Part shown: one piece after another, positions 1 to 64,000 of the stretch | Numbering within the stretch: the stretch's first letter is position 1 | How the letters are laid out: each line of letters starts with the position of its first letter | Source of the DNA: Gammaproteobacteria bacterium | GTDB lineage: Bacteria > Pseudomonadota > Gammaproteobacteria > SZUA-152 | Assembly: GCA_021648485.1 (NCBI GenBank) | Contig: JAKISS010000003.1 | Span: forward strand, 3,988 to 67,987 | DNA: 64,000 nt | Direction of reading: 5' to 3' | Program-made: the position numbers and the translations under genes | Notes under the pieces: model-generated | What the model saw: only the letters and a program-made list of their open reading frames with translations | What the model was told of the DNA's origin: nothing | The model's database searches: none

Positions 1-123
1 AGGGCTTGGCTTTCTGCCGCGCAGCGGCTTCGTTCAACAAGTAGCTGCAGGGGATGCTACGCAAAAAACGCTCCGCTGAGCAAGGCGTTGATATGATTTC
101 CCCTTGTCAATAGGCAATAGCCA

Positions 124-152
124 GCTAAACCAAAAATATTTTGGTTTAGCTC
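124..152. terminator. Palindromic hairpin (AGCTAAACCAA-loop-TTGGTTTAGCT) downstream of topA; possible terminator, orientation ambiguous
   Basis: 11-bp perfect inverted repeat seen directly in the sequence. A weak T-tract follows on the + strand; there is no strong U-run on the - strand. Confidence 0.3.
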
Positions 153-300
153 TTTTCAGATCATCGGATGTGAACACGGAGCTAGTAAAGCGACGATTGA
201 TTGTGCTGTTGCAGGATAACCTCAATTAAAATGTGAGCCAAGAACTAAATCGTAATTAGAGCGTTGCATTACTGTATTTGTATCCCGTGCCAGTCAGGTG

Positions 301-2994
301 CTATTTCACCGTCTTTTTCTTTGCGGTTTTCTTTTTTGCCGCTTTCTTTTTCACGGTTTTTTTCTTCGCTTCGCTCACTACCCATTTTTTGTCGATGTAA
401 TGGGCCGTCCAGCCGGTGGCTTTGCCATCGATTTCGGTCATCACATATTGTTCTTTGTTTTTGCGGCTGAAGCGGATGATGGCGTCGTTGCCTTTGTTAT
501 CTTCCAGCGGGGCATCACACAGATACAGGTGCTTGGGGTCAAGCTCGGATTTATGCGGAATTAGTTCTTTGACTCGCGGCGCACGGGTTTCACGGGAGCG
601 CGGGAATGCGCTGGAGGCAAGAAATATCCCCGCAGCACCATCACGTAATACAAAATAACCGTCAGATTTTTCACACGGCAGTTCTTTCATGTGTACGGGG
701 TCAGCTTTGGGTGGAGCGGCTTCTCCGTTGCGTAAAAGCTTGCGGGTGTTTTTGCATTCTTCGTTGGTGCAGCCAAAATATTTGCCAAAGCGTCCTGTTT
801 TGAGCTGCATGTTGGCTCCGCATTTGTCGCATTCGAGGAGCGGCCCGTCGTAACCTTTGATGCGGAATTTTCCGGTTTCCACTTCGTAGCCGGTGCAATC
901 GGGGCTGTTGCCACAGATGTGGAATTTACGTTGTTCGTCGATCAGATAACTGTCCATGGCGGTGCTACATTTCGGACAGCGCCGACGTTGCATTAATGCG
1001 CGTGCCTCGCTTTCTTCGTCGGTATCTACATCGACGGCTTCGTCACCGGGAATAAGATTCATGGTGGATTTGCAGCGTTCTTTGGGGGGCAGTGCGTAAC
1101 CGGAGCAGCCAAGAAAGACGCCGGTGGAGCCTGCGCGAATCTGCATGGGGCGACCACAGCTGGTGCAGGGGATATCGGTGGTGATGGGGTCGTTGCCGCG
1201 CATGCCGCCTTCATCCTGGTCAGCAATTTCCAGTTTGGATTTAAAGTCTTCGTAAAATGCATCCAGTACGTTTAGCCAGTTGCTTTCACCGGCAGCAATG
1301 GAATCCAGTTTTTGTTCCATGTTGGCTGTGAAGCTGTAGTCCATGAGGTCTTTGAAGTTTTCTGTCAGCCGTTCAGTGACGATATCGCCAATTTTTTCTG
1401 CATAAAAACGTCGGTTTTGTACGGTGACATAGCCTCGATCCTGGATGGTGGAGATAATGGAAGCGTAGGTGGAGGGGCGACCGATACCACGTTTTTCCAG
1501 TTCTTTTACCAGTGAGGCTTCACTGTATCGCGCAGGCGGTTTGGTAAAATGCTGTGAGGGGTCGAGCTTCACCAGTGACATCACGTCACCTTCTGCAACG
1601 GCGGGCAGGAGTATGTCATCACTGTTTTTTTGTTGTGGTGGCTGTACTTTGGTCCAACCGTCAAACACGACCACGCGGCCTTTAGCGCGCAGTTCAAACC
1701 CGGCGGCATCCACTTTGAGTGTGGTGACATCAAATTTGGCAGGTGGCATCTGGCAGGCGACAAACTGCCGCCAGATCAGTTCGTACAAACGCACAGCGTC
1801 TTTATCGACGTTTTTCAGGTCAGACATCATGGTGTGTACATCGGAGGGGCGAATGGCCTCATGCGCCTCTTGCGCGCCTTCACGGCTGCTGTAAGAAATG
1901 GCTTTTTCAGGTAAATATTTTTTACCGTATTTGTTGCCGATGTAGTCACGCACGGCTGCTACGGCTTCATTGCTGAGGTTGGTGGAGTCAGTTCGCATGT
2001 AGGTGATGTAACCTGCTTCGTAAAGCCGTTGCGCCATCATCATGGTTTTTTTCACACCAAAACTCAGTCGTGTACTTGCGGCCTGTTGCAATGTGGATGT
2101 AATGAAGGGCGCTTTGGGTTTGCTCGACGAGGGTCGTACTTCGCGTTTGACTACGTTGTAATCGGCGCGCTCCAGAATGGCCAATGCCGCATCGGTGAGA
2201 CCTTTGTTGGGTGGGCGGAAATTATGCCCGTTTTGTTTGGCCACCTGCATGCGCAGCGCTTCGCTTTTGGTGGTGCGCAAGTCGGCAAAGACTTCCCAGT
2301 ATTCTTCCGGATTGAAGGCATGAATTTCTCGCTCCCGTTCCACCACCAGTTTGGTGGCGACGGATTGCACACGTCCGGCGGAAAGGCCGCGCGCGAGTTT
2401 TTTCCACAGCAGGGGCGATAACATGTAGCCCACCACACGGTCGAGAAAGCGCCGGGCTTGCTGGGCGTGGACTTGATCGAAGTCCAGTGTGGAGGGGTTG
2501 GCAAAGGCCGACTGAATGGCATTTTGGGTGATTTCGTTAAACACTACGCGTTTGAAGGGTATTTTGTCTCCGATGGCCTGGGTCAGGTGCCAGGCAATAG
2601 CTTCTCCTTCGCGATCCCGGTCAGTGGCGAGATAAATAATGTCAGCATTTTTTGCCAGTTTTTGTAACTCTGCGACGACCTTTTCTTTGCCGGGCATGAT
2701 TTCATAATGCGCATCCCAGTTATTTTCCGGATCCACGCCCATGCGATTCACCAGCGTTTTAGCGGCACGTTCACGTTTGCGTTTTTCACGTTCTTCCGGG
2801 GGCAGCTTGCGTGACTCGGCAGCGAGTTGACCGCGTGCTTTCGGATCCATTTTTGATTTGTTGGCAGCGCTGCCGCTGGTGGGCAAATCACGAATATGGC
2901 CCACGCTGGATTTCACAATAAAATCCTTGCCCAGGTACTTGTTGATCGTTTTTGCCTTGGCCGGTGATTCGACGATGACCAGTGATTTTCCCAT
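301..2994 (-). CDS. topA: DNA topoisomerase I (type IA) with C-terminal Zn-ribbon repeats and a lysine-rich tail
   Basis: 897 aa. The N-terminus [22 protein letters not shown]...GHIRDLP is the TOPRIM domain typical of TopA. It has several CxxC Zn-ribbon motifs. The C-terminus is a [21 protein letters not shown] repeat. Confidence 0.95.
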
Positions 2995-3245
2995 AATTTC
3001 TTTTTCTTTCAGTAAGTTAATGTGTTTTTGATAATTTGGCCGCAGCCCTTTATTAGGAATACTTGGAGTTTCCCCCTGCTGTCAAGTGGGGAAGTTCGGC
3101 AGTATGACAATATTTTTAAGGTTTTGATGCCATTTATTTTATGGCCACACTCATTCAGTGGCTATGGAGAGGCGGGTGAGCGGTGGGCAAAAACCGGGGA
3201 CAGGGAAAGTCGCTGCCGGACGATAAATAACGGAAATGCAAAAGA

Positions 3246-3455
3246 TCAATCATCCAGCCGAATGCCTACTTTCAGTTTGACCTGGAAGTGGGCAATCTTA
3301 CCATTTTGCAAATGGCCGCGGGTTTCGGTGACCTCGAACCAGTCCACGTTACGCAATGTTTTGGCGGCGCGTTCAATGGCATTGTGAATGGCATCATCGC
3401 TACTCTTGGGGGATGAGCCGACCAGCTCAATAAGTTTATAAGTGTGGTTTGACAT
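3246..3455 (-). CDS. Dodecin-family small flavin-binding protein
   Basis: MSNHTYKLIELVGSSP..AI..A...A..T.R...WFEV...RGH...G..AHFQV.LKVG.RL matches the ~70 aa dodecin pattern. An AGGAG lies about 9 nt upstream of this ATG, so the 3455 start is preferred over the ORF-track start at 3476. Confidence 0.6.
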   Translation of the reverse strand: MSNHTYKLIELVGSSPKSSDDAIHNAIERAAKTLRNVDWFEVTETRGHLQNGKIAHFQVKLKVGIRLDD

Positions 3456-3570
3456 GGGTTGTGCTCCTGTTGTCATGATTACGTTGCTTCGGTCTTAGTG
3501 TAATCAGTATTGGCGTGAAATTTTTTGATATTACGTGTAGCCTTGTGGACTGATCTACGGGAGCAATGAT

Positions 3571-3957
3571 ATGGCGGCGCTCATACAATTCAAGGGCAAT
3601 GCGCAGGGCGTGATACTGCGCTTGGAAAGTCTTGTGTCGCGCATAGGCCGCAGTACGGAAAACGACATTACGATTCATGATGAACTGGTCAGTAAACATC
3701 ATGCGCAGATTGAGGCGCGGCATGTTGCTGAGCAGACAAATATGTTTGAATATTTTATTGAAGACTGCGGCAGTACCAATGGCACATTTGTCAATGACCA
3801 GCGTATTGATGCCTGCCAGCTAAAGAATAACGATGTGGTTCGTTTTGGCATTAATCATTTTCGTTTTGTCGATGACGCAAATGACGATCTGGCGGCCACC
3901 ACTAAAATCCATAAAACCTGGATTCCAGGTGTGTATGTGTCAACACGCAAAAAATAA
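3571..3957 (+). CDS. Standalone FHA (forkhead-associated) domain protein
   Basis: GRS.ENDI.I.D..VS..HA.I......EDCGSTNGTFVN.QRI....L...D.VRFG are the canonical FHA motifs. 128 aa. Confidence 0.75.
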   Translation: MAALIQFKGNAQGVILRLESLVSRIGRSTENDITIHDELVSKHHAQIEARHVAEQTNMFEYFIEDCGSTNGTFVNDQRIDACQLKNNDVVRFGINHFRFVDDANDDLAATTKIHKTWIPGVYVSTRKK

Positions 3958-3994
3958 GAAAAATCGCTTTTTGCGGTATATTCAATGCCGTCGA

Positions 3995-4351
3995 TTAAAT
4001 GTAAACATCAATGTGGGTGACAGGTTGTTCGTTTTCATTTGTAACCGTTTGAGTGCTGCCCATATTGCGTCGATCATGACCGCTGCGTGTATCAAGCAAC
4101 ACAGATTTTTGTTGTTGACGACGCTCCTGTTTTCTTCTCTGGCGCTGGTTTCGTTTTACGTTTTGTTGAGGTGCAGGAGCCGCCTTTTCGTGTGCTTTCA
4201 CCGCTGGTGTGGCTGGGTAAGCCTGTGTTTCCTTGACATTGCGGTTGTTGGTTTTGGTGGTGTAAAGGGCTGCGCTATCGTTAGTTACCATGGTTACCGA
4301 GGTCATGTGAACCCCCTTGCCGATTTGAATAATATGACCAAGTATAGCCAA
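3995..4351 (-). CDS. Hypothetical Lys/Arg/Gln-rich low-complexity protein; could be non-coding
   Basis: ORF only. The protein is strongly basic and low-complexity (RNQRQRRKQERRQQQK) with no recognisable domain. It is convergent with the FHA gene. Confidence 0.25.
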   Translation of the reverse strand: MAILGHIIQIGKGVHMTSVTMVTNDSAALYTTKTNNRNVKETQAYPATPAVKAHEKAAPAPQQNVKRNQRQRRKQERRQQQKSVLLDTRSGHDRRNMGSTQTVTNENEQPVTHIDVYI

Positions 4352-4490
4352 AATACGGGTTGAATGTTGAGATGCAAGACAGTATCAAGCGAGTTTGTTA
4401 TAGTCCGGCAGCCGCAGTAGTGCGTCGTGGTTTGGTGTCTAGCCCGGTGTATTTTGCCCCTTTTTCAAATGGCTCAGGAAGGTCAAATAT

Positions 4491-5237
4491 ATGCGTTCAT
4501 TTTTTCAACGGTTTTGCATTGCTATGTTGTTTTTGTCTTCCGTTGCGGCGGTATCCGCAGACGAAGCGCAAGGGTCGATTCGTGGCACGGTTAATTATTG
4601 TGGTCTGGGCGGGTTGGATGGTATGCAGGTTTATGTGCCAGGAAGAATGTTTACGGTCATTACGGATGAGAGCGGACAGTTTCAGTTCGACGGTTTAGGG
4701 GCAGGAAGTTACACCCTGTTCTACCGTAAAGGTGACCGTTTGTTGAATCAGAACCGGGGGGTTCAGGTACTGGCAGGGCAAACCTCAGAATTGGGCGTTA
4801 TTGCTTTTTGTGATCGCAAGGGCATGGTTTCAGGGGGAGGAAGTGTATCGACTGCGATCACACCTGCGCAGCCATTATGCACAGCATCCAGCAATGACCC
4901 GCAATGCAAAGATGCCGACGGTGATGGTGTGGTTGCCGCACTGGATTGTGATGATGACAATGCCAATATTTATCCAGGTGCTATCGAAATCTGTGATGGT
5001 ATTGATAACAATTGCAGTGGTACAGCAGATGAGAATGTCTCCGTGTTGGTGAAACATGGCATGGGTACTTGCGATGCTGGCAAGGTATCAATTACGCAAT
5101 GCTCAAAGGGGTACAGTGATTGTGACGGGCAGGTGGCCAATGGTTGTGAAGTGGACTTGATCAGGGACGATGAAAACTGTGGAAGTTGCGGAAATATGTG
5201 CGCCGCATCAGAAAGCTGTGGTTTGGGTTTTTGTTAA
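4491..5237 (+). CDS. Secreted protein: signal peptide, carboxypeptidase-regulatory-like (CarD_reg) beta-sandwich, and MopE-like Asp/Cys-rich metal-binding repeats
   Basis: An N-terminal hydrophobic signal ends in A-VSA. GTVNYCGL..GMQVYVPGRMFTVITDESGQFQFDGLGAGSYTL is typical of the CarD_reg domain. Repeats of DADGDG...DCDDDNANIYPGAIEICDGIDNNC resemble the putative metal-binding motif of myxobacterial MopE-like proteins. Confidence 0.6.
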   Translation: MRSFFQRFCIAMLFLSSVAAVSADEAQGSIRGTVNYCGLGGLDGMQVYVPGRMFTVITDESGQFQFDGLGAGSYTLFYRKGDRLLNQNRGVQVLAGQTSELGVIAFCDRKGMVSGGGSVSTAITPAQPLCTASSNDPQCKDADGDGVVAALDCDDDNANIYPGAIEICDGIDNNCSGTADENVSVLVKHGMGTCDAGKVSITQCSKGYSDCDGQVANGCEVDLIRDDENCGSCGNMCAASESCGLGFC

Positions 5238-5281
5238 GGGTTACCTTATATTTTCAGAGTAGTAAGCGCTGGCTTTTCCTC

Positions 5282-6457
5282 TCAGTCTTTCAGGCTGGCC
5301 CGTGCGGCCATAATATCTTCCCGGGTTAGCATGCCCACAAGTTTGCGTTTGTCATCCACCACCGGCAAGTGATGAATGTGATGTTGATTGAACAGGTTGA
5401 TCTTGTCGGCAATACGCTCGTCCTGCCGGGTGGTAATTGCCGGGCTGTTCATGATTTGCCCCACCACTTCTGCTTTGCTTGATTCAAACCCCGGCGTACG
5501 TTGACGCAATCGGGCGAGACGCTCAGCCATGCTGTGCGATTCCGGCAGTGGTGTGTCAGTGCTGTCGCTGGCCAGATGCACGAAATTGCTTACCGTAACG
5601 ATGCCAATAACGTGTTGAAAATTATCCACCACCGGTACGCCGCGAATATTGTGTTGTTCAAACAACTGCCATACTTCTTCCAGTTCTGTGCCGTATTGCA
5701 CGGATAAGGCGGGCTGCGACATGATCTCGGCACAACGCATATCACCAAAACCCTGGCCGTGGGCCTGTTGCAGGGCTCGCGCGTAAATTTTGTGCAAATC
5801 CTGCTGGCTGATATCGATAAAAGTACCCATTTCGGAAATAGCACGGCTGAGATCATCCTGGTCAAAAGGTGCGGTGCTGGCTAACCATTCCTCGTTGCTA
5901 CGCTGCCAATTGTGATCCAGGGTTTGCTGATGGCCTGTGCTTTGTTGATTAATGCCCGCCAAGCGCCAGTAGACGAGCGTCACGGCCAGCATGATTGCTA
6001 CATTGAGTAACACCGGGGTAAGCACATATTGATAGCCCAGTGATTGTATGGAATCGCCACCCAGTACCGCCATCAGTGCTGCGGCTCCACCGGGTGGGTG
6101 CAGGCAGCGCAAATAATGCATGGCAAGGATGGCAGCGGCCACGGCCACCGCAGTTGCCAGTGCGATATGCGGTATCCACAGGGCGCAGGTGACACCGATT
6201 ACCGCCGATACCAGATGGCCGCCTGCAAAGGCCCAGGGGGTGGACAGCTTGCTGCTGGGGACGACAAACAACAACACCGCAGCGGCACCCATGGAGGCCA
6301 CCATGATGGGCAGATCGTAGCCAGTGAGGATCAGCTGGCTGACCAGGCCCACTAAAGCGACGGCGACCAGAGCCGCGCTCGCTGAAAGCAGGATACTTTT
6401 GTGGGTGAGATTGGTTTGCCGGGCAAACCAGTGTGAAAGCGGAGGCAATCGGGGCAT
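5282..6457 (-). CDS. HPP-family membrane protein fused to a C-terminal CBS-domain pair
   Basis: The N-terminal half is polytopic and hydrophobic (HPP family-like). The C-terminal half has two CBS-like repeats (IM..PAITT...; HHLPVVDDKRKLVGMLTREDIM). Confidence 0.65.
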   Translation of the reverse strand: MPRLPPLSHWFARQTNLTHKSILLSASAALVAVALVGLVSQLILTGYDLPIMVASMGAAAVLLFVVPSSKLSTPWAFAGGHLVSAVIGVTCALWIPHIALATAVAVAAAILAMHYLRCLHPPGGAAALMAVLGGDSIQSLGYQYVLTPVLLNVAIMLAVTLVYWRLAGINQQSTGHQQTLDHNWQRSNEEWLASTAPFDQDDLSRAISEMGTFIDISQQDLHKIYARALQQAHGQGFGDMRCAEIMSQPALSVQYGTELEEVWQLFEQHNIRGVPVVDNFQHVIGIVTVSNFVHLASDSTDTPLPESHSMAERLARLRQRTPGFESSKAEVVGQIMNSPAITTRQDERIADKINLFNQHHIHHLPVVDDKRKLVGMLTREDIMAARASLKD

Positions 6458-6577
6458 ATAGAGTAATTTGTGTGTTGCTGGTTCCGAGGGGTGAGTTCCA
6501 GAAGTCTAGCCCGGATGCCATTGCTACGGTAGGTGTATATCAGGGTATTTACCTATCTTCATGTGGAATTCTGGCAT

Positions 6578-6618
6578 AAAAAAGGCGGGACACCCAATGA
6601 GGTGCCCCGCCTTTATTG
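6578..6618 (-). terminator. Rho-independent terminator for the small secreted-protein gene
   Basis: GGCGGGGCAC…GTGTCCCGCC stem followed by TTTTTTAT on the minus strand. It sits immediately downstream of the CDS ending at 6638. Confidence 0.5.
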
Positions 6619-6637
6619 TTGTGTTGGCTGGGAAGGC

Positions 6638-6928
6638 TTAGAAAGTAACACCTACCGCATTTAAATCACCGTCGTCATTTTCTTCGTAGTTCACCATCAG
6701 GCTGCCAGCAAAACCTTTCAGGCCAGTGATAATTTCTTGCGTAGCGATGAAAGTAATGGGGCTGCTGGACTCTGCATCACGAATGGTGAAAGTGTGTTTG
6801 GTGGCATCTACCGACATGAGTTGACCCATGTGAGTGGCTGGCCCCATAGATTCGCAAGCCAGTGCTGCGCTGGAAGCGAACAGAGCACCTGCTAACAAAA
6901 TGCCGCTCAATATATTTTGTTGATACAT
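6638..6928 (-). CDS. Small secreted (signal-peptide) hypothetical protein
   Basis: 96 aa. N-terminal signal peptide ending ...SSAALA. The acidic mature part has no recognisable domain. It is followed by a strong terminator. Confidence 0.45.
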   Translation of the reverse strand: MYQQNILSGILLAGALFASSAALACESMGPATHMGQLMSVDATKHTFTIRDAESSSPITFIATQEIITGLKGFAGSLMVNYEENDDGDLNAVGVTF

Positions 6929-7208
6929 GACTAAGTTCTCCTGTGAGTGTGTTGTTGGAAATGTAAAAAAACCCGATAAAACTAATCAACATTTTCCTCT
7001 GGATTGTGAGTGCATTCCTGCCACTTCGCAAGCACAAATCGGCAAATTCTTTGTCTATTGTTTTGTGATGAAGTTCACATTTCTGTCATACGCAGGCTTT
7101 ATGATCAGCCGATAGAAAAAGTGGATAAGGATGTTCTGGCAGCGGAACCCGAATATCAGAAAATAACGTCTATAGAGTACGGATTGCAGCAAATAACATG
7201 GAGATATC

Positions 7209-7445
7209 ATGATGAAGCTGGAAAAACTGGAACGCGCATTACGCCATATGTCGAACAAGGCATTAATGAAATTTGTGAAACGCTGTGTATGCCGAAGTCT
7301 GCCAGGCGTGGGTGATGCCGCAGATGATTCCCGCGAAGCGCTGGATATGGTGTACGTGGAGTGTAGTCGTCGCGGCAAAGAACGCCTTTATGATACGGCC
7401 TATGCCTATGTGGCACATCATCCGGATCGTTGTAATATTTATTAA
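7209..7445 (+). CDS. Hypothetical small protein; coding status uncertain
   Basis: 78 aa ORF (MMKLEKLERALRHMSNKALMKFVKRCVCR...). It overlaps an alternative 101 aa ORF (7010..7315) in another frame. Neither is assignable. Confidence 0.25.
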   Translation: MMKLEKLERALRHMSNKALMKFVKRCVCRSLPGVGDAADDSREALDMVYVECSRRGKERLYDTAYAYVAHHPDRCNIY

Positions 7446-7530
7446 TGTAATTTTTCGGAAATGGTTGAGTAACTCCGGGAGGTCTTCGGATGCGAGGGTG
7501 TATTTGCAAATTAATCAGGTGTTTTGTTGA

Positions 7531-8403
7531 TTAACGTGAATTTCTGTGTCGTAAGAAGCTGGCAAATCGGGGAATTCCTTTGTTTGTCAGACCAAAATAT
7601 TTGTAGGTAATCGTTGAGCCGATTGCCGGTGGGTTTTTCCTTTCAGCATCAGAAAATCCGGAGCCAATTTTAAAACGTTTTCCACTCGCGGCTTCGACGA
7701 GCATTGAGCCCAGCATTCCCGTATATTTTCCTTTCCCCGGAATGTGTTTGATGACGATAGCTTCAGCATCAAAGTATTTTTTTACTTTTAATAGGTTCTC
7801 AGATCTTCCTTTTTTATACAGTGAAAAACCCGAGTGCAACATTAAACCTTCACCACCTTGCTGGACGATATTGTCGAGCTTGCTCATTAATGCTTCATTT
7901 GTTGAAACCTTTGTCTGATCAACAGCTTGTATGTGCGGCACGTTAATATCGCGGACTATTTTTTTAAGTTGTTTTAGCCGACGATCAAAAATTTGTAGGC
8001 TGTCAGGTAAATCAAAAATCATAAATTTAATATTTTTCCACTCAGAGTCATCAGGTGATTGTCGTCTCACCATGCCAGGTAGCTGCTCAAACTTTCCTCT
8101 GCCCATCCAAAGTTCGCCATCCAATACTGTCTTGGGCAGGGGCAATAAAAACCATTCAGGGGCATGAAAAATATTGCCTTGACGTGAAATGAAGTTTTTA
8201 CCGTTCCAGAAAGCCCGTACGCCATCCAGTTTTTCACTGACCCAATAGTTTTCTAACATAATTCCGGGCTGATAAATATTGGCGAGCAGCAAGGCTGGTG
8301 CTTGTTGGGTATTGCCAGGTGGAATGGATGATGCAGAAGCAGGTGGAAAAAGAAATGCCGACGAGAGCAATAAGCATTGGAATAAAACAAAGCAGGGTTT
8401 CAT
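7531..8403 (-). CDS. Periplasmic ATP-dependent DNA ligase (Lig E type) with N-terminal signal peptide
   Basis: Signal peptide MKPCFVLFQCLLLSSAFLFPPASA. Adenylation motif KLDGVRAF (KxDG). Conserved ligase blocks LEG.V..GGEGLMLH and FKIGSGFSD. The ~270 aa mature size matches the minimal Lig E/LigA-type ATP ligases of Neisseria and Haemophilus. Confidence 0.8.
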   Translation of the reverse strand: MKPCFVLFQCLLLSSAFLFPPASASSIPPGNTQQAPALLLANIYQPGIMLENYWVSEKLDGVRAFWNGKNFISRQGNIFHAPEWFLLPLPKTVLDGELWMGRGKFEQLPGMVRRQSPDDSEWKNIKFMIFDLPDSLQIFDRRLKQLKKIVRDINVPHIQAVDQTKVSTNEALMSKLDNIVQQGGEGLMLHSGFSLYKKGRSENLLKVKKYFDAEAIVIKHIPGKGKYTGMLGSMLVEAASGKRFKIGSGFSDAERKNPPAIGSTITYKYFGLTNKGIPRFASFLRHRNSR

Positions 8404-8705
8404 GAATTAATCCCTTCCGTGGTATTGATTCAGTTGTTATTGTTTATGTGCTGCCATGCCTGAATCCCAATGGATATAGGCAGAAGACTTATAGTAATGT
8501 GCTGACAATCTATTTTGCCCTGTATTGAGGAGAAAGTCAGGCAATTTATCTGGGAGTTAGTGGCATCGTTTACCTCGTGGGTATCATTTCCGTGATGATG
8601 TTGTTTAATATGCCATTAAATGCTTTTCTGGGGGAGTATCCATAAATGCCACAAAATGAGAGTAGCCTCCGTTCTAACGCTCTTTATTATAATAAAATAC
8701 ATCGT

Positions 8706-9389
8706 ATGATGAAATTAATGCTTGGGTTTTTAGTGCTTTTGTTGACCGTGGCGTGTTCAACGAAACCGTACGTAGTGAAATTTGTTGAAAATACATTGTC
8801 AGAAAAAACCAATAAAATTTATGTAATAAGTCATGATTGGCATACAGGATTTATAATACCTAAAAATAAAATTCAACATCTTATTCCTGTATTAACAAAA
8901 CGATTTGATAATGCTGATCTTCTTGAATTCGGCTGGGGTGACAAAGGGTTTTATCAATCCAGGAAAATGACAGCCGGTTTGGTTTTTAGCGCTATGTTCT
9001 GGCCAACAGAATCTGTTGTTCATGTCGTTGCCGTTTCGGGAAACTCACACGGGTTTTTTGCCAACAGTGAAATTGAACCTGTTTACCTTAGTGATGAAGG
9101 ATATGACTCGCTGTTAAAATATATTTCGGACAGTTTTCGTAGGAACGAAAAAAAAGAAATAATTGAACTTGAAAAAGGGTTGTATGGCGACAGTCAGTTT
9201 TATGCTGGAGAAGGTGATTATTTTTTAATGAACACCTGTAATAAATGGACGGCAAAGGGTTTAAAAAGTGGGGGAATGGACATTGAAACAACTTTTACAT
9301 TAACGGCCAGTGGGGTAATAGGCTACTTGCAATCACAAAATAAAGCTCGAATCTCAAACGCTACAGGTATATATGCGGCTGATGATTAG
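8706..9389 (+). CDS. Hypothetical lipoprotein (AT-rich gene)
   Basis: MMKLMLGFLVLLLTVAC has a lipobox-like TVAC. The gene has low GC and no confident family. The ORF track begins 20 codons further upstream. Confidence 0.5.
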   Translation: MMKLMLGFLVLLLTVACSTKPYVVKFVENTLSEKTNKIYVISHDWHTGFIIPKNKIQHLIPVLTKRFDNADLLEFGWGDKGFYQSRKMTAGLVFSAMFWPTESVVHVVAVSGNSHGFFANSEIEPVYLSDEGYDSLLKYISDSFRRNEKKEIIELEKGLYGDSQFYAGEGDYFLMNTCNKWTAKGLKSGGMDIETTFTLTASGVIGYLQSQNKARISNATGIYAADD

Positions 9390-9404
9390 TGCTTCAGGTT
9401 ATGG

Positions 9405-10385
9405 TTATCCGCCTGTTACCGACATAAAGCGTACTATTTGTGAAGGTTTTTCATTAAATTCATGGCGCTCAGGTTTGAGTGTGATGGCATGTTGGATCGC
9501 TTCCTGTAAGTCTTTATCGGAAATGCCGTTGCGCAACAATGGACGTAATTCAAATTTGTTGTCCTGCCCCAGGCACAGGTAGAGTGTGCCATCTACCGAC
9601 AAGCGCACCCGGTTGCAGGTTTCACAAAAGTGTTGTGAGATAGGCGTAATAAAACCGATGCGCAGGTCTGTGCCCGCTACTTGCAGATAACGTGCGGGTC
9701 CGCCACCCGGCATGACTCCGGGAACCAGATCAAAACGCTGTTCCAGTTTGGTGCGCACGGTTTGCAAATTTACGTAGTGATCCACCGCATCACATCCTGT
9801 GGTTCCCATGGGCATGGTTTCGATGAAACGCAGGGTGAAGTCATGTTCAATGCAAAAATCCACCATGGCTTCAACGTCATCTTCATTAACGCCTTTCATT
9901 ACCACCATGTTGATTTTGATGGGCGCGAAGCCAGCGGTTTTGGCGGCCATTAATCCATTGATGACTTTTTCCAGTTTGCCACCGGTGATTTCCTGAAAGC
10001 GTTTTGCATCCAGACTGTCCAGGCTGATGTTGAGTCGGCGTATTCCACCTGAGTACAGGTTTTTTGCGTGGCGAGCCAGTTGTACCGCATTGGTGCTTAG
10101 CGAAAGGTCTTCGATGCCCGGCAGGTTTTGCAGGCGGGCTGCCAGTGCGGGCAGGTTTTTGCGTACCAGTGGTTCACCACCGGTGATGCGCACTCGGCGG
10201 GTACCCAATGCACCAAACGCGCGGATGACCCGTTCGATTTCAGCAAAATTTAACCAGTGCTCGGGTTCTTCAAAGTCTTTGAAACCTTTGGGCAAGCAGT
10301 AAAAACAGCGCAGATCGCAACGGTCTGTGACTGACAGACGGATGTAGTCGATGGAGCGGCCATAAGGGTCGATGAGTTGAGACAT
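9405..10385 (-). CDS. moaA: GTP 3',8-cyclase MoaA (molybdenum cofactor biosynthesis, radical SAM)
   Basis: MSQLIDPYGRSIDYIRLSVTDRCDLRCFYCLP carries the CxxxCxxC radical-SAM motif. The C-terminal second Fe-S cysteine cluster is typical of MoaA. 326 aa. Confidence 0.9.
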   Translation of the reverse strand: MSQLIDPYGRSIDYIRLSVTDRCDLRCFYCLPKGFKDFEEPEHWLNFAEIERVIRAFGALGTRRVRITGGEPLVRKNLPALAARLQNLPGIEDLSLSTNAVQLARHAKNLYSGGIRRLNISLDSLDAKRFQEITGGKLEKVINGLMAAKTAGFAPIKINMVVMKGVNEDDVEAMVDFCIEHDFTLRFIETMPMGTTGCDAVDHYVNLQTVRTKLEQRFDLVPGVMPGGGPARYLQVAGTDLRIGFITPISQHFCETCNRVRLSVDGTLYLCLGQDNKFELRPLLRNGISDKDLQEAIQHAITLKPERHEFNEKPSQIVRFMSVTGG

Positions 10386-10424
10386 GTGTTGAGTATAACC
10401 CGGTTACCCAGTGTAATAACTCTC

Positions 10425-11399
10425 TTAAATTGTCTGGTAATACAGGTTCTGAGGGTGGTTGGCCTGTGCGAAGAAGAACCAGCGTTCGGCAATGAGCCCC
10501 ACATATTGTACGGTAAAGGCTGATACTAACAATGCGGTTGCGTCATTACTTAAGCCCATGCCGATAAGTAGAAGAGGCAGCGGAAATACCAGCAGCAGGA
10601 AAACCCATTTAACGGACTTGAGAAAAGCCGCGCTCATACCATGGAAGTATTCACGGGTGTTAAATGAGCCACCCATGGAACCTTGGGATTGTTGTTGGAT
10701 ATTGTTGTGATGCACGCCAATGGCTGTGCGCAGGGTAGAACGATATTTGATGCGTTTATTGCGCAGTAGTGATGCGGTGCGGGTGAGCAGGGCCGCGAGA
10801 GTAAAGATGATGGCCCAAGTGCCAAACAGGCTGGTCAATTCCTGGCTGTATTGTGTGGCAAAGGCGGTGGCCAGGGTAAAGCCGGAACTCATGCCGAGCA
10901 AGGTGTAATTAATGGGGGTGAGTGGTGTGTGCCATTCCTGCAAAAATTTTAGGCAGGCGTAGATCATTCCAGTGCAAATAAACAGTGTGAAACACAGCAC
11001 GATACCGACGATGCCTACCATCAGTGTCAGACTGGTTTCGGGCAGCGCTGTTGTACCAAAGACTTTTGGGTTCCAGTTCAGATAATGCAGCAGGCCGTAG
11101 ATGAAGACGATACTCATAAAGGCTGGCAGAGCGATGACTTCGCGTGACAGCCATGAAGTACGCCACATGGCGGCGGAACGCCAGGCGCGTTCAGGATGAC
11201 CCAGGTGGAAAAACGAGGCGACCAGCCCTGCCACCAGCAGGCTTAATGATAATAGGCTGCCAGTGCTGTAAAAATGGTGTTCCTGTGCAGTCAGAGCACC
11301 TATATGGCTGAAAGCCTCGGCGGTGACCAGGGCCAGAAACAGGCCTTGACCGGCACCGATAAGAGTGGTTAAAAAAATAACCGAAAATGCAGGATGCAT
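10425..11399 (-). CDS. Integral membrane anchor subunit of a DMSO-reductase-family complex (DmsC/SoeC-like)
   Basis: 324 aa polytopic membrane protein encoded immediately downstream of the Fe-S and catalytic subunits. The size matches SoeC (~35 kDa). Confidence 0.6.
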   Translation of the reverse strand: MHPAFSVIFLTTLIGAGQGLFLALVTAEAFSHIGALTAQEHHFYSTGSLLSLSLLVAGLVASFFHLGHPERAWRSAAMWRTSWLSREVIALPAFMSIVFIYGLLHYLNWNPKVFGTTALPETSLTLMVGIVGIVLCFTLFICTGMIYACLKFLQEWHTPLTPINYTLLGMSSGFTLATAFATQYSQELTSLFGTWAIIFTLAALLTRTASLLRNKRIKYRSTLRTAIGVHHNNIQQQSQGSMGGSFNTREYFHGMSAAFLKSVKWVFLLLVFPLPLLLIGMGLSNDATALLVSAFTVQYVGLIAERWFFFAQANHPQNLYYQTI

Positions 11400-11417
11400 A
11401 AAATTTTCTCCGGGGTT

Positions 11418-12179
11418 TTACCAGGAAACAGAATCTTCCAGGAAAGGCGCATCCGGGTCGGTTCTGGGTAGCCGACCATCTTTTTTGAGCGGATTGTCTG
11501 CGCGTGTTAATTCGTCTTCGTGAAGTCTGATTTTGGTTTTGCGACGTGGTAAATAGTGGTTGGCTGGTTGTGTGCCCCATTCCGGCATCAATGGATAGCC
11601 ACCGCCTTCACATATTGCTTGTGAAACTTCGGATTCCGGGTCATGTACGTCACCAAACAGGCGTGCCGAGGTGGGGCAGGCCAGCACGCAGGCGGGTTTA
11701 CGTTCGGCTTCCGGCAGTGATTCGTCGTAGATGCGATCTACGCAAAGGGTGCATTTTTTCATCACTTTTTGTTTTTCATCGATTTCGCGTGCGCCGTAAG
11801 GGCAAGCCCATGAACAGTATTTACAGCCGATACATTTGTCGTAGTCCACCAGTACAATACCGTCTTCCTTGCGTTTGTAACTGGCTCCGGTAGGACACAC
11901 TGGCACGCAAGGCGGCTCTTCACAATGCAGGCAGCTTTTGGGAAAATGTACTGTTTCGGTGTTGGGGAATTCACCGACTTCATAGGTTTGCACGCGATTG
12001 AAGAAGGTGCCGGTGGGGTCTTTGCCGTAGGGGTTGTCATCCATCAACGAACCGGCAGCACCTGAAGTGTTCCACTGCTTGCAACTGGTGACGCAGGCAT
12101 GACAGCCAACGCACACATTTAAGTCGATCACTAACGCGAGCTGAGTCATGATATTCCCCATACCTTGTGGCGGTTGCAT
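11418..12179 (-). CDS. 4Fe-4S ferredoxin-type electron-transfer subunit (DmsB/SoeB-like)
   Basis: Four Cys clusters (CVGCHACVTSC, CLHCEEPPCVPVCP, CIGCKYCSWACP, etc.) typical of DmsB-family subunits. 253 aa. Confidence 0.85.
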   Translation of the reverse strand: MQPPQGMGNIMTQLALVIDLNVCVGCHACVTSCKQWNTSGAAGSLMDDNPYGKDPTGTFFNRVQTYEVGEFPNTETVHFPKSCLHCEEPPCVPVCPTGASYKRKEDGIVLVDYDKCIGCKYCSWACPYGAREIDEKQKVMKKCTLCVDRIYDESLPEAERKPACVLACPTSARLFGDVHDPESEVSQAICEGGGYPLMPEWGTQPANHYLPRRKTKIRLHEDELTRADNPLKKDGRLPRTDPDAPFLEDSVSW

Positions 12180-12258
12180 TTCGCAGGGAGGGCATTGTCC
12201 ACCAGAATACTTTCGGTGTTACTGCCGGTGGGCGATGCCCACCCTACGGTCAGTTGTA

Positions 12259-15186
12259 TCATGACTTTTTCCTCTTGCCGATGTTAAGGCTGGCAGGTTT
12301 TTTACCCGCAAAATAACTCAACCATGATGTGCGTTTTGCTTCTCCGGGCACGGGTAGCATAGTGTCAAATTGTGGTGAGCTGACGGGCGTTTCGTTGACA
12401 TCGGCTTTGTAAATACATACCCGCACGTCGTACCAGCCTGCCTGGCCGGTAATCGGGTCAGAGTTGGAAATGTGTTCACCAGCCTCGTGGGCAGGCAGTT
12501 CCTCTGAAATCAAATGATTAAGCAAAAAGCCTTTTTGCGATTCGTTGGCATCAGGGGTCAGGTTCCAGGCACCCGAGGCTTTGCCAATGGCATTCCAGGT
12601 CCATACGGTGCCGGGTTCCACGGCTTCGGAAAAGCGGCACATGCAGCGCACTTTGCCCCACTGTGATTCCACCCACATCCAGTCGCCGTCGTTGATACCT
12701 GCTGCATGTGCGGTTTTGGGGTTTACGTGCAAATAGTTATGTGTGTGAATCTGTCGCAGCCAGGCATTTTGCGAATCCCAACTGTGATACATCGCCATGG
12801 GACGCTGGGTAATGGCGTTGAGCGGATACTTATGCTTATCCGATAGTTGACTTTCCAATGGTTCGTAATAAAACGGTAGCGGATCAAAGTAGGTTTCGAT
12901 ACGTTTGCGCAAATGATCCGGTGGCTGTTTGCCTGCATACTTGCCTTGTGCGCTCAAACGAAATTTCTGTAACACCTCACTGTAAATATGAATGTTGATG
13001 GGGTCTGTGTAACGGGTCAGGCGATGGTATTGCGACCAGTCCAGATATCCCCGATTCCAGTTACGCATGTATTGGTATGATTTAGGTAATGTGTAATGGA
13101 ATACACAGTTATTTTTTTCGTACATCTCCCATTGCTTGGGATTGGGTTCGCCACTCATGATTTTTTCACCGCTCTTGCCGCGCCAGCCAGCGAGAAAGCC
13201 GATGCCGGAGCCAGGTTCGGTTTCAAAGTTGGTGACAAAATCCGGGTAGTCACGAAACTTGCGCGAGCCGTCTTTGTGGGTAAAGGCGGGTAAACCGAGG
13301 CGTGAGCCCAGCTCGATGAGTACTTCCTGAAAGGGTTTGCATTCACCTTTGGGAGGCAGCACCGGGATGCGTACAGAATCGGCCGGGCCATCGAATTCGG
13401 AAATGGGCCTGTCGAGCATGGACATCACATCGTGACGTTCCAGGTACGTGGTGTCCGGCAATACCAGGTCGGCAAAGGCGATCATCTCGGACTGGAAGGC
13501 ATCGCAGACGATGAGAAAGGGAATTTTGTATTCGCCGTTTTCATCCTTGTCGTTGAGCATTTTGCGGACTTCCGTAGTGTTCATCGTTGAGTTCCACGCC
13601 ATGTTGGCCATGAAAATCATCAGTGTGTCGATTTTGTACGGGTCACCACGGTGCGCATTGGTGATGACGTTGTGCATCATGCCGTGGACCGACAGCGGAA
13701 ATTCCCAGGAAAAGGCTTTATCCAGGCGTATGGGCTTGCCGTCGTCATCCACAAATAAATCGTTGGGGTCGGCGGGCCAGCCCAGTGGCATACCGCCAAG
13801 CGGGGTGTCGGGTTTTACCCCCTGAGGGCCATTGGGTGTTTTTGGGCAAGGTGGAATAGGGCGCGGGAATGGCGCTTTGTGGCGGAAACCACCAGGGCGA
13901 TCAATGGTGCCGAGAAGTGACATCAGAATCGATAGTGCGCGGATGGTTTGGAAACCATTGGAATGCGCGGCGAGACCACGCATGGCGTGAAATGACACGG
14001 GGTTGCCAGTGACTGATTCATGTTCCTTGCCCCAGGCATCGGTCCAGGCGATAGGCAACTCAATTTTTTTGTCGCGTGCGGTAATACCCATTTCGTGGGC
14101 CAGACGGCGGATGGTATCCACGGGAATGCTGGTGATGTCGGCGGCCCATTCCGGGGTGTAATCCTTGACTCGCTCCACCAGCAACTGGAAACCGGTTTTT
14201 ACAGGGGTGCCGTCGTCCAGGGTAAATTCGCCCAATAGCACCGGGTCAGCACCTTCTGTGTGTGTTTGTACGGCCTTGTCAGTATTACGATCCCACCACA
14301 TTTCATCGTGAGGGTAGGCTTTGCCCTCATCGTAATCATCACCCCGCATCAGCAGACCAAAATCGTCGCTGTCTGTATCGATATTGACGAGCTGGGCACT
14401 GTTGGAATATTGAATCAGAAAGTCACGGTCGTAGAGGCCGGTTTTTATAATTTCGTGAATCAGTGCCAGCAGCAACGCACCATCAGTACCGGGTTTGATG
14501 GGTACCCATTCGTCGGCGATAGCGGAATAACCGGTACGTACCGGGTTGATGGAGACAAAGTGACCACCGTTACGTTTGAATTTGGATAATTCGATTTTCA
14601 TCGGATTGGAGTGGTGATCTTCGGCGGTACCGAACATCAGGAATAATTTGGAGCGCTCCAGATCCGGGCCACCGAATTCCCAAAAGGAACCCCCAATAGT
14701 GTAGATCATGCCTGCGGCCATGTTTACTGAGCAGAAGCCACCATGGGCAGCATAGTTTGGTGTGCCGAAGTTTTTGGCAAACAGCCCCGTCAGTGCCTGC
14801 ATCTGGTCACGGCCAGTAAACAGGGCAAACTTTTTCGGATCAGTTTTACGTAAAAGCCTCAGGCGGGTCTCCATCATCTCGAAGGCCTCATCCCAGGAAA
14901 TGACTTCAAAATCCGATGCACCACGTTCTGCGCCTTCACGGCGTTTCAGGGGTTTGGTGAGCCGGGCCGGAGAATACTGTTTCATGATACCGGAGCTGCC
15001 CTTGGCGCAAATCACCCCTTTGTTGAGCGGGTGATCCGGATTACCTTGGATGTAACGTACTTCGCCATCACGCAGGGTGACACGAATACCGCAGCGGCAG
15101 GCACACATGTAACAGGTGGTGTTTTTGACTTCCAGGCCTTTTTCGAGAGCAACCTCCTGCCCGTTGGCAGTATTTGTTGTTGGCAT
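12259..15186 (-). CDS. Molybdopterin (bis-PGD) oxidoreductase catalytic subunit without a Tat signal; candidate SoeA (cytoplasmic sulfite dehydrogenase) type
   Basis: 975 aa. An N-terminal Cys cluster CYMCACRCG..(26)..C is the 4Fe-4S site of Mo-bisPGD enzymes. There is no twin-arginine motif. The three-gene layout (A 975 aa, B 253 aa, C 324 aa) closely matches the sizes of SoeABC in Allochromatium. moaA is co-oriented immediately downstream. The Soe assignment is inference from architecture only. Confidence 0.85.
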   Translation of the reverse strand: MPTTNTANGQEVALEKGLEVKNTTCYMCACRCGIRVTLRDGEVRYIQGNPDHPLNKGVICAKGSSGIMKQYSPARLTKPLKRREGAERGASDFEVISWDEAFEMMETRLRLLRKTDPKKFALFTGRDQMQALTGLFAKNFGTPNYAAHGGFCSVNMAAGMIYTIGGSFWEFGGPDLERSKLFLMFGTAEDHHSNPMKIELSKFKRNGGHFVSINPVRTGYSAIADEWVPIKPGTDGALLLALIHEIIKTGLYDRDFLIQYSNSAQLVNIDTDSDDFGLLMRGDDYDEGKAYPHDEMWWDRNTDKAVQTHTEGADPVLLGEFTLDDGTPVKTGFQLLVERVKDYTPEWAADITSIPVDTIRRLAHEMGITARDKKIELPIAWTDAWGKEHESVTGNPVSFHAMRGLAAHSNGFQTIRALSILMSLLGTIDRPGGFRHKAPFPRPIPPCPKTPNGPQGVKPDTPLGGMPLGWPADPNDLFVDDDGKPIRLDKAFSWEFPLSVHGMMHNVITNAHRGDPYKIDTLMIFMANMAWNSTMNTTEVRKMLNDKDENGEYKIPFLIVCDAFQSEMIAFADLVLPDTTYLERHDVMSMLDRPISEFDGPADSVRIPVLPPKGECKPFQEVLIELGSRLGLPAFTHKDGSRKFRDYPDFVTNFETEPGSGIGFLAGWRGKSGEKIMSGEPNPKQWEMYEKNNCVFHYTLPKSYQYMRNWNRGYLDWSQYHRLTRYTDPINIHIYSEVLQKFRLSAQGKYAGKQPPDHLRKRIETYFDPLPFYYEPLESQLSDKHKYPLNAITQRPMAMYHSWDSQNAWLRQIHTHNYLHVNPKTAHAAGINDGDWMWVESQWGKVRCMCRFSEAVEPGTVWTWNAIGKASGAWNLTPDANESQKGFLLNHLISEELPAHEAGEHISNSDPITGQAGWYDVRVCIYKADVNETPVSSPQFDTMLPVPGEAKRTSWLSYFAGKKPASLNIGKRKKS

Positions 15187-15390
15187 AAAAGTCGGGCCTT
15201 TATCTGTTGGCGGTGGGTTTTACTTGTGCCGCGTGTTATTCAAAAGCGGTCACAGAGTATATGTCAGCATATTTTGATATAGCCAATTACTGTGTTTGAG
15301 GTGGCAATAAGTAAATTGAATTACCTTGTGCGCGATAACAGGGCGCGTCGTTGTGCATTAACGTAACATTGGAAAATAGCGGCAGTTTGC

Positions 15391-15470
15391 GGGCCAGACT
15401 TAATCATATTCAGCGGGGTAGGGTGGAACAAGCGTAGCGGTTCCACCAAACGGGAAAGGGGCATATTCAA
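15391..15470 (+). repeat. REP-like element copy R1 (GCCAGACTTAATCA…GTAG-GGTGGAACAAGCGTAGCGGTTCCACC-AAACGGGAAAGGG)
   Basis: Imperfect palindrome GGTGGAAC/GTTCCACC preceded by GTAG. The same ~50–80 nt recurs at 29861..29940 and 20942..20972, with an inverted diverged copy at 15617..15646. Confidence 0.7.
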
Positions 15471-15616
15471 GATTTGATCAGCTGTCACTATTTACCGGTG
15501 AGTCGTTGTTGCATGAGGGCTTTTTCTCCTGTTTCAGACAATCGGGTTTTTGTGGCAGGATTCTTTTGTCAGCGGTCGTGAGCACAGAGGCGATTTATTG
15601 TTCTTTATAGCCTATT

Positions 15617-15646
15617 GGTGGAACCGCTGCGCTTGTTTCACCCTAC
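15617..15646 (-). repeat. REP-like element, inverted and diverged copy R2
   Basis: GGTGGAACCGCTGCGCTTGTTTCACCCTAC is the reverse complement of GTAGGGTG(g/a)AACAAGCG(t/c)AGCGGTTCCACC, with 2 mismatches. It lies about 170 bp from R1 in head-to-head arrangement. Confidence 0.6.
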
Positions 15647-15750
15647 AGTTTTATTCTGTATTGAATAGAGCGGAACAAAAAAATCGATAACACCCCGGCT
15701 CTATCCTCTTTCTGAGCAGGGTTTAGCCCGACGGCTATGGTGTTAACGCC

Positions 15751-15775
15751 CCTAGCCAGACTTAATCAAATTCAG
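15751..15775 (+). repeat. Second copy of the GCCAGACTTAATCA(a/t)ATTCAG module that accompanies the REP elements
   Basis: CCTAGCCAGACTTAATCAAATTCAG versus GGGCCAGACTTAATCATATTCAG at 15391. Seen directly in the sequence. Confidence 0.5.
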
Positions 15776-15849
15776 TTTGTTTTGGCTTGCGGGGAGTGGG
15801 TTTCTTGCAGATACGAAAAGCGTGCTCACGCTTATCTCGCGAGGTCAAT

Positions 15850-16719
15850 TTACGTGTTTAGCAATTGAGCACGAATAGTTTGAATGACCGGGGCTGTGTT
15901 TGGCCGCACACCACGCCAGTGAAAAAATGATTCTGCGGCCTGTTCCACCAGCATGCCCAGCCCATCCACGGATTTTTCCGCATCGTGCTGTTCGGCCCAG
16001 TGCATGAAGGGGGTCGGCCCGGCACTGTACATCATGTCGTAACACCAGGTGTTTGCCGTACAGGTTTCGTCAGGCAGTGGCGGAACTTCGCCTTGCAGAC
16101 TGGCAGCAGTGGCATTGATGATGAGGTCGAAATGTTGTCCCGCTAAATCATCGAAACCGCCACCAGTGAGGGTGCCCTGTTTATTGTCTGAGGTGTTGAA
16201 GTCCGCCGCCAGTTCATATGCCCGACTCGGGGTGCGGTTCACTATTAACAGTTGGGCAGGAATTTCCGCCAGCAGTGGTTGCAATACCCCGCGTGCTGCG
16301 CCACCGGCACCAACCAGCAGGATTTTTTTTCCGGCGATACTGCCGGCATGGTTTTGCAGGATGTCGCGCACTAATCCCACGCCATCGGTATTGCGGCCCA
16401 CTAACAGGCCTTCGGCATTCATTAACAGCGTATTGACGGCACCGGCCTGTTTGGCTTCCGGCCCCAGTTCATTGGCCAGTTTCCATGCTTCGCGCTTGAA
16501 GGGCACAGTGATGTTCAGCCCTTTGCCGCCATTGGCAAAAAAATTGCCCACAGCCTGCTCAAAACCGCCGGGGTCTACTTGTGTGGCGGTGTACACGATG
16601 CGCTGCCCGGTCTGTTGCGCGAAGGCAGCATGAATTTGTGGCGACCGGGAATGGCTGATGGGGTTGCCCATTACCGCGTAGGTATCAGCAGGTTTGTCGA
16701 AATCAAACAGGGAAGACAT
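15850..16719 (-). CDS. aroE: Shikimate dehydrogenase (NADP+)
   Basis: YAVMGNPISHSRSPQIHAAFAQQTG..., the NITVPFK motif, and the Rossmann GAGGAARGV motif are all typical of AroE. Confidence 0.85.
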   Translation of the reverse strand: MSSLFDFDKPADTYAVMGNPISHSRSPQIHAAFAQQTGQRIVYTATQVDPGGFEQAVGNFFANGGKGLNITVPFKREAWKLANELGPEAKQAGAVNTLLMNAEGLLVGRNTDGVGLVRDILQNHAGSIAGKKILLVGAGGAARGVLQPLLAEIPAQLLIVNRTPSRAYELAADFNTSDNKQGTLTGGGFDDLAGQHFDLIINATAASLQGEVPPLPDETCTANTWCYDMMYSAGPTPFMHWAEQHDAEKSVDGLGMLVEQAAESFFHWRGVRPNTAPVIQTIRAQLLNT

Positions 16720-16744
16720 ATTTTTACCCGCTTGGCCTTCCGTG

Positions 16745-18004
16745 TCAGGAAAAAATGGCCTTCAATGTAAAGAAGAAAATAATCGACAAAATGGCACCGG
16801 CTGGCAGGGTAATAACCCACGACATAAAAATAGTGCGTACAACATTGAGATTCAGCGCAGCGATACCCCGTGCCAGACCTACGCCGAGCACAGCACCCAC
16901 TAATGTATGCGTAGTGGAAATGGGTAATCCGGAACCCGAGGCAATAACCACAGTGGTCGCAGCGGCCAGGGTCGCGGCAAACCCGCGACTTGGTGTCAGT
17001 TCGGTAATGCCAGTGCCGATAGTGGCCATGACTTTGTGACCGTAGGTGACCAGACCGATGACGATGCCACCGGCACCCAGCAATAATACCCAGACAGGCA
17101 GCGGCGATTTTTGTGCCAGCTCGCCACCACTGCCAACGATACTGATGACGGCGGCTACCGGGCCGATGGCGTTGGCCACATCGTTGGAGCCGTGCGCAAA
17201 AGCCATGGCGCAGGCGGTAATTACCATCAATATGCCAAAGATTTTTTCGACGTTAGTGAAATGGAAGTCTTTGTCAGCGGCGGGATCAAACGTTAATTTG
17301 CTGATAAAATACTTGCCGATGAGCATCACAACCGCACCGGCCAGTAATGCGATCATGATGTTTTCACCGGCTTCAAGGTGAATGCCGACATGTTTTAGCC
17401 CCTTCATCAGGGTCACCAGCGCGATAATGAAACCCACCAGAAACATATAATAGGGTACGTAGCGTTTCGCATTTTTGAGCGGGTCAGTGGTCCCCAGAAT
17501 CAATTTTTGCACGCTGAAAAACAGCGCATAGGCGATACTGCCGGCCAGCACCGGAGAAACCACCCAGCTGCTGACGATAGTGCCGATTTTTCCCCATTTC
17601 ACAGCATCTACGCCAATGCCAACCATAGCAAAACCGACAATGGCACCAACAATAGTGTGCGTGGTGGAAACCGGCCATCCTAAACGTGATGCCACCAACA
17701 GCCAGATACCGGCTGCTAGCAGAGAAGCCAACATGCCGTAAACCAGTATCTCGGGTGAATTTGAAACATTGCTGGTTTCGATGATGCCTTTACGAATCGT
17801 GGCAGTAACCTCCCCACCAGCTAAAAAAGCTCCGGCAAATTCGAAAAAGACGGCAATAATGATTGCCTGCTTGACAGTGATCGCCTTTGACCCCACCGAA
17901 GTGCCCATGGCATTGGCGACATCATTGGCTCCTACACCCCAGGCCATAAAAAAACCGAACACGCAGGCGAGTACGATGAAAATCATTCCGTATTCCATGA
18001 TCAT
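16745..18004 (-). CDS. pit: Low-affinity inorganic phosphate transporter, PiT family
   Basis: 419 aa. Duplicated GANDVANAMGTSVG / GSNDVANAIGPVAA PiT signature motifs. Confidence 0.9.
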   Translation of the reverse strand: MIMEYGMIFIVLACVFGFFMAWGVGANDVANAMGTSVGSKAITVKQAIIIAVFFEFAGAFLAGGEVTATIRKGIIETSNVSNSPEILVYGMLASLLAAGIWLLVASRLGWPVSTTHTIVGAIVGFAMVGIGVDAVKWGKIGTIVSSWVVSPVLAGSIAYALFFSVQKLILGTTDPLKNAKRYVPYYMFLVGFIIALVTLMKGLKHVGIHLEAGENIMIALLAGAVVMLIGKYFISKLTFDPAADKDFHFTNVEKIFGILMVITACAMAFAHGSNDVANAIGPVAAVISIVGSGGELAQKSPLPVWVLLLGAGGIVIGLVTYGHKVMATIGTGITELTPSRGFAATLAAATTVVIASGSGLPISTTHTLVGAVLGVGLARGIAALNLNVVRTIFMSWVITLPAGAILSIIFFFTLKAIFS

Positions 18005-18011
18005 CTTCCCG

Positions 18012-18689
18012 CTACCTGGCCAGCATTAATTCAAGACGACTGCCGACCCGTTGTGCCAAGTCACCCAGGTCACCAATCCAGTCGATGATGCGATACAAAA
18101 ACATCACATCCACCGGATTAAGTTCGTTTTCGATGGCAAACAGTGAGGAGCGGATTTTGACCTGAATGGTATCGGTATCGCTTTCGATCTCGTCAAGTTT
18201 GTGAATCATGGCTTCGACAAGCTGTACTTCGTTGCCACGAAAACCGGTTTCCACCAGCTCATCGAGTTCATTAATTGCCTTTTGCGCTTGTGCCGAGGCA
18301 TCAATGGAGCGTGCAACGAATGCTTTGAGCAGCGGGCCGAAATCAGCCGGGAAACCCATTTCACGGCCGGTAATCAGCCCGGCGATATCTTTGGCTTTGT
18401 TGGCGATTTTGTCCTGCATGGTGAGCACTTCCAGAAGGTCACGACGGGACATAGCCATGAACAGGCTTCTGGGCATGTTAAGACGCAGCTCACGCTTTAA
18501 ATCATCAGCAGCATTTTCCAAGCGGGAAATTTCGGCCTGTTGTTTGCGTGCTTCGTCCCAGTCTCCAGTCAGTACGGCATCAAAAAAAGGCATGAGTTGC
18601 GTGATGCAGGCCTGCACGCTTTCCATGTGTTTTTGCAAAGGGCGAATCGGTGAAGCGCCGAACATGTTAGAAATAGTGGTGAAGGCCAC
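18012..18689 (-). CDS. DUF47/PhoU-like Pit accessory protein (YkaA-like), encoded upstream of pit
   Basis: Helical, PhoU-like protein directly upstream of pit in the same orientation. The ORF track extends to 19028, but that extension runs antisense through the phoB promoter. The start was chosen at GTG 18689 (AGGAG 5 nt upstream). The alternative is ATG 18665. Confidence 0.65.
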   Translation of the reverse strand: MAFTTISNMFGASPIRPLQKHMESVQACITQLMPFFDAVLTGDWDEARKQQAEISRLENAADDLKRELRLNMPRSLFMAMSRRDLLEVLTMQDKIANKAKDIAGLITGREMGFPADFGPLLKAFVARSIDASAQAQKAINELDELVETGFRGNEVQLVEAMIHKLDEIESDTDTIQVKIRSSLFAIENELNPVDVMFLYRIIDWIGDLGDLAQRVGSRLELMLAR

Positions 18690-18839
18690 GATGACTCCTT
18701 TGGATGATGTGTTATTGCGTTTTATTATATTTTTGTAACAAGTACTGCCGACTTTTGGTGTCTGCCGGGTTTGCGCTTGTGACCGGGTCGCTATGATAGC
18801 GCGCCCCACCGGTTTCGGGAACCGAACTGAGCCCTCAAT

Positions 18840-18866
18840 GGTAAATGTCATAAAACGGTAACATTG
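18840..18866 (+). promoter_or_regulatory. Candidate Pho box in the phoB / DUF47-pit divergent promoter region
   Basis: aTGTCATAAAACgGTaACAt approximates the CTGTCATA(A/T)A(T/A)CTGTCAC consensus, with 11-bp periodicity. It lies about 45–65 nt upstream of the phoB ATG. Confidence 0.35.
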
Positions 18867-18906
18867 TCCCGGTTTAATGCCATCATGCGATAGGCAGGGG
18901 GCGAAG

Positions 18907-19596
18907 ATGAGTGACAGCACAATACTGGTAGTGGAAGACGAGGCCGCGATTCGCGACATGATCGGCATGAGTCTGGAACGTGCCGGTTTTCGCTGGCTGG
19001 CGGCGGGCAGTGTGGAAGAGGCGCGCACTCTGCTGGCTGATAGTGCGCCGGATTTGTTGTTGCTGGACTGGATGCTGCCGGGTACCAGCGGTCTGGACTT
19101 TGCGCGTCAATTGCGGCGCGATGCCAGCAACTACGACCTGCCGGTGATCATGCTCACTGCACGGGATGCAGAAGAAGATATGGTGCGTGGCCTGGAAGGT
19201 GGTGTGGATGATTATCTCACCAAACCCTTTTCCACCCGGGAACTGATCGCGCGTATTAAGGCCGTATTACGGCGTGCCGGAGGAGGGGATGAAGCCCCCA
19301 TCACTCTCGGCCTGTTGACCTTGGAGCCCTCCAGTCACCGGGTGCGGGCAGGCAAGGAAAAAGTGGTGCTTGGGCCAACGGAATATCGTTTGTTACGATT
19401 TTTTATGCAGCACCCAGAGCGGGTGTTTGCCCGTGAGCAATTACTGGACCGGGTGTGGGGACGCACTGTCTACATCGATGACAGAACGGTTGATGTGCAT
19501 ATTCGTCGTCTGCGCAAGGCATTGGAGCCCCACAAGGCAGCGGGGCTGATCCAGACCGTGCGTGGTGCGGGTTATCGTTTTTCCGTGCAGACATAG
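18907..19596 (+). CDS. phoB: Phosphate regulon response regulator PhoB (OmpR family)
   Basis: MSDSTILVVEDEAAIRDMI... is the REC domain with the conserved Asp. A C-terminal winged helix follows. It is immediately followed by phoR. A start at 18907 gives 229 aa. Confidence 0.9.
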   Translation: MSDSTILVVEDEAAIRDMIGMSLERAGFRWLAAGSVEEARTLLADSAPDLLLLDWMLPGTSGLDFARQLRRDASNYDLPVIMLTARDAEEDMVRGLEGGVDDYLTKPFSTRELIARIKAVLRRAGGGDEAPITLGLLTLEPSSHRVRAGKEKVVLGPTEYRLLRFFMQHPERVFAREQLLDRVWGRTVYIDDRTVDVHIRRLRKALEPHKAAGLIQTVRGAGYRFSVQT

Positions 19597-19611
19597 GTAA
19601 CATTTACCGGT

Positions 19612-20919
19612 ATGTCTAATCCCTGGGTCCGTGAATTGTGGCGCATGGTGGCGTTGTTTGGCGGCGCGCTGTTTGTGGGCTGGCTGCTGGGTGTGCCACA
19701 CGGCATGTTGACATCGGCCCTGATGGCTTATCTCGGCTGGCATCTCTATAACCTCCACCGACTGGAGCGTTGGTACCATCGGCGCAAAAAAACCGAGCCA
19801 CCGGGGGCTTCCGGTATCTGGGGTGAAGTCTTCGAGCACATTTATCAATGGCAGCGCAGTGATCGCCAGCGTAAAAAAAAGCTGGCGACGATCCTTTCGC
19901 GGTTCAAAGAAAGTACCGCCGCTATGCCCGATGCCACGGTGATACTCACCGAAGATGATTATATCGAATGGTTCAATAAAGCGGCTAAACGTTATCTGGG
20001 TCTGCAAAGCAAACAGGATATAGGACAGCGTATCGATAACCTGATTCGCCATTCACGCTTTAGCGAATTTCTTGCACGGGGTGATTTTTCAGAACCGCTG
20101 GAAATGGTTTCTCCGCTGGATGAACAGCGTTATTTTGCCTTTCGTGTCGTGCCCTATGGTAAGCAACACAAGTTGCTGGTGGTGCGGGATATCAGTCGTA
20201 TCAAACGCCTGGAGCGTATGCGCAGTGATTTTGTGGCTAACGTGTCACACGAATTGCGTACGCCGCTGACCGTGGTTTCCGGTTATCTGGAAAACATGGC
20301 GATGGACGACAGTGAACAGAGCAGGCAATGGGACAAGTGCCTGCAACAAATGCAGGGGCAGACACAACGCATGACCCGTTTGGTGGAAGACCTGCTGATG
20401 CTGTCGCGCCTGGAGGACGAAGATAAAACCACCGTGCGTGATCCTGTGGCAGTGTCTGTGTTACTGGCCTCGCTGGTGGAAGACGCGCGCGCGCTCAGCG
20501 GAGAAAGCCAACATCACATCAGCCTGGAAAGCGATAACAGTCTTTGGTTACGCGGCAGCGAAAAAGAACTCACCAGTGCTTTTTCCAACCTGTTATTTAA
20601 CGCCGTGCAATACACGCGGGACAAAGGTCATATTATCGTGCGCTGGTATCGTGATGGTGATAACGCCTGCTTTGAAGTGCAGGATGACGGTATTGGCATT
20701 GCCATTCAGCACGTACATCGGCTGACGGAGCGATTTTATCGCGTCGATGCCGGACGGTCGCGTGAGCATGGAGGCACGGGGCTGGGGCTGGCCATTGTCA
20801 AACATGTGCTTGACCGGCATGAAGCGTGGCTGGGCATCGAAAGCCGGCTGGGCAAAGGCAGCGTATTTCGTTGCACCTTTGCGTCAAAAATAGTGCTGCA
20901 TCATCAAGTCGTTGAGTAA
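19612..20919 (+). CDS. phoR: Phosphate regulon sensor histidine kinase PhoR
   Basis: N-terminal membrane anchor, PAS-like region, H-box FVANVSHELRTPLT, and HATPase_c blocks (DDGIGI, GGTGLGLAIVKH). Classical phoBR arrangement. Confidence 0.9.
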   Translation: MSNPWVRELWRMVALFGGALFVGWLLGVPHGMLTSALMAYLGWHLYNLHRLERWYHRRKKTEPPGASGIWGEVFEHIYQWQRSDRQRKKKLATILSRFKESTAAMPDATVILTEDDYIEWFNKAAKRYLGLQSKQDIGQRIDNLIRHSRFSEFLARGDFSEPLEMVSPLDEQRYFAFRVVPYGKQHKLLVVRDISRIKRLERMRSDFVANVSHELRTPLTVVSGYLENMAMDDSEQSRQWDKCLQQMQGQTQRMTRLVEDLLMLSRLEDEDKTTVRDPVAVSVLLASLVEDARALSGESQHHISLESDNSLWLRGSEKELTSAFSNLLFNAVQYTRDKGHIIVRWYRDGDNACFEVQDDGIGIAIQHVHRLTERFYRVDAGRSREHGGTGLGLAIVKHVLDRHEAWLGIESRLGKGSVFRCTFASKIVLHHQVVE

Positions 20920-20941
20920 ATATAACAAGGTTCATTTACTC

Positions 20942-20972
20942 GGGTGGAACAAGCGTAGCGGTTCCACCAAAC
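20942..20972 (+). repeat. REP-like element copy R3 (GGGTGGAACAAGCGTAGCGGTTCCACCAAAC)
   Basis: Exact match to the R1 core. It lies between phoR and pstS. Confidence 0.7.
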
Positions 20973-20992
20973 TACGATAAGTAGACAGATTA

Positions 20993-21010
20993 ATGTCACA
21001 CTATTGTCAT
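20993..21010 (+). promoter_or_regulatory. Pho box upstream of the pstS-like gene
   Basis: aTGTCACactaTTGTCAT has two TGTCA(C/T) direct repeats 11 bp apart, about 65–80 nt upstream of the start. Confidence 0.5.
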
Positions 21011-21073
21011 TTTTGCGCGCGATACTGAATGCACACAAACGGCATAATTTTAATTTCCGGAGTCAAAGAGCAC

Positions 21074-22072
21074 ATGAATACAACACGTTTTTGTATGAAA
21101 ACAATAATGGGGAAAACAGTTATTGGCGCGATTACCGCCAGTGCATTATTTGCCGGCGTTGTTTCCGCAGGAGCCAAACTGGATAAAGACCTGGCTGACT
21201 ATCAGCGTGCCAGTGGTGTATCCGGCAACCTGTCCAGCGTGGGCTCTGATACGTTAGCCAACCTGATGACATTATGGGCCGAAGAATTCAAGCGTGAATA
21301 CCCCAATGTTAATATTCAGATTCAGGCAGCCGGTTCATCCACAGCCCCTCCCGCGCTGACCGAATCAACAGCAGCCCTTGGCCCCATGAGCCGCAAAATG
21401 AAAAGCAAGGAAATCGCTGCGTTTGAAAAACGGTTTGGTTACAAACCGATGGCCATTCCCGTTGCGATTGATGCACTGGCTGTTTACGTACACAAAGACA
21501 ACCCCATCAAAGGCATGACCATTGCTGATGTTGATGCCATTTTTTCCTCCACCCGCAAATGCGGTGGCAAACAGAATGTGAGCAAATGGGGTGACCTGGG
21601 TTTGACCGGTACCTGGGCCAATCGCAAGATTCAGATATACGGTCGTAACTCCGTGTCCGGCACTTATGGTTATTTCAAGAAAAAGGCGCTGTGCAAGGGT
21701 GATTTCAAAAACAACGTGAATGAACAGCCAGGCTCGGCTTCGGTCGTGCAATCGGTGTCCAGCTCGCTCAACGGCATTGGCTATTCCGGTATCGGTTACA
21801 AAACCTCAGGAGTGAAATCGGTACCGCTGGCGAAAAAATCCGGCAAGCCTTTTGTCGCCGCCACCTCGGAAAACGCCGTCAGCAAAAAATATCCGCTGTC
21901 ACGTTTTCTGTATGTGTACGTGAACAAACACCCCAACAAGCCGCTGGCTCCGCTGGAATATGAATTCATCAAGCTGGTGTTGTCGAAAGTGGGGCAAGAA
22001 GTGGTGATAAAGGATGGTTACATTCCCTTGCCTGCCAAAGTGGCGGCAAAAACACTGGCCCGGATTCAATAA
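21074..22072 (+). CDS. pstS: PstS-family periplasmic phosphate-binding protein
   Basis: Signal peptide, GSDTLANLM...W...F....P.V.IQ..GSS and the PBP fold of phosphate-binding proteins. A Pho box lies upstream. No pstCAB follows. Alternative starts are at 21095 and 21107. Confidence 0.75.
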
Positions 22073-22149
22073 GCTGTTCTGTCTATCATGTTGGTTGAAT
22101 TTACGATGGCAATTTCAAGTCGTATTTGTTGCTTGATGATTTATTTTTT

Positions 22150-22325
22150 TGTAGGTTGGGTTAGGCGCATTTAGCACCTCAGCTTCAGATAACAACCATT
22201 ATCTTCCGCGCCGTAACCCAACAGTTCGCGGCCAACCTCCGACACTGATGTTGGGTTGCGATGCGCATTCATGGTCATTGCTCATTTTTTCAGATTCGTG
22301 CTCATGCGCATCTAACCCAACCTAC
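22150..22325. repeat. About 175 bp element bounded by a 20-bp imperfect inverted repeat (GTAGGTTGGGTTAGGCGCAT … ATGCGCATCTAACCCAACCTAC), with internal AACCCAAC/GTTGGGTT repeats
   Basis: Seen directly. It is intergenic, between convergent genes. A separate 9-bp-stem hairpin (AGCCCGGAT…ATCCGGGCT) follows at about 22333–22365. Confidence 0.4.
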
Positions 22326-22363
22326 AACGGGTAGCCCGGATTTATTCGCTACGTTTATCCGGG

Positions 22364-22981
22364 CTAATCCTCCCAGCGAACATAAATCAGCGCTGTGCGG
22401 GCATGGCTTTTTGCCCACACATCCACGCCAGCCAGCTTGTTGATCCAGCGAGCTTCGATTTCTTTAGCGCTTTCATCAATCACATGCTCAAGAAAAACCT
22501 TGAACAATAAGTATTTATTGTCCCAACCCACTTTTTTAGCCGTATTGCTCATGATTTCAAACTGGTTGGTTTTTGCATGTGTACGTTTTACGGTTTCGTA
22601 AACGTCCTTGACATAGGCCTGGGTGATGCGCACGTCTTCTACTGTGCCAACCTGAGTAAGGTGTCCGCCAACAAACACATCAAAGTCGTAAGCCAGAATA
22701 GCATCGAATATTTTCAGGTATTCATGAAAATTATGCGTTAAATCAAAATCCATGAACGGTACGTATCCCGGTGTCAATGAATCAATGACCATGAGGAATT
22801 TCCGTTGCGGCAAATAGAAAAATACATCATTTTCGGTGGAGTGGTAATTGCCGTGCTGGTTTAGTTGAATGGTTTCCGAACCCATTTTTACAACGTGATT
22901 TCCAGAGTAGGTTTCTGTAGGAGTGATGCGTCGAGGATCATTTTTTTCGGCTAAACGTTGCGCCACATGTTTATTGGCCAA
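22364..22981 (-). CDS. Hypothetical protein, possibly a fragment of a metallo-hydrolase-like protein; 5' end abuts the transposase left end
   Basis: 205 aa with weak His-rich motifs (HGNYHSTEND, GGHLT). The start codon is 10 bp from the IS-associated repeat at 22992. Confidence 0.35.
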   Translation of the reverse strand: MANKHVAQRLAEKNDPRRITPTETYSGNHVVKMGSETIQLNQHGNYHSTENDVFFYLPQRKFLMVIDSLTPGYVPFMDFDLTHNFHEYLKIFDAILAYDFDVFVGGHLTQVGTVEDVRITQAYVKDVYETVKRTHAKTNQFEIMSNTAKKVGWDNKYLLFKVFLEHVIDESAKEIEARWINKLAGVDVWAKSHARTALIYVRWED

Positions 22982-22991
22982 TACCTGTTAA

Positions 22992-23066
22992 GGGTCAGTT
23001 CTCGTATTGTAGTCTCTTCTCAAATGGTCTAGACATCAACTTATGGCAAGACCCCTACGTATTGAA
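22992..23066 (+). repeat. Left-end-like 75 bp sequence, copy 1; includes the start and first 8 codons of the Y1 transposase gene
   Basis: GGGTCAGTTCTCGTATTGTAGTCTCTTCTCAAATGGTCTAGACATCAACTTATGGCAAGACCCCTACGTATTGAA, about 90% identical to 25703..25776. Confidence 0.7.
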
Positions 23067-23879
23067 TTTTCCGGTGCCCTTTATCATGTGACCTCACGCG
23101 GTGACCGGCGAGAGGCCATCTTCGAAGATGATGAAGATCGTCAGATATTTCTGTACACCCTGGCGGAGGTTGTTGAACGATTCAATTGGCTTTGTCATGC
23201 TTACTGCCTGATGACAAATCACTACCATCTGCTTGTGGAAACGCCGGATGGAAATCTGTCCAAAGGCATGCGACATCTCAATGGCGTCTACACCCAGGCA
23301 ACAAACCGGCGTCACTCACGAAGCGGTCACCTGTTTCAGGGGCGCTTCAAAGGGATTATTGTCGATAAGGACAGTTATTTGCTGGAGCTGACGCGCTATG
23401 TCGTGCTGAATCCAGTTCGCGCTGGCATAGTACGGCAGCCAGGGAAATGGCCATGGAGCAGCTATTGCGCCATGACAGGTAAAACGCCGACACCGAGCTG
23501 GCTAGCCACAGATGGAATTCTGGCGCAATTTGCCAAACGCCGTACTACCGCCCAAAAGCGGTACAGCGAATTTGTGGCAGAGGGAATCAAGAAAGAATCC
23601 ATCTGGAGTGAATTACAGCAGCAGATTTATCTCGGTGATGAGAAATTTATTAAACGAGTGCAACGGAAAGCGAATGTACAAGGCGATGAGTCAAGTGTGC
23701 CGCGAGCACAGCGCAGAGCGCCTGCTCCTACGCTTGAGAAGATTGCCGCCAAACACCGTGACCGGAATAAAGCTATTTCTGTTGCGTATGCCACCGGGGC
23801 GTACAGCTACCGCGAGATTGCAGAATATTATGGTTTGCATCTTGCCACTGTGGGCAGGATTGTACGAGAAAAAATGTAA
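23043..23879 (+). CDS. Long-form IS200/IS605-like Y1 (HuH) transposase / RAYT-related protein with C-terminal extension
   Basis: The HuH motif (NHYHLLV), the catalytic Tyr region, and the pattern YHVTSRG.....IF.DD.DR..FL of the Y1_Tnp (PF01797) family. The ~120 aa C-terminal extension has a helix-turn-helix-like tail. Confidence 0.75.
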   Translation: MARPLRIEFSGALYHVTSRGDRREAIFEDDEDRQIFLYTLAEVVERFNWLCHAYCLMTNHYHLLVETPDGNLSKGMRHLNGVYTQATNRRHSRSGHLFQGRFKGIIVDKDSYLLELTRYVVLNPVRAGIVRQPGKWPWSSYCAMTGKTPTPSWLATDGILAQFAKRRTTAQKRYSEFVAEGIKKESIWSELQQQIYLGDEKFIKRVQRKANVQGDESSVPRAQRRAPAPTLEKIAAKHRDRNKAISVAYATGAYSYREIAEYYGLHLATVGRIVREKM

Positions 23880-23931
23880 CAATGCGAGAGCTGACCCTTT
23901 GGTGCTTTGGTTTTCGCTTTGGCTCTGTTGA

Positions 23932-24420
23932 TCAGACAGGTTTAGCCGTGGTGAGATCATAGCCCTGCCGCACTGGAGAACCAGCAGTATTAGTTTTATC
24001 GAATTGGGTATAGCTTATATTTAATTTAGAGTATGCCAAAGTGACTTCTTCTCTTGGTGGACCGCCATCACCCCCATCGGCAAATATTTTAAAACCGCTA
24101 ATCAAGCAGTCAAAAAGCTCGTATGTCATAAATTCCTGTAACGTATTACTATGAGTACGTACAAAATGTAGTATGACTTTTTTCCCTTCTGATGTTGAAA
24201 CAGAATCTTTAAAAAAGCCAAGTGTTGCAACATCAAACCCTTTCGTTAACACAATTTTCTCGAATTCCGGATGTGCCGATTCACGGTTTGCCATATGGCC
24301 CGGTATCATGCTTATTTTACGTTTAACATTAAAATTAAGCGATGATATATCAATTTGATTTTCATATCCCGCTGCAGTTACATTCCCGGGTATACCTTCA
24401 AATTCACAATATATGGACAT
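23932..24420 (-). CDS. hcp: Type VI secretion system tube protein Hcp (TssD), orphan copy
   Basis: About 160 aa. It aligns block-wise with the Hcp1 family: IDISSLNFNVKR~IDVLAWSWGMSQ, FEKIVLTKGFDVATLGFFKDSVSTSEGKKVIL~FTKYIDKSTPNLMMACSSGKHYPQAKLTI, QEFMTYELFDCLISGF~VEYLIITLKEVLVSSV, EEVTLAYSKLNISY~ENVTLNFAQVQVDY. No other T6SS genes are present in the window. Confidence 0.75.
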   Translation of the reverse strand: MSIYCEFEGIPGNVTAAGYENQIDISSLNFNVKRKISMIPGHMANRESAHPEFEKIVLTKGFDVATLGFFKDSVSTSEGKKVILHFVRTHSNTLQEFMTYELFDCLISGFKIFADGGDGGPPREEVTLAYSKLNISYTQFDKTNTAGSPVRQGYDLTTAKPV

Positions 24421-24581
24421 TTTTTTCACTCGTGAGAATTAGATTAAATTTGTCTTTTCCAATATTGCATTTTACTATAATTCCAACTTGCATTACTATC
24501 TCGTATGAAGATTAAGTAATATATGATCATTGTCGAATTTACCCGATTACAACCATTGTTCTAGCAGATTGTTAAGGTGTT

Positions 24582-25028
24582 ATGATTACTATTGGATCAA
24601 TTTCAAGGCTTGAAGCGACGAATATCTACCCTTTTTTAGCCAAAAAATATCGTGGCCGAAGAAAGGCTATAAAAGAATTTACCCATCGAGATCCGGATTT
24701 TGTATTTTGGATCTATCCCGATGGACGTCTTTTTGATGCTCGTGATGCACATAAAAAAAACATCCCAAAAGGATATGGTCATATTGTAAATGATGAACCT
24801 AATTATGGTGGTTTCTTACGCGGGCGTGTTGCGACGCTAGGCGATCATCAGTTAATTGTTGTGTATTGCTTAGAGGAGACTCTGTCGTCAAATCAAGAAA
24901 AAATTGAACAGTTCTTAACAGGTGTAAGTGAGATTCCTGTACCGATAATGGATGATGCACTTGTTATAAGTGACAATGCGGATATTTTTGGTACTATCAC
25001 GGATATACATGATAGCATCAATGATTAA
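24582..25028 (+). CDS. Hypothetical protein (AT-rich islet ORF A)
   Basis: 148 aa, low GC, no recognisable domain. It is divergent from hcp across a 150 bp AT-rich promoter region. Confidence 0.4.
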   Translation: MITIGSISRLEATNIYPFLAKKYRGRRKAIKEFTHRDPDFVFWIYPDGRLFDARDAHKKNIPKGYGHIVNDEPNYGGFLRGRVATLGDHQLIVVYCLEETLSSNQEKIEQFLTGVSEIPVPIMDDALVISDNADIFGTITDIHDSIND

Positions 25029-25152
25029 CTACGAAAAAGTATTGGTAGAATAGCTAAAAACCGGATCCGATTTGGTCTTTCTTTTTGGTGGTCAACAATA
25101 TCTCTCTACCTGACCAGCAACCAAAAAAGTTAGAGAGTAGGGAAGGAAAAAT

Positions 25153-25503
25153 ATGGATCCATTTAATATATTATATACGCAGGATTCAATTGACCCAAGT
25201 TTTCAGTCGGATAAAAGTATTCCATTTCAGTGGCGTGGCCGGCCAATCACGGAAGCCATTGACGAAGCAAAAAAATTGGGCCGATTACCTAGAGGACTTC
25301 AATTAAACGCCGTACGTGGCGGAGATGGGTGCTGGATTACTCTAAACAACCGAACTCTGTATGTTGCTCAACAAGCTAAATTAGCAAATGTAAGTCCCGT
25401 CGATGCTGGTACAAAAGGGTCCAATCAAATGACAAAATTACTGCGCAATGCGAGGCTTGCTGGTCCAGTTGAAACGATTACGGTGAGGAAAAAGAAAAAA
25501 TAG
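25153..25503 (+). CDS. Hypothetical protein (AT-rich islet ORF B); weak resemblance to a ParB/Srx-fold domain
   Basis: 116 aa. ..ITEAIDEAKKLGRLPRGLQLNAVRGGDGCWITLNNRTLYVAQQAKLANV loosely follows the ParB N-terminal pattern E.L.ELA.SI...G.LQPI.VR....Y.I.AGERR.RAAKLAGL. This is unverified pattern matching. Confidence 0.4.
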   Translation: MDPFNILYTQDSIDPSFQSDKSIPFQWRGRPITEAIDEAKKLGRLPRGLQLNAVRGGDGCWITLNNRTLYVAQQAKLANVSPVDAGTKGSNQMTKLLRNARLAGPVETITVRKKKK

Positions 25504-25702
25504 ACGCGATAAATTTTATTAAATGTATATGATAGACACGATTGCTATCACTACTACTACTACTAATAATATCCACTTAGTATACCTCGAAACAGAATCT
25601 CAAAATTATAGACTTCCAAGCCTTTAAAAATAGTCCTTTTCAACCATAGCAGAAAAATAGGGTCCTACATCACATAACAAGCTAATAGCTAAGAAGCGAA
25701 AG

Positions 25703-25776
25703 GGGTCAGTTCTCGTATTGTAGTCTTTTCTCAAATGGTCTAAGCTCAACTTATGGCAAGCCTCCTACGTATTGAA
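25703..25776 (+). repeat. Left-end-like 75 bp sequence, copy 2 (truncated duplicate of the Y1 transposase 5' end)
   Basis: About 90% identical to 22992..23066, including ATGGCAAG(C)C(T)CCTACGTATTGAA (MAS/RL/PLRIE). The reading frame collapses after 8 codons. Confidence 0.7.
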
Positions 25777-25822
25777 CCCCTTGGGGTTCTATTCCCCGCC
25801 GCTTGCGGCGTAAAATGTATGG

Positions 25823-26266
25823 ATGAGCAAGTATATCCATAAAAGTCACAATGTTACGGTATTAATCTATCATCTGGTTTTTCCAGCTAAGTATAGGCGA
25901 GCCGTTTTTGATGATAGTGTGGATAGGGTAGTAAAAGAAATTTGTTTGGAAATTGAGAAGCGGTATGAAATAAAATTTCTGGGGATTGGAACTGACAACG
26001 ATCATGTCCATTTTTTAGTGCAATCGGTACCAACGTATAGTGTGAGGAAGCTGGTAACGATGATAAAGAGTCTTACCGTTAGAGAGGTATTTAAGGAATG
26101 CCCGCAGGTCAAAAAGAAGTTGTGGGGAGGTGAGTTTTGGAGCGATGGATATTTTGCCAGTACAGTGGGAAGCATGGCAACGAAGAAATGATTGGGAAGT
26201 ATGTGAAGACTCAAGGTAATGAATACCAAAAATTACATTCGAATCATCCGCTAGCGCTTTTTTAGA
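25823..26266 (+). pseudogene. tnpA: IS200-type Y1 transposase tnpA with a -1 frameshift near codon 116
   Basis: The HuH motif DHVHFLV and the catalytic SDGYFASTVG are present. The intact frame stops at 26191 (…GSMATKK*). Shifting by one nucleotide in the GGG run at about 26167 restores the canonical C-terminus GKHGNEEMIGKYVKTQGNEYQKLHSNHPLALF*. Confidence 0.7.
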
Positions 26267-26461
26267 CGATGCTGCCAAATACCCCGTTTTCGAGAGAAAC
26301 GAGAAAGTCGAGCGTTCAGCGAGAGGGCTTGCCCGGGGGATGTTTATGGTTTTAATTGTAGAGAGTGATGCCCGCGCGGGGACAAAATGATGTTCTGCGG
26401 GCATACTCTGTATGAGCTGATATCAACATTATGGTTTGGTTGGTGTAACAGCCAAAAAAAT

Positions 26462-26773
26462 CTATTTGCTTTTGTTGTGTTCCAGCACGAAGGTGGTGAT
26501 TGCTTCTAACTCTGCACCCTTGATATTTGGAAAGGAGGGCATTCTCATGCTGCCCTGGGTTATTTTTGCTGAGACATAAGCGGCATTTGTATTTTCAGCC
26601 GTCATTTCCCAAAAAGTGGTTAACTCGGTTTCGTTGATAGACGCATGGCAGCCTACACAGGCCTGTGCGAAGATGTCCTTGCCTGATGCGCCTGCTGCTG
26701 GTGTGTAGTCCTTGGAGCCGGAACAGCCACTTAAAACAATAGCCGCCGCGGCAACGCATAATATTTTTTTCAT
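26462..26773 (-). CDS. Small c-type cytochrome lipoprotein
   Basis: A signal peptide with lipobox LSGC, followed by one CxxCH heme site (CVGCHA) and a downstream Met ligand region (SMRMP). Confidence 0.7.
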   Translation of the reverse strand: MKKILCVAAAAIVLSGCSGSKDYTPAAGASGKDIFAQACVGCHASINETELTTFWEMTAENTNAAYVSAKITQGSMRMPSFPNIKGAELEAITTFVLEHNKSK

Positions 26774-26952
26774 TTTTTCTGCCCATCCATATATTTTGTG
26801 AGTTTGATGATTGATTAATGGTTACCAATTTTATCAGGAATTGCAATGTGACGGGTGGTTTTTTCACCACTGGCAGCAAAGACAGAAATGAGTGAAAAAT
26901 ACGTCTGCTCTATAAGGGTAATTATGGATAAAAATGACGATGAGGGCTTGCT

Positions 26953-27426
26953 ATGAACCTGATTTTACGCATGATTGTCCTTTTGGTGGGATCACTTTTC
27001 AAACCAGACCTTCCGGTGGAAAGGCCCAAAAATGCGCTGAGTCTGAGAGTCCTTCCCAATGATATTGATATTAATTTGCATATGAACAATGGACGGTATT
27101 TGACAATATGCGATTTAACCCGGGTCGATATGTTTATCAGAACCGGGTTGGCTAAAACAATGATTATTGAAAAATGGATGCCGGTGATTTCCGAGCACAC
27201 AATGAAATATAAAAAGGCATTAACCTTATTTCAAAAGTACGAAATTAAAATGGAAGTAACCGGCTGGGATGAACGGTCGTTTCAAATGGTGCATACGTTT
27301 ATCGCAGGCGGCAGAGTTGTTGCGGAGGGGACTTCTCTGGGCGTTATTGTCAGTAAATCTGGTGTGGTGCCACCTGTGGATGTTATGGAAAAGGTTGTTG
27401 AGCGCCTGGGCAGAAAAAACACATAA
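26953..27426 (+). CDS. Hotdog-fold thioesterase family protein
   Basis: 157 aa. The pattern is consistent with 4HBT-like acyl-CoA thioesterases (N.HMNNGRY...D.....F.). Moderate confidence. Confidence 0.55.
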   Translation: MNLILRMIVLLVGSLFKPDLPVERPKNALSLRVLPNDIDINLHMNNGRYLTICDLTRVDMFIRTGLAKTMIIEKWMPVISEHTMKYKKALTLFQKYEIKMEVTGWDERSFQMVHTFIAGGRVVAEGTSLGVIVSKSGVVPPVDVMEKVVERLGRKNT

Positions 27427-27565
27427 TCAATTGTGGTGTGCCTGGAATAACACGCTTTGGGTAATCACCTGCAAGGTTTTTCATGTGCATGCAGCCTGAA
27501 ATGTGTGTAAATCCCATGCGGGAAACCGCTACCACTGATTCACTCTACGACATACAATAAGCATC

Positions 27566-27802
27566 ATGCCAACAGCTCATAAACACGAAAGCAGACACTG
27601 TCCCCGTTGCAATACAGAATTTGAATGCAAGGCGGGTTCAATTCTATTGTGCCAATGTCAAACAGTTTATCTGTCCCCGGAACAAACAGAGTACGTGAGT
27701 ACACAGTTTGATGGCTGTTTGTGCGTAACCTGCCTGCAGGCTTTACGCAGTGAATACAATTGCCGACAGCATCAGTGGCAGATATACCGGTTGCGTCACT
27801 GA
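27566..27802 (+). CDS. Cysteine-rich CWC-family small protein
   Basis: CPRCNTEFECK……CQCQ……CLCVTC cysteine pattern. 78 aa. Confidence 0.5.
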   Translation: MPTAHKHESRHCPRCNTEFECKAGSILLCQCQTVYLSPEQTEYVSTQFDGCLCVTCLQALRSEYNCRQHQWQIYRLRH

Positions 27803-28179
27803 TGATGGAAAGTATCAAGTGGTTGCATGTGGCTTGTGCGGTGCTGAGCGGTGGCGGGTTTTTTATCCGTGGTATTTTGATGATGCGTGAGTCGGCCTGG
27901 TTGCAGGCGCGCATGGTGAAGGTTGTTCCGCATGTGGTGGATACGGTGTTGTTGGTCAGTGCCATTGCTTTGGCATCCCAGTGGGGCTGGGCGGCGTTGC
28001 AGTTACCGTGGCTTTTGGCAAAAGTTGTGGCATTGCTGGTGTATATTGGCCTGGGCGTGGTGGCATTGCGGGCAGGGCGCAACAAGGGTGTACGTGTATT
28101 GGCGTGGCTGGCGGCGATGCTGGTGTTTGCTTATATTGTTGCGGTGGCGGTGAGTAAAAACCCGTTGGCCTTTTTTTAA
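27802..28179 (+). CDS. SirB2-like small inner-membrane protein
   Basis: About 125 aa with four predicted TM helices. HVACAVLSGGGFFIRG…VDT.LL.SAI is typical of the SirB family. The start was chosen at the MMESIKW codon. Confidence 0.55.
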   Translation: MMESIKWLHVACAVLSGGGFFIRGILMMRESAWLQARMVKVVPHVVDTVLLVSAIALASQWGWAALQLPWLLAKVVALLVYIGLGVVALRAGRNKGVRVLAWLAAMLVFAYIVAVAVSKNPLAFF

Positions 28180-28206
28180 CGTTTCCCCGCTGATTTCGCG
28201 GCAGTT

Positions 28207-28884
28207 TTGAGCGCTATGACCACTGATATCACATGGCTTGACCACTTTCCTGCACTGCAATCTATTGATGACGATGCCTGGTTGACGACGCTGACAAAGG
28301 CCAGGGCGTTATCCCTGCCTGCCGGGGTTACGGTGTTTCACGAGGGTGATGTTTGCCAGAATTATCTGCTGGTATTGGCAGGCTCGGTGCGGGTGCAGAA
28401 GCTTTCTGAATCGGGCAAGGAGATTGTGCTGTATCGTGTAGAGGCAGGGCAGTCCTGTGTATTAACTACCGCCTGTCTGTTGTCCAATGAGTCTTATTAT
28501 GCCGAAGCCATTACCGAGACGGTTGTGGAGGCGGTGAGTATTCCGCTGTCGGCTTTTCAGCAGGCTTTGGCTGTTCCTGCCTTTCGTGAGTTTGTTTTTG
28601 CGACGTATGGTGAGCGGGTTACCTCATTGGTGATGCTGATTGATGCTATCGCCTTTGGGCGCATGGATGCACGTCTGGCCCGTTTGTTGTTGGCGATGGC
28701 CGATGCCGACAATGTGGTGCATGCCACTCATCAGATATTGGCGCGCGAACTGGGTACGGCGCGTGAGGTGGTGAGTCGTTTGTTAAAGGAATTTGAGCGC
28801 CACGGCTGGCTGATGTTGCAGCGAGGGTGTATTCATTTGCAGCAGCGACAGGTTTTGATGGAGGTGGCTGCCAGTTCTGTGTGA
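28207..28884 (+). CDS. Crp/Fnr-family transcriptional regulator
   Basis: An N-terminal cNMP-binding beta-roll (FHEGDVCQNYLLVLAGSVRV…) and a C-terminal HTH (ARELGTAREVVSRLLKEFERHGW). Confidence 0.85.
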   Translation: MSAMTTDITWLDHFPALQSIDDDAWLTTLTKARALSLPAGVTVFHEGDVCQNYLLVLAGSVRVQKLSESGKEIVLYRVEAGQSCVLTTACLLSNESYYAEAITETVVEAVSIPLSAFQQALAVPAFREFVFATYGERVTSLVMLIDAIAFGRMDARLARLLLAMADADNVVHATHQILARELGTAREVVSRLLKEFERHGWLMLQRGCIHLQQRQVLMEVAASSV

Positions 28885-28956
28885 CATTGTCACTGCCATT
28901 TCAATACAGATGTTTTATTTTTCAGGTGAACTTGTTTTTGAAAAAGGAGGTTGGAA

Positions 28957-29154
28957 ATGAATCTGAATGTTGGTGGCATTGATAAAATATTGCGTATTGT
29001 GGCGGGTGTTGTACTGATTGGCTTGACGGTAACCGGTGTGATTGGTGTGTGGGGCTGGATTGGTATTGTGCCGCTGGCGACGGGGTTGATCAACTGGTGT
29101 CCGTTGTATCCGATGATCGGTCTCAACACCCGTCACACGGAAAAAAGCGAGTAA
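28957..29154 (+). CDS. DUF2892 (YgaP-like) small membrane protein
   Basis: MNLNVGGIDKILRIVAGVVLIGL… matches the DUF2892 consensus. AAGGAGG lies 6 nt upstream of the ATG. Confidence 0.6.
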   Translation: MNLNVGGIDKILRIVAGVVLIGLTVTGVIGVWGWIGIVPLATGLINWCPLYPMIGLNTRHTEKSE

Positions 29155-29163
29155 TAACCCGTA

Positions 29164-29643
29164 TTAAAGCCGGTTCGTGGCAATGGCCAGCCAGGCCACT
29201 GCCAGTCCGGCGGGCGTGCCAAGCAAATAATACCGGGAGGAGACGCCACCAATAACGCGCAGCCAGGCAGGTGCGCGTTTTTCTGCGGATGTTATGTCAA
29301 GCACCTGAAAGCGCATATCATCGGGATGTTGTTGTGCAATATCATCCAGTTTATTTTTCCAGGCCTTTTGAAACAATGACGTGCGGCCAATTGAAAGCAG
29401 CCAGATGATATTAAGCACAAAACCACCGGCGGCCAGTAACGTTAAGTTGTCATTCTGCAACGATAAAAAGCCCAATAATCCGGCATTGCTGGCAAGTAAA
29501 AATTGCAGTTTGATGGTTTTGATCGGGTTTTCTGCCTGCCAGAGCTGGAGCAAGGTATTGTAGATTTGCAAATCACCTTCAGCTGGTGAGTTATCACTGG
29601 CGACGTTGTTGTTTTCGTCGCTAACGTCGGGACTGATATTCAT
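29164..29643 (-). CDS. Hypothetical membrane protein
   Basis: 159 aa with two hydrophobic segments and no recognisable domain. Confidence 0.4.
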   Translation of the reverse strand: MNISPDVSDENNNVASDNSPAEGDLQIYNTLLQLWQAENPIKTIKLQFLLASNAGLLGFLSLQNDNLTLLAAGGFVLNIIWLLSIGRTSLFQKAWKNKLDDIAQQHPDDMRFQVLDITSAEKRAPAWLRVIGGVSSRYYLLGTPAGLAVAWLAIATNRL

Positions 29644-29860
29644 GATGCGTTCCTGTTGGCTGTGTGTGAATTAAGCGTTAAAAACACGCTACTTTTAAAA
29701 ATCACCGGGTATTTAACGCAGGGGACATAGAGCGTTTAGTGTTTTTTGTTTTTCTCTGCGTCCTTTGCGCCTCTGCGACCTCTGCGTTTATAACACGCCA
29801 CTTGTCAGCGCCACGACAACATAATCTCCCATTGTACTGGAGCGCTTATTCGGGGATTAA

Positions 29861-29940
29861 CCCCATGGCCGTTAGGCTAAGCCGGGTAGGGTGGAACAAG
29901 CGTAGCGGTTCCACCAAACGGGAAAGGGACATATTCAAAA
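29861..29940 (+). repeat. REP-like element copy R4 (…CCGGGTAGGGTGGAACAAGCGTAGCGGTTCCACCAAACGGGAAAGGGACATATTCAAAATGA)
   Basis: Near-identical to R1 over about 60 nt, including the flanking GGGAAAGGG(G/A)CATATTCAA. Confidence 0.7.
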
Positions 29941-30029
29941 TGACGGTGTTCTCAGTAAAAAGGGCTAATGGAGTGGTTTAATTTTTAATTTCCATTCCTT
30001 AGCGCTTAATGCACATTGATGACGCTGAA

Positions 30030-31238
30030 TCAGCGTGTGGATGCAGGTCGTGGTCGCCGCAACCCTCTGGCACGTAACAACAATTTGTTGCCAAAACGAT
30101 GGTTGATGTCATCGGTGATTTTATCGATGCTTTCGGCCTTGCTATGGGCGGCGTCAGGGTTTGCATCATCAGTATGTGGCGTATCAAACAGGCCGAGTTG
30201 TTCATGGGGTTCCCCGGTATCAAACCCACCGACACCCATGCCAATGAGCCGAATGGGTGGCAGTCCACTGGTTATTTCCTTGTTCAGCAATTGCCGGACA
30301 GTACGCCACAAATCGCGGGTATGATGCGTGGCGGCGCTGAGACTGTGTACACGGGTGATGGTGTGAAAGTTATCGAAGCGTAATTTGAGTTGCACGGTGC
30401 GACCTTGCACGTTTTGACGACGCATACGCCAGGCGACCTGCTCGGTGAGGCTGGAAAGTACGCCGCTCAAAATTTCCACATCATTGATGTCTTGCGCAAA
30501 GGTGGTTTCGCGGGAAATGGATTTGGCATCACGTTCGGTAATCACTGCTCGCGGATCATAACCCCGGGCCAATTGTCGCAGTTGCTCACCGTATTGGCCG
30601 AAATGCTGACGGATGAATGATTCGGGCGCATGGCGTAAATCTGCAATGCTATGAATTTGTCGAGCGCGGAGCTTTTTCTCAGTCACCTTGCCAACACCCC
30701 ATAAGCGAGACACTGGCAGCGGATCGAGAAATGCTTGTATGCCTGCGGCTTCCACCACCACAAAGCCATCGGGTTTTTGCACATCCGAGGCGATTTTGGC
30801 GACAAATTTGTTGGATGCTACACCCATGGAAATCACCAGCTTCAGTTCTTTCATCACGGCTTGTTTGATATCACGGGCAATCTGTGAGGCAGGGCCGAAT
30901 AACACGGTGCTGGCGGTTACATCGAGAAAGGCTTCGTCCAGCGACAGGGGTTCGATGAGGGGCGTGTAGCGGGCAAAAATATCCTGAATTTGCCGTGAGA
31001 CCTCGCTGTACAGCGCCATGCGTCCGGGTAAAACAACCAGTTCGGGACAGCGCTTGAGTGCTGTTGCTGTGGGCATGGCACTACGAATGCCATATTGCCG
31101 CGCCACGTAACTGGCTGCTGCGACCACGCCCCGGCTTTCTGCCCGACCACCCACCACCACAGGCCTGCCGCGCAGTGCCGGTTGCTCACGGATTTCCACT
31201 GAGGCAAAAAAGGCATCCATATCGGCGTGAATAATCAT
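30030..31238 (-). CDS. dinB: DNA polymerase IV (Y-family translesion polymerase) with C-terminal extension
   Basis: MIIHADMDAFFASVE…, the LSLDEAFLDVT motif, and thumb and little-finger blocks. At 402 aa it is about 45 aa longer than E. coli DinB. Confidence 0.9.
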   Translation of the reverse strand: MIIHADMDAFFASVEIREQPALRGRPVVVGGRAESRGVVAAASYVARQYGIRSAMPTATALKRCPELVVLPGRMALYSEVSRQIQDIFARYTPLIEPLSLDEAFLDVTASTVLFGPASQIARDIKQAVMKELKLVISMGVASNKFVAKIASDVQKPDGFVVVEAAGIQAFLDPLPVSRLWGVGKVTEKKLRARQIHSIADLRHAPESFIRQHFGQYGEQLRQLARGYDPRAVITERDAKSISRETTFAQDINDVEILSGVLSSLTEQVAWRMRRQNVQGRTVQLKLRFDNFHTITRVHSLSAATHHTRDLWRTVRQLLNKEITSGLPPIRLIGMGVGGFDTGEPHEQLGLFDTPHTDDANPDAAHSKAESIDKITDDINHRFGNKLLLRARGLRRPRPASTR

Positions 31239-31382
31239 GTGCGTATTTTACGCGTAAGCGCCTATGCCGCAAAAGGTGTTATTCAGTTAACCCCGGATTT
31301 TTTCAGTTTGGCTTCAGCTTGGTGGAGTAGCGTATCACCTGGCAACACTATAGCGCTGATAAAAGCAAAAGGAGATTGAGAT

Positions 31383-32021
31383 ATGAATACATCCGTTTCA
31401 AAGTTTGATGATGAGGCCATTGATTCCCAACAGGGGCAGGTTCAACAAAAACAGGTCACAGTGTGGGACCCGTTGGTACGTATATTCCATTGGTCGCTGG
31501 TGAGTGCCTTTTTCATTGCTTATTTTACCGAGGACGATTTGCTGGACATACATGTTTATGCCGGTTATGTCGTTGCCGGTCTGCTGGTTTTCCGATTGAT
31601 CTGGGGGCTTGTGGGCAGTCGTCATGCACGTTTTACGGATTTTGTGAAACGTCCCAGTGAGGTATGGGCTTATTTGAAGTCCATTATCGGCCAGCATCCA
31701 CGGCGCTATTTAGGCCACAACCCTGCCGGTGGTGCGATGATTATCGCTTTATTGTCGTCGCTGGTGCTGGTCACGATAAGCGGTATCGTCATTTACAGCA
31801 TTGAGGAATCTGCCGGGCCGTTGGGTGCCAGTCTGTCCGGGGTGGGTGAGTTTTGGGAGGATGTGGTGGAGGAGCTGCATGAGTTTTTCTCCAATGTCAC
31901 GGTGGCTCTGGTGTTTTTTCATGTGACCGGTGTGCTGATTGCCAGCCTCCAGCACAAAGAAAACCTTGTTAAGTCAATGGTTAATGGCCGCAAGCCTGTT
32001 GATGAAGAAGATGCAAAATGA
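31383..32021 (+). CDS. Cytochrome b561-family membrane protein (PF01292-type b-type cytochrome)
   Basis: VWDPLVRIFHWSLV…HPRRYLGHNPAGGAMI… carries conserved His ligands on TM helices. It overlaps the start of the next gene (operon). Confidence 0.8.
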   Translation: MNTSVSKFDDEAIDSQQGQVQQKQVTVWDPLVRIFHWSLVSAFFIAYFTEDDLLDIHVYAGYVVAGLLVFRLIWGLVGSRHARFTDFVKRPSEVWAYLKSIIGQHPRRYLGHNPAGGAMIIALLSSLVLVTISGIVIYSIEESAGPLGASLSGVGEFWEDVVEELHEFFSNVTVALVFFHVTGVLIASLQHKENLVKSMVNGRKPVDEEDAK

Positions 32022-32431
32022 AAACGCGAGATGATGTGCTGCGTAAGAGGCTGTTCATTTTGCTGGTTGCCGTACCATTGGCCAGTCAGGCATCCGTGGT
32101 GGATGAGCAACTGGCCAGTTATCAGGCCAGTGGGGCGGGGCCATTCAGTGCGCAAAAAGGTGAACAACTGTGGCAGCAGGAAGTGGTGAGTGAAAAGGAT
32201 GGCCGTACACGTAGTTGTACCACTTGTCATGGCAATGATTTGCGCAGTAGCGGCAAACACGCGAAAACCGGTAAGGCTATTGAGCCGCTCAGTCCGTCGG
32301 TCAATGCTGAACGTCTGAGTAGTGCGAAAAAAATCCGCAAATGGTTTAAACGCAATTGTAAGTGGACCTGGGGGCGGGAATGCACACCGCAGGAAAAAGG
32401 CGATTTTTTGAGCTTTATTCGTAGCCAGTAG
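32018..32431 (+). CDS. DUF1924-family periplasmic mono-heme protein
   Basis: A signal peptide and a CTTCHG (CxxCH) site. The position and size are typical of the DUF1924 member of this conserved module. Confidence 0.6.
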   Translation: MKTRDDVLRKRLFILLVAVPLASQASVVDEQLASYQASGAGPFSAQKGEQLWQQEVVSEKDGRTRSCTTCHGNDLRSSGKHAKTGKAIEPLSPSVNAERLSSAKKIRKWFKRNCKWTWGRECTPQEKGDFLSFIRSQ

Positions 32432-32463
32432 TTTATAGCTGCACTCATGTTGAAAGGTTAAAG

Positions 32464-33051
32464 GTGACTGTCATGGATAATAGTAAAAGCAAAACCTGGA
32501 GTATCGTATTGACGATGGGTTTCACGCTGGGTTTGGTTGGTATCAGCGGGATGGTGATCAGTGATGACGATGATTACGAAGGCAATGACCGGTGGAGTCA
32601 ATCCCGACTGGATGTGGCACCGGTGGACAATGCTTTTTACAAAGAGGAATGTGGCTCCTGTCATTTTCCCTATCAACCGGGTTTGTTGCCTGCCCGTTCC
32701 TGGCAGCGGTTGATGGGTGGGCTGGAAGATCATTTTGCTGAAAATGCAGAACTGGAGGCTGCCGATGCCCAGCAGCTCACGGCTTATCTCACAGAAAATG
32801 CGGCGGATACATCTGATTATAAGCGGTCACGCGGTATAAGCCGTTCACTGGCTAAGGATGATGCTCCGTTGCGTATCAGCACAACACGTTATTTCAAGCG
32901 TAAGCATCACGAGTTATCTGATCGCATGGTGAAAGATAATCCCGACGTGCGGTCGTTCAGCAATTGCGAGCTTTGTCATAAACGGGCTGCACAAGGGTCT
33001 TATGACGAGCATCAGGTGAGAATACCGGGTTATGCTGACTGGGATGATTGA
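32464..33051 (+). CDS. Diheme cytochrome c (DHC family)
   Basis: Two CxxCH sites (CGSCHF, CELCHK), a signal anchor, and about 195 aa. Confidence 0.7.
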   Translation: MTVMDNSKSKTWSIVLTMGFTLGLVGISGMVISDDDDYEGNDRWSQSRLDVAPVDNAFYKEECGSCHFPYQPGLLPARSWQRLMGGLEDHFAENAELEAADAQQLTAYLTENAADTSDYKRSRGISRSLAKDDAPLRISTTRYFKRKHHELSDRMVKDNPDVRSFSNCELCHKRAAQGSYDEHQVRIPGYADWDD

Positions 33052-33198
33052 TTCTGGCTTTGGCTTTGTGGTGAAAGCGGGTGAGTGGTATTGGATGATG
33101 CGCGGTGTTGTTAAGGGATGCAGAGACAATCATTTGAATCATGTCTGCTGTTACAGTAGGTTCATCTGATTAATGCAGGTTGAAAAGAAGGTGTTTGA

Positions 33199-33507
33199 AT
33201 GAGGTATTTATCAATCATGGTGCTGTTGTTGGGTTTGTCAGGCCTGTTTGTCCTGACTCCCGGACTGAGCGATGAGGATCACCAGCAGGCCCGGCGCTTA
33301 AAAGAGCTGGGAGAAATTCTGCCACTGGAAGACATTATCAAGGCCGCCAAAGCCAGACAGCCAGGACGGGTGATCGAGGTCGAACTGGAAAATAAAAAAG
33401 GACGCTATGTTTACGAAGTGGAATTGTTGAATGCGCGTGGTGAAGTCTGGGAACTCTATTTTGACGCCGCCACTGGCGAGTTGATCAAACGTGAGCGGGA
33501 GGACTGA
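33199..33507 (+). CDS. PepSY-domain periplasmic protein
   Basis: A signal peptide and VIEVELE.KKGRYVYEV.LL...G.V.E..FDA.TGEL match the PepSY fold pattern. Confidence 0.6.
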   Translation: MRYLSIMVLLLGLSGLFVLTPGLSDEDHQQARRLKELGEILPLEDIIKAAKARQPGRVIEVELENKKGRYVYEVELLNARGEVWELYFDAATGELIKRERED

Positions 33508-34166
33508 TGAGATTATTGCTGGTCGAAGATGATGAGGCGCTGGCCGCAGGTCTCAAGCAGGATTTGTCCCGTGCAGGTTTTGCCGTGGATATGGCGCACG
33601 ATGGTATCGACGGGGAATTCATGGGCAATGAGGTGGATTACGATGCGGTGATTCTTGACCTGGGACTGCCAAAAAAGCCGGGACTTGATGTGTTGACCGA
33701 CTGGCGCAAGCAAAAAAATACCGTGCCGGTGATCGTGCTTACCGCACGGGATGCCTGGAATGAGCGGGTCGATGGGCTGCGTGCCGGTGCTGATGATTAT
33801 CTGGGCAAGCCTTTTCATGTGGAAGAACTGCTGGCGCGCATTGATGCGATGATTCGTCGTCGTGGCGGGCGTGCTGATGATTCGCTGGAAATAGCCGGTC
33901 TGGTGCTGGACGAAGAGCGTCAGCAGGTGACGGATACTACGGGTACCTGTCATGGATTAACGGGGACAGAATTTCGTTTGCTGCGCTATTTCATGAATCA
34001 TCCCGGCAAGGTGCTATCCAAAAGCAAACTTACGGAACATGTTTACGAAGATGACACAGACCGGGACAGCAATGTGATCGAAGTGTATGTGCGCCGCCTG
34101 CGTGACAAACTGGGCAGTGAATGCATTCATACCCGGCGTGGGCAAGGTTATGTTTTTGGGGAATAA
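33507..34166 (+). CDS. OmpR-family response regulator
   Basis: MRLLLVEDDEALAAGL… is the REC domain (D..D…K). A C-terminal winged helix follows (EF.LL..F…G.V.S…L). Confidence 0.9.
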   Translation: MRLLLVEDDEALAAGLKQDLSRAGFAVDMAHDGIDGEFMGNEVDYDAVILDLGLPKKPGLDVLTDWRKQKNTVPVIVLTARDAWNERVDGLRAGADDYLGKPFHVEELLARIDAMIRRRGGRADDSLEIAGLVLDEERQQVTDTTGTCHGLTGTEFRLLRYFMNHPGKVLSKSKLTEHVYEDDTDRDSNVIEVYVRRLRDKLGSECIHTRRGQGYVFGE

Positions 34167-34181
34167 ACGTGGAGACAGGGT

Positions 34182-35528
34182 TTGAATTCGGTACAGCAAC
34201 GTTTGCAACTGGGGCTGGCAGCCAGTGTAGTGCTGCTGATGCTGTTGTTATGGTGGCTGGTAGCAGGTGCCATTGAAAAATTTGGTGAAGCGTTTGTGCA
34301 GTCACGATTGGAGCATGATGTCGATAGTCTGTTGTCCACCTTGCAGGTAGATGAAAACGGCGTGTTGCAATTAACGCCGGGGCGTATGACAAACATCTAC
34401 AGGCAACCCTTTTCCGGTCATTATTTTGTGGTGTTGAGTGATGGTGAAACACTTTATTCCCGCTCATTGTGGGATGAGTCTCTCGCCGTATCACGATTGC
34501 CCAAAGGCGTGGTGCGTCAGTGGAATACACAGGGTCCGGCGGGACAGACATTGTTGGTGTGGGCGGGCGGGTTTCAGAAACAGGGACAGCATTTCACCCT
34601 TGCCGTTGCGGAGGATTTGACGCCATTGTCGGAAAGTCTGGTGCGTTTCAACTGGTATTTTGCCGGTCTGTCGTTGCTGGCATTATTGGTCTTGCTTGGT
34701 GTACAACACTACGTTGTGCGGCGATCCTTTCGTCCGTTAGAACAGATTTTGCACGAGGTTAAAAACCTGCAACAGGGCGAGGTGGGCGAATTAAGTGAGC
34801 ATGTGCCCGCCGAGGTACGACCGCTGGTGCGCGAAGTTAATCACCTGTTGCGTCTGCTGGGTGAAAGACTGCAACGTTCGCGCAATGCATTGGGTAATCT
34901 TGCTCACGCTCTCAAAGGCCCGCTAAGTCTGCTGACCCGGCTTGAGCAACAGGAAAACGTGCGTGCATTGCCCGACCTGTCTGCCGACTTGAAACAGCAG
35001 ACCGATAGCATTCGTCAACTCATGGATCGTGAGCTGAAACGTGCCCGGCTCATGGGACAGGGTGTACCTGGCGTGCGTTTTGCACCGCAGGAAGAAATGC
35101 CGGTGCTGGTGGATGTGTTGCAACGCATGTTTGCGGCCACGGATGGGCAGGAAAAACGGTTGAAAATTCACTGGCAGGCACCGGACGTGGTTTTTGTTTT
35201 TGATCGTGACGATATGCTGGAATTGATCGGTAATCTATTGGATAACGCCTGTAAGTGGGCCAACCATCAAGTACGTTGTGAATTGCAGGGGGATGAATAT
35301 CATTTGCAGTTAGTGGTGGAAGATGATGGTCCGGGCTGCGGTGATGAGGAAATCAAACAGTTAACGGCACGGGGTGTGCGCATTGACGAAGCAGCACCCG
35401 GTCATGGTTTGGGGTTGGCGATAGTGCGGGATGTGGTAGAGATTTATGGTGGCGTGTTAACGCTGGGCCGTTCGCCGACACTGGGAGGTTTGCGGGTTTC
35501 GGTGTGTCTGGAATCTGCTCGGACTTAG
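34182..35528 (+). CDS. Sensor histidine kinase (partner of the preceding response regulator)
   Basis: Two TM segments, a HAMP-like region, an H-box region (LAHALKGPL), and HATPase_c blocks (DDGPGCGDE, GHGLGLAIV). Confidence 0.85.
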   Translation: MNSVQQRLQLGLAASVVLLMLLLWWLVAGAIEKFGEAFVQSRLEHDVDSLLSTLQVDENGVLQLTPGRMTNIYRQPFSGHYFVVLSDGETLYSRSLWDESLAVSRLPKGVVRQWNTQGPAGQTLLVWAGGFQKQGQHFTLAVAEDLTPLSESLVRFNWYFAGLSLLALLVLLGVQHYVVRRSFRPLEQILHEVKNLQQGEVGELSEHVPAEVRPLVREVNHLLRLLGERLQRSRNALGNLAHALKGPLSLLTRLEQQENVRALPDLSADLKQQTDSIRQLMDRELKRARLMGQGVPGVRFAPQEEMPVLVDVLQRMFAATDGQEKRLKIHWQAPDVVFVFDRDDMLELIGNLLDNACKWANHQVRCELQGDEYHLQLVVEDDGPGCGDEEIKQLTARGVRIDEAAPGHGLGLAIVRDVVEIYGGVLTLGRSPTLGGLRVSVCLESART

Positions 35529-35540
35529 GATGAATCTGCT

Positions 35541-36089
35541 GTGAAACTCATTAATGCTAACAAACAGTCCAAAAACCTGAGCGTTACAGTCATAGGATTT
35601 ATTGTATTGGCAGTTTCAACCTTCGCTTGTTCTGCACCTGGGGATAAAATATTTGTGAATTCATCATCAGGTGAACTCTTTACTCAGTTGGTAAATAACA
35701 ATAGCCAGACACAACGTACATTAAAACTTAATAATAATTTACAATTTAATGTCATTCTGGACGGTACGTCCAAGGGTAACGGTACCCTGAAAATCCATAA
35801 TCTGAATTTACGAATTTTTGACCAACATGATGATGGTGTTGTTTATGAAGGCGACGTGCTTAACGTTGATTTTAAAGATTTGAATGATGATAAATTAAAT
35901 GAAATTATTATAACCGGTATTCTTAAATATACCGGTGACAATGAATCTGATTCCGTCAATTATGAATCATTTGCACAAATTTTCAGCTTCGATTGCAAGT
36001 TGGGTTTTTTTGTAAGTTTATATAAAACAGGGCGTTATTCTGTAGAGCTGCCAGCAGTCACTGTTGATCCCGTTATGTGCGTTTATTAG
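35541..36089 (+). CDS. Hypothetical secreted/lipoprotein-like protein in an AT-rich insert
   Basis: 182 aa with a signal peptide, Asn-rich and low GC. No recognisable domain. Confidence 0.4.
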   Translation: MKLINANKQSKNLSVTVIGFIVLAVSTFACSAPGDKIFVNSSSGELFTQLVNNNSQTQRTLKLNNNLQFNVILDGTSKGNGTLKIHNLNLRIFDQHDDGVVYEGDVLNVDFKDLNDDKLNEIIITGILKYTGDNESDSVNYESFAQIFSFDCKLGFFVSLYKTGRYSVELPAVTVDPVMCVY

Positions 36090-36160
36090 AACGACATAAA
36101 TTTTCCTGGAAAATCGTTCAGTGCATGGCTTATCCTGAGCCACGCAAAAATCCCGATGGT

Positions 36161-37315
36161 TTAGCTTGTTGCAGCTTCATTGGCATTGTCTCTGTACATG
36201 CAAATGCCACTGCCATCGCGTTTTGCCGTGTACATAGCTGCATCGGCACGGCCAACCAAGGTATCAGCGTCGGTACCATGGTCTGGATAAAACGCACTGC
36301 CAATGCTTGCGCCAATGCTGATTTTTTCACCATTGCTATCCATGACAACAGGTTCCATGAAGGCGGACATTATTTTTTTCAAAACGATTTCGGGTGATTC
36401 CCGGGCAACGGCTGGCAGAACAAAGGCAAATTCATCACCGCCAAGCCGAGCGACGGTGTCGCTGTCCCGTAAGGTTTTCTGGATGCGGTCTGCCACGGTT
36501 TTGAGTACATAATCCCCGGACAAATGGCCCCGCTGATCATTGATTTCCTTGAATCCATCGAGATCCATCATTGCCACCGCAAATTGGGTTTTGTTGCGCG
36601 TAGCCAGTTTGATGGCTTGTTCCAGCCGGTCATGGAACAGGATACGATTGGGTAAACCGGTGAGCGCATCATGCAGGACTGCACGTTTAAGCTGGCTGTT
36701 GGAGTCAGCCAATTCGGCATTTTTTGCTTCCAGTTCAGCCAATAAGTCCTGGAGTTGAAGGGTGCGTTGTTCTACTTCCTGCTCCAGATTCTGGACATGA
36801 TTTCTGGCTTGCTCACCCAGGTTCCATTTCTTTACCAGGCTTAATGCCATTTGTTGCACAGCGATGGCATCAAACGGTTTACGTAGAAACAGCAGTTTGT
36901 CATTGCTGCCCAGTTTTTCGATAATGTCATCCCAGGTGTAATCGGAATAGGCGGTGCATAATACCATTTCGATGTAGGGGTGCTTTAACCAGATGCGGCT
37001 GATGGTTTCGATGCCATCCCAGCCAGGCGGCATGCGTACATCCATAAAAATCAGTGCATAGGGTCGCCCTTCCTGTGCAGCTTTATCCACCATGGACAGG
37101 GCTTCCTGGCCCTGTAGTGCGGAATCGACGGCATATTGCAGAATATCATCCGGGGCTTTGTTTTTGGGCTTACCTCCATCGTCGCCAAACAGCTCGGCTT
37201 CCAGGTCATCCAGCGCGGCGTGGTCTGCATTCTGTTCATGGACTAAAACTTTATAAAAATCCTCATGGATAGATTCGTTATCATCAACAATTAAAATGCG
37301 TGTGTTGTGTTCCAT
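36161..37315 (-). CDS. Response regulator–diguanylate cyclase (REC + GGDEF)
   Basis: The N-terminal REC (ILIVDDNESIHEDF…) has an insertion. The C-terminal GGDEF domain has an intact RLGGDEF motif. Confidence 0.85.
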   Translation of the reverse strand: MEHNTRILIVDDNESIHEDFYKVLVHEQNADHAALDDLEAELFGDDGGKPKNKAPDDILQYAVDSALQGQEALSMVDKAAQEGRPYALIFMDVRMPPGWDGIETISRIWLKHPYIEMVLCTAYSDYTWDDIIEKLGSNDKLLFLRKPFDAIAVQQMALSLVKKWNLGEQARNHVQNLEQEVEQRTLQLQDLLAELEAKNAELADSNSQLKRAVLHDALTGLPNRILFHDRLEQAIKLATRNKTQFAVAMMDLDGFKEINDQRGHLSGDYVLKTVADRIQKTLRDSDTVARLGGDEFAFVLPAVARESPEIVLKKIMSAFMEPVVMDSNGEKISIGASIGSAFYPDHGTDADTLVGRADAAMYTAKRDGSGICMYRDNANEAATS

Positions 37316-37349
37316 TGTGATCTCCCGAGAGTATTGTGATATGTCTGTT

Positions 37350-39896
37350 TTAAGCGGCTTTTTTTACCGGCAGAATAACGGTAAAACAGGCACCTTTCTG
37401 AATCCCTTTACTATCAACTTTCAAGGCACCTTTCATTTCGGTCATGGCATTGGCACAGGTGTGCAGACCAAAACCGTGCCCGGTTTCTTTTGTGGTAAAA
37501 CCATGGTTGAAAATTTTTGTAAGCTGCTCTTTGTTTATGCCGCAACCATTGTCTTTTATTTTCAGATAGACGGCGGTATCGTTAGCCATGCCGGTTTCAA
37601 TAATCATTTCTTTAGGCCTGTTGAATTGATCATTGTCACTCATGGCTTCTTTGGCATTTTTGATCAGGTTGGTAATCACCTGTAGCAGTTTGGATTTTTG
37701 CCCGATACATGCCGGGGTATTGGCAAATTGCGTATTCAGTTTAATACCCCATTTTTTGAGCGATGCATCCTGAATTTTCAGGGCATCTTCTACCAGCTCA
37801 GGCAGGTTGAGCTGTTCATTATGGAAACCGGATCTGGCATAGGTTTGCTGGGTGCTGATGACTTCTTTCATCATTGTGGTTTTGGCGATCAGTTCTCTGG
37901 ATTCTTTTTGAATGTCACTGATTTCAATATTCAGCACTTTGCCTATCTTGATGAAATATTCGGGCAGTTTTTTGCCACGGGCATCTTGAGTAAGGAATTC
38001 GTCCATGTTGTCAGCATTTTTCAGCAGCATGTCACACGCTTTTAACAGACCGGTAATTTTGCTGCTGTCCGAGATGCGGTGAATCTCTTCACTGGCCAGG
38101 TTGACGCTATTGAGAATGTTGCCAATATTGTGCAGTACGCCCGTGGCCATATCGGCCATACCGGATTTATGTGCCGCATCGACCAGTTGGTTTTGCGCGT
38201 CAGCCAGGGTTTGCTCGGTTTCTTTGCGGGCAGTGATGTCACGCACAATGCAGACACGCATGCGTTTGTGACCAATCTGCATGCCGGATACCACAATTTC
38301 CATCGGGAACGTGTTGCCGTCAGCGCGAAGCCCCAGGCATTCCTTGGGTTGCTGGTTATCACTTTGCTGTTCCGATTCTGCAAATTTGTCAACATCGTAC
38401 CCCTCGGCTAACAATGTACTGTGCAGGCCAATGGCCTCATCGTTTTCCAGCGCAAAAATCGTCATGGCTGCTGGATTCAATGACTCAATAGTGCCGGATT
38501 CATCCAGCACAAGAATGCCTTCGCCGATATTGTCGAGCACGGCGCGAATCTTTATTTCACTTTCTTCAAGGTCCCGGGTGCGTTCATTGACGCGGTTTTC
38601 CAGACCCTGATTCAGAGTTTGCAGTTCACTCAGCATTTGTTGTTCGGTCATGGCAGCCAGACGCAGGTGGTTAACCATGGTGTTGAATGAACGTCCTAAC
38701 TGCCCGATTTCATCATTGCTGGTTACCATTACCTCGGCATTGAGATCACCTTCAGCCACTTGACCGGCAGCGTTCATCAAACGCTGGATTGGTGGTACGA
38801 CACTGCGGGTAAAGCGGAGGGCTAACAATAGGCCAGTGAGCAATGTGAGCGCCATGCCGATAATGGAGGAAATGCGAATTTCATAGAGTGACTGGGTTAA
38901 TTCCTGCGCATTGTCGAATGCTGCGTTGAGCAGCTTGTCAGCAGTACCTTCGAAGAGGGTTTGCAATTGATCTGTGGTGGGTTGTACCCGGGTTCGTAGC
39001 AGGTGAGTGTCAGCCCGCCAGGCACCTGTTTCAAATATTTCCAGTACTGCCGGAAGATTTTCAAGATAAGCAGAATAGATTTCACTCATCTCCTCGGTCT
39101 CACCGAAACCGATGTTGACTTCCAGCCGGTTCAGTTTTTCCATCAGGATGTTGATAACGTCTTTGAAATTATTGAAATTGATCAGGGTTTCTTTGTTTTG
39201 GGACGTGATGTAGAGATTAAGTGCCCCCATCATCCTCACCCAGTTGTAACGCAGCTCCTGTAAAATGGGTACGGCTTGGGCGATATGTGGATCATCGGGG
39301 TTGATATCGTCGCTATTCAACAGCGCATTGATGTTGCCCAGAAAACGGATGGCCAATGGGTTCAGTGTTTCCCCTGCCAGTAGCAGGCCACGATTGTTCA
39401 GGTTGTCGTCGTGCAGCGCGAACAATTCTGTTGCATGTTTCCGGTATTGTTGGAGCAGGGCCTGGGACGTGTGTAACGTGTCATCGAGCCCCAGGTTTTG
39501 GAAAATATCCTGCTGACGAGCACCGTCCAGACGGTCGGCGATATCATCGGCAACCCATTTGAATCCTGCCTTGTGTTCCACATCGCCGGTTAACAAATAG
39601 CTGTTGAGCAAGGCAATGGCTTGATTAAGGCTTTGCGACAGGCGTTGAAAGTAGTTGGCCGCAGGCTGGCGTTCTTCGAGTGCGGAAGCCGCTGTGCGCT
39701 TGACACTATCGAGCTTTAGCAGGGTGATGCCCATGCCCACCGTCATGAGCAGAATCAGACCACCGAAGCCAGCGCTGATCTTCAAACGGACATTCCAGTT
39801 ACGTGGACTAATTTTGTTAATGGCTGGAGGTGATGTGTTTGGGTTGGTCATGCGTTTGGGTTGATGAATGAGATCTGTTGGCTCCAGGTGTTTCAA
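37350..39896 (-). CDS. Membrane sensor histidine kinase with HAMP and PAS domains
   Basis: 848 aa. An N-terminal TM segment and a large periplasmic/linker region. HAMP (…MVNHLRLAAM), PAS (AVLDNIGEGILVLDESGTIESLNPAA), an H-box GVLHNIGNILNSV, and HATPase_c (DNGCGI…GHGFGLH). It is co-oriented upstream of the REC-GGDEF gene. Confidence 0.85.
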   Translation of the reverse strand: MKHLEPTDLIHQPKRMTNPNTSPPAINKISPRNWNVRLKISAGFGGLILLMTVGMGITLLKLDSVKRTAASALEERQPAANYFQRLSQSLNQAIALLNSYLLTGDVEHKAGFKWVADDIADRLDGARQQDIFQNLGLDDTLHTSQALLQQYRKHATELFALHDDNLNNRGLLLAGETLNPLAIRFLGNINALLNSDDINPDDPHIAQAVPILQELRYNWVRMMGALNLYITSQNKETLINFNNFKDVINILMEKLNRLEVNIGFGETEEMSEIYSAYLENLPAVLEIFETGAWRADTHLLRTRVQPTTDQLQTLFEGTADKLLNAAFDNAQELTQSLYEIRISSIIGMALTLLTGLLLALRFTRSVVPPIQRLMNAAGQVAEGDLNAEVMVTSNDEIGQLGRSFNTMVNHLRLAAMTEQQMLSELQTLNQGLENRVNERTRDLEESEIKIRAVLDNIGEGILVLDESGTIESLNPAAMTIFALENDEAIGLHSTLLAEGYDVDKFAESEQQSDNQQPKECLGLRADGNTFPMEIVVSGMQIGHKRMRVCIVRDITARKETEQTLADAQNQLVDAAHKSGMADMATGVLHNIGNILNSVNLASEEIHRISDSSKITGLLKACDMLLKNADNMDEFLTQDARGKKLPEYFIKIGKVLNIEISDIQKESRELIAKTTMMKEVISTQQTYARSGFHNEQLNLPELVEDALKIQDASLKKWGIKLNTQFANTPACIGQKSKLLQVITNLIKNAKEAMSDNDQFNRPKEMIIETGMANDTAVYLKIKDNGCGINKEQLTKIFNHGFTTKETGHGFGLHTCANAMTEMKGALKVDSKGIQKGACFTVILPVKKAA

Positions 39897-40049
39897 TCCT
39901 ATGCTGGTATCGGCACACTTCAGGCGGTCTTGAGTGATGAGGGGTACTGGCCTGTTTCATGCTCGTCCCTTAGTTGTTTTGAGGTCTCGCCTCATTCGCT
40001 CGGGGCAGGTAGACTGCGCCATTCTGTGACAGTTTTTCAGGAGTCTGAA

Positions 40050-41936
40050 TTGAGCAGTAAGTACGATGCCGCCTCCATTGAGGTATTGAGTGGCCTGGAA
40101 CCGGTGCGCAAGCGTCCCGGCATGTATACCCAGACCGAGCGCCCCAACCATCTGGCCCAGGAAGTGATCGACAACAGTGTTGACGAGGCCATTGCCGGCC
40201 ATGCCAGCACGATTGATGTTATTTTGAGCAAAGATGGCTCTTTGCAGGTGAGCGATGACGGTCGTGGCATGCCGGTGGATATCCACCCCAACGAAGGCAT
40301 TCCCGGCGTGGAGGTGATTCTCACCAAGTTGCACGCGGGGGGTAAATTCTCTAATAAAAACTACGAATTTTCCGGCGGCCTGCATGGCGTGGGTGTGTCT
40401 GTGGTCAACGCCCTGTCGAAACATCTCGAAGTATGGGTGCGACGCGGAGGCAAGGAGTACAACATTTCCTTCGCTGACGGCAACAAAGTTTCCGACCTCG
40501 AAGAAGTAGGCACGGTGGGCAAGCGTAACACGGGCACCACGCTACAATTCTGGCCCGATCCCCGGTTTTTTGATTCAAACAAATTCTCTGTGCCCAGGCT
40601 CAAACATGTGTTGCGCGCCAAGGCCGTGTTATGCCCCGGCCTGAAAGTCAGCTTTTACGAGGAAAAAACCGACGAAACCAGTGAATGGTGTTACGAAGAT
40701 GGTCTGCGTGACTACCTGATGGACGAACTGCAAGGCCAGCCCACCCTGCCGGAAGACCCCTTCATGGGCAGTTTTGCGGGCAATGCCGAGGCGGCTGACT
40801 GGGCGGTGCTGTGGTTACCCGAAGGTGGTGAATCCGTCAGTGAAAGTTACGTCAACCTGGTGCCCACTGCGCAAGGGGGTACTCACGTCAACGGTTTGCG
40901 CACCGGCCTCACCGAAGCCATGCGCGAGTTTTGCGAATTTCGCAATCTGTTGCCGCGTGGCGTCAAACTTGCCCCGGACGATGTGTGGGACAAAGTAAGC
41001 TACATTCTCTCGGTGAAAATGGCTGATCCCGCCTTCTCGGGTCAGACCAAGGAGCGTCTCTCCTCCCGCGAATGTGCGCCGTTTATCTCCGGCGTGGTGA
41101 AAGACTCGTTCAGCCTGTGGCTCAACCAGCACACCGAGCAGGGCGAAGCCATCGCCGAACTGGCTATTGCCAATGCACAAAGCCGTCTGCGTGCCGGTAA
41201 AAAAGTGGTGCGTAAAAAAATCACCCAGGGCCCGGCTTTGCCCGGCAAGTTGGCGGATTGTTCCAGCTCTGATCCCGCACAATCCGAACTGTTTCTGGTG
41301 GAAGGTGACTCCGCCGGTGGCTCCGCCAAACAGGCGCGTGACAAGGAATTTCAAGCCATCATGCCCCTGCGTGGAAAAATTCTGAACACCTGGGAGGTGG
41401 ATGCCAGCGAAGTGCTGGGTTCGCAGGAAGTACATGACATTGCCGTGGCCATTGGTGTTGATCCCGGCTCTGACAAACTTGATGGTCTGCGTTACCGGAA
41501 AATCTGCGTACTGGCTGATGCTGACTCCGATGGTGCGCACATCGCCACGTTGCTTTGCGCACTGTTTCTGCGCCATTTCCATCCGCTGGTGCAAGCAGGC
41601 AACGTGTACATCGCTATGCCACCGTTGTATCGTATAGACGTGGGCAAAGAAGTCTATTATGCGTTAGACGACGCTGAAAAACAGGGCGTGCTGGATCGCA
41701 TTGCTGCGGAAAAAACACGGGGCAAAGTCAATGTGCAACGGTTCAAAGGATTGGGTGAAATGAATCCCAAACAACTGAGGGAAACCACATTGGCACCGGA
41801 CACCCGACGGCTGGTGCAACTCACCATTGAACCGGGTGACGACACCCATCAGATGATGGATATGTTGCTGGCGAAAAAACGCGCATCAGATCGCAAAGCA
41901 TGGCTGGAGACGAAAGGGGATTTAGCGGAGGTTTGA
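40050..41936 (+). CDS. parE: DNA topoisomerase IV subunit B
   Basis: SSKYDAASIEVLSGLEPVRKRPGMYT…HLAQEVIDNSVDEA is the GHKL ATPase domain. TOPRIM (LVEGDSAGGSAKQ) follows, and parC lies downstream. The start was chosen as TTG at 40050 (AGGAG 6 nt upstream). The ORF track's longer N-terminus has no homology. Confidence 0.9.
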   Translation: MSSKYDAASIEVLSGLEPVRKRPGMYTQTERPNHLAQEVIDNSVDEAIAGHASTIDVILSKDGSLQVSDDGRGMPVDIHPNEGIPGVEVILTKLHAGGKFSNKNYEFSGGLHGVGVSVVNALSKHLEVWVRRGGKEYNISFADGNKVSDLEEVGTVGKRNTGTTLQFWPDPRFFDSNKFSVPRLKHVLRAKAVLCPGLKVSFYEEKTDETSEWCYEDGLRDYLMDELQGQPTLPEDPFMGSFAGNAEAADWAVLWLPEGGESVSESYVNLVPTAQGGTHVNGLRTGLTEAMREFCEFRNLLPRGVKLAPDDVWDKVSYILSVKMADPAFSGQTKERLSSRECAPFISGVVKDSFSLWLNQHTEQGEAIAELAIANAQSRLRAGKKVVRKKITQGPALPGKLADCSSSDPAQSELFLVEGDSAGGSAKQARDKEFQAIMPLRGKILNTWEVDASEVLGSQEVHDIAVAIGVDPGSDKLDGLRYRKICVLADADSDGAHIATLLCALFLRHFHPLVQAGNVYIAMPPLYRIDVGKEVYYALDDAEKQGVLDRIAAEKTRGKVNVQRFKGLGEMNPKQLRETTLAPDTRRLVQLTIEPGDDTHQMMDMLLAKKRASDRKAWLETKGDLAEV

Positions 41937-42060
41937 TACATTCAAGCCAGACTTTGGGAAACAGGAGATAACGTTATGTCGTCAGCCGTACAAGATGTGA
42001 AAGATCTGATCGATCATTTGCCCGATGATACCAGCATTGAGGATATTCAATATCACCTTT

Positions 42061-42528
42061 ATGTGCTGGAAAAGATTCGTCGCGGGCAGAACCTGTTTTT
42101 TCACCGTAAACTTGGCAGAACGGAAACGCATATTATTGATCGATCAGGTAGACGTATTACGTAAGGCGATTAATAAGGTCAAACAAAAATATCCATTTGT
42201 CATTGATGCCGTGGTTGTGCTTTCTGATCATTTACATATGTTGTGGACTTTGCCGCAGGGGGATCATGATTACCCGACACGCTTAATGTTGATTAAGGCA
42301 GACTTTTCTCGATTGATTGAAAAGGGCGAGTATCGTAATGCCAGTCGGCAAGCAAAAGGCGAGCGAGAAATTTGGCAGCGACGATATTGGGAGCACTTGA
42401 TTCGAGATGAACGGAATTACGCCAATCATGTGGATTACATTCATCATAACCCGGTGAAACACGGACATGTGGAGCAGGCGTTAACCTGGCAGTATTCGAG
42501 TGTTCATCGTTACATCCGGGCCGGGTAA
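42061..42528 (+). CDS. REP-associated tyrosine transposase (RAYT, Y1/HuH family)
   Basis: MCWKRFVAGRTCFFTVNL…VVLSDHLHMLWTLPQGD…REIWQRRYWEHLIRDERNYANHVDYIHHNPVKHGHV…WQYSSVHRYIRAG is collinear with E. coli TnpA_REP (YafM), including the HuH motif and the catalytic Tyr. Confidence 0.8.
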   Translation: MCWKRFVAGRTCFFTVNLAERKRILLIDQVDVLRKAINKVKQKYPFVIDAVVVLSDHLHMLWTLPQGDHDYPTRLMLIKADFSRLIEKGEYRNASRQAKGEREIWQRRYWEHLIRDERNYANHVDYIHHNPVKHGHVEQALTWQYSSVHRYIRAG

Positions 42529-42745
42529 TAGAACGGGACCGGGGAAGAGGTAAGGGTGTTCCCGAGAGTGGCGGATTTGGTGAGCGTTGATGAATTTGTT
42601 AGGGTTCGTACCTCACCCCAACCTACGTACTATATATAAACAGTAATGCAAATTTTCGTTTTAGAGAATAAAAAAGAGGATATTTTGCGCAGCCTATTAC
42701 CCTAACGTATTGGCGGATTACGCTCACCCTGCGAAGACTTAAAAA

Positions 42746-45034
42746 ATGACAGAAACAACCGAACTAAACTACGAAGGCGTAGAACAACAACCCCTCAGCA
42801 CCTTTACTGAGAACGCCTACCTCAATTACTCCATGTACGTGATCATGGATCGTGCCTTGCCACATATCGGCGATGGTCTGAAGCCCGTGCAGCGACGCAT
42901 CGTCTACGCCATGTCCGAGCTGGGCCTCAAAGCGGGTGCCAAGTACAAAAAATCCGCACGTACTGTGGGTGATGTCTTAGGTAAATTCCATCCTCATGGT
43001 GATTCGGCCTGTTACGAAGCAATGGTCTTGATGGCGCAGCCGTTTTCCTACCGTTATCCACTGGTAGACGGGCAGGGTAACTGGGGTGCGCCGGATGATC
43101 CCAAGTCTTTTGCGGCAATGCGTTATACCGAGTCACGGCTGGCAAAATATTCAGAATTGCTGCTCAGTGAAATTGGCTTGGGTACGGTGGACTGGACACC
43201 GAATTTTGATGCGACACTGGATGAACCTTCAGTGTTGCCGGCGCGGGTACCGAATTTGTTGTTGAACGGTACCACTGGCATTGCCGTGGGTATGGCCACG
43301 GATATCCCGCCACACAATCTACGTGAGGTAGTGAACGCCTGTGTGCATTTGCTGGATACACCGAAGGCAACACTGGCAGATATTTGCGAGTATGTGCAGG
43401 GGCCGGATTACCCCACCGATGCGGAGATCATTACACCACGTAATGAGTTGGTCGCTATGTATGAGAAGGGCGGCGGCTCGGTGCGTATGCGTGCGGTATG
43501 GGAAAAGGAAGACAATGCAGTGGTGGTGACAGCACTGCCGCATCAGGTGTCCGGTAATAAAGTGCTGGAGCAAATTGCTGCGCAAATGAATGCGAAGAAG
43601 TTACCCATGGTGGAAGATTTACGTGATGAATCCGATCATGAAAACCCCACTCGTCTGGTGATTGTGCCGCGCTCCAATCGCATCGATTTGAATGAGTTGA
43701 TGGCGCATCTTTTTGCAACGACAGATCTCGAAAGAACCTATCGTGTAAATATGAACATCATTGGCCTTGATGGCAGGCCGCAGGTGAAAGATCTGCGCAC
43801 TTTGCTCAAGGAATGGCTGATGTTCCGTACCGACACGGTGCGCCGACGGTTGGAATATCGTCTGGAAAAAGTGAAGCGCCGGTTGCATTTACTGGATGGG
43901 TTGCTGATTGCGTTTCTCAATCTTGATGAAGTGATTCACATTGTTCGCACCGAGGATGAACCCAAATCGGTATTGATGAAACGCTTCAAGCTCACTGACG
44001 AGCAGGCGGATTATATTCTTGACACCAAGCTGCGTCAGTTGGCACGTCTGGAAGAAATGAAAATCCGTGCCGAGCAGGAAGAGCTGGCAGCAGAGCGTGA
44101 CAAACTGGAAAAAACGCTGGGTTCAAAAGCGCGCTTGAAAACGCTGATACGTAAGGAGTTGATTGCTGATGCGGAAGAATATGGTGACGAGCGACGCTCT
44201 CCCATTGTCGAGCGTGGTGCAGCTCAAGCGCTGGATGAAACTGCATTGATCAGTGCTGAGCCGGTCACGGTTGTATTGTCGGAGAAGGGCTGGATTAGAG
44301 CAGCCAAAGGCCATGATGTAGATGCTGCGGGCCTTAATTACAAAGCCAGTGATGATTTTAAAGCGGCGGCTTGTGGCCGCAGTAATCAGCAAGTGGTGTT
44401 TTTGGATGCCAGTGGGCGTTCGTATTCCATTGCTGCACATACGTTGCCATCAGCGCGTGGGCAGGGTGAACCGCTCACGGGGCGTGTGACTCCGCCCGAT
44501 GCCGCCAGTTTTGTTGATGTACTTGCGGGTAAAGGCAGTGATTTGTATTTGCTGGCCAGTGATGCGGGGTATGGTTTTGTGACCCGGCTGGAAAATATGT
44601 ATGCCAAAAATAAATCAGGCAAGGCTTTGCTGAAATTGCCCAAGGGTGCGCGAGTGCTGCGGGCCTGTGCTGTCAGTGATGTTGTCAGTGACCGCATTGT
44701 AGCGGTAACCACTGAGGGACGCATGCTGGTTATTTCATTGCAAGAGTTACCGGAAATGGCCAGAGGTAAAGGCAATAAGATTATCGGCATTCCCCCTGCG
44801 CGAGTGGCGAATCGCGAAGAGTATGTGGTTGGCGTTGCCGTTGTTTCTGTGGGTGACAGCTTGACAATTTATTCGGGAAAACGTCATTTGACCCTTAAAC
44901 CCAGGGATATAGAGCACTATGAGGGTGAGCGTGGCCGCCGTGGCTCCAAGCTGCCGCGTGGTTTTCAGCGAGTGGACAATATTTCTGCCAGTGGTTCAGT
45001 AAATGCCGCAACCGGGGTGGTTGAAAAAGAGTAA
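42746..45034 (+). CDS. parC: DNA topoisomerase IV subunit A
   Basis: [25 protein letters not shown]…, the active-site Tyr region (AAMRYTE), and 762 aa. Confidence 0.95.
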
Positions 45035-46887
45035 TGCCGATTGATTTGCTGCAATGGTGGGATCGCTTGCCTTATGTGGGCACAAAGAGCGAAGTGATTG
45101 CGCCGCGTGTTATTCCACTAAAGCTGGATGTGCCGATATTGCGTGTGCGTAACCGGCGCAAGCAGGAAAAATTGCAGCCCCCTCCCGATAGCTGGAAAGA
45201 CCTGAACAAGTATCCAACGGAATTGCTGCGCAAAATCGATGGTTATTTACAGCGTGTTAATACAGAGAAAATGCGTAATAGCAAACGTATGGCCTGGGTT
45301 GAGCATGCCTTGCAGTATGCCTGCCCGGCCATACGAAAAATTTATTCTGAGTACTACAAATCCGAAGCATTGCCGGAATCGCATGACAGACGTGAAGGAT
45401 TGATGGCAGCAATTAATGTGTGCAGCCAATTGGCGGTGGGTTATAAACGTCAACTGAATGAAGATTTTGCCTTGCCCGATGCCCGCTATGCCCGAGTGCG
45501 TCCCCGGGTGCGCCATCATGCTGTGCGTATTTTGGAATTACTGCGCATGGAGCAACGTTTACGTGCCATGCGTTATCAAAAATTATCAGAAAAGAGCTGG
45601 CAGGATTGTCACCAGATATTTTTTGCCCTTTCCCAGTGCGAAGACATTGATGAAAAACGGTTGTCGTTAAATTGCTTGCAGGTGTTGCTGGACAGTTCAG
45701 CCAATGAAAGTACACGCCGGATGCCGATAATGACATCATTAAACCTGGTTTATCTTTCTATCCAGTTTAATGGTTTGTTTAACATTAGCGCCTTGTTATG
45801 CCAAAAACTACATGTGGTGGATGCACAAATTGCCAATGTTATCGGCTCGATTACCATTATTCCCGATCATGGTAAAAAGCTGGGGCGCGGTAAGTTGTTG
45901 ATTTACCATGGGCAGGATTGTCCGCCGTATTTTAAACGTCAGGATGAAATACAGCGGAAAAAACAGCTTGCATGGTTGAAAGCCCGTGGTGAATTTTGCA
46001 CGGGTGAGGCACTTTCATCGGAATATAAACTGAGGGCTGTTATCGTTGATGTCTCGCCGCTGGATGCAATGTTGATGAAAGAACATCAGCGATTGCTGGC
46101 GCGATTTGAGTCACAGGATTTCATTGAGGGCGTGAAAGAAAAAGGGGCAAAAAATAAATATAATAGCGTTGTTGATCAGGATGACCTGGCCAATTTGTTG
46201 ACCATAGATGCCATGTGTGATGGTTTGCAATTGAAACAGCGTAAGGAGGAAAGAGAATATATTCTTGGCCGGAAAATATTGTATGTGTACAACGGGTTTA
46301 TGTCAGTTTACAAATTGCTGGTGGATATGGCGACAGAAAAAAACAACGAAAACTCCAGCCTGGCAAGTGATAATGATTTACGTGATGCATTGGCAGGTCG
46401 TTCGGCATTGATTGCTGCGGATTTGCAGGATAATGAGTTTGGTCAGTGGTTTGTGGTCGATAAAAGTGAGGGCGGGGTTCACATTAAAACACGAGACAGT
46501 GAATTTACTACCGCCTTGTTTATTGGCCAGGTTGTGGCATTTGCTTATTCACGTGAAGCACTTGCCAGACCGGCGCTGGGTTATGTGGTGCGCCTGCGTC
46601 GTAATATCAGTAAAGAAATCGAAGTGACTATTCGTATTTTATCAAAAACCGTTGTTGCTACCACTGTGCAAAATGATTTTTTAACTCAAAATGATATGGC
46701 TTTGCCTGCTATCGTGCTTGAGCGTGATGACATGACCAGGAGACGTTTAATGTTACACCATAGCCATCGATTGTCATCGGGTACCCTGGTAAAGATTGAA
46801 CTGGATCAGCAACAAACGGAAATTATTTCCGAGATGCTGAAAATTCAGCGGGAGTTTGTGGTTTATTCGCTGCTGGAAAAATCGTAA
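45034..46887 (+). CDS. Large conserved hypothetical protein (paralog P1 of 49030..50889)
   Basis: 617 aa. The start ATG overlaps the parC stop (TAATG), implying translational coupling. It shares blocks with the 619 aa protein (…A[VI]GYK…; …HRA[IV]R[IY]L…L…Y…H…W…H…). It may belong to the DUF1631-type family that neighbours fimX in Pseudomonas; that attribution is from recollection and is unverified. Confidence 0.6.
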   Translation: MPIDLLQWWDRLPYVGTKSEVIAPRVIPLKLDVPILRVRNRRKQEKLQPPPDSWKDLNKYPTELLRKIDGYLQRVNTEKMRNSKRMAWVEHALQYACPAIRKIYSEYYKSEALPESHDRREGLMAAINVCSQLAVGYKRQLNEDFALPDARYARVRPRVRHHAVRILELLRMEQRLRAMRYQKLSEKSWQDCHQIFFALSQCEDIDEKRLSLNCLQVLLDSSANESTRRMPIMTSLNLVYLSIQFNGLFNISALLCQKLHVVDAQIANVIGSITIIPDHGKKLGRGKLLIYHGQDCPPYFKRQDEIQRKKQLAWLKARGEFCTGEALSSEYKLRAVIVDVSPLDAMLMKEHQRLLARFESQDFIEGVKEKGAKNKYNSVVDQDDLANLLTIDAMCDGLQLKQRKEEREYILGRKILYVYNGFMSVYKLLVDMATEKNNENSSLASDNDLRDALAGRSALIAADLQDNEFGQWFVVDKSEGGVHIKTRDSEFTTALFIGQVVAFAYSREALARPALGYVVRLRRNISKEIEVTIRILSKTVVATTVQNDFLTQNDMALPAIVLERDDMTRRRLMLHHSHRLSSGTLVKIELDQQQTEIISEMLKIQREFVVYSLLEKS

Positions 46888-48944
46888 TCCAGAGATGTTT
46901 CCGGTTGTTGTAAATAGAATCCCTGAATAAAGTTGACGCCATGCTGCCATAATACGGCCAGACAGGCAGGGTCTTGTACATGTTCAGCAATGGTTAATAT
47001 ATTGTGAGCACGGCCAGCTTCGGCAACCAGTTGAATGATGCGTTGGCTTTCTTCACTGGCTGCATTGTTGATGTGGCTGCCATCAATTTTCAGGTATTTC
47101 AGTTTCAGGTGTTTCAGATAGGTAAGGTCGTCTGATTCTTTGCCTGCGTGGTCGAGCGCCATATTGCAATGCAGTTGTGTGAGTCCATCGGAGAAGACTT
47201 TGGCAGCTTTGATGTTTTCCAGGGCCGTCTGTTCACTGATTTCAAACACCAGACTGTCGCCGTGTAAGCGCGCAGCCTGCAATAATTTGCTGATCCACAC
47301 CAGCAGACTTGGGTCGCGTAAAGATTCAGCAGATATTTTGATAAAAAACTGGATTTCTTTGCCCACTTTGCGTTTGTCCAGAATGGCCTTGGCGGCACTT
47401 TTGATCACCCACTTATCAATTTCTTTCATAAGTCCAGCCTGCTCGGCAGCCTCAAGAAAATCGCCCGGCATGATGAGGGTGTTGTCCTGGTCTTGTAAAC
47501 GCAACAAAACTTCGTAACGCTCTCCCGGCTCAGCATGCAGGCTGACGATAGGCTGATAGTGTAATACGAAGCGATTGTTTTTGAGAGCAAGTTCCAGCAA
47601 TGTAGAAATGCGTTTGTCGGCTTCCAGGCTGGCAAGGGCATCTTCTTCGGAAAATATATGTACCTGGTTGCCGCCTTTTTCCTTGGCGCTATTGCAAGCC
47701 ATTTCTGTTTGAGAAACTGCTTTTTTTGCATCGGTGGTGGTTTCGGCAATAGTTGAGATGCCAATGCTAAAGGTTGTGGTGACGGCTTTTTCTTCTACTT
47801 CAAATATTTTTTCAGCCAGTCCCCTGCACAATTTTTCAGCTAGTTTTTCAGCCAGTTTTTGTTGTTGGCCGGAAAGGATGACGGAAAAAATAGTGCCGGC
47901 ATACCGGGCGATGTGGACGTTGTCTTCAGGAAGGATTTCCTGAATATATTGCGCAATGTCAGACAGCACCAGATCACTTTCGGCGATGCCAAGCGTGTCT
48001 TTGATATTCTTGAAATTGTCCGGCTCGATATACAGAAGCGCGAATTTTTCTTCATTTTTATTGGCCTGATTGACCGCATCCTGTACTTTTCCCATGAAAT
48101 ACTGGTTGTTGTACAGCCCGGTTAACAAATCCTGCTGGCGAAGTTGTTTAATCTCTTTTTCGAGTGCTTTGTCGTTGCTTTTGCGGTGAATCATTACCTG
48201 GGTGCAGGCTTCACCATCAATGCTGGCGCGTGAAAACTCCATGGTGGCGGCAAAGACTTCTCCATCTTCACGCACGGCCTGATATTCGAGCGTACCTTCC
48301 GGTGGCTGGTCATTGTTGATGCCGCGTAATACGTCTTTGAAACTCTGTTGTTCATCCGGGGTGATAAGGTCCATGATGGGAATACTTTCTAGGTCTTCAA
48401 TATCCTCATAGCCGAAAATATCCTGATAGCTTTGGTTGGCATAGATGTGCATGCCTTCATGGATGTAAGCAATGGGATCGCGAGAGCTGTCGATCAACAC
48501 GCGGTTACGTTTTTCACTTTCGTGATAGAGGCTTTTGCAACGGCGGTGTTCACGACGTTCATGGAGATTGTTGATTTCTCTTTCTATGGCCAGCAGGAGA
48601 TGCTCTTGTGCTTCGTTGGAAACAACATTGCTAGCACCGGCTTTCAGCAGCTTAATTGTGGTGGCATTGTCAGGTTCGCTGCCAAAAACAATGCCGGGAA
48701 TATCATTACCACTTTTTTTGATGATGGAAAGTGCCTGAATGGCCGGGAAGGGACCCGATTGCTGGGCAGCAAGCAGTAAGTCCCAGGTTTGGTTTTCCAG
48801 GGCTTCTTGCAGGTCTTCTGCATCTTCGATGTATTTGTGACGAATGGCGTAACCCGCATTTCTTAATGTGCTAACCAGTGCTTCTGCTTCGTTGGCAGAT
48901 TCTTCCAGAATGAGGGGGCGGATGACATTTCCAGCAGTATCCAA
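46863..48944 (-). CDS. FimX-like c-di-GMP-binding protein (REC-like–PAS–degenerate GGDEF–EAL)
   Basis: 693 aa. An N-terminal REC-like fold lacks the canonical acidic pocket. A PAS region follows. In the GGDEF domain the motif is replaced by ARYAGTIF (compare GDSIF in FimX). The EAL domain carries EVLLR, the EVL variant characteristic of FimX. Confidence 0.8.
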   Translation of the reverse strand: MDTAGNVIRPLILEESANEAEALVSTLRNAGYAIRHKYIEDAEDLQEALENQTWDLLLAAQQSGPFPAIQALSIIKKSGNDIPGIVFGSEPDNATTIKLLKAGASNVVSNEAQEHLLLAIEREINNLHERREHRRCKSLYHESEKRNRVLIDSSRDPIAYIHEGMHIYANQSYQDIFGYEDIEDLESIPIMDLITPDEQQSFKDVLRGINNDQPPEGTLEYQAVREDGEVFAATMEFSRASIDGEACTQVMIHRKSNDKALEKEIKQLRQQDLLTGLYNNQYFMGKVQDAVNQANKNEEKFALLYIEPDNFKNIKDTLGIAESDLVLSDIAQYIQEILPEDNVHIARYAGTIFSVILSGQQQKLAEKLAEKLCRGLAEKIFEVEEKAVTTTFSIGISTIAETTTDAKKAVSQTEMACNSAKEKGGNQVHIFSEEDALASLEADKRISTLLELALKNNRFVLHYQPIVSLHAEPGERYEVLLRLQDQDNTLIMPGDFLEAAEQAGLMKEIDKWVIKSAAKAILDKRKVGKEIQFFIKISAESLRDPSLLVWISKLLQAARLHGDSLVFEISEQTALENIKAAKVFSDGLTQLHCNMALDHAGKESDDLTYLKHLKLKYLKIDGSHINNAASEESQRIIQLVAEAGRAHNILTIAEHVQDPACLAVLWQHGVNFIQGFYLQQPETSLDYDFSSSE

Positions 48945-49029
48945 AAGTGGCTCCTAAAATTGTTAGTATTGGGGCGACAGAATTAACCTGAGGTGTTTTG
49001 AATCAGGTTATTTTTTAAAGAAAAGGTTG

Positions 49030-50889
49030 TTAAATCAGTGTCCATACGGCATCGAATTCGTCATCTGTCTCAGCATCGGCCGATGGTTTTGTTTTTTTCT
49101 GCACATTTTCAAGTACGGTAAATTCAAACTGAGAGAATACACCAGTGGATTCCAGTTGTTTAGTGAGTTTGATGCGTGTGCGACGTCCGTGGACGTTGGC
49201 AATCAGTTGGTCATCGGTTTGGTGCCAAGCATGTGTGATCAGTGTGGCAGGTTGGTCAATGCTGGACAATCGGGGTAATACCAAACTGCGCTGATATTTT
49301 TCCGCAGTGTCATCTTTGGTAATGGCAGAAAGCGCAATAGCATCAGCGCAGGGTGCCAGTTTCTGGATGCCAAGCTCAAGCCCGTTTTTCCAGTTTTTTA
49401 TGCGGCGGATAATGCCAATGCTGAGTTGTGTGCCGCTTGCGGCAATATTATCGCGGATACCCACCAGTTCGCCGACCTGGACTTTTTGTGAATCTTTTCC
49501 ATAAACCAGATAACCTAGCAGGCAGTAACCACCGGCACTTTCGTTGACGCCTTTGCAGGGCAACGGAGTGTGTGCGTATAAAGCGCTTTTGTCCTGAGTT
49601 TCGTCACCACGGGTTTCTGAAGTATGCTCGGGGTTGTTCGCCCGGTAGGTGAAATCCGGATCCCAGATATCCGGTGTATGGTCATCCAGATTGCTGATAC
49701 CAAACACGGGGCTGCTGGTGTAGTGGGCAGGTTCATCCAGCACAAAGTCCTCATCATCGTCCGTTGTTGAAACAAGGTTGCCCGTCTGTAGGGCATCTGT
49801 CGCTGTGGGGCAACTTGCTGTTGGGTCTTTCAACAGAGGGCGAATGACTTCATCGATGTAATGATGGGTTGCGCTCAGACCGAGAGTGATGGCAATTTCG
49901 TTGCTTTTTGAGGTGCGGGGGAAAGTACGGTGCGATTTTCCGCTCCAGGTGACGATCAGGCGTTTTTGTACATCGGGTGGAATTTTTGGGGCAGCATCAC
50001 CACCGGAGAGCATGGAGTTACTCATGGCCTGCACCAGTTCGCTGGTATCCACGGTACGACAGAATGCGGGGTTGACGGTGCCATCGTCACGGAAATAACC
50101 GGGAGCGGCATCGCTGTTCATATTGATGTTAAAGGCGTAGCTGTCATCCAGGATTTCGCCGTAAGGGTGGATGTGGGCATTGGCTCCCCAGGTTTCCAGT
50201 GTCCGATACACAGCCTCAGTGACATGTTGGCGCAAGCGGTAGGGGCCGACCAGGGCCAGCAGGAGGATTTGTTTGTAAATGTCAGCGATATTACTGTCCA
50301 ACACGGTCTCGGGGGCAACATGATCCTTGATCAACGTGACGTGCAACTGGCGGTTCTCTGCATACAAATAAAGACGATGCACTTGCAGCCAGACATTTTC
50401 CGGGTGCTGGATATAAATCTGATACGAGCACAGCAGCACATTACTGAGATAACGAATGGCACGATGCAGGCAAATGCCCAGGGTTTTGTTGTTCAGGCGT
50501 GAAAAAGTCTTGCTAAGTTTGCTTTGAATAATGGCCTTATAGCCAATGGCCATTTCCGAGTTCAGTTGAATAGCCAGCTCGGCAATTTTTTGATTTTTGG
50601 GAGAAAGAGGCAGATTTTGATTAATGTAGTGTGTTTTTAACACCTCTGTAATCTGGTAAACCGGTTCGCGCAGAAGCTCCATGGATTTATAACGGTCATG
50701 TGCAGACATGCTCAGGCGATTCATCTCACACAGTGTTGTATAAATAAGGCGTGCGCTTTCGCCGATGTTGGCCATCGGTAGCGAAGTGACCCAGGCCTCA
50801 ACCTGTTTTGGACGAGGGTCGAACGAACCCGAAGTGGGTTTGTTTTGTTCCGGGATGTTCAGTAATCCTTCAGACATGCTGTTCGCCAC
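49030..50889 (-). CDS. Large conserved hypothetical protein (paralog P2 of 45034..46887)
   Basis: 619 aa, co-oriented directly upstream of the fimX-like gene. The sequence blocks shared with P1 are listed under that feature. Confidence 0.6.
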   Translation of the reverse strand: MANSMSEGLLNIPEQNKPTSGSFDPRPKQVEAWVTSLPMANIGESARLIYTTLCEMNRLSMSAHDRYKSMELLREPVYQITEVLKTHYINQNLPLSPKNQKIAELAIQLNSEMAIGYKAIIQSKLSKTFSRLNNKTLGICLHRAIRYLSNVLLCSYQIYIQHPENVWLQVHRLYLYAENRQLHVTLIKDHVAPETVLDSNIADIYKQILLLALVGPYRLRQHVTEAVYRTLETWGANAHIHPYGEILDDSYAFNINMNSDAAPGYFRDDGTVNPAFCRTVDTSELVQAMSNSMLSGGDAAPKIPPDVQKRLIVTWSGKSHRTFPRTSKSNEIAITLGLSATHHYIDEVIRPLLKDPTASCPTATDALQTGNLVSTTDDDEDFVLDEPAHYTSSPVFGISNLDDHTPDIWDPDFTYRANNPEHTSETRGDETQDKSALYAHTPLPCKGVNESAGGYCLLGYLVYGKDSQKVQVGELVGIRDNIAASGTQLSIGIIRRIKNWKNGLELGIQKLAPCADAIALSAITKDDTAEKYQRSLVLPRLSSIDQPATLITHAWHQTDDQLIANVHGRRTRIKLTKQLESTGVFSQFEFTVLENVQKKTKPSADAETDDEFDAVWTLI

Positions 50890-51177
50890 GCGTACTCCTA
50901 CTCACTCATTTGGATCAGGTCAAACAATGGTATTGAATTCATCAGATACATTAAAAAACAGCGTACCTGTGAGTTTCTCTGCTCAGAGAGTATACGATTC
51001 TGCGGCCAAAACGCCACACTGATGCACTTTTACAACGGGTTTTGTGATTGTTTCGGCAAAGAATAGACGTACTTTAGCTTGACAGACAGGTAATATTCCC
51101 GGCAGCACGGGGTATTTTTTGCTAAGCGACCGGGGCTTTTCCCCTTAAGTTGATAAAAAACGGGACACCGCAGGTTT

Positions 51178-52212
51178 TTAAGGGTTGATGGGCGTTTTGT
51201 GGGCTTTTCCGGCGATTTCACGCACCAGCTGCGGCACCAGAAATCCGGGTAACCGTTGGCGAATTTCATTCATCAGTGATATGGCCATGGTTTCGGGTAC
51301 GTCAAAATGTCCCGCACCCTGCACGCGATCCAGAAGGTGCAAATAGTAGGGCAACACGCCGCTGGCAAACAGAGATTCATTGAGTTCGCACTGTGCATTG
51401 ACGCTGTCGTTCACGTCTTTCAGCAATACAGCCTGGTTGAGCAGGGTAACGCCGATGCGGTGCAGCTTGTTGAGCGCGTGTTGTACGTCATTGCCCAGTT
51501 CATTGGCATGATTGCAATGGGTAACCAGCACAATCTGCCAGGGTAAATCAGACAGCCAGCGTAAAAAATGGTCATTAATGCGTTCAGGTAATACGATGGG
51601 CATGCGGGTGTGGATGCGTAGCCGTCGCAGGTGGGGAATGTGACGCAGGGCATTGCTGATTCCGCTCAGCCGTTCTGTACTGAGCGATAGCGGGTCGCCG
51701 CCACTGAGAATGACTTCGGTGATTTCCGGGCGGGCTGCGATGTACTTGGCTGCTGCTGTCCACTGATGATCACCAGGCCGGTTTTTTGTGTAGGGAAAGT
51801 GTTGTCGAAAACAGTAGCGGCAGTGAACAGGGCAGGTGCCTGTGGTGATTAACAGCACCCGACCGTGGTATTTATGCAGCAGGCCAGGAAGAGCTGTCGC
51901 AACGGCATCACCCACCGGATCGAGCAGAAAATCAGGCTGTATGGCCGACTCCAGTTGACGTGGTAATACTTGCAGCAGCAGAGGGTCTGCGGGGTCTCCC
52001 GTGCGGATGCGTGCCACGTAATTACGTGGCACACGCAGCGGGAAAGTTTGTTGTAGGCTGATGCCCCCGGGAATGTCATCGGCACTGAGTCCTACCGCAG
52101 CCAGTAACTCAAGGGGGTCTTTAATGGCGCGGGCCAGTTCTCTTTGCCAAAGGCTGTTTTCTGCGGATTCGCTGTCATCTGACTGACAAAGGCTGGCAGT
52201 AAGCGGTATCAT
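51178..52212 (-). CDS. epmB: EF-P beta-lysylation protein EpmB (lysine 2,3-aminomutase paralog, radical SAM)
   Basis: [11 protein letters not shown] radical-SAM cluster motif. The KamA-family layout. It is divergent from efp, as in E. coli yjeK-efp. Confidence 0.85.
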
Positions 52213-52276
52213 GCGTCGTCTTCTGGAGATGAACTCTTCACGGAAAAAACAAGTATGTTCCCAGATTGAGGTAGAA

Positions 52277-52846
52277 ATGGCTAATTACGCAACCAATGAA
52301 TTTAAAAACGGCCTGAAAGTCATGGTCGATAACGATCCCTGTTCGATGATCGATGTTGATATGGTGAAGCCGGGAAAGGGTCAGGCTTTTACCCGCGTCA
52401 AATTGCGTAACCTGATTTCCGGACGTGTGGTGGAGCGTACCTACAAATCCGGAGAATCCCTGCCTGGGGCCGACGTGATGGACACCGACATGCAGTACCT
52501 TTATAACGATGGTGAATTCTGGTATTTCATGCATCCCGAAACTTTCGAGCAGGTGGCTGCTGATGCCGCCGCCGTGGGTGATCAGCACAAGTGGCTGAAG
52601 GAACAGGACATGTGTGAAGTGACCACCTGGAATGAGCGGCCCATCGCTGTTACCACGCCTAATTTTGTTGAGTTGCGCATTACCGAAACCGATCCCGGTC
52701 TCAAGGGCGACACTGCTCAGGGCGGCATCAAGCCTGCAACGCTGGAAACGGGGGCTATGGTGCGTGTGCCACTGTTTATCGAGACTGACGAGATGATTAA
52801 AGTGGATACGCGCAGCGGCGAATACGTGGGGCGGGTGAAAAGTTAA
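52277..52846 (+). CDS. efp: Elongation factor P
   Basis: [45 protein letters not shown]… is near-canonical EF-P and includes the modified-lysine loop PGKGQA. 189 aa. Confidence 0.9.
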
Positions 52847-52885
52847 CGGCGGTCTTGCCAAAAGCTGTGATTGGTTGAGCGGATA

Positions 52886-53872
52886 ATGACTGAGCAGGTG
52901 ACTGACTGGCAGCCCACGGCCACACTGGCAGCGCTGCGTCAACGAGCCGAACTATTGGCCCGGTTGCGTCGGTATTTTGCCGGGCAGGGTGTGCTGGAGG
53001 TGGAGACCCCGCTGTTGTCTTCTGCGGGCATTCCCGATCCGCATATCCCCAGTTTTACCACCACGCCGGGTCCGGATGGCGAGGCATCGCGTTATCTCAA
53101 TACCTCCCCTGAATTTGCCATGAAGCGACTGTTGGCAGCAGGGTCAGGGCCGATTTTTCAAGTTTGTAAAGCTTTTCGTCGTGGTGAGCAGGGCAAGTAT
53201 CACAACCCCGAATTTACCCTGTTGGAATGGTATCGGCCAGGTTTTGATCATTTGCGACTGATGGATGAAGTGGATGTATTGGTACGACAGCTGGCTGAAG
53301 GGCATCGTTCTCTGGGTTGTTCAGAGAAGCTCAGTTACCAGGCCTGTTTCCAGCGATATCTGGAAATCGACCCGTTCAACGTGGATGTGTCTATGCTGAA
53401 ATCCTGCGCCCAGGTTCAGGGGCTGGGTGAAGTGGCAGGGTTGTCAGTTGCAGACAAGGACACCTGGCTGGATTTGCTCATGAGCCATTGCGTTCAGCCT
53501 CACCTGGGTAAAGAAGGGCCGGTGTTCGTTTATGATTATCCGGCAAGTCAGGCGGCTTTGGCGCGCATTCGTCCTGTTGAGCCGCCTGTGGCCGAACGTT
53601 TTGAACTATTTATTGATGGCATTGAACTGGCCAATGGTTTTCACGAATTACAGGATGCCCATGAACAGCGCGAGCGTTTTGAGGCCGATCTGGTGCGTCG
53701 GCAAGTGGAAAAACTGGAACCTGTTGCGCTGGATGAACGTTTACTCAGGGCGTTGTCGGCGGGATTGCCTGCCTGCGCGGGCGTTGCTTTGGGTTTGGAT
53801 CGACTGCAACTTGTACTGACAGACTGTAGTCATATACGGGATGCCCTTGCATTTCCCTACGAGCGTAGTTAG
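52886..53872 (+). CDS. epmA: EF-P–lysine lysyltransferase EpmA (PoxA/GenX, class II aaRS paralog)
   Basis: MTEQVTDWQPTATLAALRQRAELLARLRRYFAGQGVLEVETPLLS parallels E. coli EpmA. The class II motifs FRRGEQGKYHNPEFTLLEWY and GIELANGF are present. Confidence 0.85.
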   Translation: MTEQVTDWQPTATLAALRQRAELLARLRRYFAGQGVLEVETPLLSSAGIPDPHIPSFTTTPGPDGEASRYLNTSPEFAMKRLLAAGSGPIFQVCKAFRRGEQGKYHNPEFTLLEWYRPGFDHLRLMDEVDVLVRQLAEGHRSLGCSEKLSYQACFQRYLEIDPFNVDVSMLKSCAQVQGLGEVAGLSVADKDTWLDLLMSHCVQPHLGKEGPVFVYDYPASQAALARIRPVEPPVAERFELFIDGIELANGFHELQDAHEQRERFEADLVRRQVEKLEPVALDERLLRALSAGLPACAGVALGLDRLQLVLTDCSHIRDALAFPYERS

Positions 53873-54265
53873 TTTTGGTATGCGCGTTTGATTTGACACT
53901 GTTTAGTAACATAAAGTTGTCGAAATTTTTTACATCTTTCAGTGCGTCGCCGGGTAGGTAATTATAGTTTGATATGTTAACCTCATGATTTTACAGAGTG
54001 TTTTCTGGTCTTTTGATGCTTGGCTTGTAAATTGCAATGTAATGGAGCATTAACAGGCTGGAGATAGTCCCGTTTTTGTCAGGCAGTAAGGAAGACGACG
54101 TTCATTTTGACAGTGGAAAATGGATGGTGATCTGCATCTGTGAGTGTGGGTTGTCGGGTATATTCAGATACCGGATAGTTAAGTATTCCCGAGAAGTTTT
54201 CGGTGGTTGGAACAGTAGTGGAACTGATGGTATCTTACAGCCTCCAATGGAGGGGAGAGACGAAC

Positions 54266-54625
54266 ATGGAAAAACGCTGGAGCGAAAGAAAATTATTGCA
54301 GGTTGATGTTGATGTGTATCAGCAGGGCGAGTTGTTAGGCTCCTGCGTTTCAGCGGACATTGGCCTTGGAGGTGCATTTCTTACTCGGGAATGTACGTTT
54401 GCCATGCCTTATGAGGCAGGTGTCGAGCTGGTTTTCAGTCTGGCTTTCGAAGATCAAAACACCAAGCACAAAATCAACGCCCGCGTGGCTCGGGTTTCCG
54501 ATATGGGTGTTGGTTTGAAATTTTGTGATTTTGATACGGGTGTTTTTCGCTCTTTGCAGGAAATTATGCTGTATAAGAAAAACACGCCAGTGGAAAACAT
54601 CATCAGCCAAACGGGCACTCACTGA
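54266..54625 (+). CDS. PilZ-domain c-di-GMP receptor protein
   Basis: RWSER (RxxxR) followed by SADIGLGGAF ((D/N)xSxxG-like DIGLGG), about 120 aa. GGAGG lies upstream of this ATG. Confidence 0.65.
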   Translation: MEKRWSERKLLQVDVDVYQQGELLGSCVSADIGLGGAFLTRECTFAMPYEAGVELVFSLAFEDQNTKHKINARVARVSDMGVGLKFCDFDTGVFRSLQEIMLYKKNTPVENIISQTGTH

Positions 54626-54639
54626 CACCTGTCATTTTA

Positions 54640-54710
54640 GTGCTGCCCCATTAACAGCGTCGCGTGTCTCGCGACATTGTTAATGGGGCAGCACCGTTGC
54701 TTTTTATTTT
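54640..54710 (+). terminator. Long near-perfect palindrome (25-bp arms, 2 mismatches) plus T-tract; rho-independent terminator of the PilZ gene
   Basis: GTGCTGCCCCATTAACAGCGTCGCG-tgtct-CGCGACATTGTTAATGGGGCAGCAC followed by CGTTGCTTTTTATTTT. Confidence 0.55.
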
Positions 54711-54901
54711 CCCGTTTGCGACTTTTCAGTTTTGTTGCGCCACTGGGTGTAGCATTCAATCCCGCAAAAATACTGAGCATACTCATCGGCTTCACTGCTC
54801 ATCGCAACCGATTCAGGGATTTCTGTCAAACAGATGCTACAGGTAACGGTGTCGGACTTGATGGGCGGAAGTTTTTCCGCAGAGCTGGTTTTCTCAGACA
54901 T
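54704..54901 (-). CDS. DUF3330-like small Cys-rich (zinc-ribbon-like) protein
   Basis: 65 aa. CSICLTEIPES…YFCGIECY has four Cys in a C-x2-C…C-x3-C arrangement. Confidence 0.5.
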   Translation of the reverse strand: MSEKTSSAEKLPPIKSDTVTCSICLTEIPESVAMSSEADEYAQYFCGIECYTQWRNKTEKSQTGK

Positions 54902-54957
54902 GATAAATACCTCGTATGGGCTGCTTTAAGTATAGCTGGCCCGATTAACGGTGTGAC

Positions 54958-55848
54958 TCAACATCGCTTGGCGATGGCTTGTCCCATTTGCACGCTGTCT
55001 GTTGCCTGAATATTGTCAAGCCAGTGAACGGCACCCTTGCCGGTTAACAAAATGACCGTTGAGCCCATGTTGAAGCGGGCAATTTCGTCACCTTTCTGAA
55101 ATTGATGAGCGGGTGCTGCACTGTCGTAATCCCAGTGGCGAATTTGACGACCTGCGGGCGGGGTGACTTCACCGGCCCATACGGTTTCGATGCTGGCCAC
55201 AAAAATGGCACCCACCATCACCATGGCCAGAGGGCCGATATCGGTATCAAAATAAGCAACTACACGTTCGTTGCGTGCAAACAGACGAGGTACGGCGCGG
55301 GCAGTGGACGGGCTGACGCTGAACAGGCGGCCAGGGATGTGTGTCATGGCTGTGAGTTTGCCGGCAATGGGCAGGTGAATGCGGTGATAATCCCGTGGCG
55401 AAAGGTATATTGTGGCAAAACCGCCGTCTTCGAATTGTTGCGCCCTTTTTGTGTCATCGCCCACTAATTCCAACAGAGTGTAGTTACGTCCTTTGGCCTG
55501 AAAAATACGGCCATCTTTTATTGTGCCCAGTTGACTGATGGCTCCATCCACTGGGCAAGCCAGCAGATTTTTATCAGTAACAACGGGACGCGCATCGGCA
55601 TGCAGGGCACGGGTAAAAAAGGCGTTGAAATCAGGGTAGTTGTCCAGATCAGGTTCCAGTGCCAGACTCATGTCTACCTTGAACTGCTTGACGAACCAGC
55701 GGGTAAACGCTGTTTTCCACCAGTGGATTTTACTGCGGGTAATGGCATGCATGATACGTGACAAGGCATGGTGTGGCAGCAGGTAGCTTGGCCATGCTTT
55801 AGCATAATCAAGCAGGCTTGCACCGTGTTGAGGGCGGGAAGTAGGCAT
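54958..55848 (-). CDS. psd: Phosphatidylserine decarboxylase proenzyme
   Basis: FNAFFTRAL…RPV, LSPRDYHRIHLP, FARNERVV, and the self-cleavage motif LGSTV (…FNMGSTVILL) parallel E. coli Psd. The start was chosen at MPTSRP; the ORF-track N-terminal 41 codons have no homology. Confidence 0.85.
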   Translation of the reverse strand: MPTSRPQHGASLLDYAKAWPSYLLPHHALSRIMHAITRSKIHWWKTAFTRWFVKQFKVDMSLALEPDLDNYPDFNAFFTRALHADARPVVTDKNLLACPVDGAISQLGTIKDGRIFQAKGRNYTLLELVGDDTKRAQQFEDGGFATIYLSPRDYHRIHLPIAGKLTAMTHIPGRLFSVSPSTARAVPRLFARNERVVAYFDTDIGPLAMVMVGAIFVASIETVWAGEVTPPAGRQIRHWDYDSAAPAHQFQKGDEIARFNMGSTVILLTGKGAVHWLDNIQATDSVQMGQAIAKRC

Positions 55849-55864
55849 GGTTTTCTCGGTGTTT

Positions 55865-56356
55865 TTAATGTTGATGTGAATGTGAGTCGTGTTGCCCGTT
55901 GTGCAGGGTATTGGCTGTTGCTTTTTTAACGGGCAGGGAAATTTCCAGTGAACTGTTTGTTGAATGTTCATCGGTGAAAAACAGAGTGAGGGTTATGTTG
56001 TCGCCAGCCTTAAGACGTTTTTTGGGGTTTATCAGCATCAGGTGCATGCCACCTGGCCGAAAGACGATATGTCCTTTACTGTTTAATATGACCTGCGGAA
56101 CAGGCAGCATTTTGCTCATACCGTCATGTTGTTCTGTGCGATGCATTTCAATTCGTTTGAAATCAGGAGAAGAGAGGCCCGTCAGAGTATACATGCTAGG
56201 CGAAGGGTTTTGTAACGTTAAGTAGGCGGCTATTACACTTGTTTTTGGCGGGGCTTCCCGTGCCCAGGCATCATGTACATGAAGTTTGTCAGCCGCGTTG
56301 ATGGTGGTCATCATCAATAATAAAACCAACGGGAATATTTTTGTCAGTGCCATCAT
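55865..56356 (-). CDS. Periplasmic copper chaperone PCu(A)C (DUF461)
   Basis: A signal peptide, then HVHDAWAREAPP…AAYLTLQN and an H(M)x10Mx21HxM-like Met/His pattern. A His-rich tail follows (HDSHSHQH). Confidence 0.7.
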   Translation of the reverse strand: MMALTKIFPLVLLLMMTTINAADKLHVHDAWAREAPPKTSVIAAYLTLQNPSPSMYTLTGLSSPDFKRIEMHRTEQHDGMSKMLPVPQVILNSKGHIVFRPGGMHLMLINPKKRLKAGDNITLTLFFTDEHSTNSSLEISLPVKKATANTLHNGQHDSHSHQH

Positions 56357-56375
56357 ACGTTGTTTCAAGGGGCCA

Positions 56376-57002
56376 TTACGGCGTGTTGAGTGAATAGTTG
56401 TTACGTAACGCCAGGTATTGTGCAAGAACTTCTTCAGCATAGTGTGGCGCTTTGAAGCGTGCATAGTAGCGGGCTTGTGGATCGATCAGCAACATGGCGC
56501 TGGAATGATTAACGATGGCTCCACCCGCAGGGTCGGTTTCCAGGCTGAATTTGGAATCCAGCTGACGGGCAAACGTGGTTAGCGCATCGACGCTGCCGGT
56601 GGCACCGAGAAAAGACTCGTTGAAATAACCGACATATTCAGCCAGTGATTCGGGGCTGTCCCTCTGCGGGTCTACTGAAACAAGCACAAACTGTGTATCG
56701 TCCTGCACTTCTGATGGCAGCTGTTGGGCCATTTGTGCCAGCTCGGTGAGTGTCATGGGGCAAATGTCAGGGCAGTGAGTGTAACCGAAAAAGAGTAATG
56801 TCCATTTGCCTTTCAGGCGCTCAATATCCAGTGGTTTCAGGTCATGGGCGGTGAGCTGAAAGGTGGTTAATGGTTTTGGCTCCATCAGGCGTGCCTCGGT
56901 GCCTGGCGCGGCGTTATCGTTTTGTTGCACCAGGCTGGCAGCGGCACCGATCAGCAAAATAGTGATGATCAGGCTCAGTGTTATTTTTACGGATTGAGAC
57001 AT
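56376..57002 (-). CDS. SCO1/SenC-family thioredoxin-like copper chaperone
   Basis: A signal anchor, the CPDICP (CxxxC) copper site, and the downstream conserved His. It lies upstream of PCu(A)C in the same orientation. Confidence 0.8.
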   Translation of the reverse strand: MSQSVKITLSLIITILLIGAAASLVQQNDNAAPGTEARLMEPKPLTTFQLTAHDLKPLDIERLKGKWTLLFFGYTHCPDICPMTLTELAQMAQQLPSEVQDDTQFVLVSVDPQRDSPESLAEYVGYFNESFLGATGSVDALTTFARQLDSKFSLETDPAGGAIVNHSSAMLLIDPQARYYARFKAPHYAEEVLAQYLALRNNYSLNTP

Positions 57003-57148
57003 GAGGTGAATTATCGCACGATAATTCACCTCAGGCGGTTTATACTGTGCGTCTTTTTTTAGGCGACAGTATGTTGGTCGCAGCAACCAATACATGAGTG
57101 AATAGAGCAACTATGTCTGCAAGTACACAATTTCGCCACGATCAACCT

Positions 57149-58219
57149 ATGACCACCGGTGTGCTCATTACCAACCTTGGCACTCCTGATGCCCCTACTG
57201 CTCCTGCATTACGACGTTATCTGGCTGAATTTCTATGGGATCCGCGCATCGTTGACAGTCTGCCGCGACCTGTCTGGTGGCTGGCTTTGCATGGGCTGAT
57301 TCTGCGTTTGCGGCCTGCTCGCTCGGCAAAGTCGTACGCCAGTGTGTGGACAGATGAAGGTTCCCCGTTACTGGTTATTGCGGAGCGTCAACTCGCTGCC
57401 TTGCGTGAGTCGCTGGCGCAGCGGCTGCCTGGTCCGGTTGTGGTGGAACTGGGTATGCGTTACGGCAATCCGTCGCTCGCCTCGGCGATGCAAAAACTAC
57501 GGGATGCCGGTGCGCGTCGTGTGTTGGTGCTGCCGTTGTATCCGCAGTATTCCTGTAGCACTACGGCTTCCACCTTTGACGCGATTGCCGCAGAAATGGC
57601 CGGTTGGCGCTGGATGCCGGAGCTGCGGTTTATTAATCAGTATCATGATGAAACCGGTTATATCGAAGCACTGGCGGCGAGTATTCGGGAATCCTGGGCG
57701 CAGCGCGAACAACCACAGAAATTACTGTTTTCTTTTCACGGCACCCCTAAACGCTTTTTCACCGAGGGTGACCCTTATTACTGCCACTGCCAAAAAACCG
57801 CACGTTTGGTGGCCGAGCGTTTGGGGTTGGCGGAGGATCGCTGGCAGCTGACTTTTCAGTCCATTTTTGGTCGTGAGGAATGGTTGCAGCCCTACACCAT
57901 CGAAATTTTACGTGAGCTGGGTAGCAGCGGTGTGAAATCCGTGGACATTGTCTGTCCCGGGTTTTCAGCAGATTGTCTGGAGACGCTGGAAGAGATCACG
58001 GTGGAAAACAAGGATGCGTATCTCGCAGCAGGTGGAGAGCAGTTTCACTACATTTCTGCGCTTAATGACAGACCGGATCACATGGCGGCATTGTCGGGAC
58101 TGGTGCAAAAACACTTGGCGGGTTGGCCGGAAGCATCACCGGACTGGAATGCCGTGCAGCATGAAAGCGGGAATGCTGAACGCTTGATGCGGGCGAAGGT
58201 GGTAGGGGCTGATATTTAA
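57149..58219 (+). CDS. hemH: Ferrochelatase
   Basis: MTTGVLITNLGTPDAPTAPALRRYLAEFLWDPRIVD parallels E. coli HemH. It has the LPLYPQYS motif and the conserved His/Glu region. The start was chosen at MTTG. Confidence 0.85.
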   Translation: MTTGVLITNLGTPDAPTAPALRRYLAEFLWDPRIVDSLPRPVWWLALHGLILRLRPARSAKSYASVWTDEGSPLLVIAERQLAALRESLAQRLPGPVVVELGMRYGNPSLASAMQKLRDAGARRVLVLPLYPQYSCSTTASTFDAIAAEMAGWRWMPELRFINQYHDETGYIEALAASIRESWAQREQPQKLLFSFHGTPKRFFTEGDPYYCHCQKTARLVAERLGLAEDRWQLTFQSIFGREEWLQPYTIEILRELGSSGVKSVDIVCPGFSADCLETLEEITVENKDAYLAAGGEQFHYISALNDRPDHMAALSGLVQKHLAGWPEASPDWNAVQHESGNAERLMRAKVVGADI

Positions 58220-58239
58220 GTTTACTCATTTTCCTCGAT

Positions 58240-58980
58240 GCCATAAGCCACACCCAGCCGACAGATCAGTTTGGCCATGTAGCGCCGGGCTTAGTCTTCC
58301 AGTATTTCATTGGCACTCACTGGTTGTATTCACGCTGAATTCGCAGTGAGTCTTTGTTAATATCCATCGGGGTTTCTGTTTATCCCCCTGTGTCAGGATA
58401 GTTGTCAGAAGCCTTGATAATGTATTAGTGTATCGCTATGTTATGATTGCCTGGGTAAGCTGGCACTAATTTAGTGCGCACGCCATCGGTAGTGAAAGCG
58501 TCTTCCACAGGTTGAGGTCAGAGGTTATATGGTTCAACCCAGGCCGCAACTTCACTTTTAAGCATTTCCTGATCCGCAATGTGCCTACCCAGACATTGCT
58601 CTACGTCCAGTTTCCATTCAGTATTTTTTAGTCCGCCAGGTTTCTTTCTAGAACTGGGTTCAATCCTTGTGTTACAGCCCGTTTACGTATGCGTTCAACG
58701 GTTCAGATCCTAATGCCAAACACTTCACCGGTCTGTTCATCTTTCCAATTTTCACCTTCATATTTATCCGCTTTGAGCAAAATTTGGGTATACAATCGTT
58801 TATGAGATGCTACTTTTCGCTTTTTTACAATGTCGTGCAGTTTTGTTCGTTTGGTTTCAGTCAGCTTTATTTTGTATTTTTTGGCCGTGGTGTCATTCTG
58901 TTTCCTGTGAATAGGGGAAAGGTGTATTCTACCCAGAAATTATGGCATGGCAATGTGCGAGTGGCCCGAGCACTTTGATA
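58240..58980 (-). pseudogene. Decayed IS630/Tc1-like transposase remnant (frameshifted N-terminal HTH fragment plus disconnected C-terminal fragments)
   Basis: On the minus strand AGGAAACAGAATG opens a short frame (MTPRPKNTK*). A +1 frame continues with KYKIKLTETKRTKLHDIVKKRKVASHKRLYTQILLKADKYEGENWKDEQTGEVFGI. The RL.T.ILL.A(D/E) pattern followed by (D/E)EQ.. matches the paired-type HTH of IS630 transposases. Further short fragments lie downstream (…RHIADQEMLKSEVAAWVEPYNL*). No intact ORF is present. Confidence 0.45.
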
Positions 58981-59048
58981 ATTATTTTATGCTCATGAAC
59001 TTTTGCTTGAACAGCATTGCTCTTTTTTTAATAAAATATTGGAGTTAA

Positions 59049-59753
59049 ATCATTATCAACATTTCCATAATAATTCCCATTTATAATGAATTTGACACGA
59101 TTCTTGTCCTTTTAAATAAAATACTATCATTGCCGTTTAAAAAAGAAATTATTCTTGTTGATGATGGTTCTACTGATTCTTATAGAAGAATGGTTAATTC
59201 TCTGAGTTTTCATCCCAATATCCTCTTCCTTCATCACGTTCAGCGCATGGGAAAAGGTGCAGCAGTACAGACCGGGCTACAAGCAGCTACAGGTGATATT
59301 GTAGTAATTCAGGATGCTGACCTTGAGTATGATCCATCTGACATTATTCCATTAATCAAACTTATTGAATTGGAGAAAGCAGACGTAGCTTATGGTGTGC
59401 GTGACCTTTCCAGTCAAAGAACAATTATAAAATTTGGAAACCGGTTTCTTACGTGGATGATAAATAAACTTTATGGTCAATCTATCCTTGATATGACAAC
59501 TTGTTATAAGGTTATGCGGATTGATGTAATGAATAGTTTGGAACTGAAGTCCAGAAAATTTTCAATTGATGCAGAAATTACTACCAAGTTATTCAGGGTA
59601 GGGTATACCATTGCAGAAACTCCCATTAGTTATGAGCCGAGATATGTTAATAAAAAATTGAAAATTTGGGATGGGGTTCCAATGCTATGGACGATGCTTA
59701 AATATCGGTTTTGGAAGCCTACAGTGGATAAGTCATTTATTCGTGTGGACTAA
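59049..59753 (+). CDS. Family 2 glycosyltransferase (polyprenyl-phosphate sugar synthase, ArnC/DPM1-like)
   Basis: In frame from 59049 the protein reads IINISIIIPIYNEFDTILVLLNKILSLPFKKEIILVDDGSTD…VIQDADLEYDP, i.e. canonical GT2 N-terminal and DxD motifs. There is no ATG, GTG or TTG between the in-frame stop at 59046–59048 and the TTG at 59130 used by the ORF track. It is either a non-canonical start (ATT at 59052, 7 nt after GGAG) or a degraded 5' end. Confidence 0.6.
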   Translation: MIINISIIIPIYNEFDTILVLLNKILSLPFKKEIILVDDGSTDSYRRMVNSLSFHPNILFLHHVQRMGKGAAVQTGLQAATGDIVVIQDADLEYDPSDIIPLIKLIELEKADVAYGVRDLSSQRTIIKFGNRFLTWMINKLYGQSILDMTTCYKVMRIDVMNSLELKSRKFSIDAEITTKLFRVGYTIAETPISYEPRYVNKKLKIWDGVPMLWTMLKYRFWKPTVDKSFIRVD

Positions 59754-59936
59754 TATGGGGCGACAATTGTTCCTTAAAAACTTTTGATTGGTGTATATTT
59801 GGAATAGTTTCGACAATTTATACAGCTAATAGTGTTGTTTGTCTGTTTTAAAAACAGACAAACGGGTTAAAGTATAACCTTATGGGAAGCTTATCAATTG
59901 AATTTTTATTTGGTAATAATCGCGCATAGATAAGCA

Positions 59937-61712
59937 GTGATATTGAATAACCTAGTTTATAAACTCCAACAATATTCAGCTAGTTATAGTTGGAAATTGT
60001 CTCGCATGCCAGTTTGTATATTTTTGTTGGCATTTTCTATAAATTTATTGCATGTCGGTATGGCAGAGTGGGGGGGAGGATTGCTCTCTGCCTACCCGCG
60101 TTCTGATGCCTATATTTATATTTACCAAGCTTGGTACACAGCATTTATAGATAGTAATGGTGGTTTTTCAAGTGTATTTATGTCCCCTTCTTTGTACGTA
60201 TGGTTGCAAACCATAGCTTACAAGTTGTTTGGTCCACATTATTCTGTCCCGTTATTAGTGAATGCTATGCTAGTGAGTTTTTCAGCAGTTTTTTGTTCTC
60301 TAACCACAAGACGTTTATTTATCGAACAAGTTGGATGGATTGCCGGTGTAATATTCACGCTCTGCGGCCCCATTGTTTTTTTTTCTGGTATAACGGTTAA
60401 AACAAATCTGGTATTATTTTTATTGGCATTGGCTTGTTATTTCGCCATTCGTTTTTTTCAGGATGTGAGATATTGGTGGGCTTTCACTGCCACATTAACT
60501 TTAGGTTTAGCCGCTATGGAGCGGCAAAATCTTTTGTTGTTGATCATATTTTTAATTTCGTTCATTGTGCTTCACGGGTGGCGGACAGCATCAAAAAAGG
60601 AATTAATTAAGATTTATGCTGCTTGCGTTTCAGCTGTTGCTCTTTTGTTTGTTATTTCTGCCTGGAATCCTAATGAGATAGAACCAAAAATATTTTCTCC
60701 AGTAGGCCTTAATTTCTATGTTGGAACTGCGCCAAAATCTTGGGGGGGGTACACCTTTGTTGAAGGTATTCGAAATGACATTATAGGCCACCGCACTCAA
60801 CCACAAAGATTGTTGGAAAATGAGTCAGGGCGTCCCGTGAGTCGCTGGGAAGTAAGTCAATTCTGGTTTAAAAAATCCCTTGATTATTATGCCAAGCACC
60901 CATTGGACTATTTGGTGTTACAACTTCGGAAGGCGGGACTGTTAGTAGCACAATATTCCCAAGGGTTACCAGAGCAGTATCATGTATGGAGATGGAAGCG
61001 GCCCGCATTAATGCTTGCGTTCATCGATACAGGTTTAATGCTGATATTTTTCGGGTTTGGGTTGTTTTATTTGCGCTCTAGGGTGGGTGATCCTGGGCTG
61101 AAATTTTTAATCATTGGGTCAATACTTTATTCATTATCGGTATGGATATTCTTTATTGGTGAGCGGTATCGTTTGACTTTAATTGTTCTCTTGGTTCCAA
61201 TTGCTGCATATGGTATATGGAGCATCCTACAGAATAGGTCAATTAAGAAAATAGCTCTGAGTATTGGTATTATCTTGCTTTTCTATGGAGGATCATGGGG
61301 ATTAAATAATCTTATTCCTTACGGGCCTGGGTGGGCTGAAGATCATGATCGATTTCTAGCGCGAGAACAAAAGAAACAACATAAAGAAAGGCGGGTTAAT
61401 CAGCTCATGACACAAGTTGTGTATAAACCAAATATAGAGGCGTGGCTAGAACTATCTAAAATATTCGAACGCAGAGGCTTGTTGCCAGACGCTAAAACAT
61501 TTGCCGAAAGAGCTATAGCTAGTGCGCCAAGCAAGAGTGAAGGTTATGAACGTATGCTTGATTTGTTAAATCGAAACAGTGCAGAATCTGAAAGAGAAAT
61601 ATTTTCTTTATTACTCGAAAAAGCATCAAGCGAAGAGGTCGGGGACCAAAGAGCTCTCAACGCACTAAAACAACAATTATCTCGGCTGAAAGATAAACGT
61701 CCTATTCATTAG
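59937..61712 (+). CDS. GT-C fold glycosyltransferase (PMT_2/ArnT-like, polyprenyl-phosphate-sugar dependent) with C-terminal TPR-like helical domain
   Basis: 591 aa. About 11–12 TM helices are present. An N-terminal periplasmic loop carries acidic and aromatic residues (YPRSDAYIYIYQAWY). The C-terminal ~150 aa is soluble and helical, ending in TPR-like repeats. It sits directly downstream of the GT2 gene. Confidence 0.7.
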   Translation: MILNNLVYKLQQYSASYSWKLSRMPVCIFLLAFSINLLHVGMAEWGGGLLSAYPRSDAYIYIYQAWYTAFIDSNGGFSSVFMSPSLYVWLQTIAYKLFGPHYSVPLLVNAMLVSFSAVFCSLTTRRLFIEQVGWIAGVIFTLCGPIVFFSGITVKTNLVLFLLALACYFAIRFFQDVRYWWAFTATLTLGLAAMERQNLLLLIIFLISFIVLHGWRTASKKELIKIYAACVSAVALLFVISAWNPNEIEPKIFSPVGLNFYVGTAPKSWGGYTFVEGIRNDIIGHRTQPQRLLENESGRPVSRWEVSQFWFKKSLDYYAKHPLDYLVLQLRKAGLLVAQYSQGLPEQYHVWRWKRPALMLAFIDTGLMLIFFGFGLFYLRSRVGDPGLKFLIIGSILYSLSVWIFFIGERYRLTLIVLLVPIAAYGIWSILQNRSIKKIALSIGIILLFYGGSWGLNNLIPYGPGWAEDHDRFLAREQKKQHKERRVNQLMTQVVYKPNIEAWLELSKIFERRGLLPDAKTFAERAIASAPSKSEGYERMLDLLNRNSAESEREIFSLLLEKASSEEVGDQRALNALKQQLSRLKDKRPIH

Positions 61713-62147
61713 TATGGTTTAGTGTTTGTACAAATATCGGCATCCGGTTGAAAATATCTTTGCGCGCCTTAAGTGTTTCCGGTCAATTGCGATGAGATAT
61801 GACAAATTAAAACGAAATGATCAGCGCATGTCGGCACTCGCTTACAACTTTTTTTGGTTACCAATGTGAAGCGTCAACTGACTGACCCTTAGTAATTTTC
61901 CACTCTCACCTAAATTCACAAACTATGTCGAAATTTTATACAATTTTCTGCCAATTATATATTAGGAAAACTATATAATTTATGCATTTCAATGACATAT
62001 ATTTACTGGCATGAAAAGTGCGTATTGTTGTCTTGCAGACAGATTTCACCATTATGTGTAAAAGAATTCGACATTACCTGCCTGCAATTAAAGTTTTTAA
62101 TTACTAAAGTTAGCGATAATAATTTCAGGAAATATATAGCAACAAGT

Positions 62148-62885
62148 ATGAGTATCTTACGTAATTTATCAGTCGCATTAACCTTGATGCTATCAAGCTT
62201 TTCAACCCAAGCAACGGTCATTGATCTCTATCAGTGGGTTTTTAATATTAATGGAACAATCTATGAGTCTGGATTTTATCCTGTAGGCTCGGAATCTCTA
62301 CCAGAGCCTTTCAGTGGTACCTTAGATACAAGTGGTCTAGGGTTTTTAAGCACTGAAATTACGGAGGCTGGGGACTATAGTTTTGTTGCGATGCTAGATT
62401 ACGAAATTGATGAAGTTGATAATACTTTTTTCAATGAATATGGTAGCACTGGTGGTACATTAGCAGCAGGCCAGACTTGGGAGATTGACGAACCGGGTTG
62501 GACCTCTGGTGATCTGTATTGGAATGTTCTGGATGCAATATTGGATAACTCAAATAATGTGCCCGATGGTCTTAATGACGACGTTTCCTTCGCGCTTGGC
62601 TGGGATTTCACTTTAGCTGAAGGACAGACAGCAATCATTGATATATTCATGAGTGAAATGTTGGGTACAACTGGGTTTTATTTAGCTCAAAGCGATGCTG
62701 AAACTGGTGCAGGCTATGATGAGTTAACGAATATTTTTTTCTGGAGTGATATATCGATAACCGGTTCACCATCAAGTACCAATAATACTACAAGTAATAC
62801 TAGTGTGCCTGAGCCCTCGGTTATTGTGTTGATAGGTATCGGTTTGTTAGGGTTGGTTGTTACACGGCGTCGTCACACCGTATAG
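62148..62885 (+). CDS. PEP-CTERM sorting-signal protein (putative exosortase substrate) with Ser/Thr-rich linker
   Basis: A signal peptide (MSILRNLSVALTLMLSSFSTQA). The C-terminus is …GSPSSTNNTTSNTSVPEPSVIVLIGIGLLGLVVTRRRHTV, i.e. VPEP motif, TM helix and Arg cluster: the PEP-CTERM signature. The start was chosen at the signal peptide; the ORF-track start is 52 codons upstream. Confidence 0.75.
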   Translation: MSILRNLSVALTLMLSSFSTQATVIDLYQWVFNINGTIYESGFYPVGSESLPEPFSGTLDTSGLGFLSTEITEAGDYSFVAMLDYEIDEVDNTFFNEYGSTGGTLAAGQTWEIDEPGWTSGDLYWNVLDAILDNSNNVPDGLNDDVSFALGWDFTLAEGQTAIIDIFMSEMLGTTGFYLAQSDAETGAGYDELTNIFFWSDISITGSPSSTNNTTSNTSVPEPSVIVLIGIGLLGLVVTRRRHTV

Positions 62886-63251
62886 TGGACTATCAGTTAT
62901 TATAATTAGATCCTATTCTAAATGGGATGCTTTATACCTTGAGGGAAGATCGGTAATCACACGCATGATGAGCACTCTAGTTAGGAGTGGTTAGTGAATC
63001 TCTCAAAGAGAGATGTGATAAATCAACCAAGACTGACCACGATGCTGGGGTTTTGATTATAAGAAAATTCACTAAAATAGTTGGTATAGGAGGCTCTTGT
63101 GTATACAAGAGGATGTTGGTTTTGCGAATAATGGACCTGTATAATAATTGAAAAAATACAAATTTCGGTCTTGGGGTATTACCACAAATTTGTGATTTTA
63201 CTGGTATTATAAACACAAATTTTTTTATACTAAAAAAATCAGGATAGCAAA

Positions 63252-64000
63252 AATGTGGGGAAAGCACCTTAAACGGATAAGAGTTGGATTTTACTGTCTG
63301 CTTTCATTTGTCAGTTTCACGCCGCTCGCTACTCATGCGGACATTTCTCAGGCTGTTGATTATTTGATTACACAACAGGCCGTTGATGGCATTTTTTACA
63401 ACCCGGATACGAACTCAACTTCGTTTCAGTCTACAGCTGAGGCCGTGCGTGGTTTGGTCTTTGTCGGTGAGGCTAGTCAGGCAGATATAGTTGCGGCGCG
63501 CAGTATCTTAAACGGAATTGAGGTTCGCAATACGGAATACCTGTCACGGTTACTAGTGACAACAGTCCAGTCCGGAAATTATCCACAAGCCATAATAGAG
63601 GAACTGCTACTACATCAAAATGTTGATGGAGGTTTTGGTGATTTTTCGGGTTATGATAGTACGATATTGGATACCGCTTTTGCTCTTGAAGCATTGGCAG
63701 AATCCGGTCAGCAACAGAGTGCTATTGCCCCAGCCGCTTGGTTTTTGTTGAATGCCCAATCGGCGGAAGGAGGGTGGTTGGACGGTTCGGATGAAGCCAG
63801 TGTTTATCTCACGGCGCTTTCCATGCGTGCTCTGTGGCACTATCGAAGTGTGTTTTTGGATGTACCTGTTGCATTGGCGAATGCACAAGATTTTTTGCTG
63901 GCGCAACGAGACAATACTACGGGCTTATGGTCTGAAACGTTTAAGTCGGCATTGGCACTGATCGCCCTGATACCTAATGCCAGTGAGTTTTCACAGCTTG
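63252..64000 (+). CDS. Secreted prenyltransferase/terpenoid-cyclase-repeat (alpha-alpha toroid) protein, 5' partial (runs off the window)
   Basis: A signal peptide (…TPLATHA) is followed by repeated Q/W…DGG(F/W) units (QQAVDGIF, HQNVDGGFGDF, NAQSAEGGWLDG, AQRDNTTGLWSE), typical of the prenyltransferase/squalene-oxidase repeat. It is an open frame with no stop inside the window. Confidence 0.5.

Follow-up and report, generated by a model that had tools for sequence, protein, structure and literature searches.

A TIRtron, an orphan hcp–toxin islet, a TIRtron remnant and an IS200 in a probable patchwork of selfish and foreign DNA in a gammaproteobacterial genome

TIRtrons carry a TIR-associated tyrosine transposase, TIRYT (Di Nocera et al. 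2013, PMC3733652), which is assigned to TnpA_Y1 subclass 2.1 (Quentin et al. 2018, PMC6006769), and the passages that the two papers devote to this class report no transposition activity. Within a 64-kb stretch of gammaproteobacterial DNA (the window), we analyzed a locus at 22990–26345 that contains a unit differing from these elements in nothing essential. Like them it has a RAYT-like Y1/HUH core that continues into a long conserved C-terminal extension, a gene enclosed by terminal inverted repeats (TIRs) whose motif, here GGGGTCAG, matches the published TIRYT consensus GGGGWSAS, no REP hairpins, and additional TIR copies nearby, as the passages on TIR distribution in PMC3733652 describe for solo or grouped copies near the gene. 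The TIRtron is of a described kind, and the present copy is one more member. We conclude that the locus is probably a patchwork of independent selfish or foreign pieces, comprising this TIRtron, an orphan Hcp-effector islet, a TIRtron remnant and an IS200.

Two direct repeats, at 22992–23066 and 25703–25776, had been reported in the preliminary description to bracket a Y1 transposase gene, a minus-strand hcp gene and two ORFs, and this observation holds with 92% identity over 75 aligned columns, including 1 gap; the window contains no further copy of the 75-nt repeat. The two copies differ at 6 positions and are therefore not a collapsed repeat. Overlooked in that description is a 21-nt inverted repeat (22990–23010 and 23879–23899, 90% complementary) that closes the Y1 gene into a 910-bp unit ending before hcp, and the 21-mer core is present in 3 copies in the window compared to 0.00 expected from 100 shuffles. 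All three TIR copies of the window lie around the hcp module. Each 75-nt repeat comprises the left TIR of a TIRYT/TIRtron together with its 5′ leader and initial codons. Because the right inverted repeat of the intact copy lies before hcp, the repeat pair represents two head-to-tail copies, and the repeats mark the left ends of two TIRtron copies rather than opposite ends of a single transposon with cargo. They had been interpreted as IS200/IS605-type left ends, with hairpin potential named beforehand as the check. DNA folding detected no hairpin in either repeat (minimum free energy −1.4 and −0.7 kcal/mol, z +0.46 and +0.97), and this interpretation does not stand. Each repeat had also been proposed to include a promoter region, but a promoter scan with chance-level performance found no site there.

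The complete TIRtron (22990–23899, plus strand) harbors a TIRYT gene (23043–23879, plus strand) whose 278-aa product had been correctly recognized as a Y1/HUH enzyme (Pfam Y1_Tnp, 46 bits). The protein passes the RAYT model (NCBIfam REP_Tyr_transpos, 89.8 bits, cutoff 80) and fails the NCBIfam IS200 model, finds TnpA_REP (4ER8) as its top PDB sequence match, and fits TnpA_Y1 subclass 2.1. Catalytic HUH residues H60 and H62 and tyrosine Y119 are invariant across 24 homologs. The gene's 3′ end and the right TIR overlap; in 283-aa homologs this TIR encodes the last residues, whereas here a TAA codon just before it results in 278 aa. A homolog search returned at least 8,000 candidates, all scored at E ≤ 1e-5, and the best 120 are 69–100% identical. 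Among 77 full-length copies with enough flank, drawn mainly from 80 genome loci, 71 retain the left core and 35 have TIR arms identical at 17 or more of 22 positions, and the same inverted repeats are seen in family members with as little as 55% protein identity. The inner 14 nt of the TIR agree at 12.2/14 positions between arms of one copy versus 8.0/14 between copies, and for a relative with 84% protein identity (L001/L002) homology is confined between its own inverted repeats and stops just outside. The unit shares with IS200/IS605 elements (IS200, IS608) the Y1_Tnp catalytic domain superfamily, the lack of a visible target-site duplication at its ends, and a genuine IS200 next door at 25777–26345. 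In contrast to these elements, it has long inverted repeats in place of subterminal hairpins and encodes a protein twice as long.

The second repeat is, as previously proposed, a truncated duplicate of the TIRYT 5′ end. This stretch (25701–25776, plus strand) consists of a left inverted repeat whose core has 1 mismatch, the 5′ leader and 8 codons (MASLLRIE), and the rest of a second TIRYT gene was not found 3′ of the IS200. A second TIRtron copy has kept only its left end here, interrupted at codon 8 by the IS200, and is hence a remnant. The adjoining IS200-like element (25777–26345, plus strand, right border approximate) has a left end with two hairpins (z −2.41), a tnpA at 25823–26191 (NCBIfam transpos_IS200, 122 bits), and 73% nucleotide identity over 25769–26286 to an IS200 present in multiple copies on Ca. 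Megaera plasmids. Comparison with the Megaera IS200 bears out the reported tnpA frameshift and places it at a 1-nt deletion between 26169 and 26170, past which the remaining protein continues to 26265; the frameshift and the ORF116-side junctions are read from this one metagenome-assembled genome (MAG) alone. On the left, the locus adjoins the 3′ part of a metallo-β-lactamase (MBL)-fold gene (22364–22981, minus strand) that is 5′-truncated at the left inverted repeat, where its reading frame stops. This gene matches only positions 192–355 of 374 in a VarG MBL model and 123–271 of 283 in a SoxH-related model, and no HxHxDH motif is visible in its 205 aa. The right-hand chromosomal neighbor is a cytochrome c lipoprotein gene (26462–26773, minus strand, Pfam Cytochrome_CBB3) with a hairpin just downstream at 26359–26412.

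Between the two TIRtron copies lies a three-gene module of 1.59 kb with sharp borders (23926–25513), formed by hcp (23932–24420, minus strand), ORF148 (24582–25028, plus strand) and ORF116 (25153–25503, plus strand). The description of this segment as foreign-looking is borne out by its AT-richness, with sliding windows at ~24000–25800 at 33–41% GC and surroundings mostly at 45–55%. [quoted passage not shown] Its reported orphan status also holds, with no T6SS genes within 20 kb. No T6SS, VgrG or PAAR families occur among the 30 larger window ORFs scanned (including all listed ORFs of at least 200 aa, ~3 kb to 46 kb), which are housekeeping genes including topA, the pho regulon, a molybdopterin oxidoreductase, parE/parC and dinB. 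A second MAG and several metagenome contigs carry copies at ~96% nucleotide identity whose flanks are unrelated to those here: matching sequence in L141, L142 and L010 spans exactly 23926–25513/4, the borders are identical in four contigs, and the flanks begin a few bp past the stop codons of the outer genes. The trio also occurs in L003–L008, L093 and L094 in the order lytS, module, argH, and in L009 beside Thoeris-like genes (ThsB-TIR, SLATT), with Hcp identities of 63–69% in these contexts, and gene order within the module is kept in many contigs. To its right, an AT-rich spacer (25514–25700) with an (ACT)5 run falls outside the L141/L010 homology and has no counterpart in other module contexts.

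As in other orphan hcp and auxiliary Hcp-effector modules, hcp is located away from a core cluster within an AT-rich, foreign-looking islet that holds a small toxin-domain protein, whose 13 kDa would fit the Hcp lumen, and one further small ORF. The module differs in that hcp is divergent from the other two genes, no host T6SS genes were found among the scanned window ORFs, and ORF148, the putative partner, precedes the toxin, is mostly found alone, and is unusually conserved at ~60–68% identity across very different lineages. ORF116 has 83 representative relatives. Of these, 33 reach a length of 300 aa or more, and in 29 of them the match stops no more than 25 residues short of the C-terminus. 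A PT-HINT domain ends just before the match in 9 of 10 longer relatives tested, and RHS repeats are present in 4 of these 10. Judged by its sequence relatives, ORF116 is a stand-alone polymorphic-toxin C-terminal domain and a candidate Hcp-carried effector. Polymorphic toxin systems likewise include stand-alone C-terminal cassettes (Zhang et al. 2012, PMC3482391), and a near-invariant NNRT motif in ORF116 fits the Tox-ParBL1 descriptor [NT][RT][RT] given there, a motif match that makes ORF116 possibly ParB-like. Unlike these systems, ORF116 gave no hit to a Pfam toxin profile and has no cognate immunity gene 3′ of it here, and a Pfam and PDB sequence search returned no match; neither ORF116 nor ORF148 matches Pfam, NCBIfam or PADLOC. 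ORF148 is a candidate immunity or accessory protein, but it is unrelated to the ORF 3′ of a 56%-identical toxin domain and also occurs alone beside ordinary genes, which leaves an effector–immunity pairing unproven.

The preliminary description viewed the 2.7-kb segment as one peel-and-paste transposon in which the Y1 enzyme uses both left ends and carries the trio as cargo. In its favor, the direct repeats exist and greatly exceed chance expectation, the catalytic HUH and tyrosine residues are intact, the segment is AT-rich, and a 98%-identical TIRtron–hcp junction is present in a separate data set (L148). However, L148 is the only other occurrence and shows an identical layout rather than insertion at a new site; the intact copy ends before hcp, its repeats lack hairpins, and the second copy is a remnant. 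No module was found within 10 kb of any of 80 TIRYT loci, and where extra TIRYT left-end fragments lie near full copies (~12 of 80 loci) the intervening DNA consists of ordinary genes with host-like GC. Flanks of the ~96% module copies lack the TIRtron, and the flanks examined in other contexts contain no TIRYT gene or IS200. As the module occurs elsewhere without the repeats, its status as transposon cargo is not demonstrated; the preliminary interpretation is mostly not supported, the module is a separate secretion–toxin unit, and we regard the single-transposon model as very improbable. Composite transposons and IS91/ISCR-type read-through likewise place foreign genes between directly repeated ends, but the complete unit is not seen at other sites here, one of its two brackets is only a dead remnant, and the cargo moves without brackets. 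Unlikely, too, is that TIR-type repeats mobilize or recruit the module in trans, as a target or mobilizable cassette. Direct GGGGTCA-type repeats bracket the module in two genomes, with plus-strand TIR-A at 22990 and 25701 here and a different, REPIN-like TIR-B in L141/L142 (AAAGGGGTCATTGCTTGAT, plus strand) 117 bp ahead of the module and again 6 bp past it, where the copy belongs to a palindromic pair; both motifs have the GGGGTCA core of the TIRYT consensus in common, and the bracketing is suggestive of a link between repeats and module. Homology between the two contexts nevertheless ends at the module edges, short of the brackets, and the spacers (27 versus 117 bp, 190 versus 6 bp) and TIR families differ, so no unit moved from TIR to TIR. 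The lytS/argH and L009 contexts lack such a motif beside the module, and with 3 copies of TIR-B in 4 kb of L141 the proximity may only reflect REP-like abundance.

An unlikely alternative for the trio itself is a T6SS-free, toxin-based addiction or defense module with an Hcp-like ring, in a host that may have no T6SS. No T6SS gene occurs among the ORFs scanned in the 64 kb, the trio persists as a compact unit in housekeeping contexts and adjoins ThsB-TIR and SLATT genes in L009, and Hcp falls under the TIGR03344 cutoff. Against this, none of the three proteins matches PADLOC, and hcp genes commonly occur as orphans, far from any T6SS cluster. Outside the module, the nearest Hcp relative found is P0124 (50% identical), which stands at the head of an hcp-vgrG-DUF2169-PAAR-like islet, and the ORF116 domain otherwise occurs on secreted PT-HINT/RHS toxins. 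We consider it very improbable that part of the arrangement is an assembly artifact, created by a chimeric join at the repeat or a homopolymer error at the IS200 frameshift. The source is a MAG, the frameshift is a single missing base, and many of the best TIRYT homologs lie on contigs of ~0.9–1.1 kb, close to the 910-bp length of the unit, as if the element may break assemblies; yet the TIRtron–hcp junction is reproduced in an independent assembly (L148), the module order in many contigs, and the repeat copies are distinct.

Under the patchwork reading, the interval between the 5′-truncated MBL-fold gene and the cytochrome c gene would be a decayed insertion site. A complete TIRtron inside its own 21-nt TIRs would stand beside a horizontally acquired orphan T6SS islet, with hcp divergent from ORF148 and ORF116, and a second head-to-tail TIRtron whose body would have been lost upon IS200 insertion at codon 8 and deletion, the IS200 having since acquired its frameshift. 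No empty site or ancestral arrangement was found, and the order of insertions and deletions is thus a reconstruction. In the cell, Hcp would form the usual hexameric ring and export the 13-kDa ORF116 toxin by way of a T6SS whose genes would lie elsewhere in the genome, with ORF148 as the sole candidate for self-protection or an accessory role.

The 278-aa Y1 gene (23043–23879, plus strand; Pfam Y1_Tnp) is closed off by a 21-nt inverted repeat at 22990–23010 and 23879–23899 (core GGGTCAG/GGGGTCAG) and therefore forms a self-contained 910-bp unit, whose end lies 33 bp short of the hcp stop codon. In the 64-kb window there are three copies of the 21-nt core, against none in 100 shuffles, and the third of them is the beginning of the second of two 75-nt direct repeats. 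A further match to a regular expression for such repeats, at 11455, lies inside a 4Fe-4S gene and was taken as a chance match. The 278-aa protein passes the NCBIfam model for REP-associated tyrosine transposases (REP_Tyr_transpos, 89.8 bits, cutoff 80) and gives no match to the transpos_IS200 model at E ≤ 0.01; the Y1/HUH assignment of the preliminary description stands. The best PDB match by sequence is TnpA_REP (4ER8), residues H60 and H62 of the HUH motif and the catalytic Y119 are invariant among homologues, and a conserved C-terminal extension of ~130 aa matches only the CD3324 family, and weakly (E 0.0015); for P0116, a homologue with 73% identity, precomputed matches to PF13936 and PF13518 are on record.

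Judged by its sequence, this unit is a TIRtron, an already known kind of element, and its enzyme a TIRYT, with a RAYT-type Y1/HUH core and GGGGWSAS-type terminal inverted repeats (TIRs) in place of REP hairpins. The TIRtron arrangement, the enzyme name and the TIR consensus GGGGWSAS are published, the family has since been equated with TnpA_Y1 subclass 2.1, and solo, dimeric and grouped TIR copies are described (PMC3733652 and PMC6006769). A C-terminal helix-turn-helix extension of the Bac_DnaA_C/HTH_23/HTH_28-like kind is a feature of the class. Our comparison drew mainly on 80 TIRYT loci from species-representative genomes (54–90% protein identity). Among full-length copies with enough flank, the left core is present in 71 of 77, mostly beginning 43–51 nt upstream of the ATG, and the two arms agree at 17 or more of 22 positions in 35. 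The inner 14 nt match at 12.2 of 14 positions between the arms of one copy compared with 8.0 of 14 between copies, which indicates that the arms co-evolve. A relative whose protein is 84% identical to the window TIRYT (L001/L002) has the same inverted repeats, and its homology to the window ends just beyond them. The right TIR and the 3′ end of the gene overlap (region 23876–23899); homologues of 283 aa seem to have their final residues (LQxEN, then stop) encoded by this TIR, and in the window a TAA directly 5′ of it sets the length at 278 aa. The outer TIR flank CTTTGG is present three times within the 29 nt that lead from the right TIR to the module (23897–23925).

The direct repeats themselves (22992–23066 and 25703–25776) are 92% identical over 75 columns with one gap, close to the ~90% first estimated, and have no further copy in the window. 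The second belongs to a TIRtron copy in the same orientation as the intact one (25701–25776), consisting of the left inverted repeat, the 5′ leader and eight codons, after which an IS200 left end with two hairpins (z −2.41) starts directly following position 25776. We found no further TIRYT sequence 3′ of the IS200, which makes this second copy a remnant and bears out its proposed nature as a truncated duplicate. The preliminary description had read the repeats as IS200/IS605-type left ends, a reading that did not hold up: folded as single-stranded DNA they reach −1.4 and −0.7 kcal/mol (z +0.46 and +0.97), no better than shuffled sequence and with no hairpin, a lack of hairpin potential that the preliminary description had itself named as grounds for refutation, and, unlike IS200/IS605 elements, the 278-aa unit lacks subterminal hairpins and encodes a protein longer than an IS200-type TnpA (about 130–150 aa). 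The IS200 beside the module appears to be an ordinary one. Its tnpA (25823–26191, plus strand) matches transpos_IS200 at 122 bits against a cutoff of 55; the frameshift proposed for it was located as a base apparently missing between 26169 and 26170 relative to a Megaera IS200 in this single MAG sequence, and comparison with a Megaera copy also shows disturbance in the region of the right-end hairpin. Both the single-base frameshift and the right-hand junctions are seen in this metagenome-assembled genome alone.

Partial second copies recur beside TIRYT genes. Around 12 of the 80 loci (L024, L034, L042, L047, L048, L063, L074, L076, L079, L081, L085 and L021) contain, at most a few kb away, an extra N-terminal fragment of 20–150 aa from a second TIRYT copy, and in the homologue P0050 the N-terminus itself is duplicated. 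Fragments of the right end are less frequent, and the excess of N-terminal ones may be partly due to the better-conserved TIRYT N-terminus. Recurrent cargo between fragment and full copy was considered and set aside, the intervening DNA having a GC content within 0.07 of its locus and unremarkable ORFs. TIR cores often lie in tandem direct arrays of up to nine copies spaced ~20–45 nt apart, just upstream of the TIRYT gene or downstream in opposite orientation (L091:658–907, L012:827–891, L058:1314–1388, L082:911–959, L068:919–995, L080, L027 and L086). Such arrays adjoin TIRYT genes at 10 or more loci and look as if they arose by stuttered end processing.

The hcp-bearing segment between the repeats recurs on its own. 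GC content falls to 33–41% in sliding windows over ~24000–25800, consistent with the AT-richness described earlier, in surroundings mostly at 45–55%. Four other contigs, one from a MAG and three from metagenomes (L141, L142, L010 and L011), align to precisely 23926–25513 of the window, the span of hcp, ORF148 and ORF116, with ~96% nucleotide identity; L011 terminates within it, and the flanks of all four are unrelated to the window outside it. In L141 the module has an Amidase_3 gene and a Peptidase_S8 gene as neighbours. A diverged trio (Hcp 63–69%, ORF148 77–82% and ORF116 64–73% identical) was found in two further settings: in several metagenomes it has a lytS/lytTR pair on one side and argH on the other, and in contig L009, where a stop codon interrupts the ORF116 homologue (404–745), it adjoins ThsB-TIR/SLATT genes. 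The available flanks of these other contexts showed neither a TIRYT gene nor an IS200, and Hcp, ORF148 and ORF116 are all absent within 10 kb of each of the 80 TIRYT loci. Only one contig, L148, repeats the TIRtron–hcp junction, at 98% identity over window positions 22996–24000, and this is the window's arrangement seen again in a population closely related to it, rather than insertion at another site. The trio recurs with other flanks and TIRtrons recur without the trio; therefore the trio, and not the repeat-bracketed 2.7-kb segment, is the recurring unit. It appears to be a sharply bounded, horizontally moving module and a new case within the known orphan Hcp–effector islets.

Several small features accompany the module. 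In the window an (ACT)5 run (25549–25563) lies within the spacer after it. In the second context a REPIN-like palindrome, CAAAGGGGTCATTGCTTGAT...ATCAAGCAATGACCCCTTTG, and its single arms flank the module (L141:831–849 and 2540–2608; also L142 and L010); L010 and L011 carry the opposite palindrome arm at the same position, which suggests a rearrangement within the palindrome. Searches of Hcp, ORF148, ORF116 and TIRYT with PADLOC gave no match, an Rfam scan of window 20–30 kb returned nothing, and the L141-type repeat was not found in viral contigs.

A mechanistic link between the repeats and the module deserves weighing, namely that TIRYT-type repeats take part in moving or capturing the hcp–toxin module. 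All three TIR copies of the 64-kb window surround the module, and in L141 and L142 it is bracketed by direct copies of a different GGGGTCA-type repeat, AAAGGGGTCATTGCTTGAT, lying 117 bp before it and 6 bp after it (the latter within a palindromic pair), so that GGGGTCA-type repeats of two different sequence families bracket the same module in two genomes. Left-end duplications at ~12 of 80 loci and tandem TIR arrays at a minimum of 10 imply that left-end read-through or one-ended events could occasionally carry neighbours. Movement of the module as a TIR-to-TIR unit is disfavoured: homology between the window and L141 contexts stops inside the brackets, the spacers and TIR families of the two contexts differ, and other module contexts have no GGGGTCA-type motif beside the module. 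To our knowledge no cargo mobilisation by this enzyme class has been reported, and its activity is still undefined. We consider such a link improbable. The preliminary description went further, presenting hcp as apparent cargo of a single-strand transposon that may spread Hcp–effector modules and expecting the ends and cargo to recur together in different flanks. The evidence does not support that model: L148 has the same junction, and elsewhere the module alone and TIRtrons alone recur. The reading we prefer is that the local arrangement would reflect independent insertions into one site, with the hcp–ORF148–ORF116 islet probably acquired by horizontal transfer.

The hcp gene (23932–24420, minus strand) has the Hcp-family support that had been in question, matching Pfam T6SS_HCP over its full length at 92.8 bits against 23.5, and lies below the TIGR03344 subfamily cutoff (34.8 versus 58.9). 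The nearest Hcp relative found outside the trio is 50% identical and heads a canonical hcp–vgrG–DUF2169–PAAR-like islet (contig L144); JetA/JetB/JetC-like (Wadjet-type) genes lie ~2.4 kb upstream of that islet (L144:1851–7640). ORF116 (25153–25503, plus strand) has no family match, and Pfam searches at E ≤ 10 with it and with ORF148 gave nothing. Among 1.84 billion representative proteins we found 83 relatives of ORF116; in 29 of the 33 with at least 300 aa the match ends 25 residues or fewer from the C-terminus, and of 10 longer relatives tested, PT-HINT (Pretoxin-HINT) ends just before the match in nine and RHS repeats are present in four. This C-terminal position behind PT-HINT and RHS typifies polymorphic-toxin C-terminal domains, and ORF116 is predicted to be one in the form of a stand-alone cassette. 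A nearly invariant NNRT motif fits, as a motif only, the Tox-ParBL1 descriptor published in PMC3482391; ORF116 profiles gave nothing significant against PDB sequences, so the motif is what the ParB-like idea stands on. A single-sequence AlphaFold model (pLDDT 39.7) was unusable.

ORF148 (24582–25028, plus strand; 148 aa, no family match) is the sole neighbour candidate for an immunity gene of ORF116. Its 837 homologues are ~60–68% identical, have source names that span widely separated lineages (Verrucomicrobiota, Armatimonadota, Bacteroidota and Gammaproteobacteria) and share invariant His, Asp, Cys and Arg positions; AF2 predicts its fold with confidence (pLDDT 91.4), and comparison with solved structures yielded no convincing relative. 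Most homologues stand alone amid ordinary genes, with no toxin, and no toxin, immunity or T6SS family appeared among the 25 most frequent families listed near them (88 ORFs). Since ORF148 is unrelated to the ORF following a 56%-identical toxin domain in protein P0252 and is usually without a toxin, a role as the cognate immunity protein is only a guess.

The surroundings agree with an orphan setting. A scan of 30 larger window ORFs, which takes in every listed ORF of ≥200 aa between about 3 and 46 kb, returned ordinary chromosomal genes and no T6SS, VgrG or PAAR gene, in line with the absence noted earlier. An MBL-fold gene (22364–22981, minus strand) lacks its N-terminal (5′) half, its frame ending at the TIRtron inverted-repeat border, and its absent half did not turn up beside the island. 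Two ORFs of ~617–619 aa (45034–46887, plus strand; 49030–50889, minus strand) have no Pfam match at E ≤ 1e-5. The window contains no tRNA genes; a promoter scan was at chance level, and no terminator-like site was found.

In other orphan hcp–effector islets, Hcp rings carry toxins via a T6SS encoded elsewhere, and from established T6SS knowledge the Hcp rings of this islet would do the same for the 13-kDa toxin ORF116. The preliminary observation of a Y1/HUH gene, a minus-strand hcp and two family-less ORFs in and around paired repeats is confirmed, and its interpretation partly supported. A new single-strand transposon spreading Hcp–effector modules would be notable if true; the locus keeps a useful but modest value in showing a clean TIRtron together with a truncated second copy. 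It defines a sharply bounded, apparently horizontally moving trio, and contributes two families that lack a Pfam model, a toxin domain located behind PT-HINT/RHS and a highly conserved family of 148 aa whose fold is predicted with confidence. The left-end duplications and tandem TIR arrays may offer specialists a handle on how the uncharacterised TIRYT HUH enzymes act.

Follow-up and report, generated by a model that had tools for sequence, protein, structure and literature searches.

Hcp-dependent small effectors of type VI secretion systems (T6SSs), e.g. Tse1-3 with Hcp1 of Pseudomonas aeruginosa, were reportedly described by Silverman and colleagues in 2013. T6SS adaptors (DUF4123, DUF1795 and DUF2169) are usually encoded between hcp and the effector. 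On the side of protection, Ting and colleagues are said to have described in 2018 the immunity protein Tri1, whose enzymatic and broadly protective action is directed against the Tre1 ADP-ribosyltransferase.

Among the toxins themselves, the closest described family is Tox-ParBL1, a predicted ParB-related toxin family defined by Zhang, de Souza, Anantharaman, Iyer and Aravind in 2012 (PMC3482391). It is marked by a conserved N-terminal Ser/Thr that classical ParB domains are without, an [NT][RT][RT] motif whose Arg corresponds to that of DGHHR, and its members are carried on RHS, HINT, T6SS and other delivery regions (PMC3482391). Nuclease activity was proposed for the family by the same authors, who reported ParBL1-type domains in eukaryotes too (PMC3482391). 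In the searchable literature, Tox-ParBL1 appears in the 2012 paper only and experimental studies of ParBL1-type toxins are lacking; of ParB/sulfiredoxin-fold toxins in general, that literature holds one characterised example, of the classical type, in a 2026 preprint. This protein, ToxB, is a classical ParB-fold CdiA tip that acts as an ATPase toxin, with the arginine of its GxxR motif needed for hydrolysis; its toxicity depends on both nucleotide binding and hydrolysis and is blocked by a small immunity protein (bioRxiv 10.64898/2026.05.05.722872).

The locus compared here with these systems lies in a window of 64,000 nucleotides, the whole stretch of DNA that was analysed, in which two small genes, ORF A and ORF B, are divergent from an hcp gene (Table 1). 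Coordinates, strand and lengths of both ORFs came out exactly as an earlier reading made from the letters alone (below, the sequence-only reading) had given them, as did their placement in the lowest-GC part of the region, where GC falls to 0.33 at 24200-24800. The cassette as a whole has a GC content of 38.2%; the remainder of the window is at 48.6%.

Table 1. Features of the hcp/ORF A/ORF B islet, in order of position in the window.
Feature	Position	Strand	Description
75-nt direct repeat, left copy	22992-23066	+	5' end of the 278-aa Y1-transposase-like gene
Y1 transposase gene, IS200-like / REP-associated type	23043-23879	+	278 aa; Pfam Y1_Tnp E=6e-12, weak C-terminal HTH
hcp	23932-24420	-	162 aa from the conserved ATG; mechanical ORF extends to a GTG at 24429
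Divergent AT-rich spacer hcp/ORF A	24421-24581		GC ~0.33
ORF A	24582-25028	+	148 aa, ATG start, acidic (pI 5.5), large unnamed family
ORF B	25153-25503	+	116 aa, ATG start, basic (pI 10.1), 12.9 kDa; Tox-ParBL1-like, free-standing
75-nt direct repeat, right copy	25703-25776	+	just upstream of the IS200 TnpA gene
IS200-family TnpA	25823-26191	+	122 aa; Pfam Y1_Tnp E=5.1e-34, profile positions 2-109/121

ORF A and ORF B are real genes, since homologs exist and pN lies far below pS. Across the five diverged cassettes compared, pN is 0.12-0.25 against a mostly saturated pS of 0.68-0.92, and dN/dS, where computable, is ~0.06-0.11, with purifying selection acting on hcp, ORF A and ORF B alike. Plausible Shine-Dalgarno sequences stand 5' of ORF A (AAGGTG) and of ORF B (GGAAGGA). 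The divergent gene (23932-24429 on the minus strand in its mechanical form) encodes a full-length Hcp, the T6SS protein of tube and carrier (Pfam T6SS_HCP, E=2.6e-26); its start is placed at the ATG at 24420 because the N-terminus MSIYCEF is common to all five cassette Hcps, and the spacer is 161 nt long as a consequence of this start. This spacer had been read as a shared AT-rich promoter region of ~150 bp. It is indeed AT-rich and divergent, but a scan for the sigma-70 consensus found no site in it, and over the whole region there is no excess of sigma-70-like sites (6 found, 7.9 expected from shuffled sequence); it is the gene arrangement that suggests a promoter role.

The cassette in the window is interpreted as an acquired AT-rich islet because of its GC contrast and of the bracketing Y1-transposase genes with their common 75-nt repeat. 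The copies of this repeat upstream of the two transposase genes are 94-98% identical (families D1 and D2) and spaced 2711 nt apart, and an inverted repeat (22990-23010 and 23879-23899) encloses the 278-aa transposase gene. No tRNA gene that might have served as insertion site was found near the islet.

Searches with ORF A and ORF B returned zero matches in Pfam, NCBIfam, PADLOC and PHROGs, and sequence and profile searches of the PDB likewise gave zero matches for either. The nature of ORF B emerged from its relatives. One of its six word-indexed homologs (P0004) has an N-terminal extension whose last residues, NAHNYFVGGDGVLVHN, close a pretoxin HINT domain, the C-terminus of PT-HINT being joined here to the ORF B domain; the P0004 locus is an array of three orphan HINT-tip cassettes with a different tip in each. 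An exhaustive HMMER search with a five-sequence ORF B profile against 1.84 billion representative proteins recovered 94 matches to the domain, 56 of them with E<=1e-10. In essentially all strong matches, which are found in proteins of up to 4473 aa, the domain ends no more than 14 residues from the C-terminus. PT-HINT is immediately upstream in eight of ten long matches and RHS repeats are present in six of the ten. The start of the domain falls exactly at the junction, either after the HINT end (VLVHN followed by VDPxDI...) or after the end of the RHS core (DPxGL followed by IDPxDI...), and the Met-Asp-Pro of ORF B occupies this same junction position. Thus, from its C-terminally placed homologs and its start at the HINT/RHS junction, ORF B can be understood as a polymorphic-toxin warhead that has turned into a free-standing gene, and we hold it with high confidence to be a ParB-fold polymorphic-toxin domain. 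Close relatives are 45-59% identical to it, and a tip in E. coli PapRG-06-5 is 48% identical.

The AlphaFold model of ORF B (pLDDT 96) matches proteins of the ParB/sulfiredoxin fold only, which bears out the loose resemblance to that fold seen by eye in the sequence-only reading. The matches are Atu1540 (6.6), Arabidopsis sulfiredoxin (6.2), KorB (6.1) and SbnI (5.8), further PadC (5.5), the free serine kinase SerK (5.1) and human sulfiredoxin (4.8), and also pNOB8 ParB (4.6) and Spo0J (4.1). The family pattern comprises an N-terminal F-[ST]-Q, a central L-P-x-G-L and, at a strand-to-helix turn, [TA]-L-N-N-R-T-L-x-V-A, whose N-N-R-T motif lies at strand 61-63 / helix 66-74 of the model. Within this motif, R67 is present in all 30 aligned domains, N66 and T68 in 29 of the 30 each, and N65 is nearly invariant; position 9 is T or S in 27/30 and S12 is kept in 18/30. 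Judging from its position in the modelled fold, R67 would be equivalent to the GxxR/DGHHR arginine of ParB and sulfiredoxin. The remark that ORF B lacks the GERRxR arginines therefore holds only in part: a single Arg of the box is kept, but the Arg at that position, R67, is invariant. A classical ParB N-terminal domain was considered for ORF B and set aside, with no match to PF02195 and one Arg of the DGHHR/GERRxR box kept; PF02195 (ParBc) gives zero matches at E<=1 for ORF B or any of 30 relatives, and a Pfam search of the 30 domain relatives and 10 distant relatives assigned no family, no model covering the toxin domain. ORF B fits each of the published features of Tox-ParBL1 and may be called ParBL1-like by its match to the description of the family, of which NGK_2271 is the type protein. 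With motifs and architecture both fitting the family of Zhang et al. 2012, the statement that ORF B matches no nameable family has to be dropped.

The RHS- and HINT-fused toxins with the B-type domain always have a small gene directly downstream. These genes form linked clusters of ~100-115 aa and ~160-185 aa with a common N-terminal G-x-[FY]-L-L-Q motif, and profiles built on them (hereafter, of the usual immunity family) recognise the gene following the toxin in ~18 loci, including that of E. coli (102 aa, c2 profile, E=1.8e-24). The usual downstream immunity proteins had no match in Pfam. When run against six-frame translations of the whole window and of every cassette locus, the same profiles found nothing at E<=1, and after ORF B there is no room for a further gene in the cassettes. 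Since the usual family is unmatched in the cassettes and no gene space is left after ORF B, the distribution is complementary: a fused toxin goes with the usual immunity gene downstream, and the free-standing toxin goes with hcp and ORF A upstream. ORF A is not a diverged member of the usual family as far as profile comparison can tell, with no match by its HMM and an hhalign probability below 1%.

The arrangement of hcp on one strand with ORF A and ORF B on the other recurs, the window included, in five sequence-diverged copies in four different chromosomal settings. In loci L003-L006 and L091 the cassette lies between a histidine kinase/LytTR pair and argH, and in L092 it occupies this same site in a related organism, the flanking proteins being 79-89% identical; the flanks in L007 differ from those of the other settings, and in L112 the cassette is found beside TIR, SLATT and QueC-type genes. 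The co-occurrence with hcp proposed in the sequence-only reading is thus conserved, in that hcp is present in every cassette in all four contexts. Among the five, the Hcps are 53-74% identical in amino acid sequence, the ORF A proteins 68-79% and the ORF B proteins 61-82%, with ORF A the most conserved of the three. In all five, ORF A is upstream of ORF B on the same strand with a gap of 56-124 nt, and no terminator is predicted between them, a spacing that would suit a gene protecting against ORF B. In L112, ORF B is interrupted by an in-frame TAG and ORF A is intact, a state likewise compatible with a protective gene.

No T6SS families were found among the neighbouring and the largest ORFs scanned in the 64-kb window, so that, as far as the window shows, hcp was correctly called an orphan. 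The ORF B domain family is nevertheless tied to T6SS independently of the cassettes: in E. coli PapRG-06-5, vgrG, a gene for a DcrB/Eag-type chaperone and a full rhs gene are followed downstream by an orphan Rhs fragment, and it is this fragment that carries the B-type tip. ORF B itself is without a PAAR, VgrG or RHS delivery domain, and its size (12.9 kDa) is compatible with the lumen of Hcp. The cassette therefore probably works through Hcp and a T6SS.

ORF A belongs to a family with more than 837 homologs, 55-80% identical across at least eight phyla (Myxococcota, Planctomycetota, Verrucomicrobiota, Bacteroidota, Armatimonadota, Acidobacteriota and Actinomycetota, with further members in a Leptospiraceae MAG and in Gammaproteobacteria). 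A sample alignment of 24 sequences has 45 invariant columns, which include H35, H57, D71, R80, R82, C96, D131, N132 and D134. A scan of 185,579 species genomes with two peptide patterns confirmed at least 107 relatives, a lower bound given the method, and the family is patchy as well as conserved. The ORF As of the cassettes are each other's closest relatives (68-79%) and, at 55-68% identity to stand-alone members, are barely more diverged from these; hence the cassette copies probably still perform whatever the family does. No known fold was matched by ORF A. In 80 other genomes we found no recurrent neighbour of ORF A within 8 kb, no cassette-type hcp near it and no ParBL1 domain; tblastn found no match on plasmids or phages.

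Stand-alone copies have murE, priA and coaX-like genes among their neighbours, and in Flavobacteriia ORF A is found in arrays of small same-strand genes with a single match each to DUF2750, DUF1877, DUF6714 and DUF6210. DUF2750 is Imm16 of Zhang et al. (PMC3482391), and these arrays resemble a polyimmunity locus. In a Capsulimonas MAG (L028), ORF A is fused to a GNAT acetyltransferase, and this fusion is real at the ORF level. ORF calling probably produced the other apparent fusions, seen in high-GC loci and, in L057, with an S8 peptidase, and P0083, which might pass for an adenylyltransferase fusion, carries only a 72-residue adenylyltransferase fragment. The position upstream and not downstream of the toxin, the rank of ORF A as the most conserved gene, the uniformity of its family across at least eight phyla and the want of a toxin partner in the 80 genomes are features that a typical immunity protein would not be expected to show.

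We propose, with a probability of about 0.55 for the reading as a whole, that ORF B is an Hcp-carried T6SS toxin and ORF A its non-canonical protector. Under this proposal, hcp, ORF A and ORF B would constitute a mobile auxiliary module of a type VI secretion system, which in this genome is an AT-rich insert, gained horizontally, with an IS200-like element on either side. Its payload would be ORF B, a 13-kDa free-standing form of a cleavable RHS/PT-HINT C-terminal tip. Lacking a delivery domain and being of a size that fits the Hcp lumen, ORF B would most likely be loaded into the co-encoded Hcp, as carrier and chaperone, and fired into neighbouring cells; the conserved linkage, the size of the toxin and the analogy of known Hcp-dependent effectors all point to such loading. 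Once delivered, it would most likely bind nucleotides at the N-N-R-T pocket and, via R67, carry out phosphoryl transfer or hydrolysis, an activity suggested by the fold and by ToxB; the nuclease activity put forward by Zhang et al. may apply instead.

ORF A would protect the producer in place of the immunity protein usual with this toxin. The case is made by elimination, the usual immunity family being unmatched in every cassette and ORF A being adjacent instead, and we put this role at even odds or slightly better. The acidic character of ORF A beside the basic ORF B would be in keeping with such a pairing. The earlier proposal of an Hcp effector with a cognate immunity protein thus largely stands as regards the effector, through the toxin homology of ORF B and its linkage to hcp, and is only partly supported as regards immunity, for which ORF A qualifies by elimination and is unrelated to the usual family. 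We offer as a tentative and rather unlikely refinement that ORF A, as a small enzyme or by mimicking the target of the toxin, counters ParBL1 chemistry, giving protection independent of the toxin allele. If true, this would explain the conservation across phyla, the stand-alone occurrence beside housekeeping genes and the unmatched fold, as well as the recruitment of ORF A when the toxin became a free-standing Hcp cargo.

The best of the alternatives, which we regard as possible though not likely, keeps ORF B as an Hcp-linked toxin and makes ORF A a conserved enzyme or accessory factor (a loading adaptor, a toxin co-factor or a stress or detoxification enzyme), with immunity encoded elsewhere or unneeded. 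The family's size, strong constraint and independence of toxins and hcp in 80 genomes all speak for it; its invariant polar residues look like those of an active site, unlike a fast-evolving binding surface; a GNAT fusion occurs in the Capsulimonas MAG; and the place of ORF A between hcp and effector is the usual one of a T6SS adaptor. Adaptor function in the strict sense is opposed by the occurrence of the family in Actinomycetota and other groups without T6SS and by the lack of a match to the known adaptor families. More generally, an accessory ORF A would leave the toxin unprotected in at least four independent insertions, although its relatives always carry an adjacent immunity gene.

It appears improbable to us that the two ORFs act inside the cell as a toxin-antitoxin or abortive-infection module, serving islet stabilisation or phage defence with hcp as a passenger. 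A protector encoded ahead of its toxin is typical of type II toxin-antitoxin systems, the islet is mobile, and the L112 cassette has TIR, SLATT and QueC-type genes beside it; orphan Rhs tip/immunity pairs can also act in a toxin-antitoxin-like manner (PMC7043789). A passenger hcp, however, is hard to reconcile with purifying selection on hcp in every cassette. Neither ORF matches PADLOC, Pfam or NCBIfam, ORF A shows no match to a DNA-binding domain and its homologs elsewhere are without a partner toxin, and exported RHS/HINT toxins have the relatives of ORF B as their tips. With hcp in every cassette and no PADLOC match, the free-standing toxin-antitoxin or abortive-infection alternative raised in the sequence-only reading has no specific support.

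Finally, we consider it very doubtful that ORF A and ORF B alike serve as secreted cargo against eukaryotic or other foreign cells, with immunity unneeded: both proteins are small enough for Hcp, ParBL1-type domains are reported from eukaryotes too (Zhang et al. 2012, PMC3482391) and a classical ParB-fold toxin was toxic in plant cells (bioRxiv 10.64898/2026.05.05.722872), but the ORF B relatives at 45-59% identity always come with a downstream immunity gene, implying antibacterial activity, and the ORF A family is found in bacteria without T6SS and beside housekeeping genes.

Returning to the proposal of an Hcp-carried toxin with a protective ORF A, the cassette offers a minimal, clonable version of a ParBL1-type system, made up of a 116-aa toxin with a single invariant Arg, a dedicated Hcp and one candidate protector. 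Should ORF A neutralise ORF B, this would be a first function for hundreds of strongly conserved proteins without a known fold, and it would raise the question why a protector is so widely kept without the toxin. If it does not, a toxin without visible immunity would need an explanation.

In comparison with Tox-ParBL1, ORF B and its relatives share the predicted ParB fold, the N-terminal Ser/Thr, the motif Arg and the C-terminal position in RHS/HINT proteins (PMC3482391). ORF B departs from that family in being free-standing, with its start exactly at the domain boundary, and in its N-N-R-T motif, where two arginines prevail in the published family (PMC3482391); and Imm-SUKH and Imm44, which are the immunity families given for ParBL1, did not turn up beside the ORF B relatives. 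ToxB is alike in the use of a ParB-fold domain as an antibacterial warhead and in an adjacent small immunity gene. It was identified by means of PF02195 and has CDI (T5SS) as its delivery route (bioRxiv 10.64898/2026.05.05.722872), whereas ORF B goes undetected by PF02195, has one motif Arg, is linked to hcp, RHS and HINT and, with its relatives, has unrelated candidate immunity proteins.

The orphan Rhs-CT/immunity modules of E. coli (vgrG-Eag-rhs loci) are similar in that PapRG-06-5 carries a B-type tip. Unlike the toxin in the window, this tip has the junction to the Rhs core still in place, and the gene after it encodes the 102-aa immunity protein of the usual family, with neither ORF A nor a dedicated hcp. 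The likeness to Tse1-3 and Hcp1 lies in a small, here putative, effector without PAAR, VgrG or RHS beside hcp; the differences are that hcp is an orphan here and that the putative protector is encoded between hcp and the effector, not after the effector. An immunity of the Tri1 kind would account for a protector that is conserved and widely found whether or not the toxin is present; for ORF A the comparison is pure analogy, fold and profile searches having assigned it no catalytic fold or activity. The type of weapon module is itself familiar, and what is new here is a ParBL1-type toxin that stands free, is linked to Hcp and has a non-canonical partner.

Genes directly 3' of RHS/HINT toxins whose tips carry the ORF B-type domain (the ParB/sulfiredoxin-fold toxin module that ORF B represents in free-standing form) constitute one loose family, which occurs in two size forms (~100-115 aa and ~160-185 aa) and displays a G-x-[FY]-L-L-Q motif at the N-terminus. 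Presumably, its members are the immunity proteins that normally accompany the ORF B-type toxin; Pfam returned zero matches for the family, and it appears to be without an existing name. In an array of orphan PT-HINT C-terminal cassettes (L001), the HINT end of ~37 aa is nearly identical in all three members while the tips differ: two contain deaminase-like CxE/HAE...PCxxC motifs and the third is an ORF B-type domain. Candidate immunity genes lie 3' of each tip, with two paralogous copies following the ORF B-type one.

Features of the window and of loci from other genomes
Feature	Location	Strand	Remarks
205-aa ORF	window 22364-22981	-	TTG start; without Pfam family
Inverted repeat, 21 nt	window 22990-23010 / 23879-23899		surrounds gene of 278-aa transposase
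Direct repeat, 75 nt	window 22992-23066 and 25703-25776		94-98% identity; copies 2711 nt apart
617-aa ORF	window 45034-46887	+	one side of GGDEF-EAL gene
619-aa ORF	window 49030-50889	-	other side of GGDEF-EAL gene
Three orphan PT-HINT C-terminal cassettes in array	L001 1-4402		GCA_026993485.1 JALWSU010000120.1
Gene directly 3' of toxin (examples, among others)	L089 2090-2572; L093 1216-1713; L100 5715-6059; L104 1516-1821; L114 12571-12879
ORF B copy with in-frame stop	L112 7655-8002		JGI Ga0077776_1174517
ORF A homolog with GNAT domain	L028 7254-8216		Capsulimonas sp. MAG

In the window, the direct repeat copies sit immediately 5' of each of the Y1-transposase genes flanking the hcp cassette (hcp, ORF A and ORF B), which may have been mobilized as a composite unit by the two IS200-like elements. 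The 205-aa ORF ends 10 nt short of the left repeat of this islet and may be a gene cut down by its insertion. Elsewhere in the window, the 617-aa and 619-aa ORFs had zero Pfam matches at E<=1e-4.

Further copies of the cassette occupy other settings. In one lineage (L003, L091 and L092) it is stably placed between a His_kinase/LytTR two-component pair on one side and argH on the other, the proteins flanking it being 79-89% identical between L092 and L003; here, the cassette may be regulated by the adjoining LytTR system. In L112, it adjoins two ThsB-type TIR genes, a SLATT gene, QueC and an Ogg-like gene, and an in-frame TAG replaces Gly43 of ORF B (AKEM*ELPGG), whereas hcp and ORF A are both intact.

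Homologs of ORF A, the candidate protector of the toxin producer, also occur elsewhere. One of them, in a Capsulimonas sp. MAG, forms an in-frame fusion with a GNAT acetyltransferase domain at the C-terminal end (Pfam Acetyltransf_1, E=7e-15). In another Capsulimonas MAG (L056), ORF A is followed by a distinct gene of 126 aa. In Flavobacteriia (Aquimarina and Tenacibaculum; L011, L013, L014, L027 and L029), the homolog lies within long arrays of small same-strand genes, which include DUF6210, DUF1877, DUF6714 and many without any family, and these arrays resemble heterogeneous polyimmunity islands.

Follow-up and report, generated by a model that had tools for sequence, protein, structure and literature searches.

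A 64,000-nucleotide stretch of gammaproteobacterial DNA (hereafter the window) carries a gene for a FimX-like protein between two genes for large proteins, P1 and P2, and the start codon of P1 overlaps the stop codon of parC. What are the two flanking proteins, and does their arrangement tie c-di-GMP and pilus signalling to topoisomerase IV? The reading that we favour, at a probability of about 0.8, is that the locus represents a fimW-fimX operon for c-di-GMP receptors promoting type IV pilus assembly, to which a lineage-specific, highly diverged FimW paralog, P1, has been added between fimX and parC. This is a known system with a lineage-specific variant. The main value of our analysis lies in a correction: both proteins, first described as of unknown function, appear to be FimW-family members, and the locus a conserved fimW-fimX pilus-regulation module.

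The layout described in an earlier note on this DNA was confirmed. The three reading frames encode P1 (617 aa; 45034-46887, plus strand), the fimX ortholog (693 aa; 46863-48944, minus strand) and P2 (619 aa; 49030-50889, minus strand). P1 and fimX are convergent, with 3' ends overlapping by 25 nt, and P2 precedes fimX on the same strand with an 85-nt spacer. Directly upstream of P1 lies parC, encoding topoisomerase IV subunit A (42746-45034, plus strand), and the parC stop and P1 start share the sequence TAATG (45032-45036, plus strand, reading GAG-TAATG-CCG). A scan for promoters and terminators found no more of them than in shuffled sequences, an Rfam search of the 36-57 kb part of the window returned neither a c-di-GMP riboswitch nor any other RNA family, and no type IV pilus machinery genes were seen among the window ORFs scanned.

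P2 and P1 as members of the FimW family

Judging from Pfam family names, gene order and the literature, P2 is most likely part of a fimW-fimX locus and orthologous to the characterised FimW (PA4958). Its homologs, 35-96% identical, carry the domains PF27104 (FimW_N) and PF27125 (FimW_C); the Pfam version that we scanned predates both families, and the domains were read from precomputed matches on the homologs. Both are present on P0001, a protein 96% identical to P2, and on 119 others, and two homologs bear the JGI label 'cyclic-di-GMP-binding protein'. The literature describes FimW, which is encoded with fimX, as a c-di-GMP effector in type IV pilus assembly (PMC11656802, PMC10212136); in P. 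aeruginosa it is PA4958 (PMC11656802). Like it, P2 lies upstream of fimX, has close homologs with FimW_N and FimW_C, and contains RxxxR and [D/N]xSxxG motifs; identity of P2 to the distant family members sampled is about 35% or lower. The AF2 model of P2 comprises helices (residues 27-237), a disordered segment (370-440) and a beta-rich region (443-592).

The gene order is widespread. The P2 gene directly precedes fimX on the same strand in 50 or more loci and in Acinetobacter, and the pair with epmB upstream extends from uncultured sulfur-oxidiser-like Gammaproteobacteria through to Acinetobacter. The large hypothetical protein that, according to the earlier note, adjoins fimX in Pseudomonas belongs to the same gene family as P2. 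The note had also thought a duplicated pair unusual, but extra or orphan FimW-family copies are common in a superfamily of 4282 cluster representatives at 50% identity. A scan of genome contigs gave matches only in MAGs of sulfur-oxidiser-like lineages, and a homolog search seeded with the Acinetobacter FimW-like protein returned almost only Acinetobacter. A tblastn search against plasmids hit only mislabelled Acinetobacter chromosomes, and a cluster look-up of 10 distant representatives yielded no names. Public records label the Acinetobacter FimW homologs 'GTPase', which looks wrong.

P1 is, by profile comparison, a very distant full-length paralog of P2, with which it shares about 15% identity. 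Pairwise BLASTP gave E 0.011 over 39 aa, and profile-profile comparison of the N-terminal ~250 aa gave 80% probability and E 1.4e-5. Full-length profiles built from widened alignments matched at 98.3% and E 2.6e-14 over 517 columns (P1 27-614, P2 6-591), against E 0.16 for a column-reversed control. The C-termini alone aligned weakly (hhalign E 0.001, probability 20%), and only full-length profiles with intermediates resolved this part; C-terminal homology of P1 was also visible against the Acinetobacter FimW-like protein. The family HMMs of P1 and P2 produced reciprocal, colinear matches, and the proteins at the P1 position in two loci, L033 and L034, scored with both models (328-334 bits and 41-42 bits). 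Thus profile comparison bears out the proposed paralogy, with a common N-terminal region and strongly diverged C-termini, and the two proteins do not fall into unrelated families. Of the conserved blocks said to link them, AVGYK/AIGYK lies within the BLASTP match, but the pairing of HHAVRIL with HRAIRYL did not stand, as the profile alignment sets LRAMRY against HRAIRY.

The homologs of P1 (39-94% identical) form a family of 97 clusters. PF27104 occurs on 96 of them, including P0121 at 94% identity, the exception being a C-terminal fragment (P0161); PF27125 occurs on none of the 97. The AF2 model of P1 (pLDDT 79.5, pTM 0.81) repeats the helix-then-barrel order of P2. P1 hence resembles FimW in the FimW_N domain of its homologs, in overall domain order and in its motif pair, and differs in having no FimW_C match, in a shorter, helical insertion between the motifs, and in its place, after parC and convergent with fimX, whereas fimW lies upstream of fimX. 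GC content (0.448) and GC3 (0.46) of P1 are slightly under those of its neighbours and remain within the range of the window, so they make no case for recent transfer.

Split PilZ motifs and the probable role of P1

An RxxxR motif and a [D/N]xSxxG turn define c-di-GMP binding in PilZ domains. P2 contains both, as R321-T-F-P-R325 (49915-49929, minus strand), with both arginines unchanged across the family (70/70 members), and as N449-E-S-A-G-G454 (49528-49545, minus strand), in which N, S and the final G likewise never vary (70/70). The counterparts in P1 are R403-K-E-E-R407 (46240-46254, plus strand; 64/65 family members), which hhalign places onto R321/R325, and D476-K-S-E-G-G481 (46459-46476, plus strand; D/N in 64/65, S in 60/65 and G in 61/65 members), which aligns onto N449-S451-G454 of P2 and onto DISVNG of the Acinetobacter FimW-like protein. 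The motif pairs of P1 and P2 thus align column for column. In P2 the second motif stands ~120 aa downstream of the first because a disordered insertion splits the pair. AF2 models of both proteins place an insertion after the first barrel strand, ~50 aa and helical in P1 versus ~100 aa and disordered in P2. For specialists in c-di-GMP and type IV pili, this splitting of the PilZ motif pair by a long insertion is a trait of FimW-type proteins worth knowing, as it explains why standard PilZ models miss them.

Indeed, Pfam PilZ (PF07238) matched neither P1 nor P2 of the window above threshold. Weak PilZ matches were found in 0/70 members of the P2 family, and in the P1 family PilZ was the most frequent weak match (4/65 members, best E 0.014). 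Foldseek against the PDB ranked the YcgR-like PilZ proteins VCA0042 and PP4397 highest for the P1 model (probability 0.82-0.90, E ~0.06); for the two models together nothing reached E <= 0.001, and the suggestive PilZ matches ranged from E 0.06 to 0.45. Two-barrel receptors of the YcgR/PlzD type (VCA0042, PP4397, MotI) were the best, non-significant structural matches to the C-terminal halves of P1 and P2. They have the same motif pair, spaced by 20-30 aa as opposed to 70-125 aa, and are without the large N-terminal helical domain; unlike on them, the Pfam PilZ model remains sub-threshold on P1 and P2. When the C-terminal sub-alignments of P1 and P2 were compared by hhalign with the small PilZ proteins of the same loci, no signal emerged (E 0.2-0.26). 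Neither family profile matched a sequence in the PDB, and scanning P1 and P2 against NCBIfam and a Pfam version older than FimW_N and FimW_C turned up nothing relevant. DUF1631 (PF07793), which the earlier note had wished to see tested, was matched by neither the window proteins nor 135 family members at E up to 10. The PilZ-like barrel suspected at the C-terminus of P2 gains support from the invariant motifs (RxxxR/NxSxxG, 70/70) and from the beta-rich region of the model, with fold matches that are weak; based on these models, the PilZ assignment of both C-termini is not statistically secure.

By analogy with the P. aeruginosa literature, rising c-di-GMP would be bound by FimW, which would dimerise and move to the pole, and by FimX through its EVL-type EAL domain, which would engage PilB; both proteins would stimulate pilus extension. 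P1, whose motifs make it most likely a c-di-GMP receptor, would be a third one built on the same plan of domains; since its helical domain and C-terminus have diverged, it would differ in partner, affinity or expression pattern. In the closest clade P1 is probably co-transcribed with parE-parC, to go by the spacing (-1 to +15 nt), and would then be made constitutively; fimW-fimX, unlike P1, has its own upstream region. One uncultured lineage of Gammaproteobacteria would keep a second, very diverged FimW-like receptor, always after parC.

As P1 homologs give no FimW_C match, P1 could have lost or altered its ligand binding even though the motifs are kept. An alternative to which we assign little probability casts P1 as a duplicate that is in decay or has been neo-functionalised; it would have ceased to bind c-di-GMP and would act only through its FimW_N helical domain, for instance as a competitor or scaffold for partners of FimW. 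The missing FimW_C and the poor alignment of the isolated C-termini (E 0.001, probability 20%) fit such a duplicate, as do motif losses among distant members of the P1 family: P0217 has Q/D/F/N/M at five key positions and three members have N/A in the second motif. Yet across 39-94% identity the family preserves RxxxR in 64/65 and the complete [D/N]xSxxG in about 58/65 members, which points to selection acting on the binding site; moreover, an intact gene is conserved across 97 clusters, and AF2 models its C-terminal barrel with confidence (pLDDT 80-90). Similarly improbable, in our estimate, is that P1 represents a FimW-like clade of its own, whose c-di-GMP receptors are co-expressed with topoisomerase IV and pair with canonical FimW, for example as a c-di-GMP-dependent heterodimer through the common FimW_N. 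If so, polar pilus assembly would receive a constitutive, cell-cycle-linked input beside the surface-induced one of fimW-fimX.

The neighbourhood of parC

To return to P1 as a lineage-specific FimW paralog, its position next to parC is well conserved. In 20/20 loci with both genes, P1 immediately follows parC on the same strand (19 loci, the window among them, and L084, which L085 repeats). Across the loci compared, ParC is 60-95% identical, and the ortholog in L084 has the Pfam domain DNA_topoisoIV. The TAATG overlap, however, occurs in this genome alone. Close relatives read AAATAGTAATG (a TAG stop, a 2-nt spacer and ATG), and the spacer, -1 nt in the window, is +2, +5, +13, +15 or 61-311 nt in relatives. 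The 1-nt overlap arises because GAG has replaced the TAG stop, so that parC continues by one codon and ends at TAA; judged from these sequences, the overlap is a local accident, produced by a single altered stop codon. The longest spacers, 61-311 nt, belong to relatives 46-50% identical and leave room for a separate promoter.

These findings bear on the proposal that P1 is hard-wired to topoisomerase IV, which is reduced to conserved adjacency and orientation, and on the supposed link to chromosome segregation, to which an overlap unique to this genome, with TAG plus 2 nt or gaps of 5-311 nt in relatives, lends no support. The survey of synteny placed P2 next to fimX in 50 or more loci; P1 is absent from 7 loci containing both fimX and parC. 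The blocks of fimX and of parC/parE are neighbours even without P1, and an HtpX-like protease gene takes its position in L022. That a c-di-GMP-responsive P1 is translationally coupled to ParC, and so ties pilus and cell-pole signalling to chromosome decatenation and segregation, is therefore very improbable: the arrangement in 20/20 loci and the spacers of -1 to +15 nt in nearer relatives speak for it, but the single-codon origin of the overlap, the 61-311 nt spacers with space for a P1 promoter, the 7 loci without P1, and the M48 peptidase gene that separates P1 from fimX in L084 speak against it. FimW proteins are, besides, the only recognisable relatives of P1, and Pfam, PDB profile, Foldseek and family scans found no DNA- or topoisomerase-related domain in it.

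FimX and the flanking c-di-GMP genes

The 693-aa protein is, from its domains and motifs, a FimX ortholog with degenerate GGDEF and EAL sites. Pfam detected EAL (450-681, 1.8e-56), GGDEF (271-427, 2.1e-29) and PAS (146-238, 2e-7), preceded by a sub-threshold REC match (11-117, 2.4e-4), which is the order expected for FimX and which agrees with P. aeruginosa FimX (PA4959) and Xanthomonas FimX. The best PDB sequence match was P. aeruginosa FimX (4j40, E 1.7e-83, 284 bits), the leading matches being 4j40, 3hv8 and 7lkq, and the best non-FimX match was PA0861 (198 bits). The GGDEF motif reads AGTIF (47886-47900, minus strand; translation verified), within ARYAGTIF where P. aeruginosa FimX has ARFGDSIF. 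The first G and the D of GDSIF are lost, so GTP binding, as reported for GDSIF, may not apply here. EVL replaces EAL (47505-47513, minus strand) in a segment, YEVLLRL, identical in P. aeruginosa FimX. Pfam and these motif checks confirm the hallmarks listed in the earlier note, including ARYAGTIF and EVLLR, and the EAL motif, which an ordinary phosphodiesterase would have intact, reads EVL.

In 49 fimW-adjacent FimX orthologs the EAL site is EVL or EIL in nearly all and AVL or CVL in a few, and none of the variants tabulated is an intact EAL. Their GGDEF-site variants (motif survey, n=49) include AGTIF, AGTVF, GDHTF and EGPVF. Positions that we take, from general knowledge of EAL domains, to be catalytic or metal-binding are substituted in nearly all 49 (K for N, DHAG for DDFG, EHVQ for EGVE). 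We consider it highly improbable that the protein is an ordinary, active GGDEF-EAL phosphodiesterase and no receptor: the full-length Pfam matches, the retained EAL-motif glutamate, ExxE, KxD and QG, and the weak hydrolytic activity reported for P. aeruginosa FimX itself (PMC11656802) would allow it, but it has EVL, the three substitutions and AGTIF, and is far nearer to FimX than to any active PDB enzyme (284 vs 198 bits). A tblastn search with FimX against plasmids found no FimX ortholog.

Upstream of fimW, an epmB-like radical-SAM gene (51178-52212, minus strand) is a conserved neighbour, and the order epmA-efp-epmB-fimW-fimX recurs in ~50 loci and in Acinetobacter baumannii. A small single-domain PilZ protein (54266-54625, plus strand, in an ORF at 54203-54625; Pfam PilZ 5.4e-8, motifs RWSER and DIGLGG) has its gene flanked by psd and epmA in many loci, and it drew no match when its sequence was searched against the PDB. 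The canonical PilZ gene that had been placed about 3 kb downstream thus exists, but it lies upstream of P2-fimX, on the opposite strand and 3.3 kb away from the 5' end of P2. The conserved block can be written psd-pilZ-epmA-efp-epmB-fimW-fimX…parC-parE; on its parE side it is bordered by a histidine kinase and a REC-GGDEF diguanylate cyclase (36161-39896, minus strand; assigned by Pfam). The same pair adjoins parE in L084 and L085. With its intact RLGGDEF and RxxD motifs, the cyclase makes this conserved flank a possible source of the c-di-GMP signal.

The fimW-fimX module

In the ORF list the locus is a tightly packed foursome consisting of parC (42746-45034, + strand), the gene for the 617-aa protein P1 (45034-46887, +), the gene for a 693-aa GGDEF-EAL protein (46863-48944, -), and the gene for the 619-aa protein P2 (49030-50889, -). 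The earlier note had described this arrangement accurately, including the TAATG overlap, in which the stop codon of parC has one base in common with the start codon of P1 (GAG TAATG CCG). P1 and the GGDEF-EAL gene are convergent, and their 3' ends overlap by 25 nt (46863-46887). Among the loci gathered around homologs (L numbers), the same overlap occurs in the closest relatives L001, L002, L007, and L031; because it is absent from L003 to L005, it is not a conserved feature. An 85-nt spacer separates the end of P2 from the start of the GGDEF-EAL gene, which is preceded by an AGGAG site. An Rfam scan over 36-57 kb of the window returned no riboswitch or other RNA family, and promoter and terminator matches were no more numerous than in shuffled controls.

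The 693-aa protein is FimX, as had been proposed. Pfam recognized EAL (1.8e-56), GGDEF (2.1e-29), and PAS domains, with a receiver domain below threshold. Its closest relatives of solved structure are FimX proteins, the GGDEF-EAL structure of Pseudomonas aeruginosa FimX (4j40) being the best match (E 1.7e-83, 284 bits) and the top non-FimX protein reaching 198 bits. In the alignment to 4j40, ARYAGTIF lies opposite ARFGDSIF, and YEVLLRL is identical. Of 49 fimX orthologs adjoining P2 homologs, almost all have EVL or EIL as their EAL motif, and nearly all carry K for N, DHAG for DDFG, and EHVQ for EGVE, at positions that in EAL enzymes generally serve metal binding and catalysis. Read directly against the CheY-type pattern, the receiver (WDLLLAA) is without the acceptor aspartate. 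P. aeruginosa FimX, as described in a review, likewise has a degenerate motif, GDSIF, and its EAL domain binds c-di-GMP, which is required for contact with PilB (PMC11656802).

P2, described earlier as a protein of unknown function, is FimW. Scans with local copies of Pfam and NCBIfam found nothing for P1 or P2. Precomputed Pfam assignments in a large protein database place both PF27125 and PF27104 on 116 of 120 listed P2 homologs (35-96% identity), and each of the four remaining ones is a fragment with one of the two. A look-up through the contigs named these families FimW_C and FimW_N, respectively, and truncated homologs show that FimW_N is the N-terminal and FimW_C the C-terminal domain. 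Two homologs are named "cyclic-di-GMP-binding protein" by JGI. The FimW family is large, since an exhaustive profile search (E <= 0.001) yielded 4282 cluster representatives at 50% identity. One source lists FimW (PA4958) beside FimX (PA4959) as a c-di-GMP effector (PMC10335732), and another describes it as "encoded with" FimX (PMC11656802). On binding c-di-GMP the protein dimerizes, relocates to the poles, and promotes the assembly of pili (PMC10212136). FimW is counted among the PilZ-domain proteins in a 2025 review (PMC12564702), and its phenotypes differ from report to report (PMC12288467; bioRxiv 10.64898/2026.09.03.749161).

Across 79 loci surrounding homologs of P2, the gene order epmA-efp-epmB-P2-fimX persists to P2 identities as low as 28-30%, its most distant carriers being Sedimenticola, Thiohalophilus, and a Solemya symbiont. 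Acinetobacter baumannii has efp, epmB, a FimW-like gene, and an EAL protein in the same order. The locus is the known fimW-fimX module. Fifteen loci, of which 13 belong to Thiodiazotropha or clam symbionts, have a FimW-like gene without an adjoining fimX; such extra copies are common, contrary to the earlier view that a duplicated pair is unusual.

Orphan genes of this kind (L058, L059, L062, L064-L068, L071, and L073-L079) are 28-31% identical to P2. Thiodiazotropha and symbionts of lucinid clams account for most of them, while L064 and L071 are unclassified Gammaproteobacteria and Chromatiales MAGs. The L067 copy sits in an unrelated neighborhood (recJ, batD, dsbA, GST, a Sel1 protein, and an SLT transglycosylase), and MAG BWSM_42 carries two copies, one linked to fimX (L036) and one orphan (L064). 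The Acinetobacter homologs, such as that of A. baumannii (L080, 7995-9743; NZ_CP077849.1, a chromosome of 3.66 Mb that PLSDB files among plasmids), carry FimW_N, FimW_C, and the motifs RRHER and DISVNG. NCBI and UniRef label them "GTPase" or "putative GTPase-translation elongation factor", apparently an annotation error that has spread between records.

P1, a diverged FimW-like protein

Sequence comparison shows P1 to be a genuine paralog of P2 over its full length, though a very distant one. BLASTP aligned only 39 residues (E 0.011), and the family HMMs gave reciprocal, colinear matches at the N-terminus, middle, and C-terminus. Comparison of the family alignments by hhalign gave a probability of 80% (E 1.4e-5) for the N-terminal ~250 residues. 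When the alignments were widened with three intermediates that occupy the corresponding genomic site (L027, L033, and L034) and more diverse FimW members, it reached 98.3% (E 2.6e-14, 517 columns), against E 0.16 for a column-reversed control, bearing out the paralogy suspected earlier. L033 and L034 score with both HMMs. P1 homologs form 97 clusters, 96 of which have FimW_N only; the exception is a C-terminal fragment.

The motif pair RxxxR and [D/N]xSxxG defines c-di-GMP binding in PilZ domains. In P2, R321-x-x-x-R325 and N449-x-S-x-x-G454 are invariant in 70/70 sequences; in P1, R403-x-x-x-R407 is present in 64 of 65 family members, and D476-x-S-x-x-G481 is complete in about 58. Profile alignment superimposes the two pairs column for column, and the P1 HMM aligns the P1 motif onto DISVNG of the Acinetobacter FimW-like protein, which also has RRHER. 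What is new is a lineage-restricted, strongly diverged, probable FimW-like receptor with its c-di-GMP motifs retained.

In the AlphaFold2 models of P1 (pLDDT 79.5, pTM 0.81) and P2 (pLDDT 73), the N-terminal domain is entirely helical and is followed by a mixed middle part, an insertion that is helical or poorly ordered, and a C-terminus rich in beta structure. The insertion comes after the first strand and sets the motifs 70-125 residues apart, in contrast to the usual 20-30, which is probably the reason that the PilZ model does not detect them. Foldseek matched the P1 model best to VCA0042/PlzD and PP4397 (probability 0.82-0.90, E about 0.06), and the P2 matches include BcsA and MotI (E 0.1-0.45). 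Pfam PilZ was the commonest sub-threshold match among P1 members (4/65), and profile comparison of the C-termini with the small PilZ family of the same loci gave no signal. These results support a PilZ fold weakly, in P1 as in P2, whose C-terminus had earlier been noted as loosely PilZ-like. Ligand binding, partners, and operon structure we infer.

P1 and parC

Wherever a locus has both genes, P1 comes after parC in the same orientation; these loci number 19 including the window, plus L084 (L085 repeats L084 and is not counted separately). The spacing is not conserved: it is -1 nt here, +2 nt in six relatives at 70-94% identity, which read …AAATAGTAATG… or similar, +5, +13, and +15 nt in others, and 61-311 nt in relatives at 23-50% identity. 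The parC stop of the nearest relatives is TAG, which is GAG in the window, so that parC runs one codon longer and reaches the TAA that overlaps the ATG. The overlap is incidental, and the hard-wired coupling envisaged earlier is not supported. In seven loci fimX and parC lie within a few kb without P1, one having an HtpX-like protease in its place, and in L084 an M48 peptidase gene stands between P1 and fimX; P1 thus fills a variable gap between two conserved blocks. In the nearer clade P1 and parC probably share a transcript. Nothing found here ties the function of P1 to topoisomerase IV.

Other features of the window

Directly upstream of parE lie a HAMP-PAS histidine kinase (37350-39896, -; Pfam) and a REC-GGDEF response regulator (36161-37315, -) with RLGGDEF intact and an RxxD I-site. 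Both genes also lie next to parE in L084 and L085, so they may be a local c-di-GMP source for the neighboring receptors. Between parE and parC, an IS200/Y1-transposase-like ORF (42025-42528, +; Pfam Y1_Tnp 8.7e-7) is possibly a REP-associated tyrosine transposase; L002, L003, and L014 have it in the same place (63-89% identity), as would be expected of a domesticated copy more than of a mobile one.

A small single-domain PilZ protein (54266-54625, +) has RxxxR as RWSER and DIGLGG in place of the expected DxSxxG (S to G); a PDB search found no sequence relative, and many related loci keep the gene in its place between psd and epmA. The palindromic hairpin directly after it (54639-54695) is likely a bidirectional terminator or REP element; its match to mir-8338, which occurs on both strands, is spurious (33 bits, where the threshold is 80 bits). 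Two stretches of low GC content, 24001-26000 (0.376) and 58001-64000 (about 0.40), are possible islands, the window as a whole having 0.484, and a PMT_2 glycosyltransferase-like ORF lies at 59937-61712.

Follow-up and report, generated by a model that had tools for sequence, protein, structure and literature searches.

The window (the whole stretch of DNA that was analysed, 64,000 nucleotides) carries three neighbouring genes on the plus strand, which encode a short polyprenyl-phosphate-type glycosyltransferase of the GT2 class (59049/59052-59753; 234 aa, 0 TM helices), a GT-C (PMT_2) membrane glycosyltransferase with a C-terminal TPR-like domain (59937-61712), and a 245-aa PEP-CTERM protein (62148-62885, within an ORF of 61992-62885). 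The 5' portion of a fourth plus-strand gene (63253-64000) continues past the window end. An earlier note on this DNA had described the first three genes as a contiguous, AT-rich, horizontally acquired block that may be devoted to O-glycosylation of the PEP-CTERM protein. All three are indeed present on one strand, with limits corrected here, and they are AT-rich (GC 0.352 for GT2, 0.395 for GT-C and 0.411 for PEP-CTERM, against 0.492 in the rest of the window), a foreign composition that agrees with the proposed acquisition. The claim of contiguity holds only in part: the genes are adjacent and on the same strand, but they are separated by spacers of 183 nt (GT2/GT-C) and 435 nt (GT-C/PEP-CTERM), and the third gene has a conserved sigma-54-like element of its own.

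The GT2 frame stays open for 234 codons between a TAA (59046-48) and its stop at 59753. The earliest canonical start, TTG 59130, would cut off the nucleotide-binding N-terminus IIIPIYNE, and the probable start codon is ATT 59052, which sits 7 nt past a GGAG (59041-44) and is retained in related loci; the codon at 59049 is ATC in the window and GTC in locus L001. Because a canonical start codon is missing in this clade, the level of GT2 expression is uncertain. The protein matches the Pfam family Glycos_transf_2 (E=3.3e-24) and has the marks of a GT-A catalytic domain, namely the IIIPIYNE strand and the DXD-type motif DADLEYDP (DAD-L-Q/E). Its top NCBIfam matches are AglJ, ArnC, Dol-P-hexose transferase, PgfS and PpgS, with the polymer synthase PgaC/IcaA ranking third, and all of these fall far under their equivalog cut-offs. 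Among solved structures, ArnC, Pyrococcus DPMS and GtrB come closest (E about 1e-12 to 3e-11). The closest characterised relatives are lipid-phosphate sugar synthases, not GT2s that make polymers or oligosaccharides, and the NCBIfam and PDB matches agree with the earlier placement of GT2 in the ArnC/DPM1/GtrB class of polyprenyl-phosphate glycosyltransferases.

The GT-C protein (alternative start at ATG 60006) has about 11 TM helices and a TPR-like domain at aa about 470-586, so that its description as a PMT_2-type enzyme with a C-terminal TPR-like domain was correct, although the TPR portion is short (~2-3 repeats). The model helices and the charge distribution suggest an 11-TM topology with the N-terminus in and the C-terminus out, which would put the TPR-like domain in the periplasm. 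Six residues (S56, D57, K155, R196, D364 and R410) are invariant in the subfamily at 30-92% identity, S56 and D57 opening the first periplasmic-loop helix. From fold and conservation, Asp57 is likely the catalytic residue, and K155, R196 and R410 likely bind phosphate. The fold resembles that of ArnT; at E<=0.1, NCBIfam matches are limited to the LA_3751/2 family and Agl23, and a profile of the TM domain found no solved GT-C among PDB sequences. The protein lacks the PMT (PF02366) domain, luminal MIR domain and loop-1 acidic motif of PMT (GT39) enzymes, and a search for a DUF1736/TMTC Pfam match gave none. The two-step chemistry of GT2 and GT-C is well founded. The GT2/GT-C spacer is 94% conserved among four relatives, compared with about 90% over the whole block. 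It contains a perfect 13-bp palindrome, GTTTGTCTGTTTT/AAAACAGACAAAC (59837-59863, no strand assigned), which was ruled out as a canonical terminator because no T-run lies downstream.

The PEP-CTERM protein likely starts at ATG 62148, where the signal peptide and the starts of its homologues coincide. It consists of a signal peptide, a beta-sandwich domain (aa 25-205), an S/T/N-rich linker (207-219), VPEP, a TM helix and an RRRH tail. The VPEP motif, a 17-residue hydrophobic stretch and RRRH can be read directly, as in an exosortase substrate, and the scores against PF07589 (27.9 bits, cut-off 20.7) and TIGR02595 (25.3 bits, cut-off 16) bear out the earlier identification of a PEP-CTERM protein with an S/T-rich pre-anchor linker. 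That linker, SPSSTNNTTSNTS (nt 62766-62804), is modelled at low confidence as disordered; the helices of the protein model lie at 2-16 and 225-244. A search of the 40 other window ORFs for exosortase and EPS genes found none. The family is broad (173 matches across Glaciecola, Desulfobacterota, Acidobacteria and Methylococcales), and 38 of 46 members weakly match the floc_PepA model (NF033554; best E=1.9e-13); the window protein scores 36.8 bits, under the equivalog cut-off of 80, and is only a distant relative of PepA. PepA-type flocculation proteins of Zoogloea and Aquincola (PMC9850573) are likewise small, secreted and PEP-CTERM-anchored, and their promoter is of the sigma-54 type; the window family, however, occurs beside giant secreted repeat proteins and not beside EPS loci.

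The sigma-54-like -24/-12 element, TGGCATGAAAAGTGC (62007-62021, plus strand), lies ~125 nt 5' of the PEP-CTERM start. It is the sole such match in the window, where 0.73 would be expected, and is by itself not significant, but five loci (L001, L009, L013, L014 and L015) retain GG-N10-GC, and so does L021, which has no GT pair. RpoN dependence is known for pepA-type PEP-CTERM genes (PMC9850573), and this conserved promoter appears to belong to the PEP module and not to the GT block. The L001 orthologue of the fourth gene encodes a 1110-aa secreted protein with CarboxypepD_reg repeats, which has a weak match to the S-layer glycoprotein family Kustd1514 (NF052345; E=1e-38, 132 bits, cut-off 1400); the next gene there encodes a 1750-aa IgGFc-binding/PKD protein. 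The fourth gene is part of the PEP-CTERM module rather than the GT module.

Comparison with related loci points to separate histories for the two parts of the region. Collinearity in blastn with L001, L002, L003 and L009 begins at 58387, beyond which the left flanks differ (hemH in the window, a giant FG-GAP gene in L001). This left edge (58387-59040, minus-strand translation; GC 0.412) holds decayed pieces of an IS630-family transposase, an HTH N-terminus (KKYKIKLTETKRTKL...) and a C-terminal piece, with several stops, and L001 retains a remnant ORF of 61 aa at the matching position. L021/L022 lack the GT pair but have the PEP-CTERM gene and its two giant downstream genes (84% nucleotide identity), and their homology to the window begins at about 61926, taking in the -24/-12 element. 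The GT block, which runs from 58387 to about 61900, has the appearance of an inserted segment of ~3.5 kb lying 5' of the PEP-CTERM promoter. Its GC content is 0.35-0.40, against 0.47-0.49 for the flanks and giant genes. The surroundings of the pair are variable and mobile elsewhere as well, with transposases in L017, toxin-antitoxin pairs in L007 and an integrase in L001.

Close relatives of GT-C are rare (13 clusters, 4 GTDB species), and the GT2+GT-C pairing is retained wherever GT-C is at least 63% identical and upstream sequence is present (L001-L013, L015-L017 and L020, the last a short partial contig). GT-C relatives at 63-67% identity, each with an adjoining GT2, occur in four full independent contexts (L004/5/11, L006, L007/8/12 and L016/17). 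Their flanks, which extend as far as 10 kb on each side but cover only 1-4 kb of one side in L006, L007, L012, L016 and L017, contain no PEP-CTERM ORF. A PEP-CTERM neighbour is present solely where GT-C is at least 87% identical; there, the adjacency is retained in every contig that extends far enough (L001, L002, L009, L013, L014 and L015) and spans at least five distinct contigs. Conversely, the GT pair is absent from the contexts of PEP-CTERM relatives at 78%, 64% and 43% protein identity, and distant relatives adjoin other giant secreted proteins, never glycosyltransferases. The gltX-glnS genes of L021 are about 79% identical to those of L007/L012, which have the GT pair but no PEP module. 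Co-occurrence was scored within locus flanks; on that scale, the association expected by the earlier note does not extend beyond close relatives, and the finding of the pair without PEP-CTERM in four contexts, and of PEP-CTERM without the pair in three, speaks against the dedicated system that it had proposed. A pair lacking PEP-CTERM neighbours was among the outcomes that the note itself had named as refuting. The GT2 of the window clade is only 36-37% identical to that of the 63-67% GT-C clade, and the donor sugar may therefore differ between the two, so that "one conserved module" is an oversimplification.

A dedicated system would have GT2 and GT-C glycosylate the linker of the adjacent PEP-CTERM protein while it is anchored in the inner membrane, before exosortase cleavage. 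Such glycosylation of PEP-CTERM proteins has so far only been hypothesised (PMC12188702, PMC9850573), and a proven precedent for the mechanism exists in the GtrB/PgtC2 and Pgf (PgfS/PgfM1) systems of streptococci, in which a GT-C takes the undecaprenyl-phosphate sugar made by a GT2 and moves the sugar to extracytoplasmic, disordered, S/T-rich juxtamembrane segments (PMC12041528). Those systems are Gram-positive, with substrates encoded elsewhere in the genome, and the window GT2 matches the PgfS model weakly (E=4e-14); the likeness is one of proposed mechanism. The streptococcal GT-Cs are not known to have TPR repeats. The window linker is also disordered and juxtamembrane, where the GT-C active site lies, and it is exactly the window clade, in which the adjacency is retained, that has the longest S/T/N linkers (12-14 aa) in the PEP-CTERM family. 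However, the 78% PEP-CTERM relative keeps an S/T-rich linker, APSSTSNIS, with no GT neighbour, and the independent occurrence of both partners, the 435-nt spacer with a promoter assigned to the PEP module, and the insertion signature on the GT block make a dedicated system improbable. GT-C could also be a TMTC-like protein O-glycosyltransferase that acts mainly on giant Ig-like-repeat surface proteins (CarboxypepD_reg, PKD, FG-GAP/cadherin-like, and the 14,482-aa protein of L006), with the PEP-CTERM linker at most a side substrate. It appears to share with TMTC1-4, which O-mannosylate cadherin domains, the order of a PMT_2-type GT-C followed by extracytoplasmic TPR-type repeats, with ArnT as the nearest solved structure, and full-length prokaryotic TMTC-like proteins exist but are uncharacterised (PMC7801869). 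This likeness is one of architecture: TMTCs have 8 or more repeats and the DUF1736 signature, and the donor here would be an undecaprenyl-phosphate sugar from the adjoining GT2. Of the five context types, two (the window clade and L006) have giant secreted repeat proteins on the flanks of the pair, the fourth gene's orthologue has its weak S-layer glycoprotein match, and an SDR epimerase/dehydratase gene lies 3' of GT-C in L006, as in the Pgf locus. Yet three of the five context types have no giant protein beside the pair, L021 has the giant-protein module without it, and the genomes are apparently so rich in giant genes that adjacency may be due to chance; giant surface proteins are unlikely to be the main substrates.

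The pair might instead be a Gtr- or Arn-like module that adds a single sugar to an envelope glycan or lipid (O-antigen, core, lipid A or exopolysaccharide), which we regard as possible but doubtful. Its mobility, AT-richness and variable sites near IS elements, toxin-antitoxin pairs and an integrase are typical of surface-glycan conversion cassettes, and ArnC and GtrB are among the closest solved relatives of GT2. Systems of GT-A, flippase and GT-C for post-polymerisation decoration are widespread, examples being GtrA/GtrB/GtrC and polyprenyl-phosphoribose synthase with a MATE flippase and GT136 (PMC11127046). Like the window pair, they are accessory and mobile and combine a lipid-linked monosaccharide donor with a GT-C; only two of the three components are encoded here, with no flippase. 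In the window family, GT-C is the conserved partner and GT2 the swapped one, the opposite of the pattern known for Gtr. No arn, GtrA-type flippase, O-antigen or EPS genes adjoin the pair in any locus, and relatives sought in viral contigs were not found. The Arn-like alternative raised in the earlier note fares poorly: arnA/B/D/E/F are absent beside the pair, and GT2, which has none of ArnC's C-terminal TM helices, reaches 65 bits where the ArnC cut-off is 529. GT-C was likewise rejected as an ArnT, with no ArnT model among its NCBIfam matches and no arn genes in the window or related loci. Its resemblance to ArnT is not diagnostic because TMTCs, too, resemble ArnT most (PMC7801869), its TM-domain profile matches no solved GT-C sequence, and its C-terminal domain is TPR-like rather than an ArnT periplasmic domain or a carbohydrate-binding module.

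The reading that we favour (probability about 0.62) is that the region is a mosaic of two independently inherited units. The GT pair would be a mobile module of two genes, and its neighbours would not specify its acceptor, because the pair stays together in unrelated contexts. The first unit (58387 to about 61900) would be a foreign insertion made up of an IS630 scar and a self-contained envelope glycosylation module. Going by its family, GT2 would use a nucleotide sugar to load undecaprenyl phosphate with a single sugar at the inner membrane face; a protein encoded outside the locus would flip the lipid-linked sugar; and on the periplasmic side GT-C would hand the sugar to an acceptor, with its short TPR-like domain perhaps helping to keep that acceptor, or a partner, in place. 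The locus does not encode the full pathway, since no flippase gene (GtrA-like or other) accompanies the pair in the window or in any other locus: the window has no ORF for one between or beside the two genes, and L001-L017 share no third conserved gene. The second unit, from about 61926, would be a PepA-like PEP-CTERM gene with a sigma-54-type promoter, the first in a conserved cluster that also encodes two giant secreted repeat proteins.

For this mosaic, the adjacency of the GT pair and the PEP-CTERM gene is weak evidence that one glycosylates the other, because the mobile pair arrived beside that gene in one lineage only. Even so, the clade-wide adjacency and the unusually long linkers of this clade mean that a functional link may exist. 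As with TMTC or PgtC2, the acceptors of GT-C may, at close to even odds, be proteins exposed to the periplasm that are encoded elsewhere or broadly; an envelope glycan or lipid, in the Gtr/ArnT manner, is also a serious candidate, slightly short of that, and an acceptor of another kind has a small chance. If the pair does decorate an envelope glycan or lipid, surface properties or susceptibility to phage or antimicrobials would change.

Pairing of an ArnC/DPM1-type GT2 glycosyltransferase with a GT-C membrane enzyme is the recognised signature of pathways built on a lipid-linked monosaccharide, as in the pairs ArnC/ArnT, GtrB/GtrC, Ppm1/Pmt, PpgS/Rv3779 and CsbB/YfhO. Based on this signature, the GT2 (59049-59753) and GT-C (59937-61712) gene products would, with good confidence, carry out the first two steps of such a pathway. 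The GtrB/PgtC2 pair is documented (PMC12041528), as is the concept of three-component glycosylation (PMC11127046). The earlier note had read the two genes as a two-step system dedicated to O-glycosylation of the Ser/Thr-rich linker of the adjacent PEP-CTERM protein (62148-62885); the first two steps stand, but the comparative contexts do not support the neighbour as acceptor. The reading favoured here, with a probability of about 0.62, sees the GT pair as an autonomous module for which the neighbouring gene does not define the acceptor.

The three genes do lie on the plus strand where that note had placed them, with limits adjusted to ATT 59052 for GT2, GTG 59937 or ATG 60006 for GT-C (the latter as in NCBI protein P0001) and ATG 62148 for the PEP-CTERM gene, and the block is AT-rich as claimed (GC 0.352, 0.395 and 0.411, respectively, versus 0.492 for the first 58 kb). 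The GT2 frame is open between a TAA at 59046-48 and 59753, and its earliest ATG, GTG or TTG codon is the TTG at 59130. Ahead of this TTG, 27 codons spell out a GT-A nucleotide-binding N-terminus (IIINISIIIPIYNEFDT...), and the 234-codon frame is likewise open in relatives about 90% identical. ATT 59052 sits 7 nt past a GGAG (59041-44) and is retained in seven related loci; in one relative (L001), codon 59049 is GTC rather than the ATC of the window, with both the ATT and the GGAG retained. Because the N-terminus precedes any ATG, GTG or TTG, and because relatives keep the ATT and GGAG, the simplest reading of the sequence is that translation probably begins at ATT 59052, a rare start codon. 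A 5'-truncated pseudogene is less likely, since the 27 codons before the TTG are open and the catalytic N-terminus is encoded in all seven related loci. Gene callers shortened the protein to 207 aa (region 59041-59132).

The GT2 protein matches Pfam Glycos_transf_2 (E=3.3e-24). Its nearest curated NCBIfam models are AglJ, ArnC, Dol-P-hexose transferase, PgfS and PpgS, with a score nowhere near the equivalog cut-off of any matched model, and its best relatives of solved structure are ArnC, the Pyrococcus Dol-P-Man synthase and Synechocystis GtrB. The protein is short and without membrane helices, as is DPM1, and the matched PpgS and Dol-P-hexose transferase models are also short (profile lengths 226 and 213).

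The earlier note had left the GT-C enzyme between PMT_2 and ArnT. PMT_2 is its only Pfam match (E=9e-9, aa 84-236); the membrane domain has no sequence match at E<=10 among solved structures, either as a single query or as a 13-sequence profile, so that ArnT and PMT are not separable by sequence. The AlphaFold model, built on 12 aligned sequences (pLDDT 76.9, pTM 0.81), has 11 membrane helices; together with the Lys/Arg distribution they predict an inside N-terminus and a periplasmic position for the TPR-like domain. No variation occurs in the subfamily (30-92% identity) at S56-D57, where the first periplasmic-loop helix begins, or at K155, R196, D364 and R410, and these residues are the obvious ones to propose as catalytic base and phosphate binders.

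A word-indexed search for GT-C gave 13 clusters, of which 11 fall within 36-100% identity, and the carriers belong to four GTDB species only, all uncultured marine or hydrothermal Gammaproteobacteria; a metagenome scan gave eight more contigs. In an exhaustive profile search, about 45 representative clusters of full length score above 250 bits; beyond these extends a vast PMT_2 superfamily, of which 888 representatives reach E<=1e-30. All members from named genera (Halopseudomonas, Sedimenticola) carry the labels 'hypothetical' or 'ArnT-like'. A scan of viral contigs found no relatives, leaving a phage-borne, Gtr-like origin unsupported. One short metagenome contig (L018 3-2401) carries two tandem paralogues of the subfamily, 32% identical over the C-terminal part.

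Exact look-ups of the window proteins (both start choices, P0001) matched nothing, and genomic contexts were therefore drawn from relatives' contigs. Where the contig reaches, loci with a GT-C at least 87% identical (L001, L002, L009, L013, L014, L015) have the gene order of the window: an IS630 scar, GT2, GT-C, the PEP-CTERM gene, a gene for a 1110-aa CarboxypepD_reg protein and one for a 1750-aa IgGFc-binding/PKD protein. Two further contigs (L003, L010) end at or just past GT-C, and L014 starts at GT-C, its upstream genes being outside the contig. In the clade with 63-67% identical GT-C, GT2 is always immediately upstream of GT-C and the neighbours vary: queA and psiE (L004, L005, L011); truB on one flank and, just after GT-C on the other, an SDR sugar epimerase/dehydratase plus an ORF with an annotated length of 14,482 aa (L006 7466-17415); RES-Xre and PIN-PhD toxin-antitoxin pairs, a GT4 and an LPG_synthase_TM protein (L007, L008, L012); or transposases (L016, L017). 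A motif scan of all ORFs of the GT-C loci, covering flanks of up to 10 kb per side (one side only 1-4 kb in L006, L007, L012, L016 and L017), found no PEP-CTERM tails outside the clade of at least 87% identity, and BLASTP with the window PEP-CTERM protein concurs. The GT2 partners of the two clades are only 36-37% identical (L004 9192-9929, L006 4860-5606 and L007 3409-4158 versus window 59049-59753) while the GT-Cs are 63-67% identical; the donor-making GT2 has been swapped, in a non-orthologous or very divergent replacement.

The PEP-CTERM ORF opens at 61992; its signal peptide and the start of homologues fit ATG 62148. The predicted structure (pLDDT 87.6) opens with a signal helix, continues as a beta-sandwich (residues 25-205) and, after a disordered linker, closes with a C-terminal helix. 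The family is broad, with 173 matches and hosts that include Glaciecola, Desulfobacterota, Acidobacteria and Methylococcales, and 38 of 46 members hit the PepA flocculation model with scores under the cut-off. Loci of a 78% identical relative (L021, L022) have the same two giant genes downstream, with 84% nucleotide identity to L001 from the PEP-CTERM start through both; upstream are sdhCDA, gltX, glnS and a gene of 137 aa, and the GT pair is absent within 10 kb of the PEP-CTERM gene. A 64% relative has a 3316-aa PKD/He_PIG/RHS protein downstream and a 43% relative, from a Glaciecola isolate, a 2984-aa He_PIG/RHS protein upstream, with no glycosyltransferases near either. Giant secreted proteins (CarboxypepD_reg/PKD/IgGFc-binding or He_PIG/RHS/YD-shell) thus adjoin family members in all four context types examined (including L021 10001-19682, L023 10001-20720 and L025 423-10708), which suggests that the family shares a function with these neighbours. 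The corresponding fourth gene of the window starts at 63253 and runs off its end (63253-64000; L001 13244-16576); the 1110-aa secreted product has an N-terminal region similar to squalene-cyclase/prenyltransferase repeats and, after it, many CarboxypepD_reg domains.

The block common to L001 and L009 begins on the left at 58387, beyond which lies hemH in the window and a giant FG-GAP gene in those loci, and minus-strand IS630-type transposase fragments occupy the interval between 58387 and GT2. The IS630 scar, a GC drop limited to the GT genes and a right limit near 61900-61926 argue that a GT block of about 3.5 kb was probably inserted upstream of a pre-existing PEP-CTERM promoter. The gltX-glnS segments of L021 and L007/L012 share about 79% identity, and in L007/L012 the GT pair lies about 5 kb upstream and there is no PEP-CTERM module; related genomes thus have either unit without the other at the same anchor genes. 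The adjacency of GT pair and PEP-CTERM gene is probably the product of a lineage-specific insertion. The window has no tRNA or Rfam match, and so no tRNA-linked island boundary was identified. An intergenic segment of 70-88 nt at 29750-29857, neither tRNA nor Rfam match and with no second copy in the window, is 84-89% identical to L001 1601-1670 and L009 1737-1823, near the integrase end.

Homology of the PEP-CTERM upstream region between L021 and the window begins at about 61926 and spans the motif TTTCAATG...TGGCAT.AAAAGTGC. A -24/-12 element, TGGCATGAAAAGTGC, lies at 62007-62021. The loose sigma-54 pattern has one match in the window with 0.73 expected, a count that is not significant; the element is given weight because its GG-N10-GC core is retained in five related loci and in L021 (~9829-9845), which is without the GT pair. 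RpoN dependence is known for pepA-type PEP-CTERM genes (PMC9850573). Scans for consensus sigma-70 promoters and terminators gave chance-level results. The GT2/GT-C spacer contains a perfect 13-bp palindrome (59837-59863) and is 94% conserved among relatives, above the neighbouring coding DNA (~90%); L013 has one change per arm, with pairing preserved.

Elsewhere the window carries housekeeping genes (topA, parE/parC, the pho regulon, a DMSO-reductase-type operon, hemH), and the exosortase and EPS genes that the earlier note had in mind are absent from the window, as are other polysaccharide genes. Also present are two IS200-like (Y1) transposase genes (23043-24429, 42025-42528), an orphan T6SS Hcp gene in a further AT-rich patch (GC 0.36, 24-25 kb), another such patch (7531-9389, GC 0.39-0.43) with an ATP-dependent DNA ligase and a DUF2459 protein, two long ORFs of 617 and 619 aa (45034-46887, 49030-50889) without Pfam match at E<=1e-4, a small protein with a CarboxypepD_reg domain and a MopE-type copper-binding motif (4491-5237), and the copper chaperones SCO1 and PCuAC (55865-57110).

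Several acceptors can be weighed for the GT pair, with probabilities that overlap one another and that of the autonomous module and do not sum to 1. A system dedicated to the PEP-CTERM neighbour would fit the long S/T/N linker (9-14 residues) of the closest PEP-CTERM relatives, most of the family having a short Gly/Pro linker; the 78% relative retains an APSSTSNIS linker with no GT neighbour, and the proposed tie fails in both directions, the pair occurring in the 63-67% clade without PEP-CTERM genes in the flanks covered and PEP-CTERM relatives without the pair nearby, which makes this very unlikely. That the giant neighbouring proteins are the GT-C substrates is improbable, although the 1110-aa protein does match the Kustd1514 anammox S-layer glycoprotein family weakly (132 bits, cut-off 1400); giant genes also follow the PEP-CTERM gene in loci that have no GT pair. 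A glycan or lipid acceptor is possible, if doubtful; ArnT as top match is uninformative on this point, because TMTCs likewise resemble ArnT most (PMC7801869). It is also conceivable, though at rather long odds, that GT2 and the GT-C with its TPR-like domain form a Gram-negative equivalent of the TMTC/PgtC2-type protein O-glycosyltransferases and attach single sugars to Ser/Thr-rich stretches of surface proteins that are exposed to the periplasm, including the PEP-CTERM juxtamembrane linker and possibly the adjacent giant Ig-like-repeat proteins. Exosortase substrates have long been suspected to be glycosylated, and this would, if true, be the first enzyme identified for the modification.

The idea that PEP-CTERM proteins are glycosylated has accompanied the system ever since its description, and a cassette encoding the modification would make the question directly testable. 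The idea is still only a hypothesis in papers of 2023 and 2025 (PMC9850573, PMC12188702), and the present locus is no more than a weak lead, and a poor argument that such a cassette exists. Systems of this kind are already known; the subfamily itself, marked by a TPR-like domain of predicted periplasmic location and by an invariable GT2 partner, is uncharacterised. The value of the locus lies in this rare bacterial GT-C subfamily, always with a short lipid-sugar synthase and always in mobile surroundings, and in a PepA-like PEP-CTERM family of broad distribution whose genes accompany those of giant secreted proteins.
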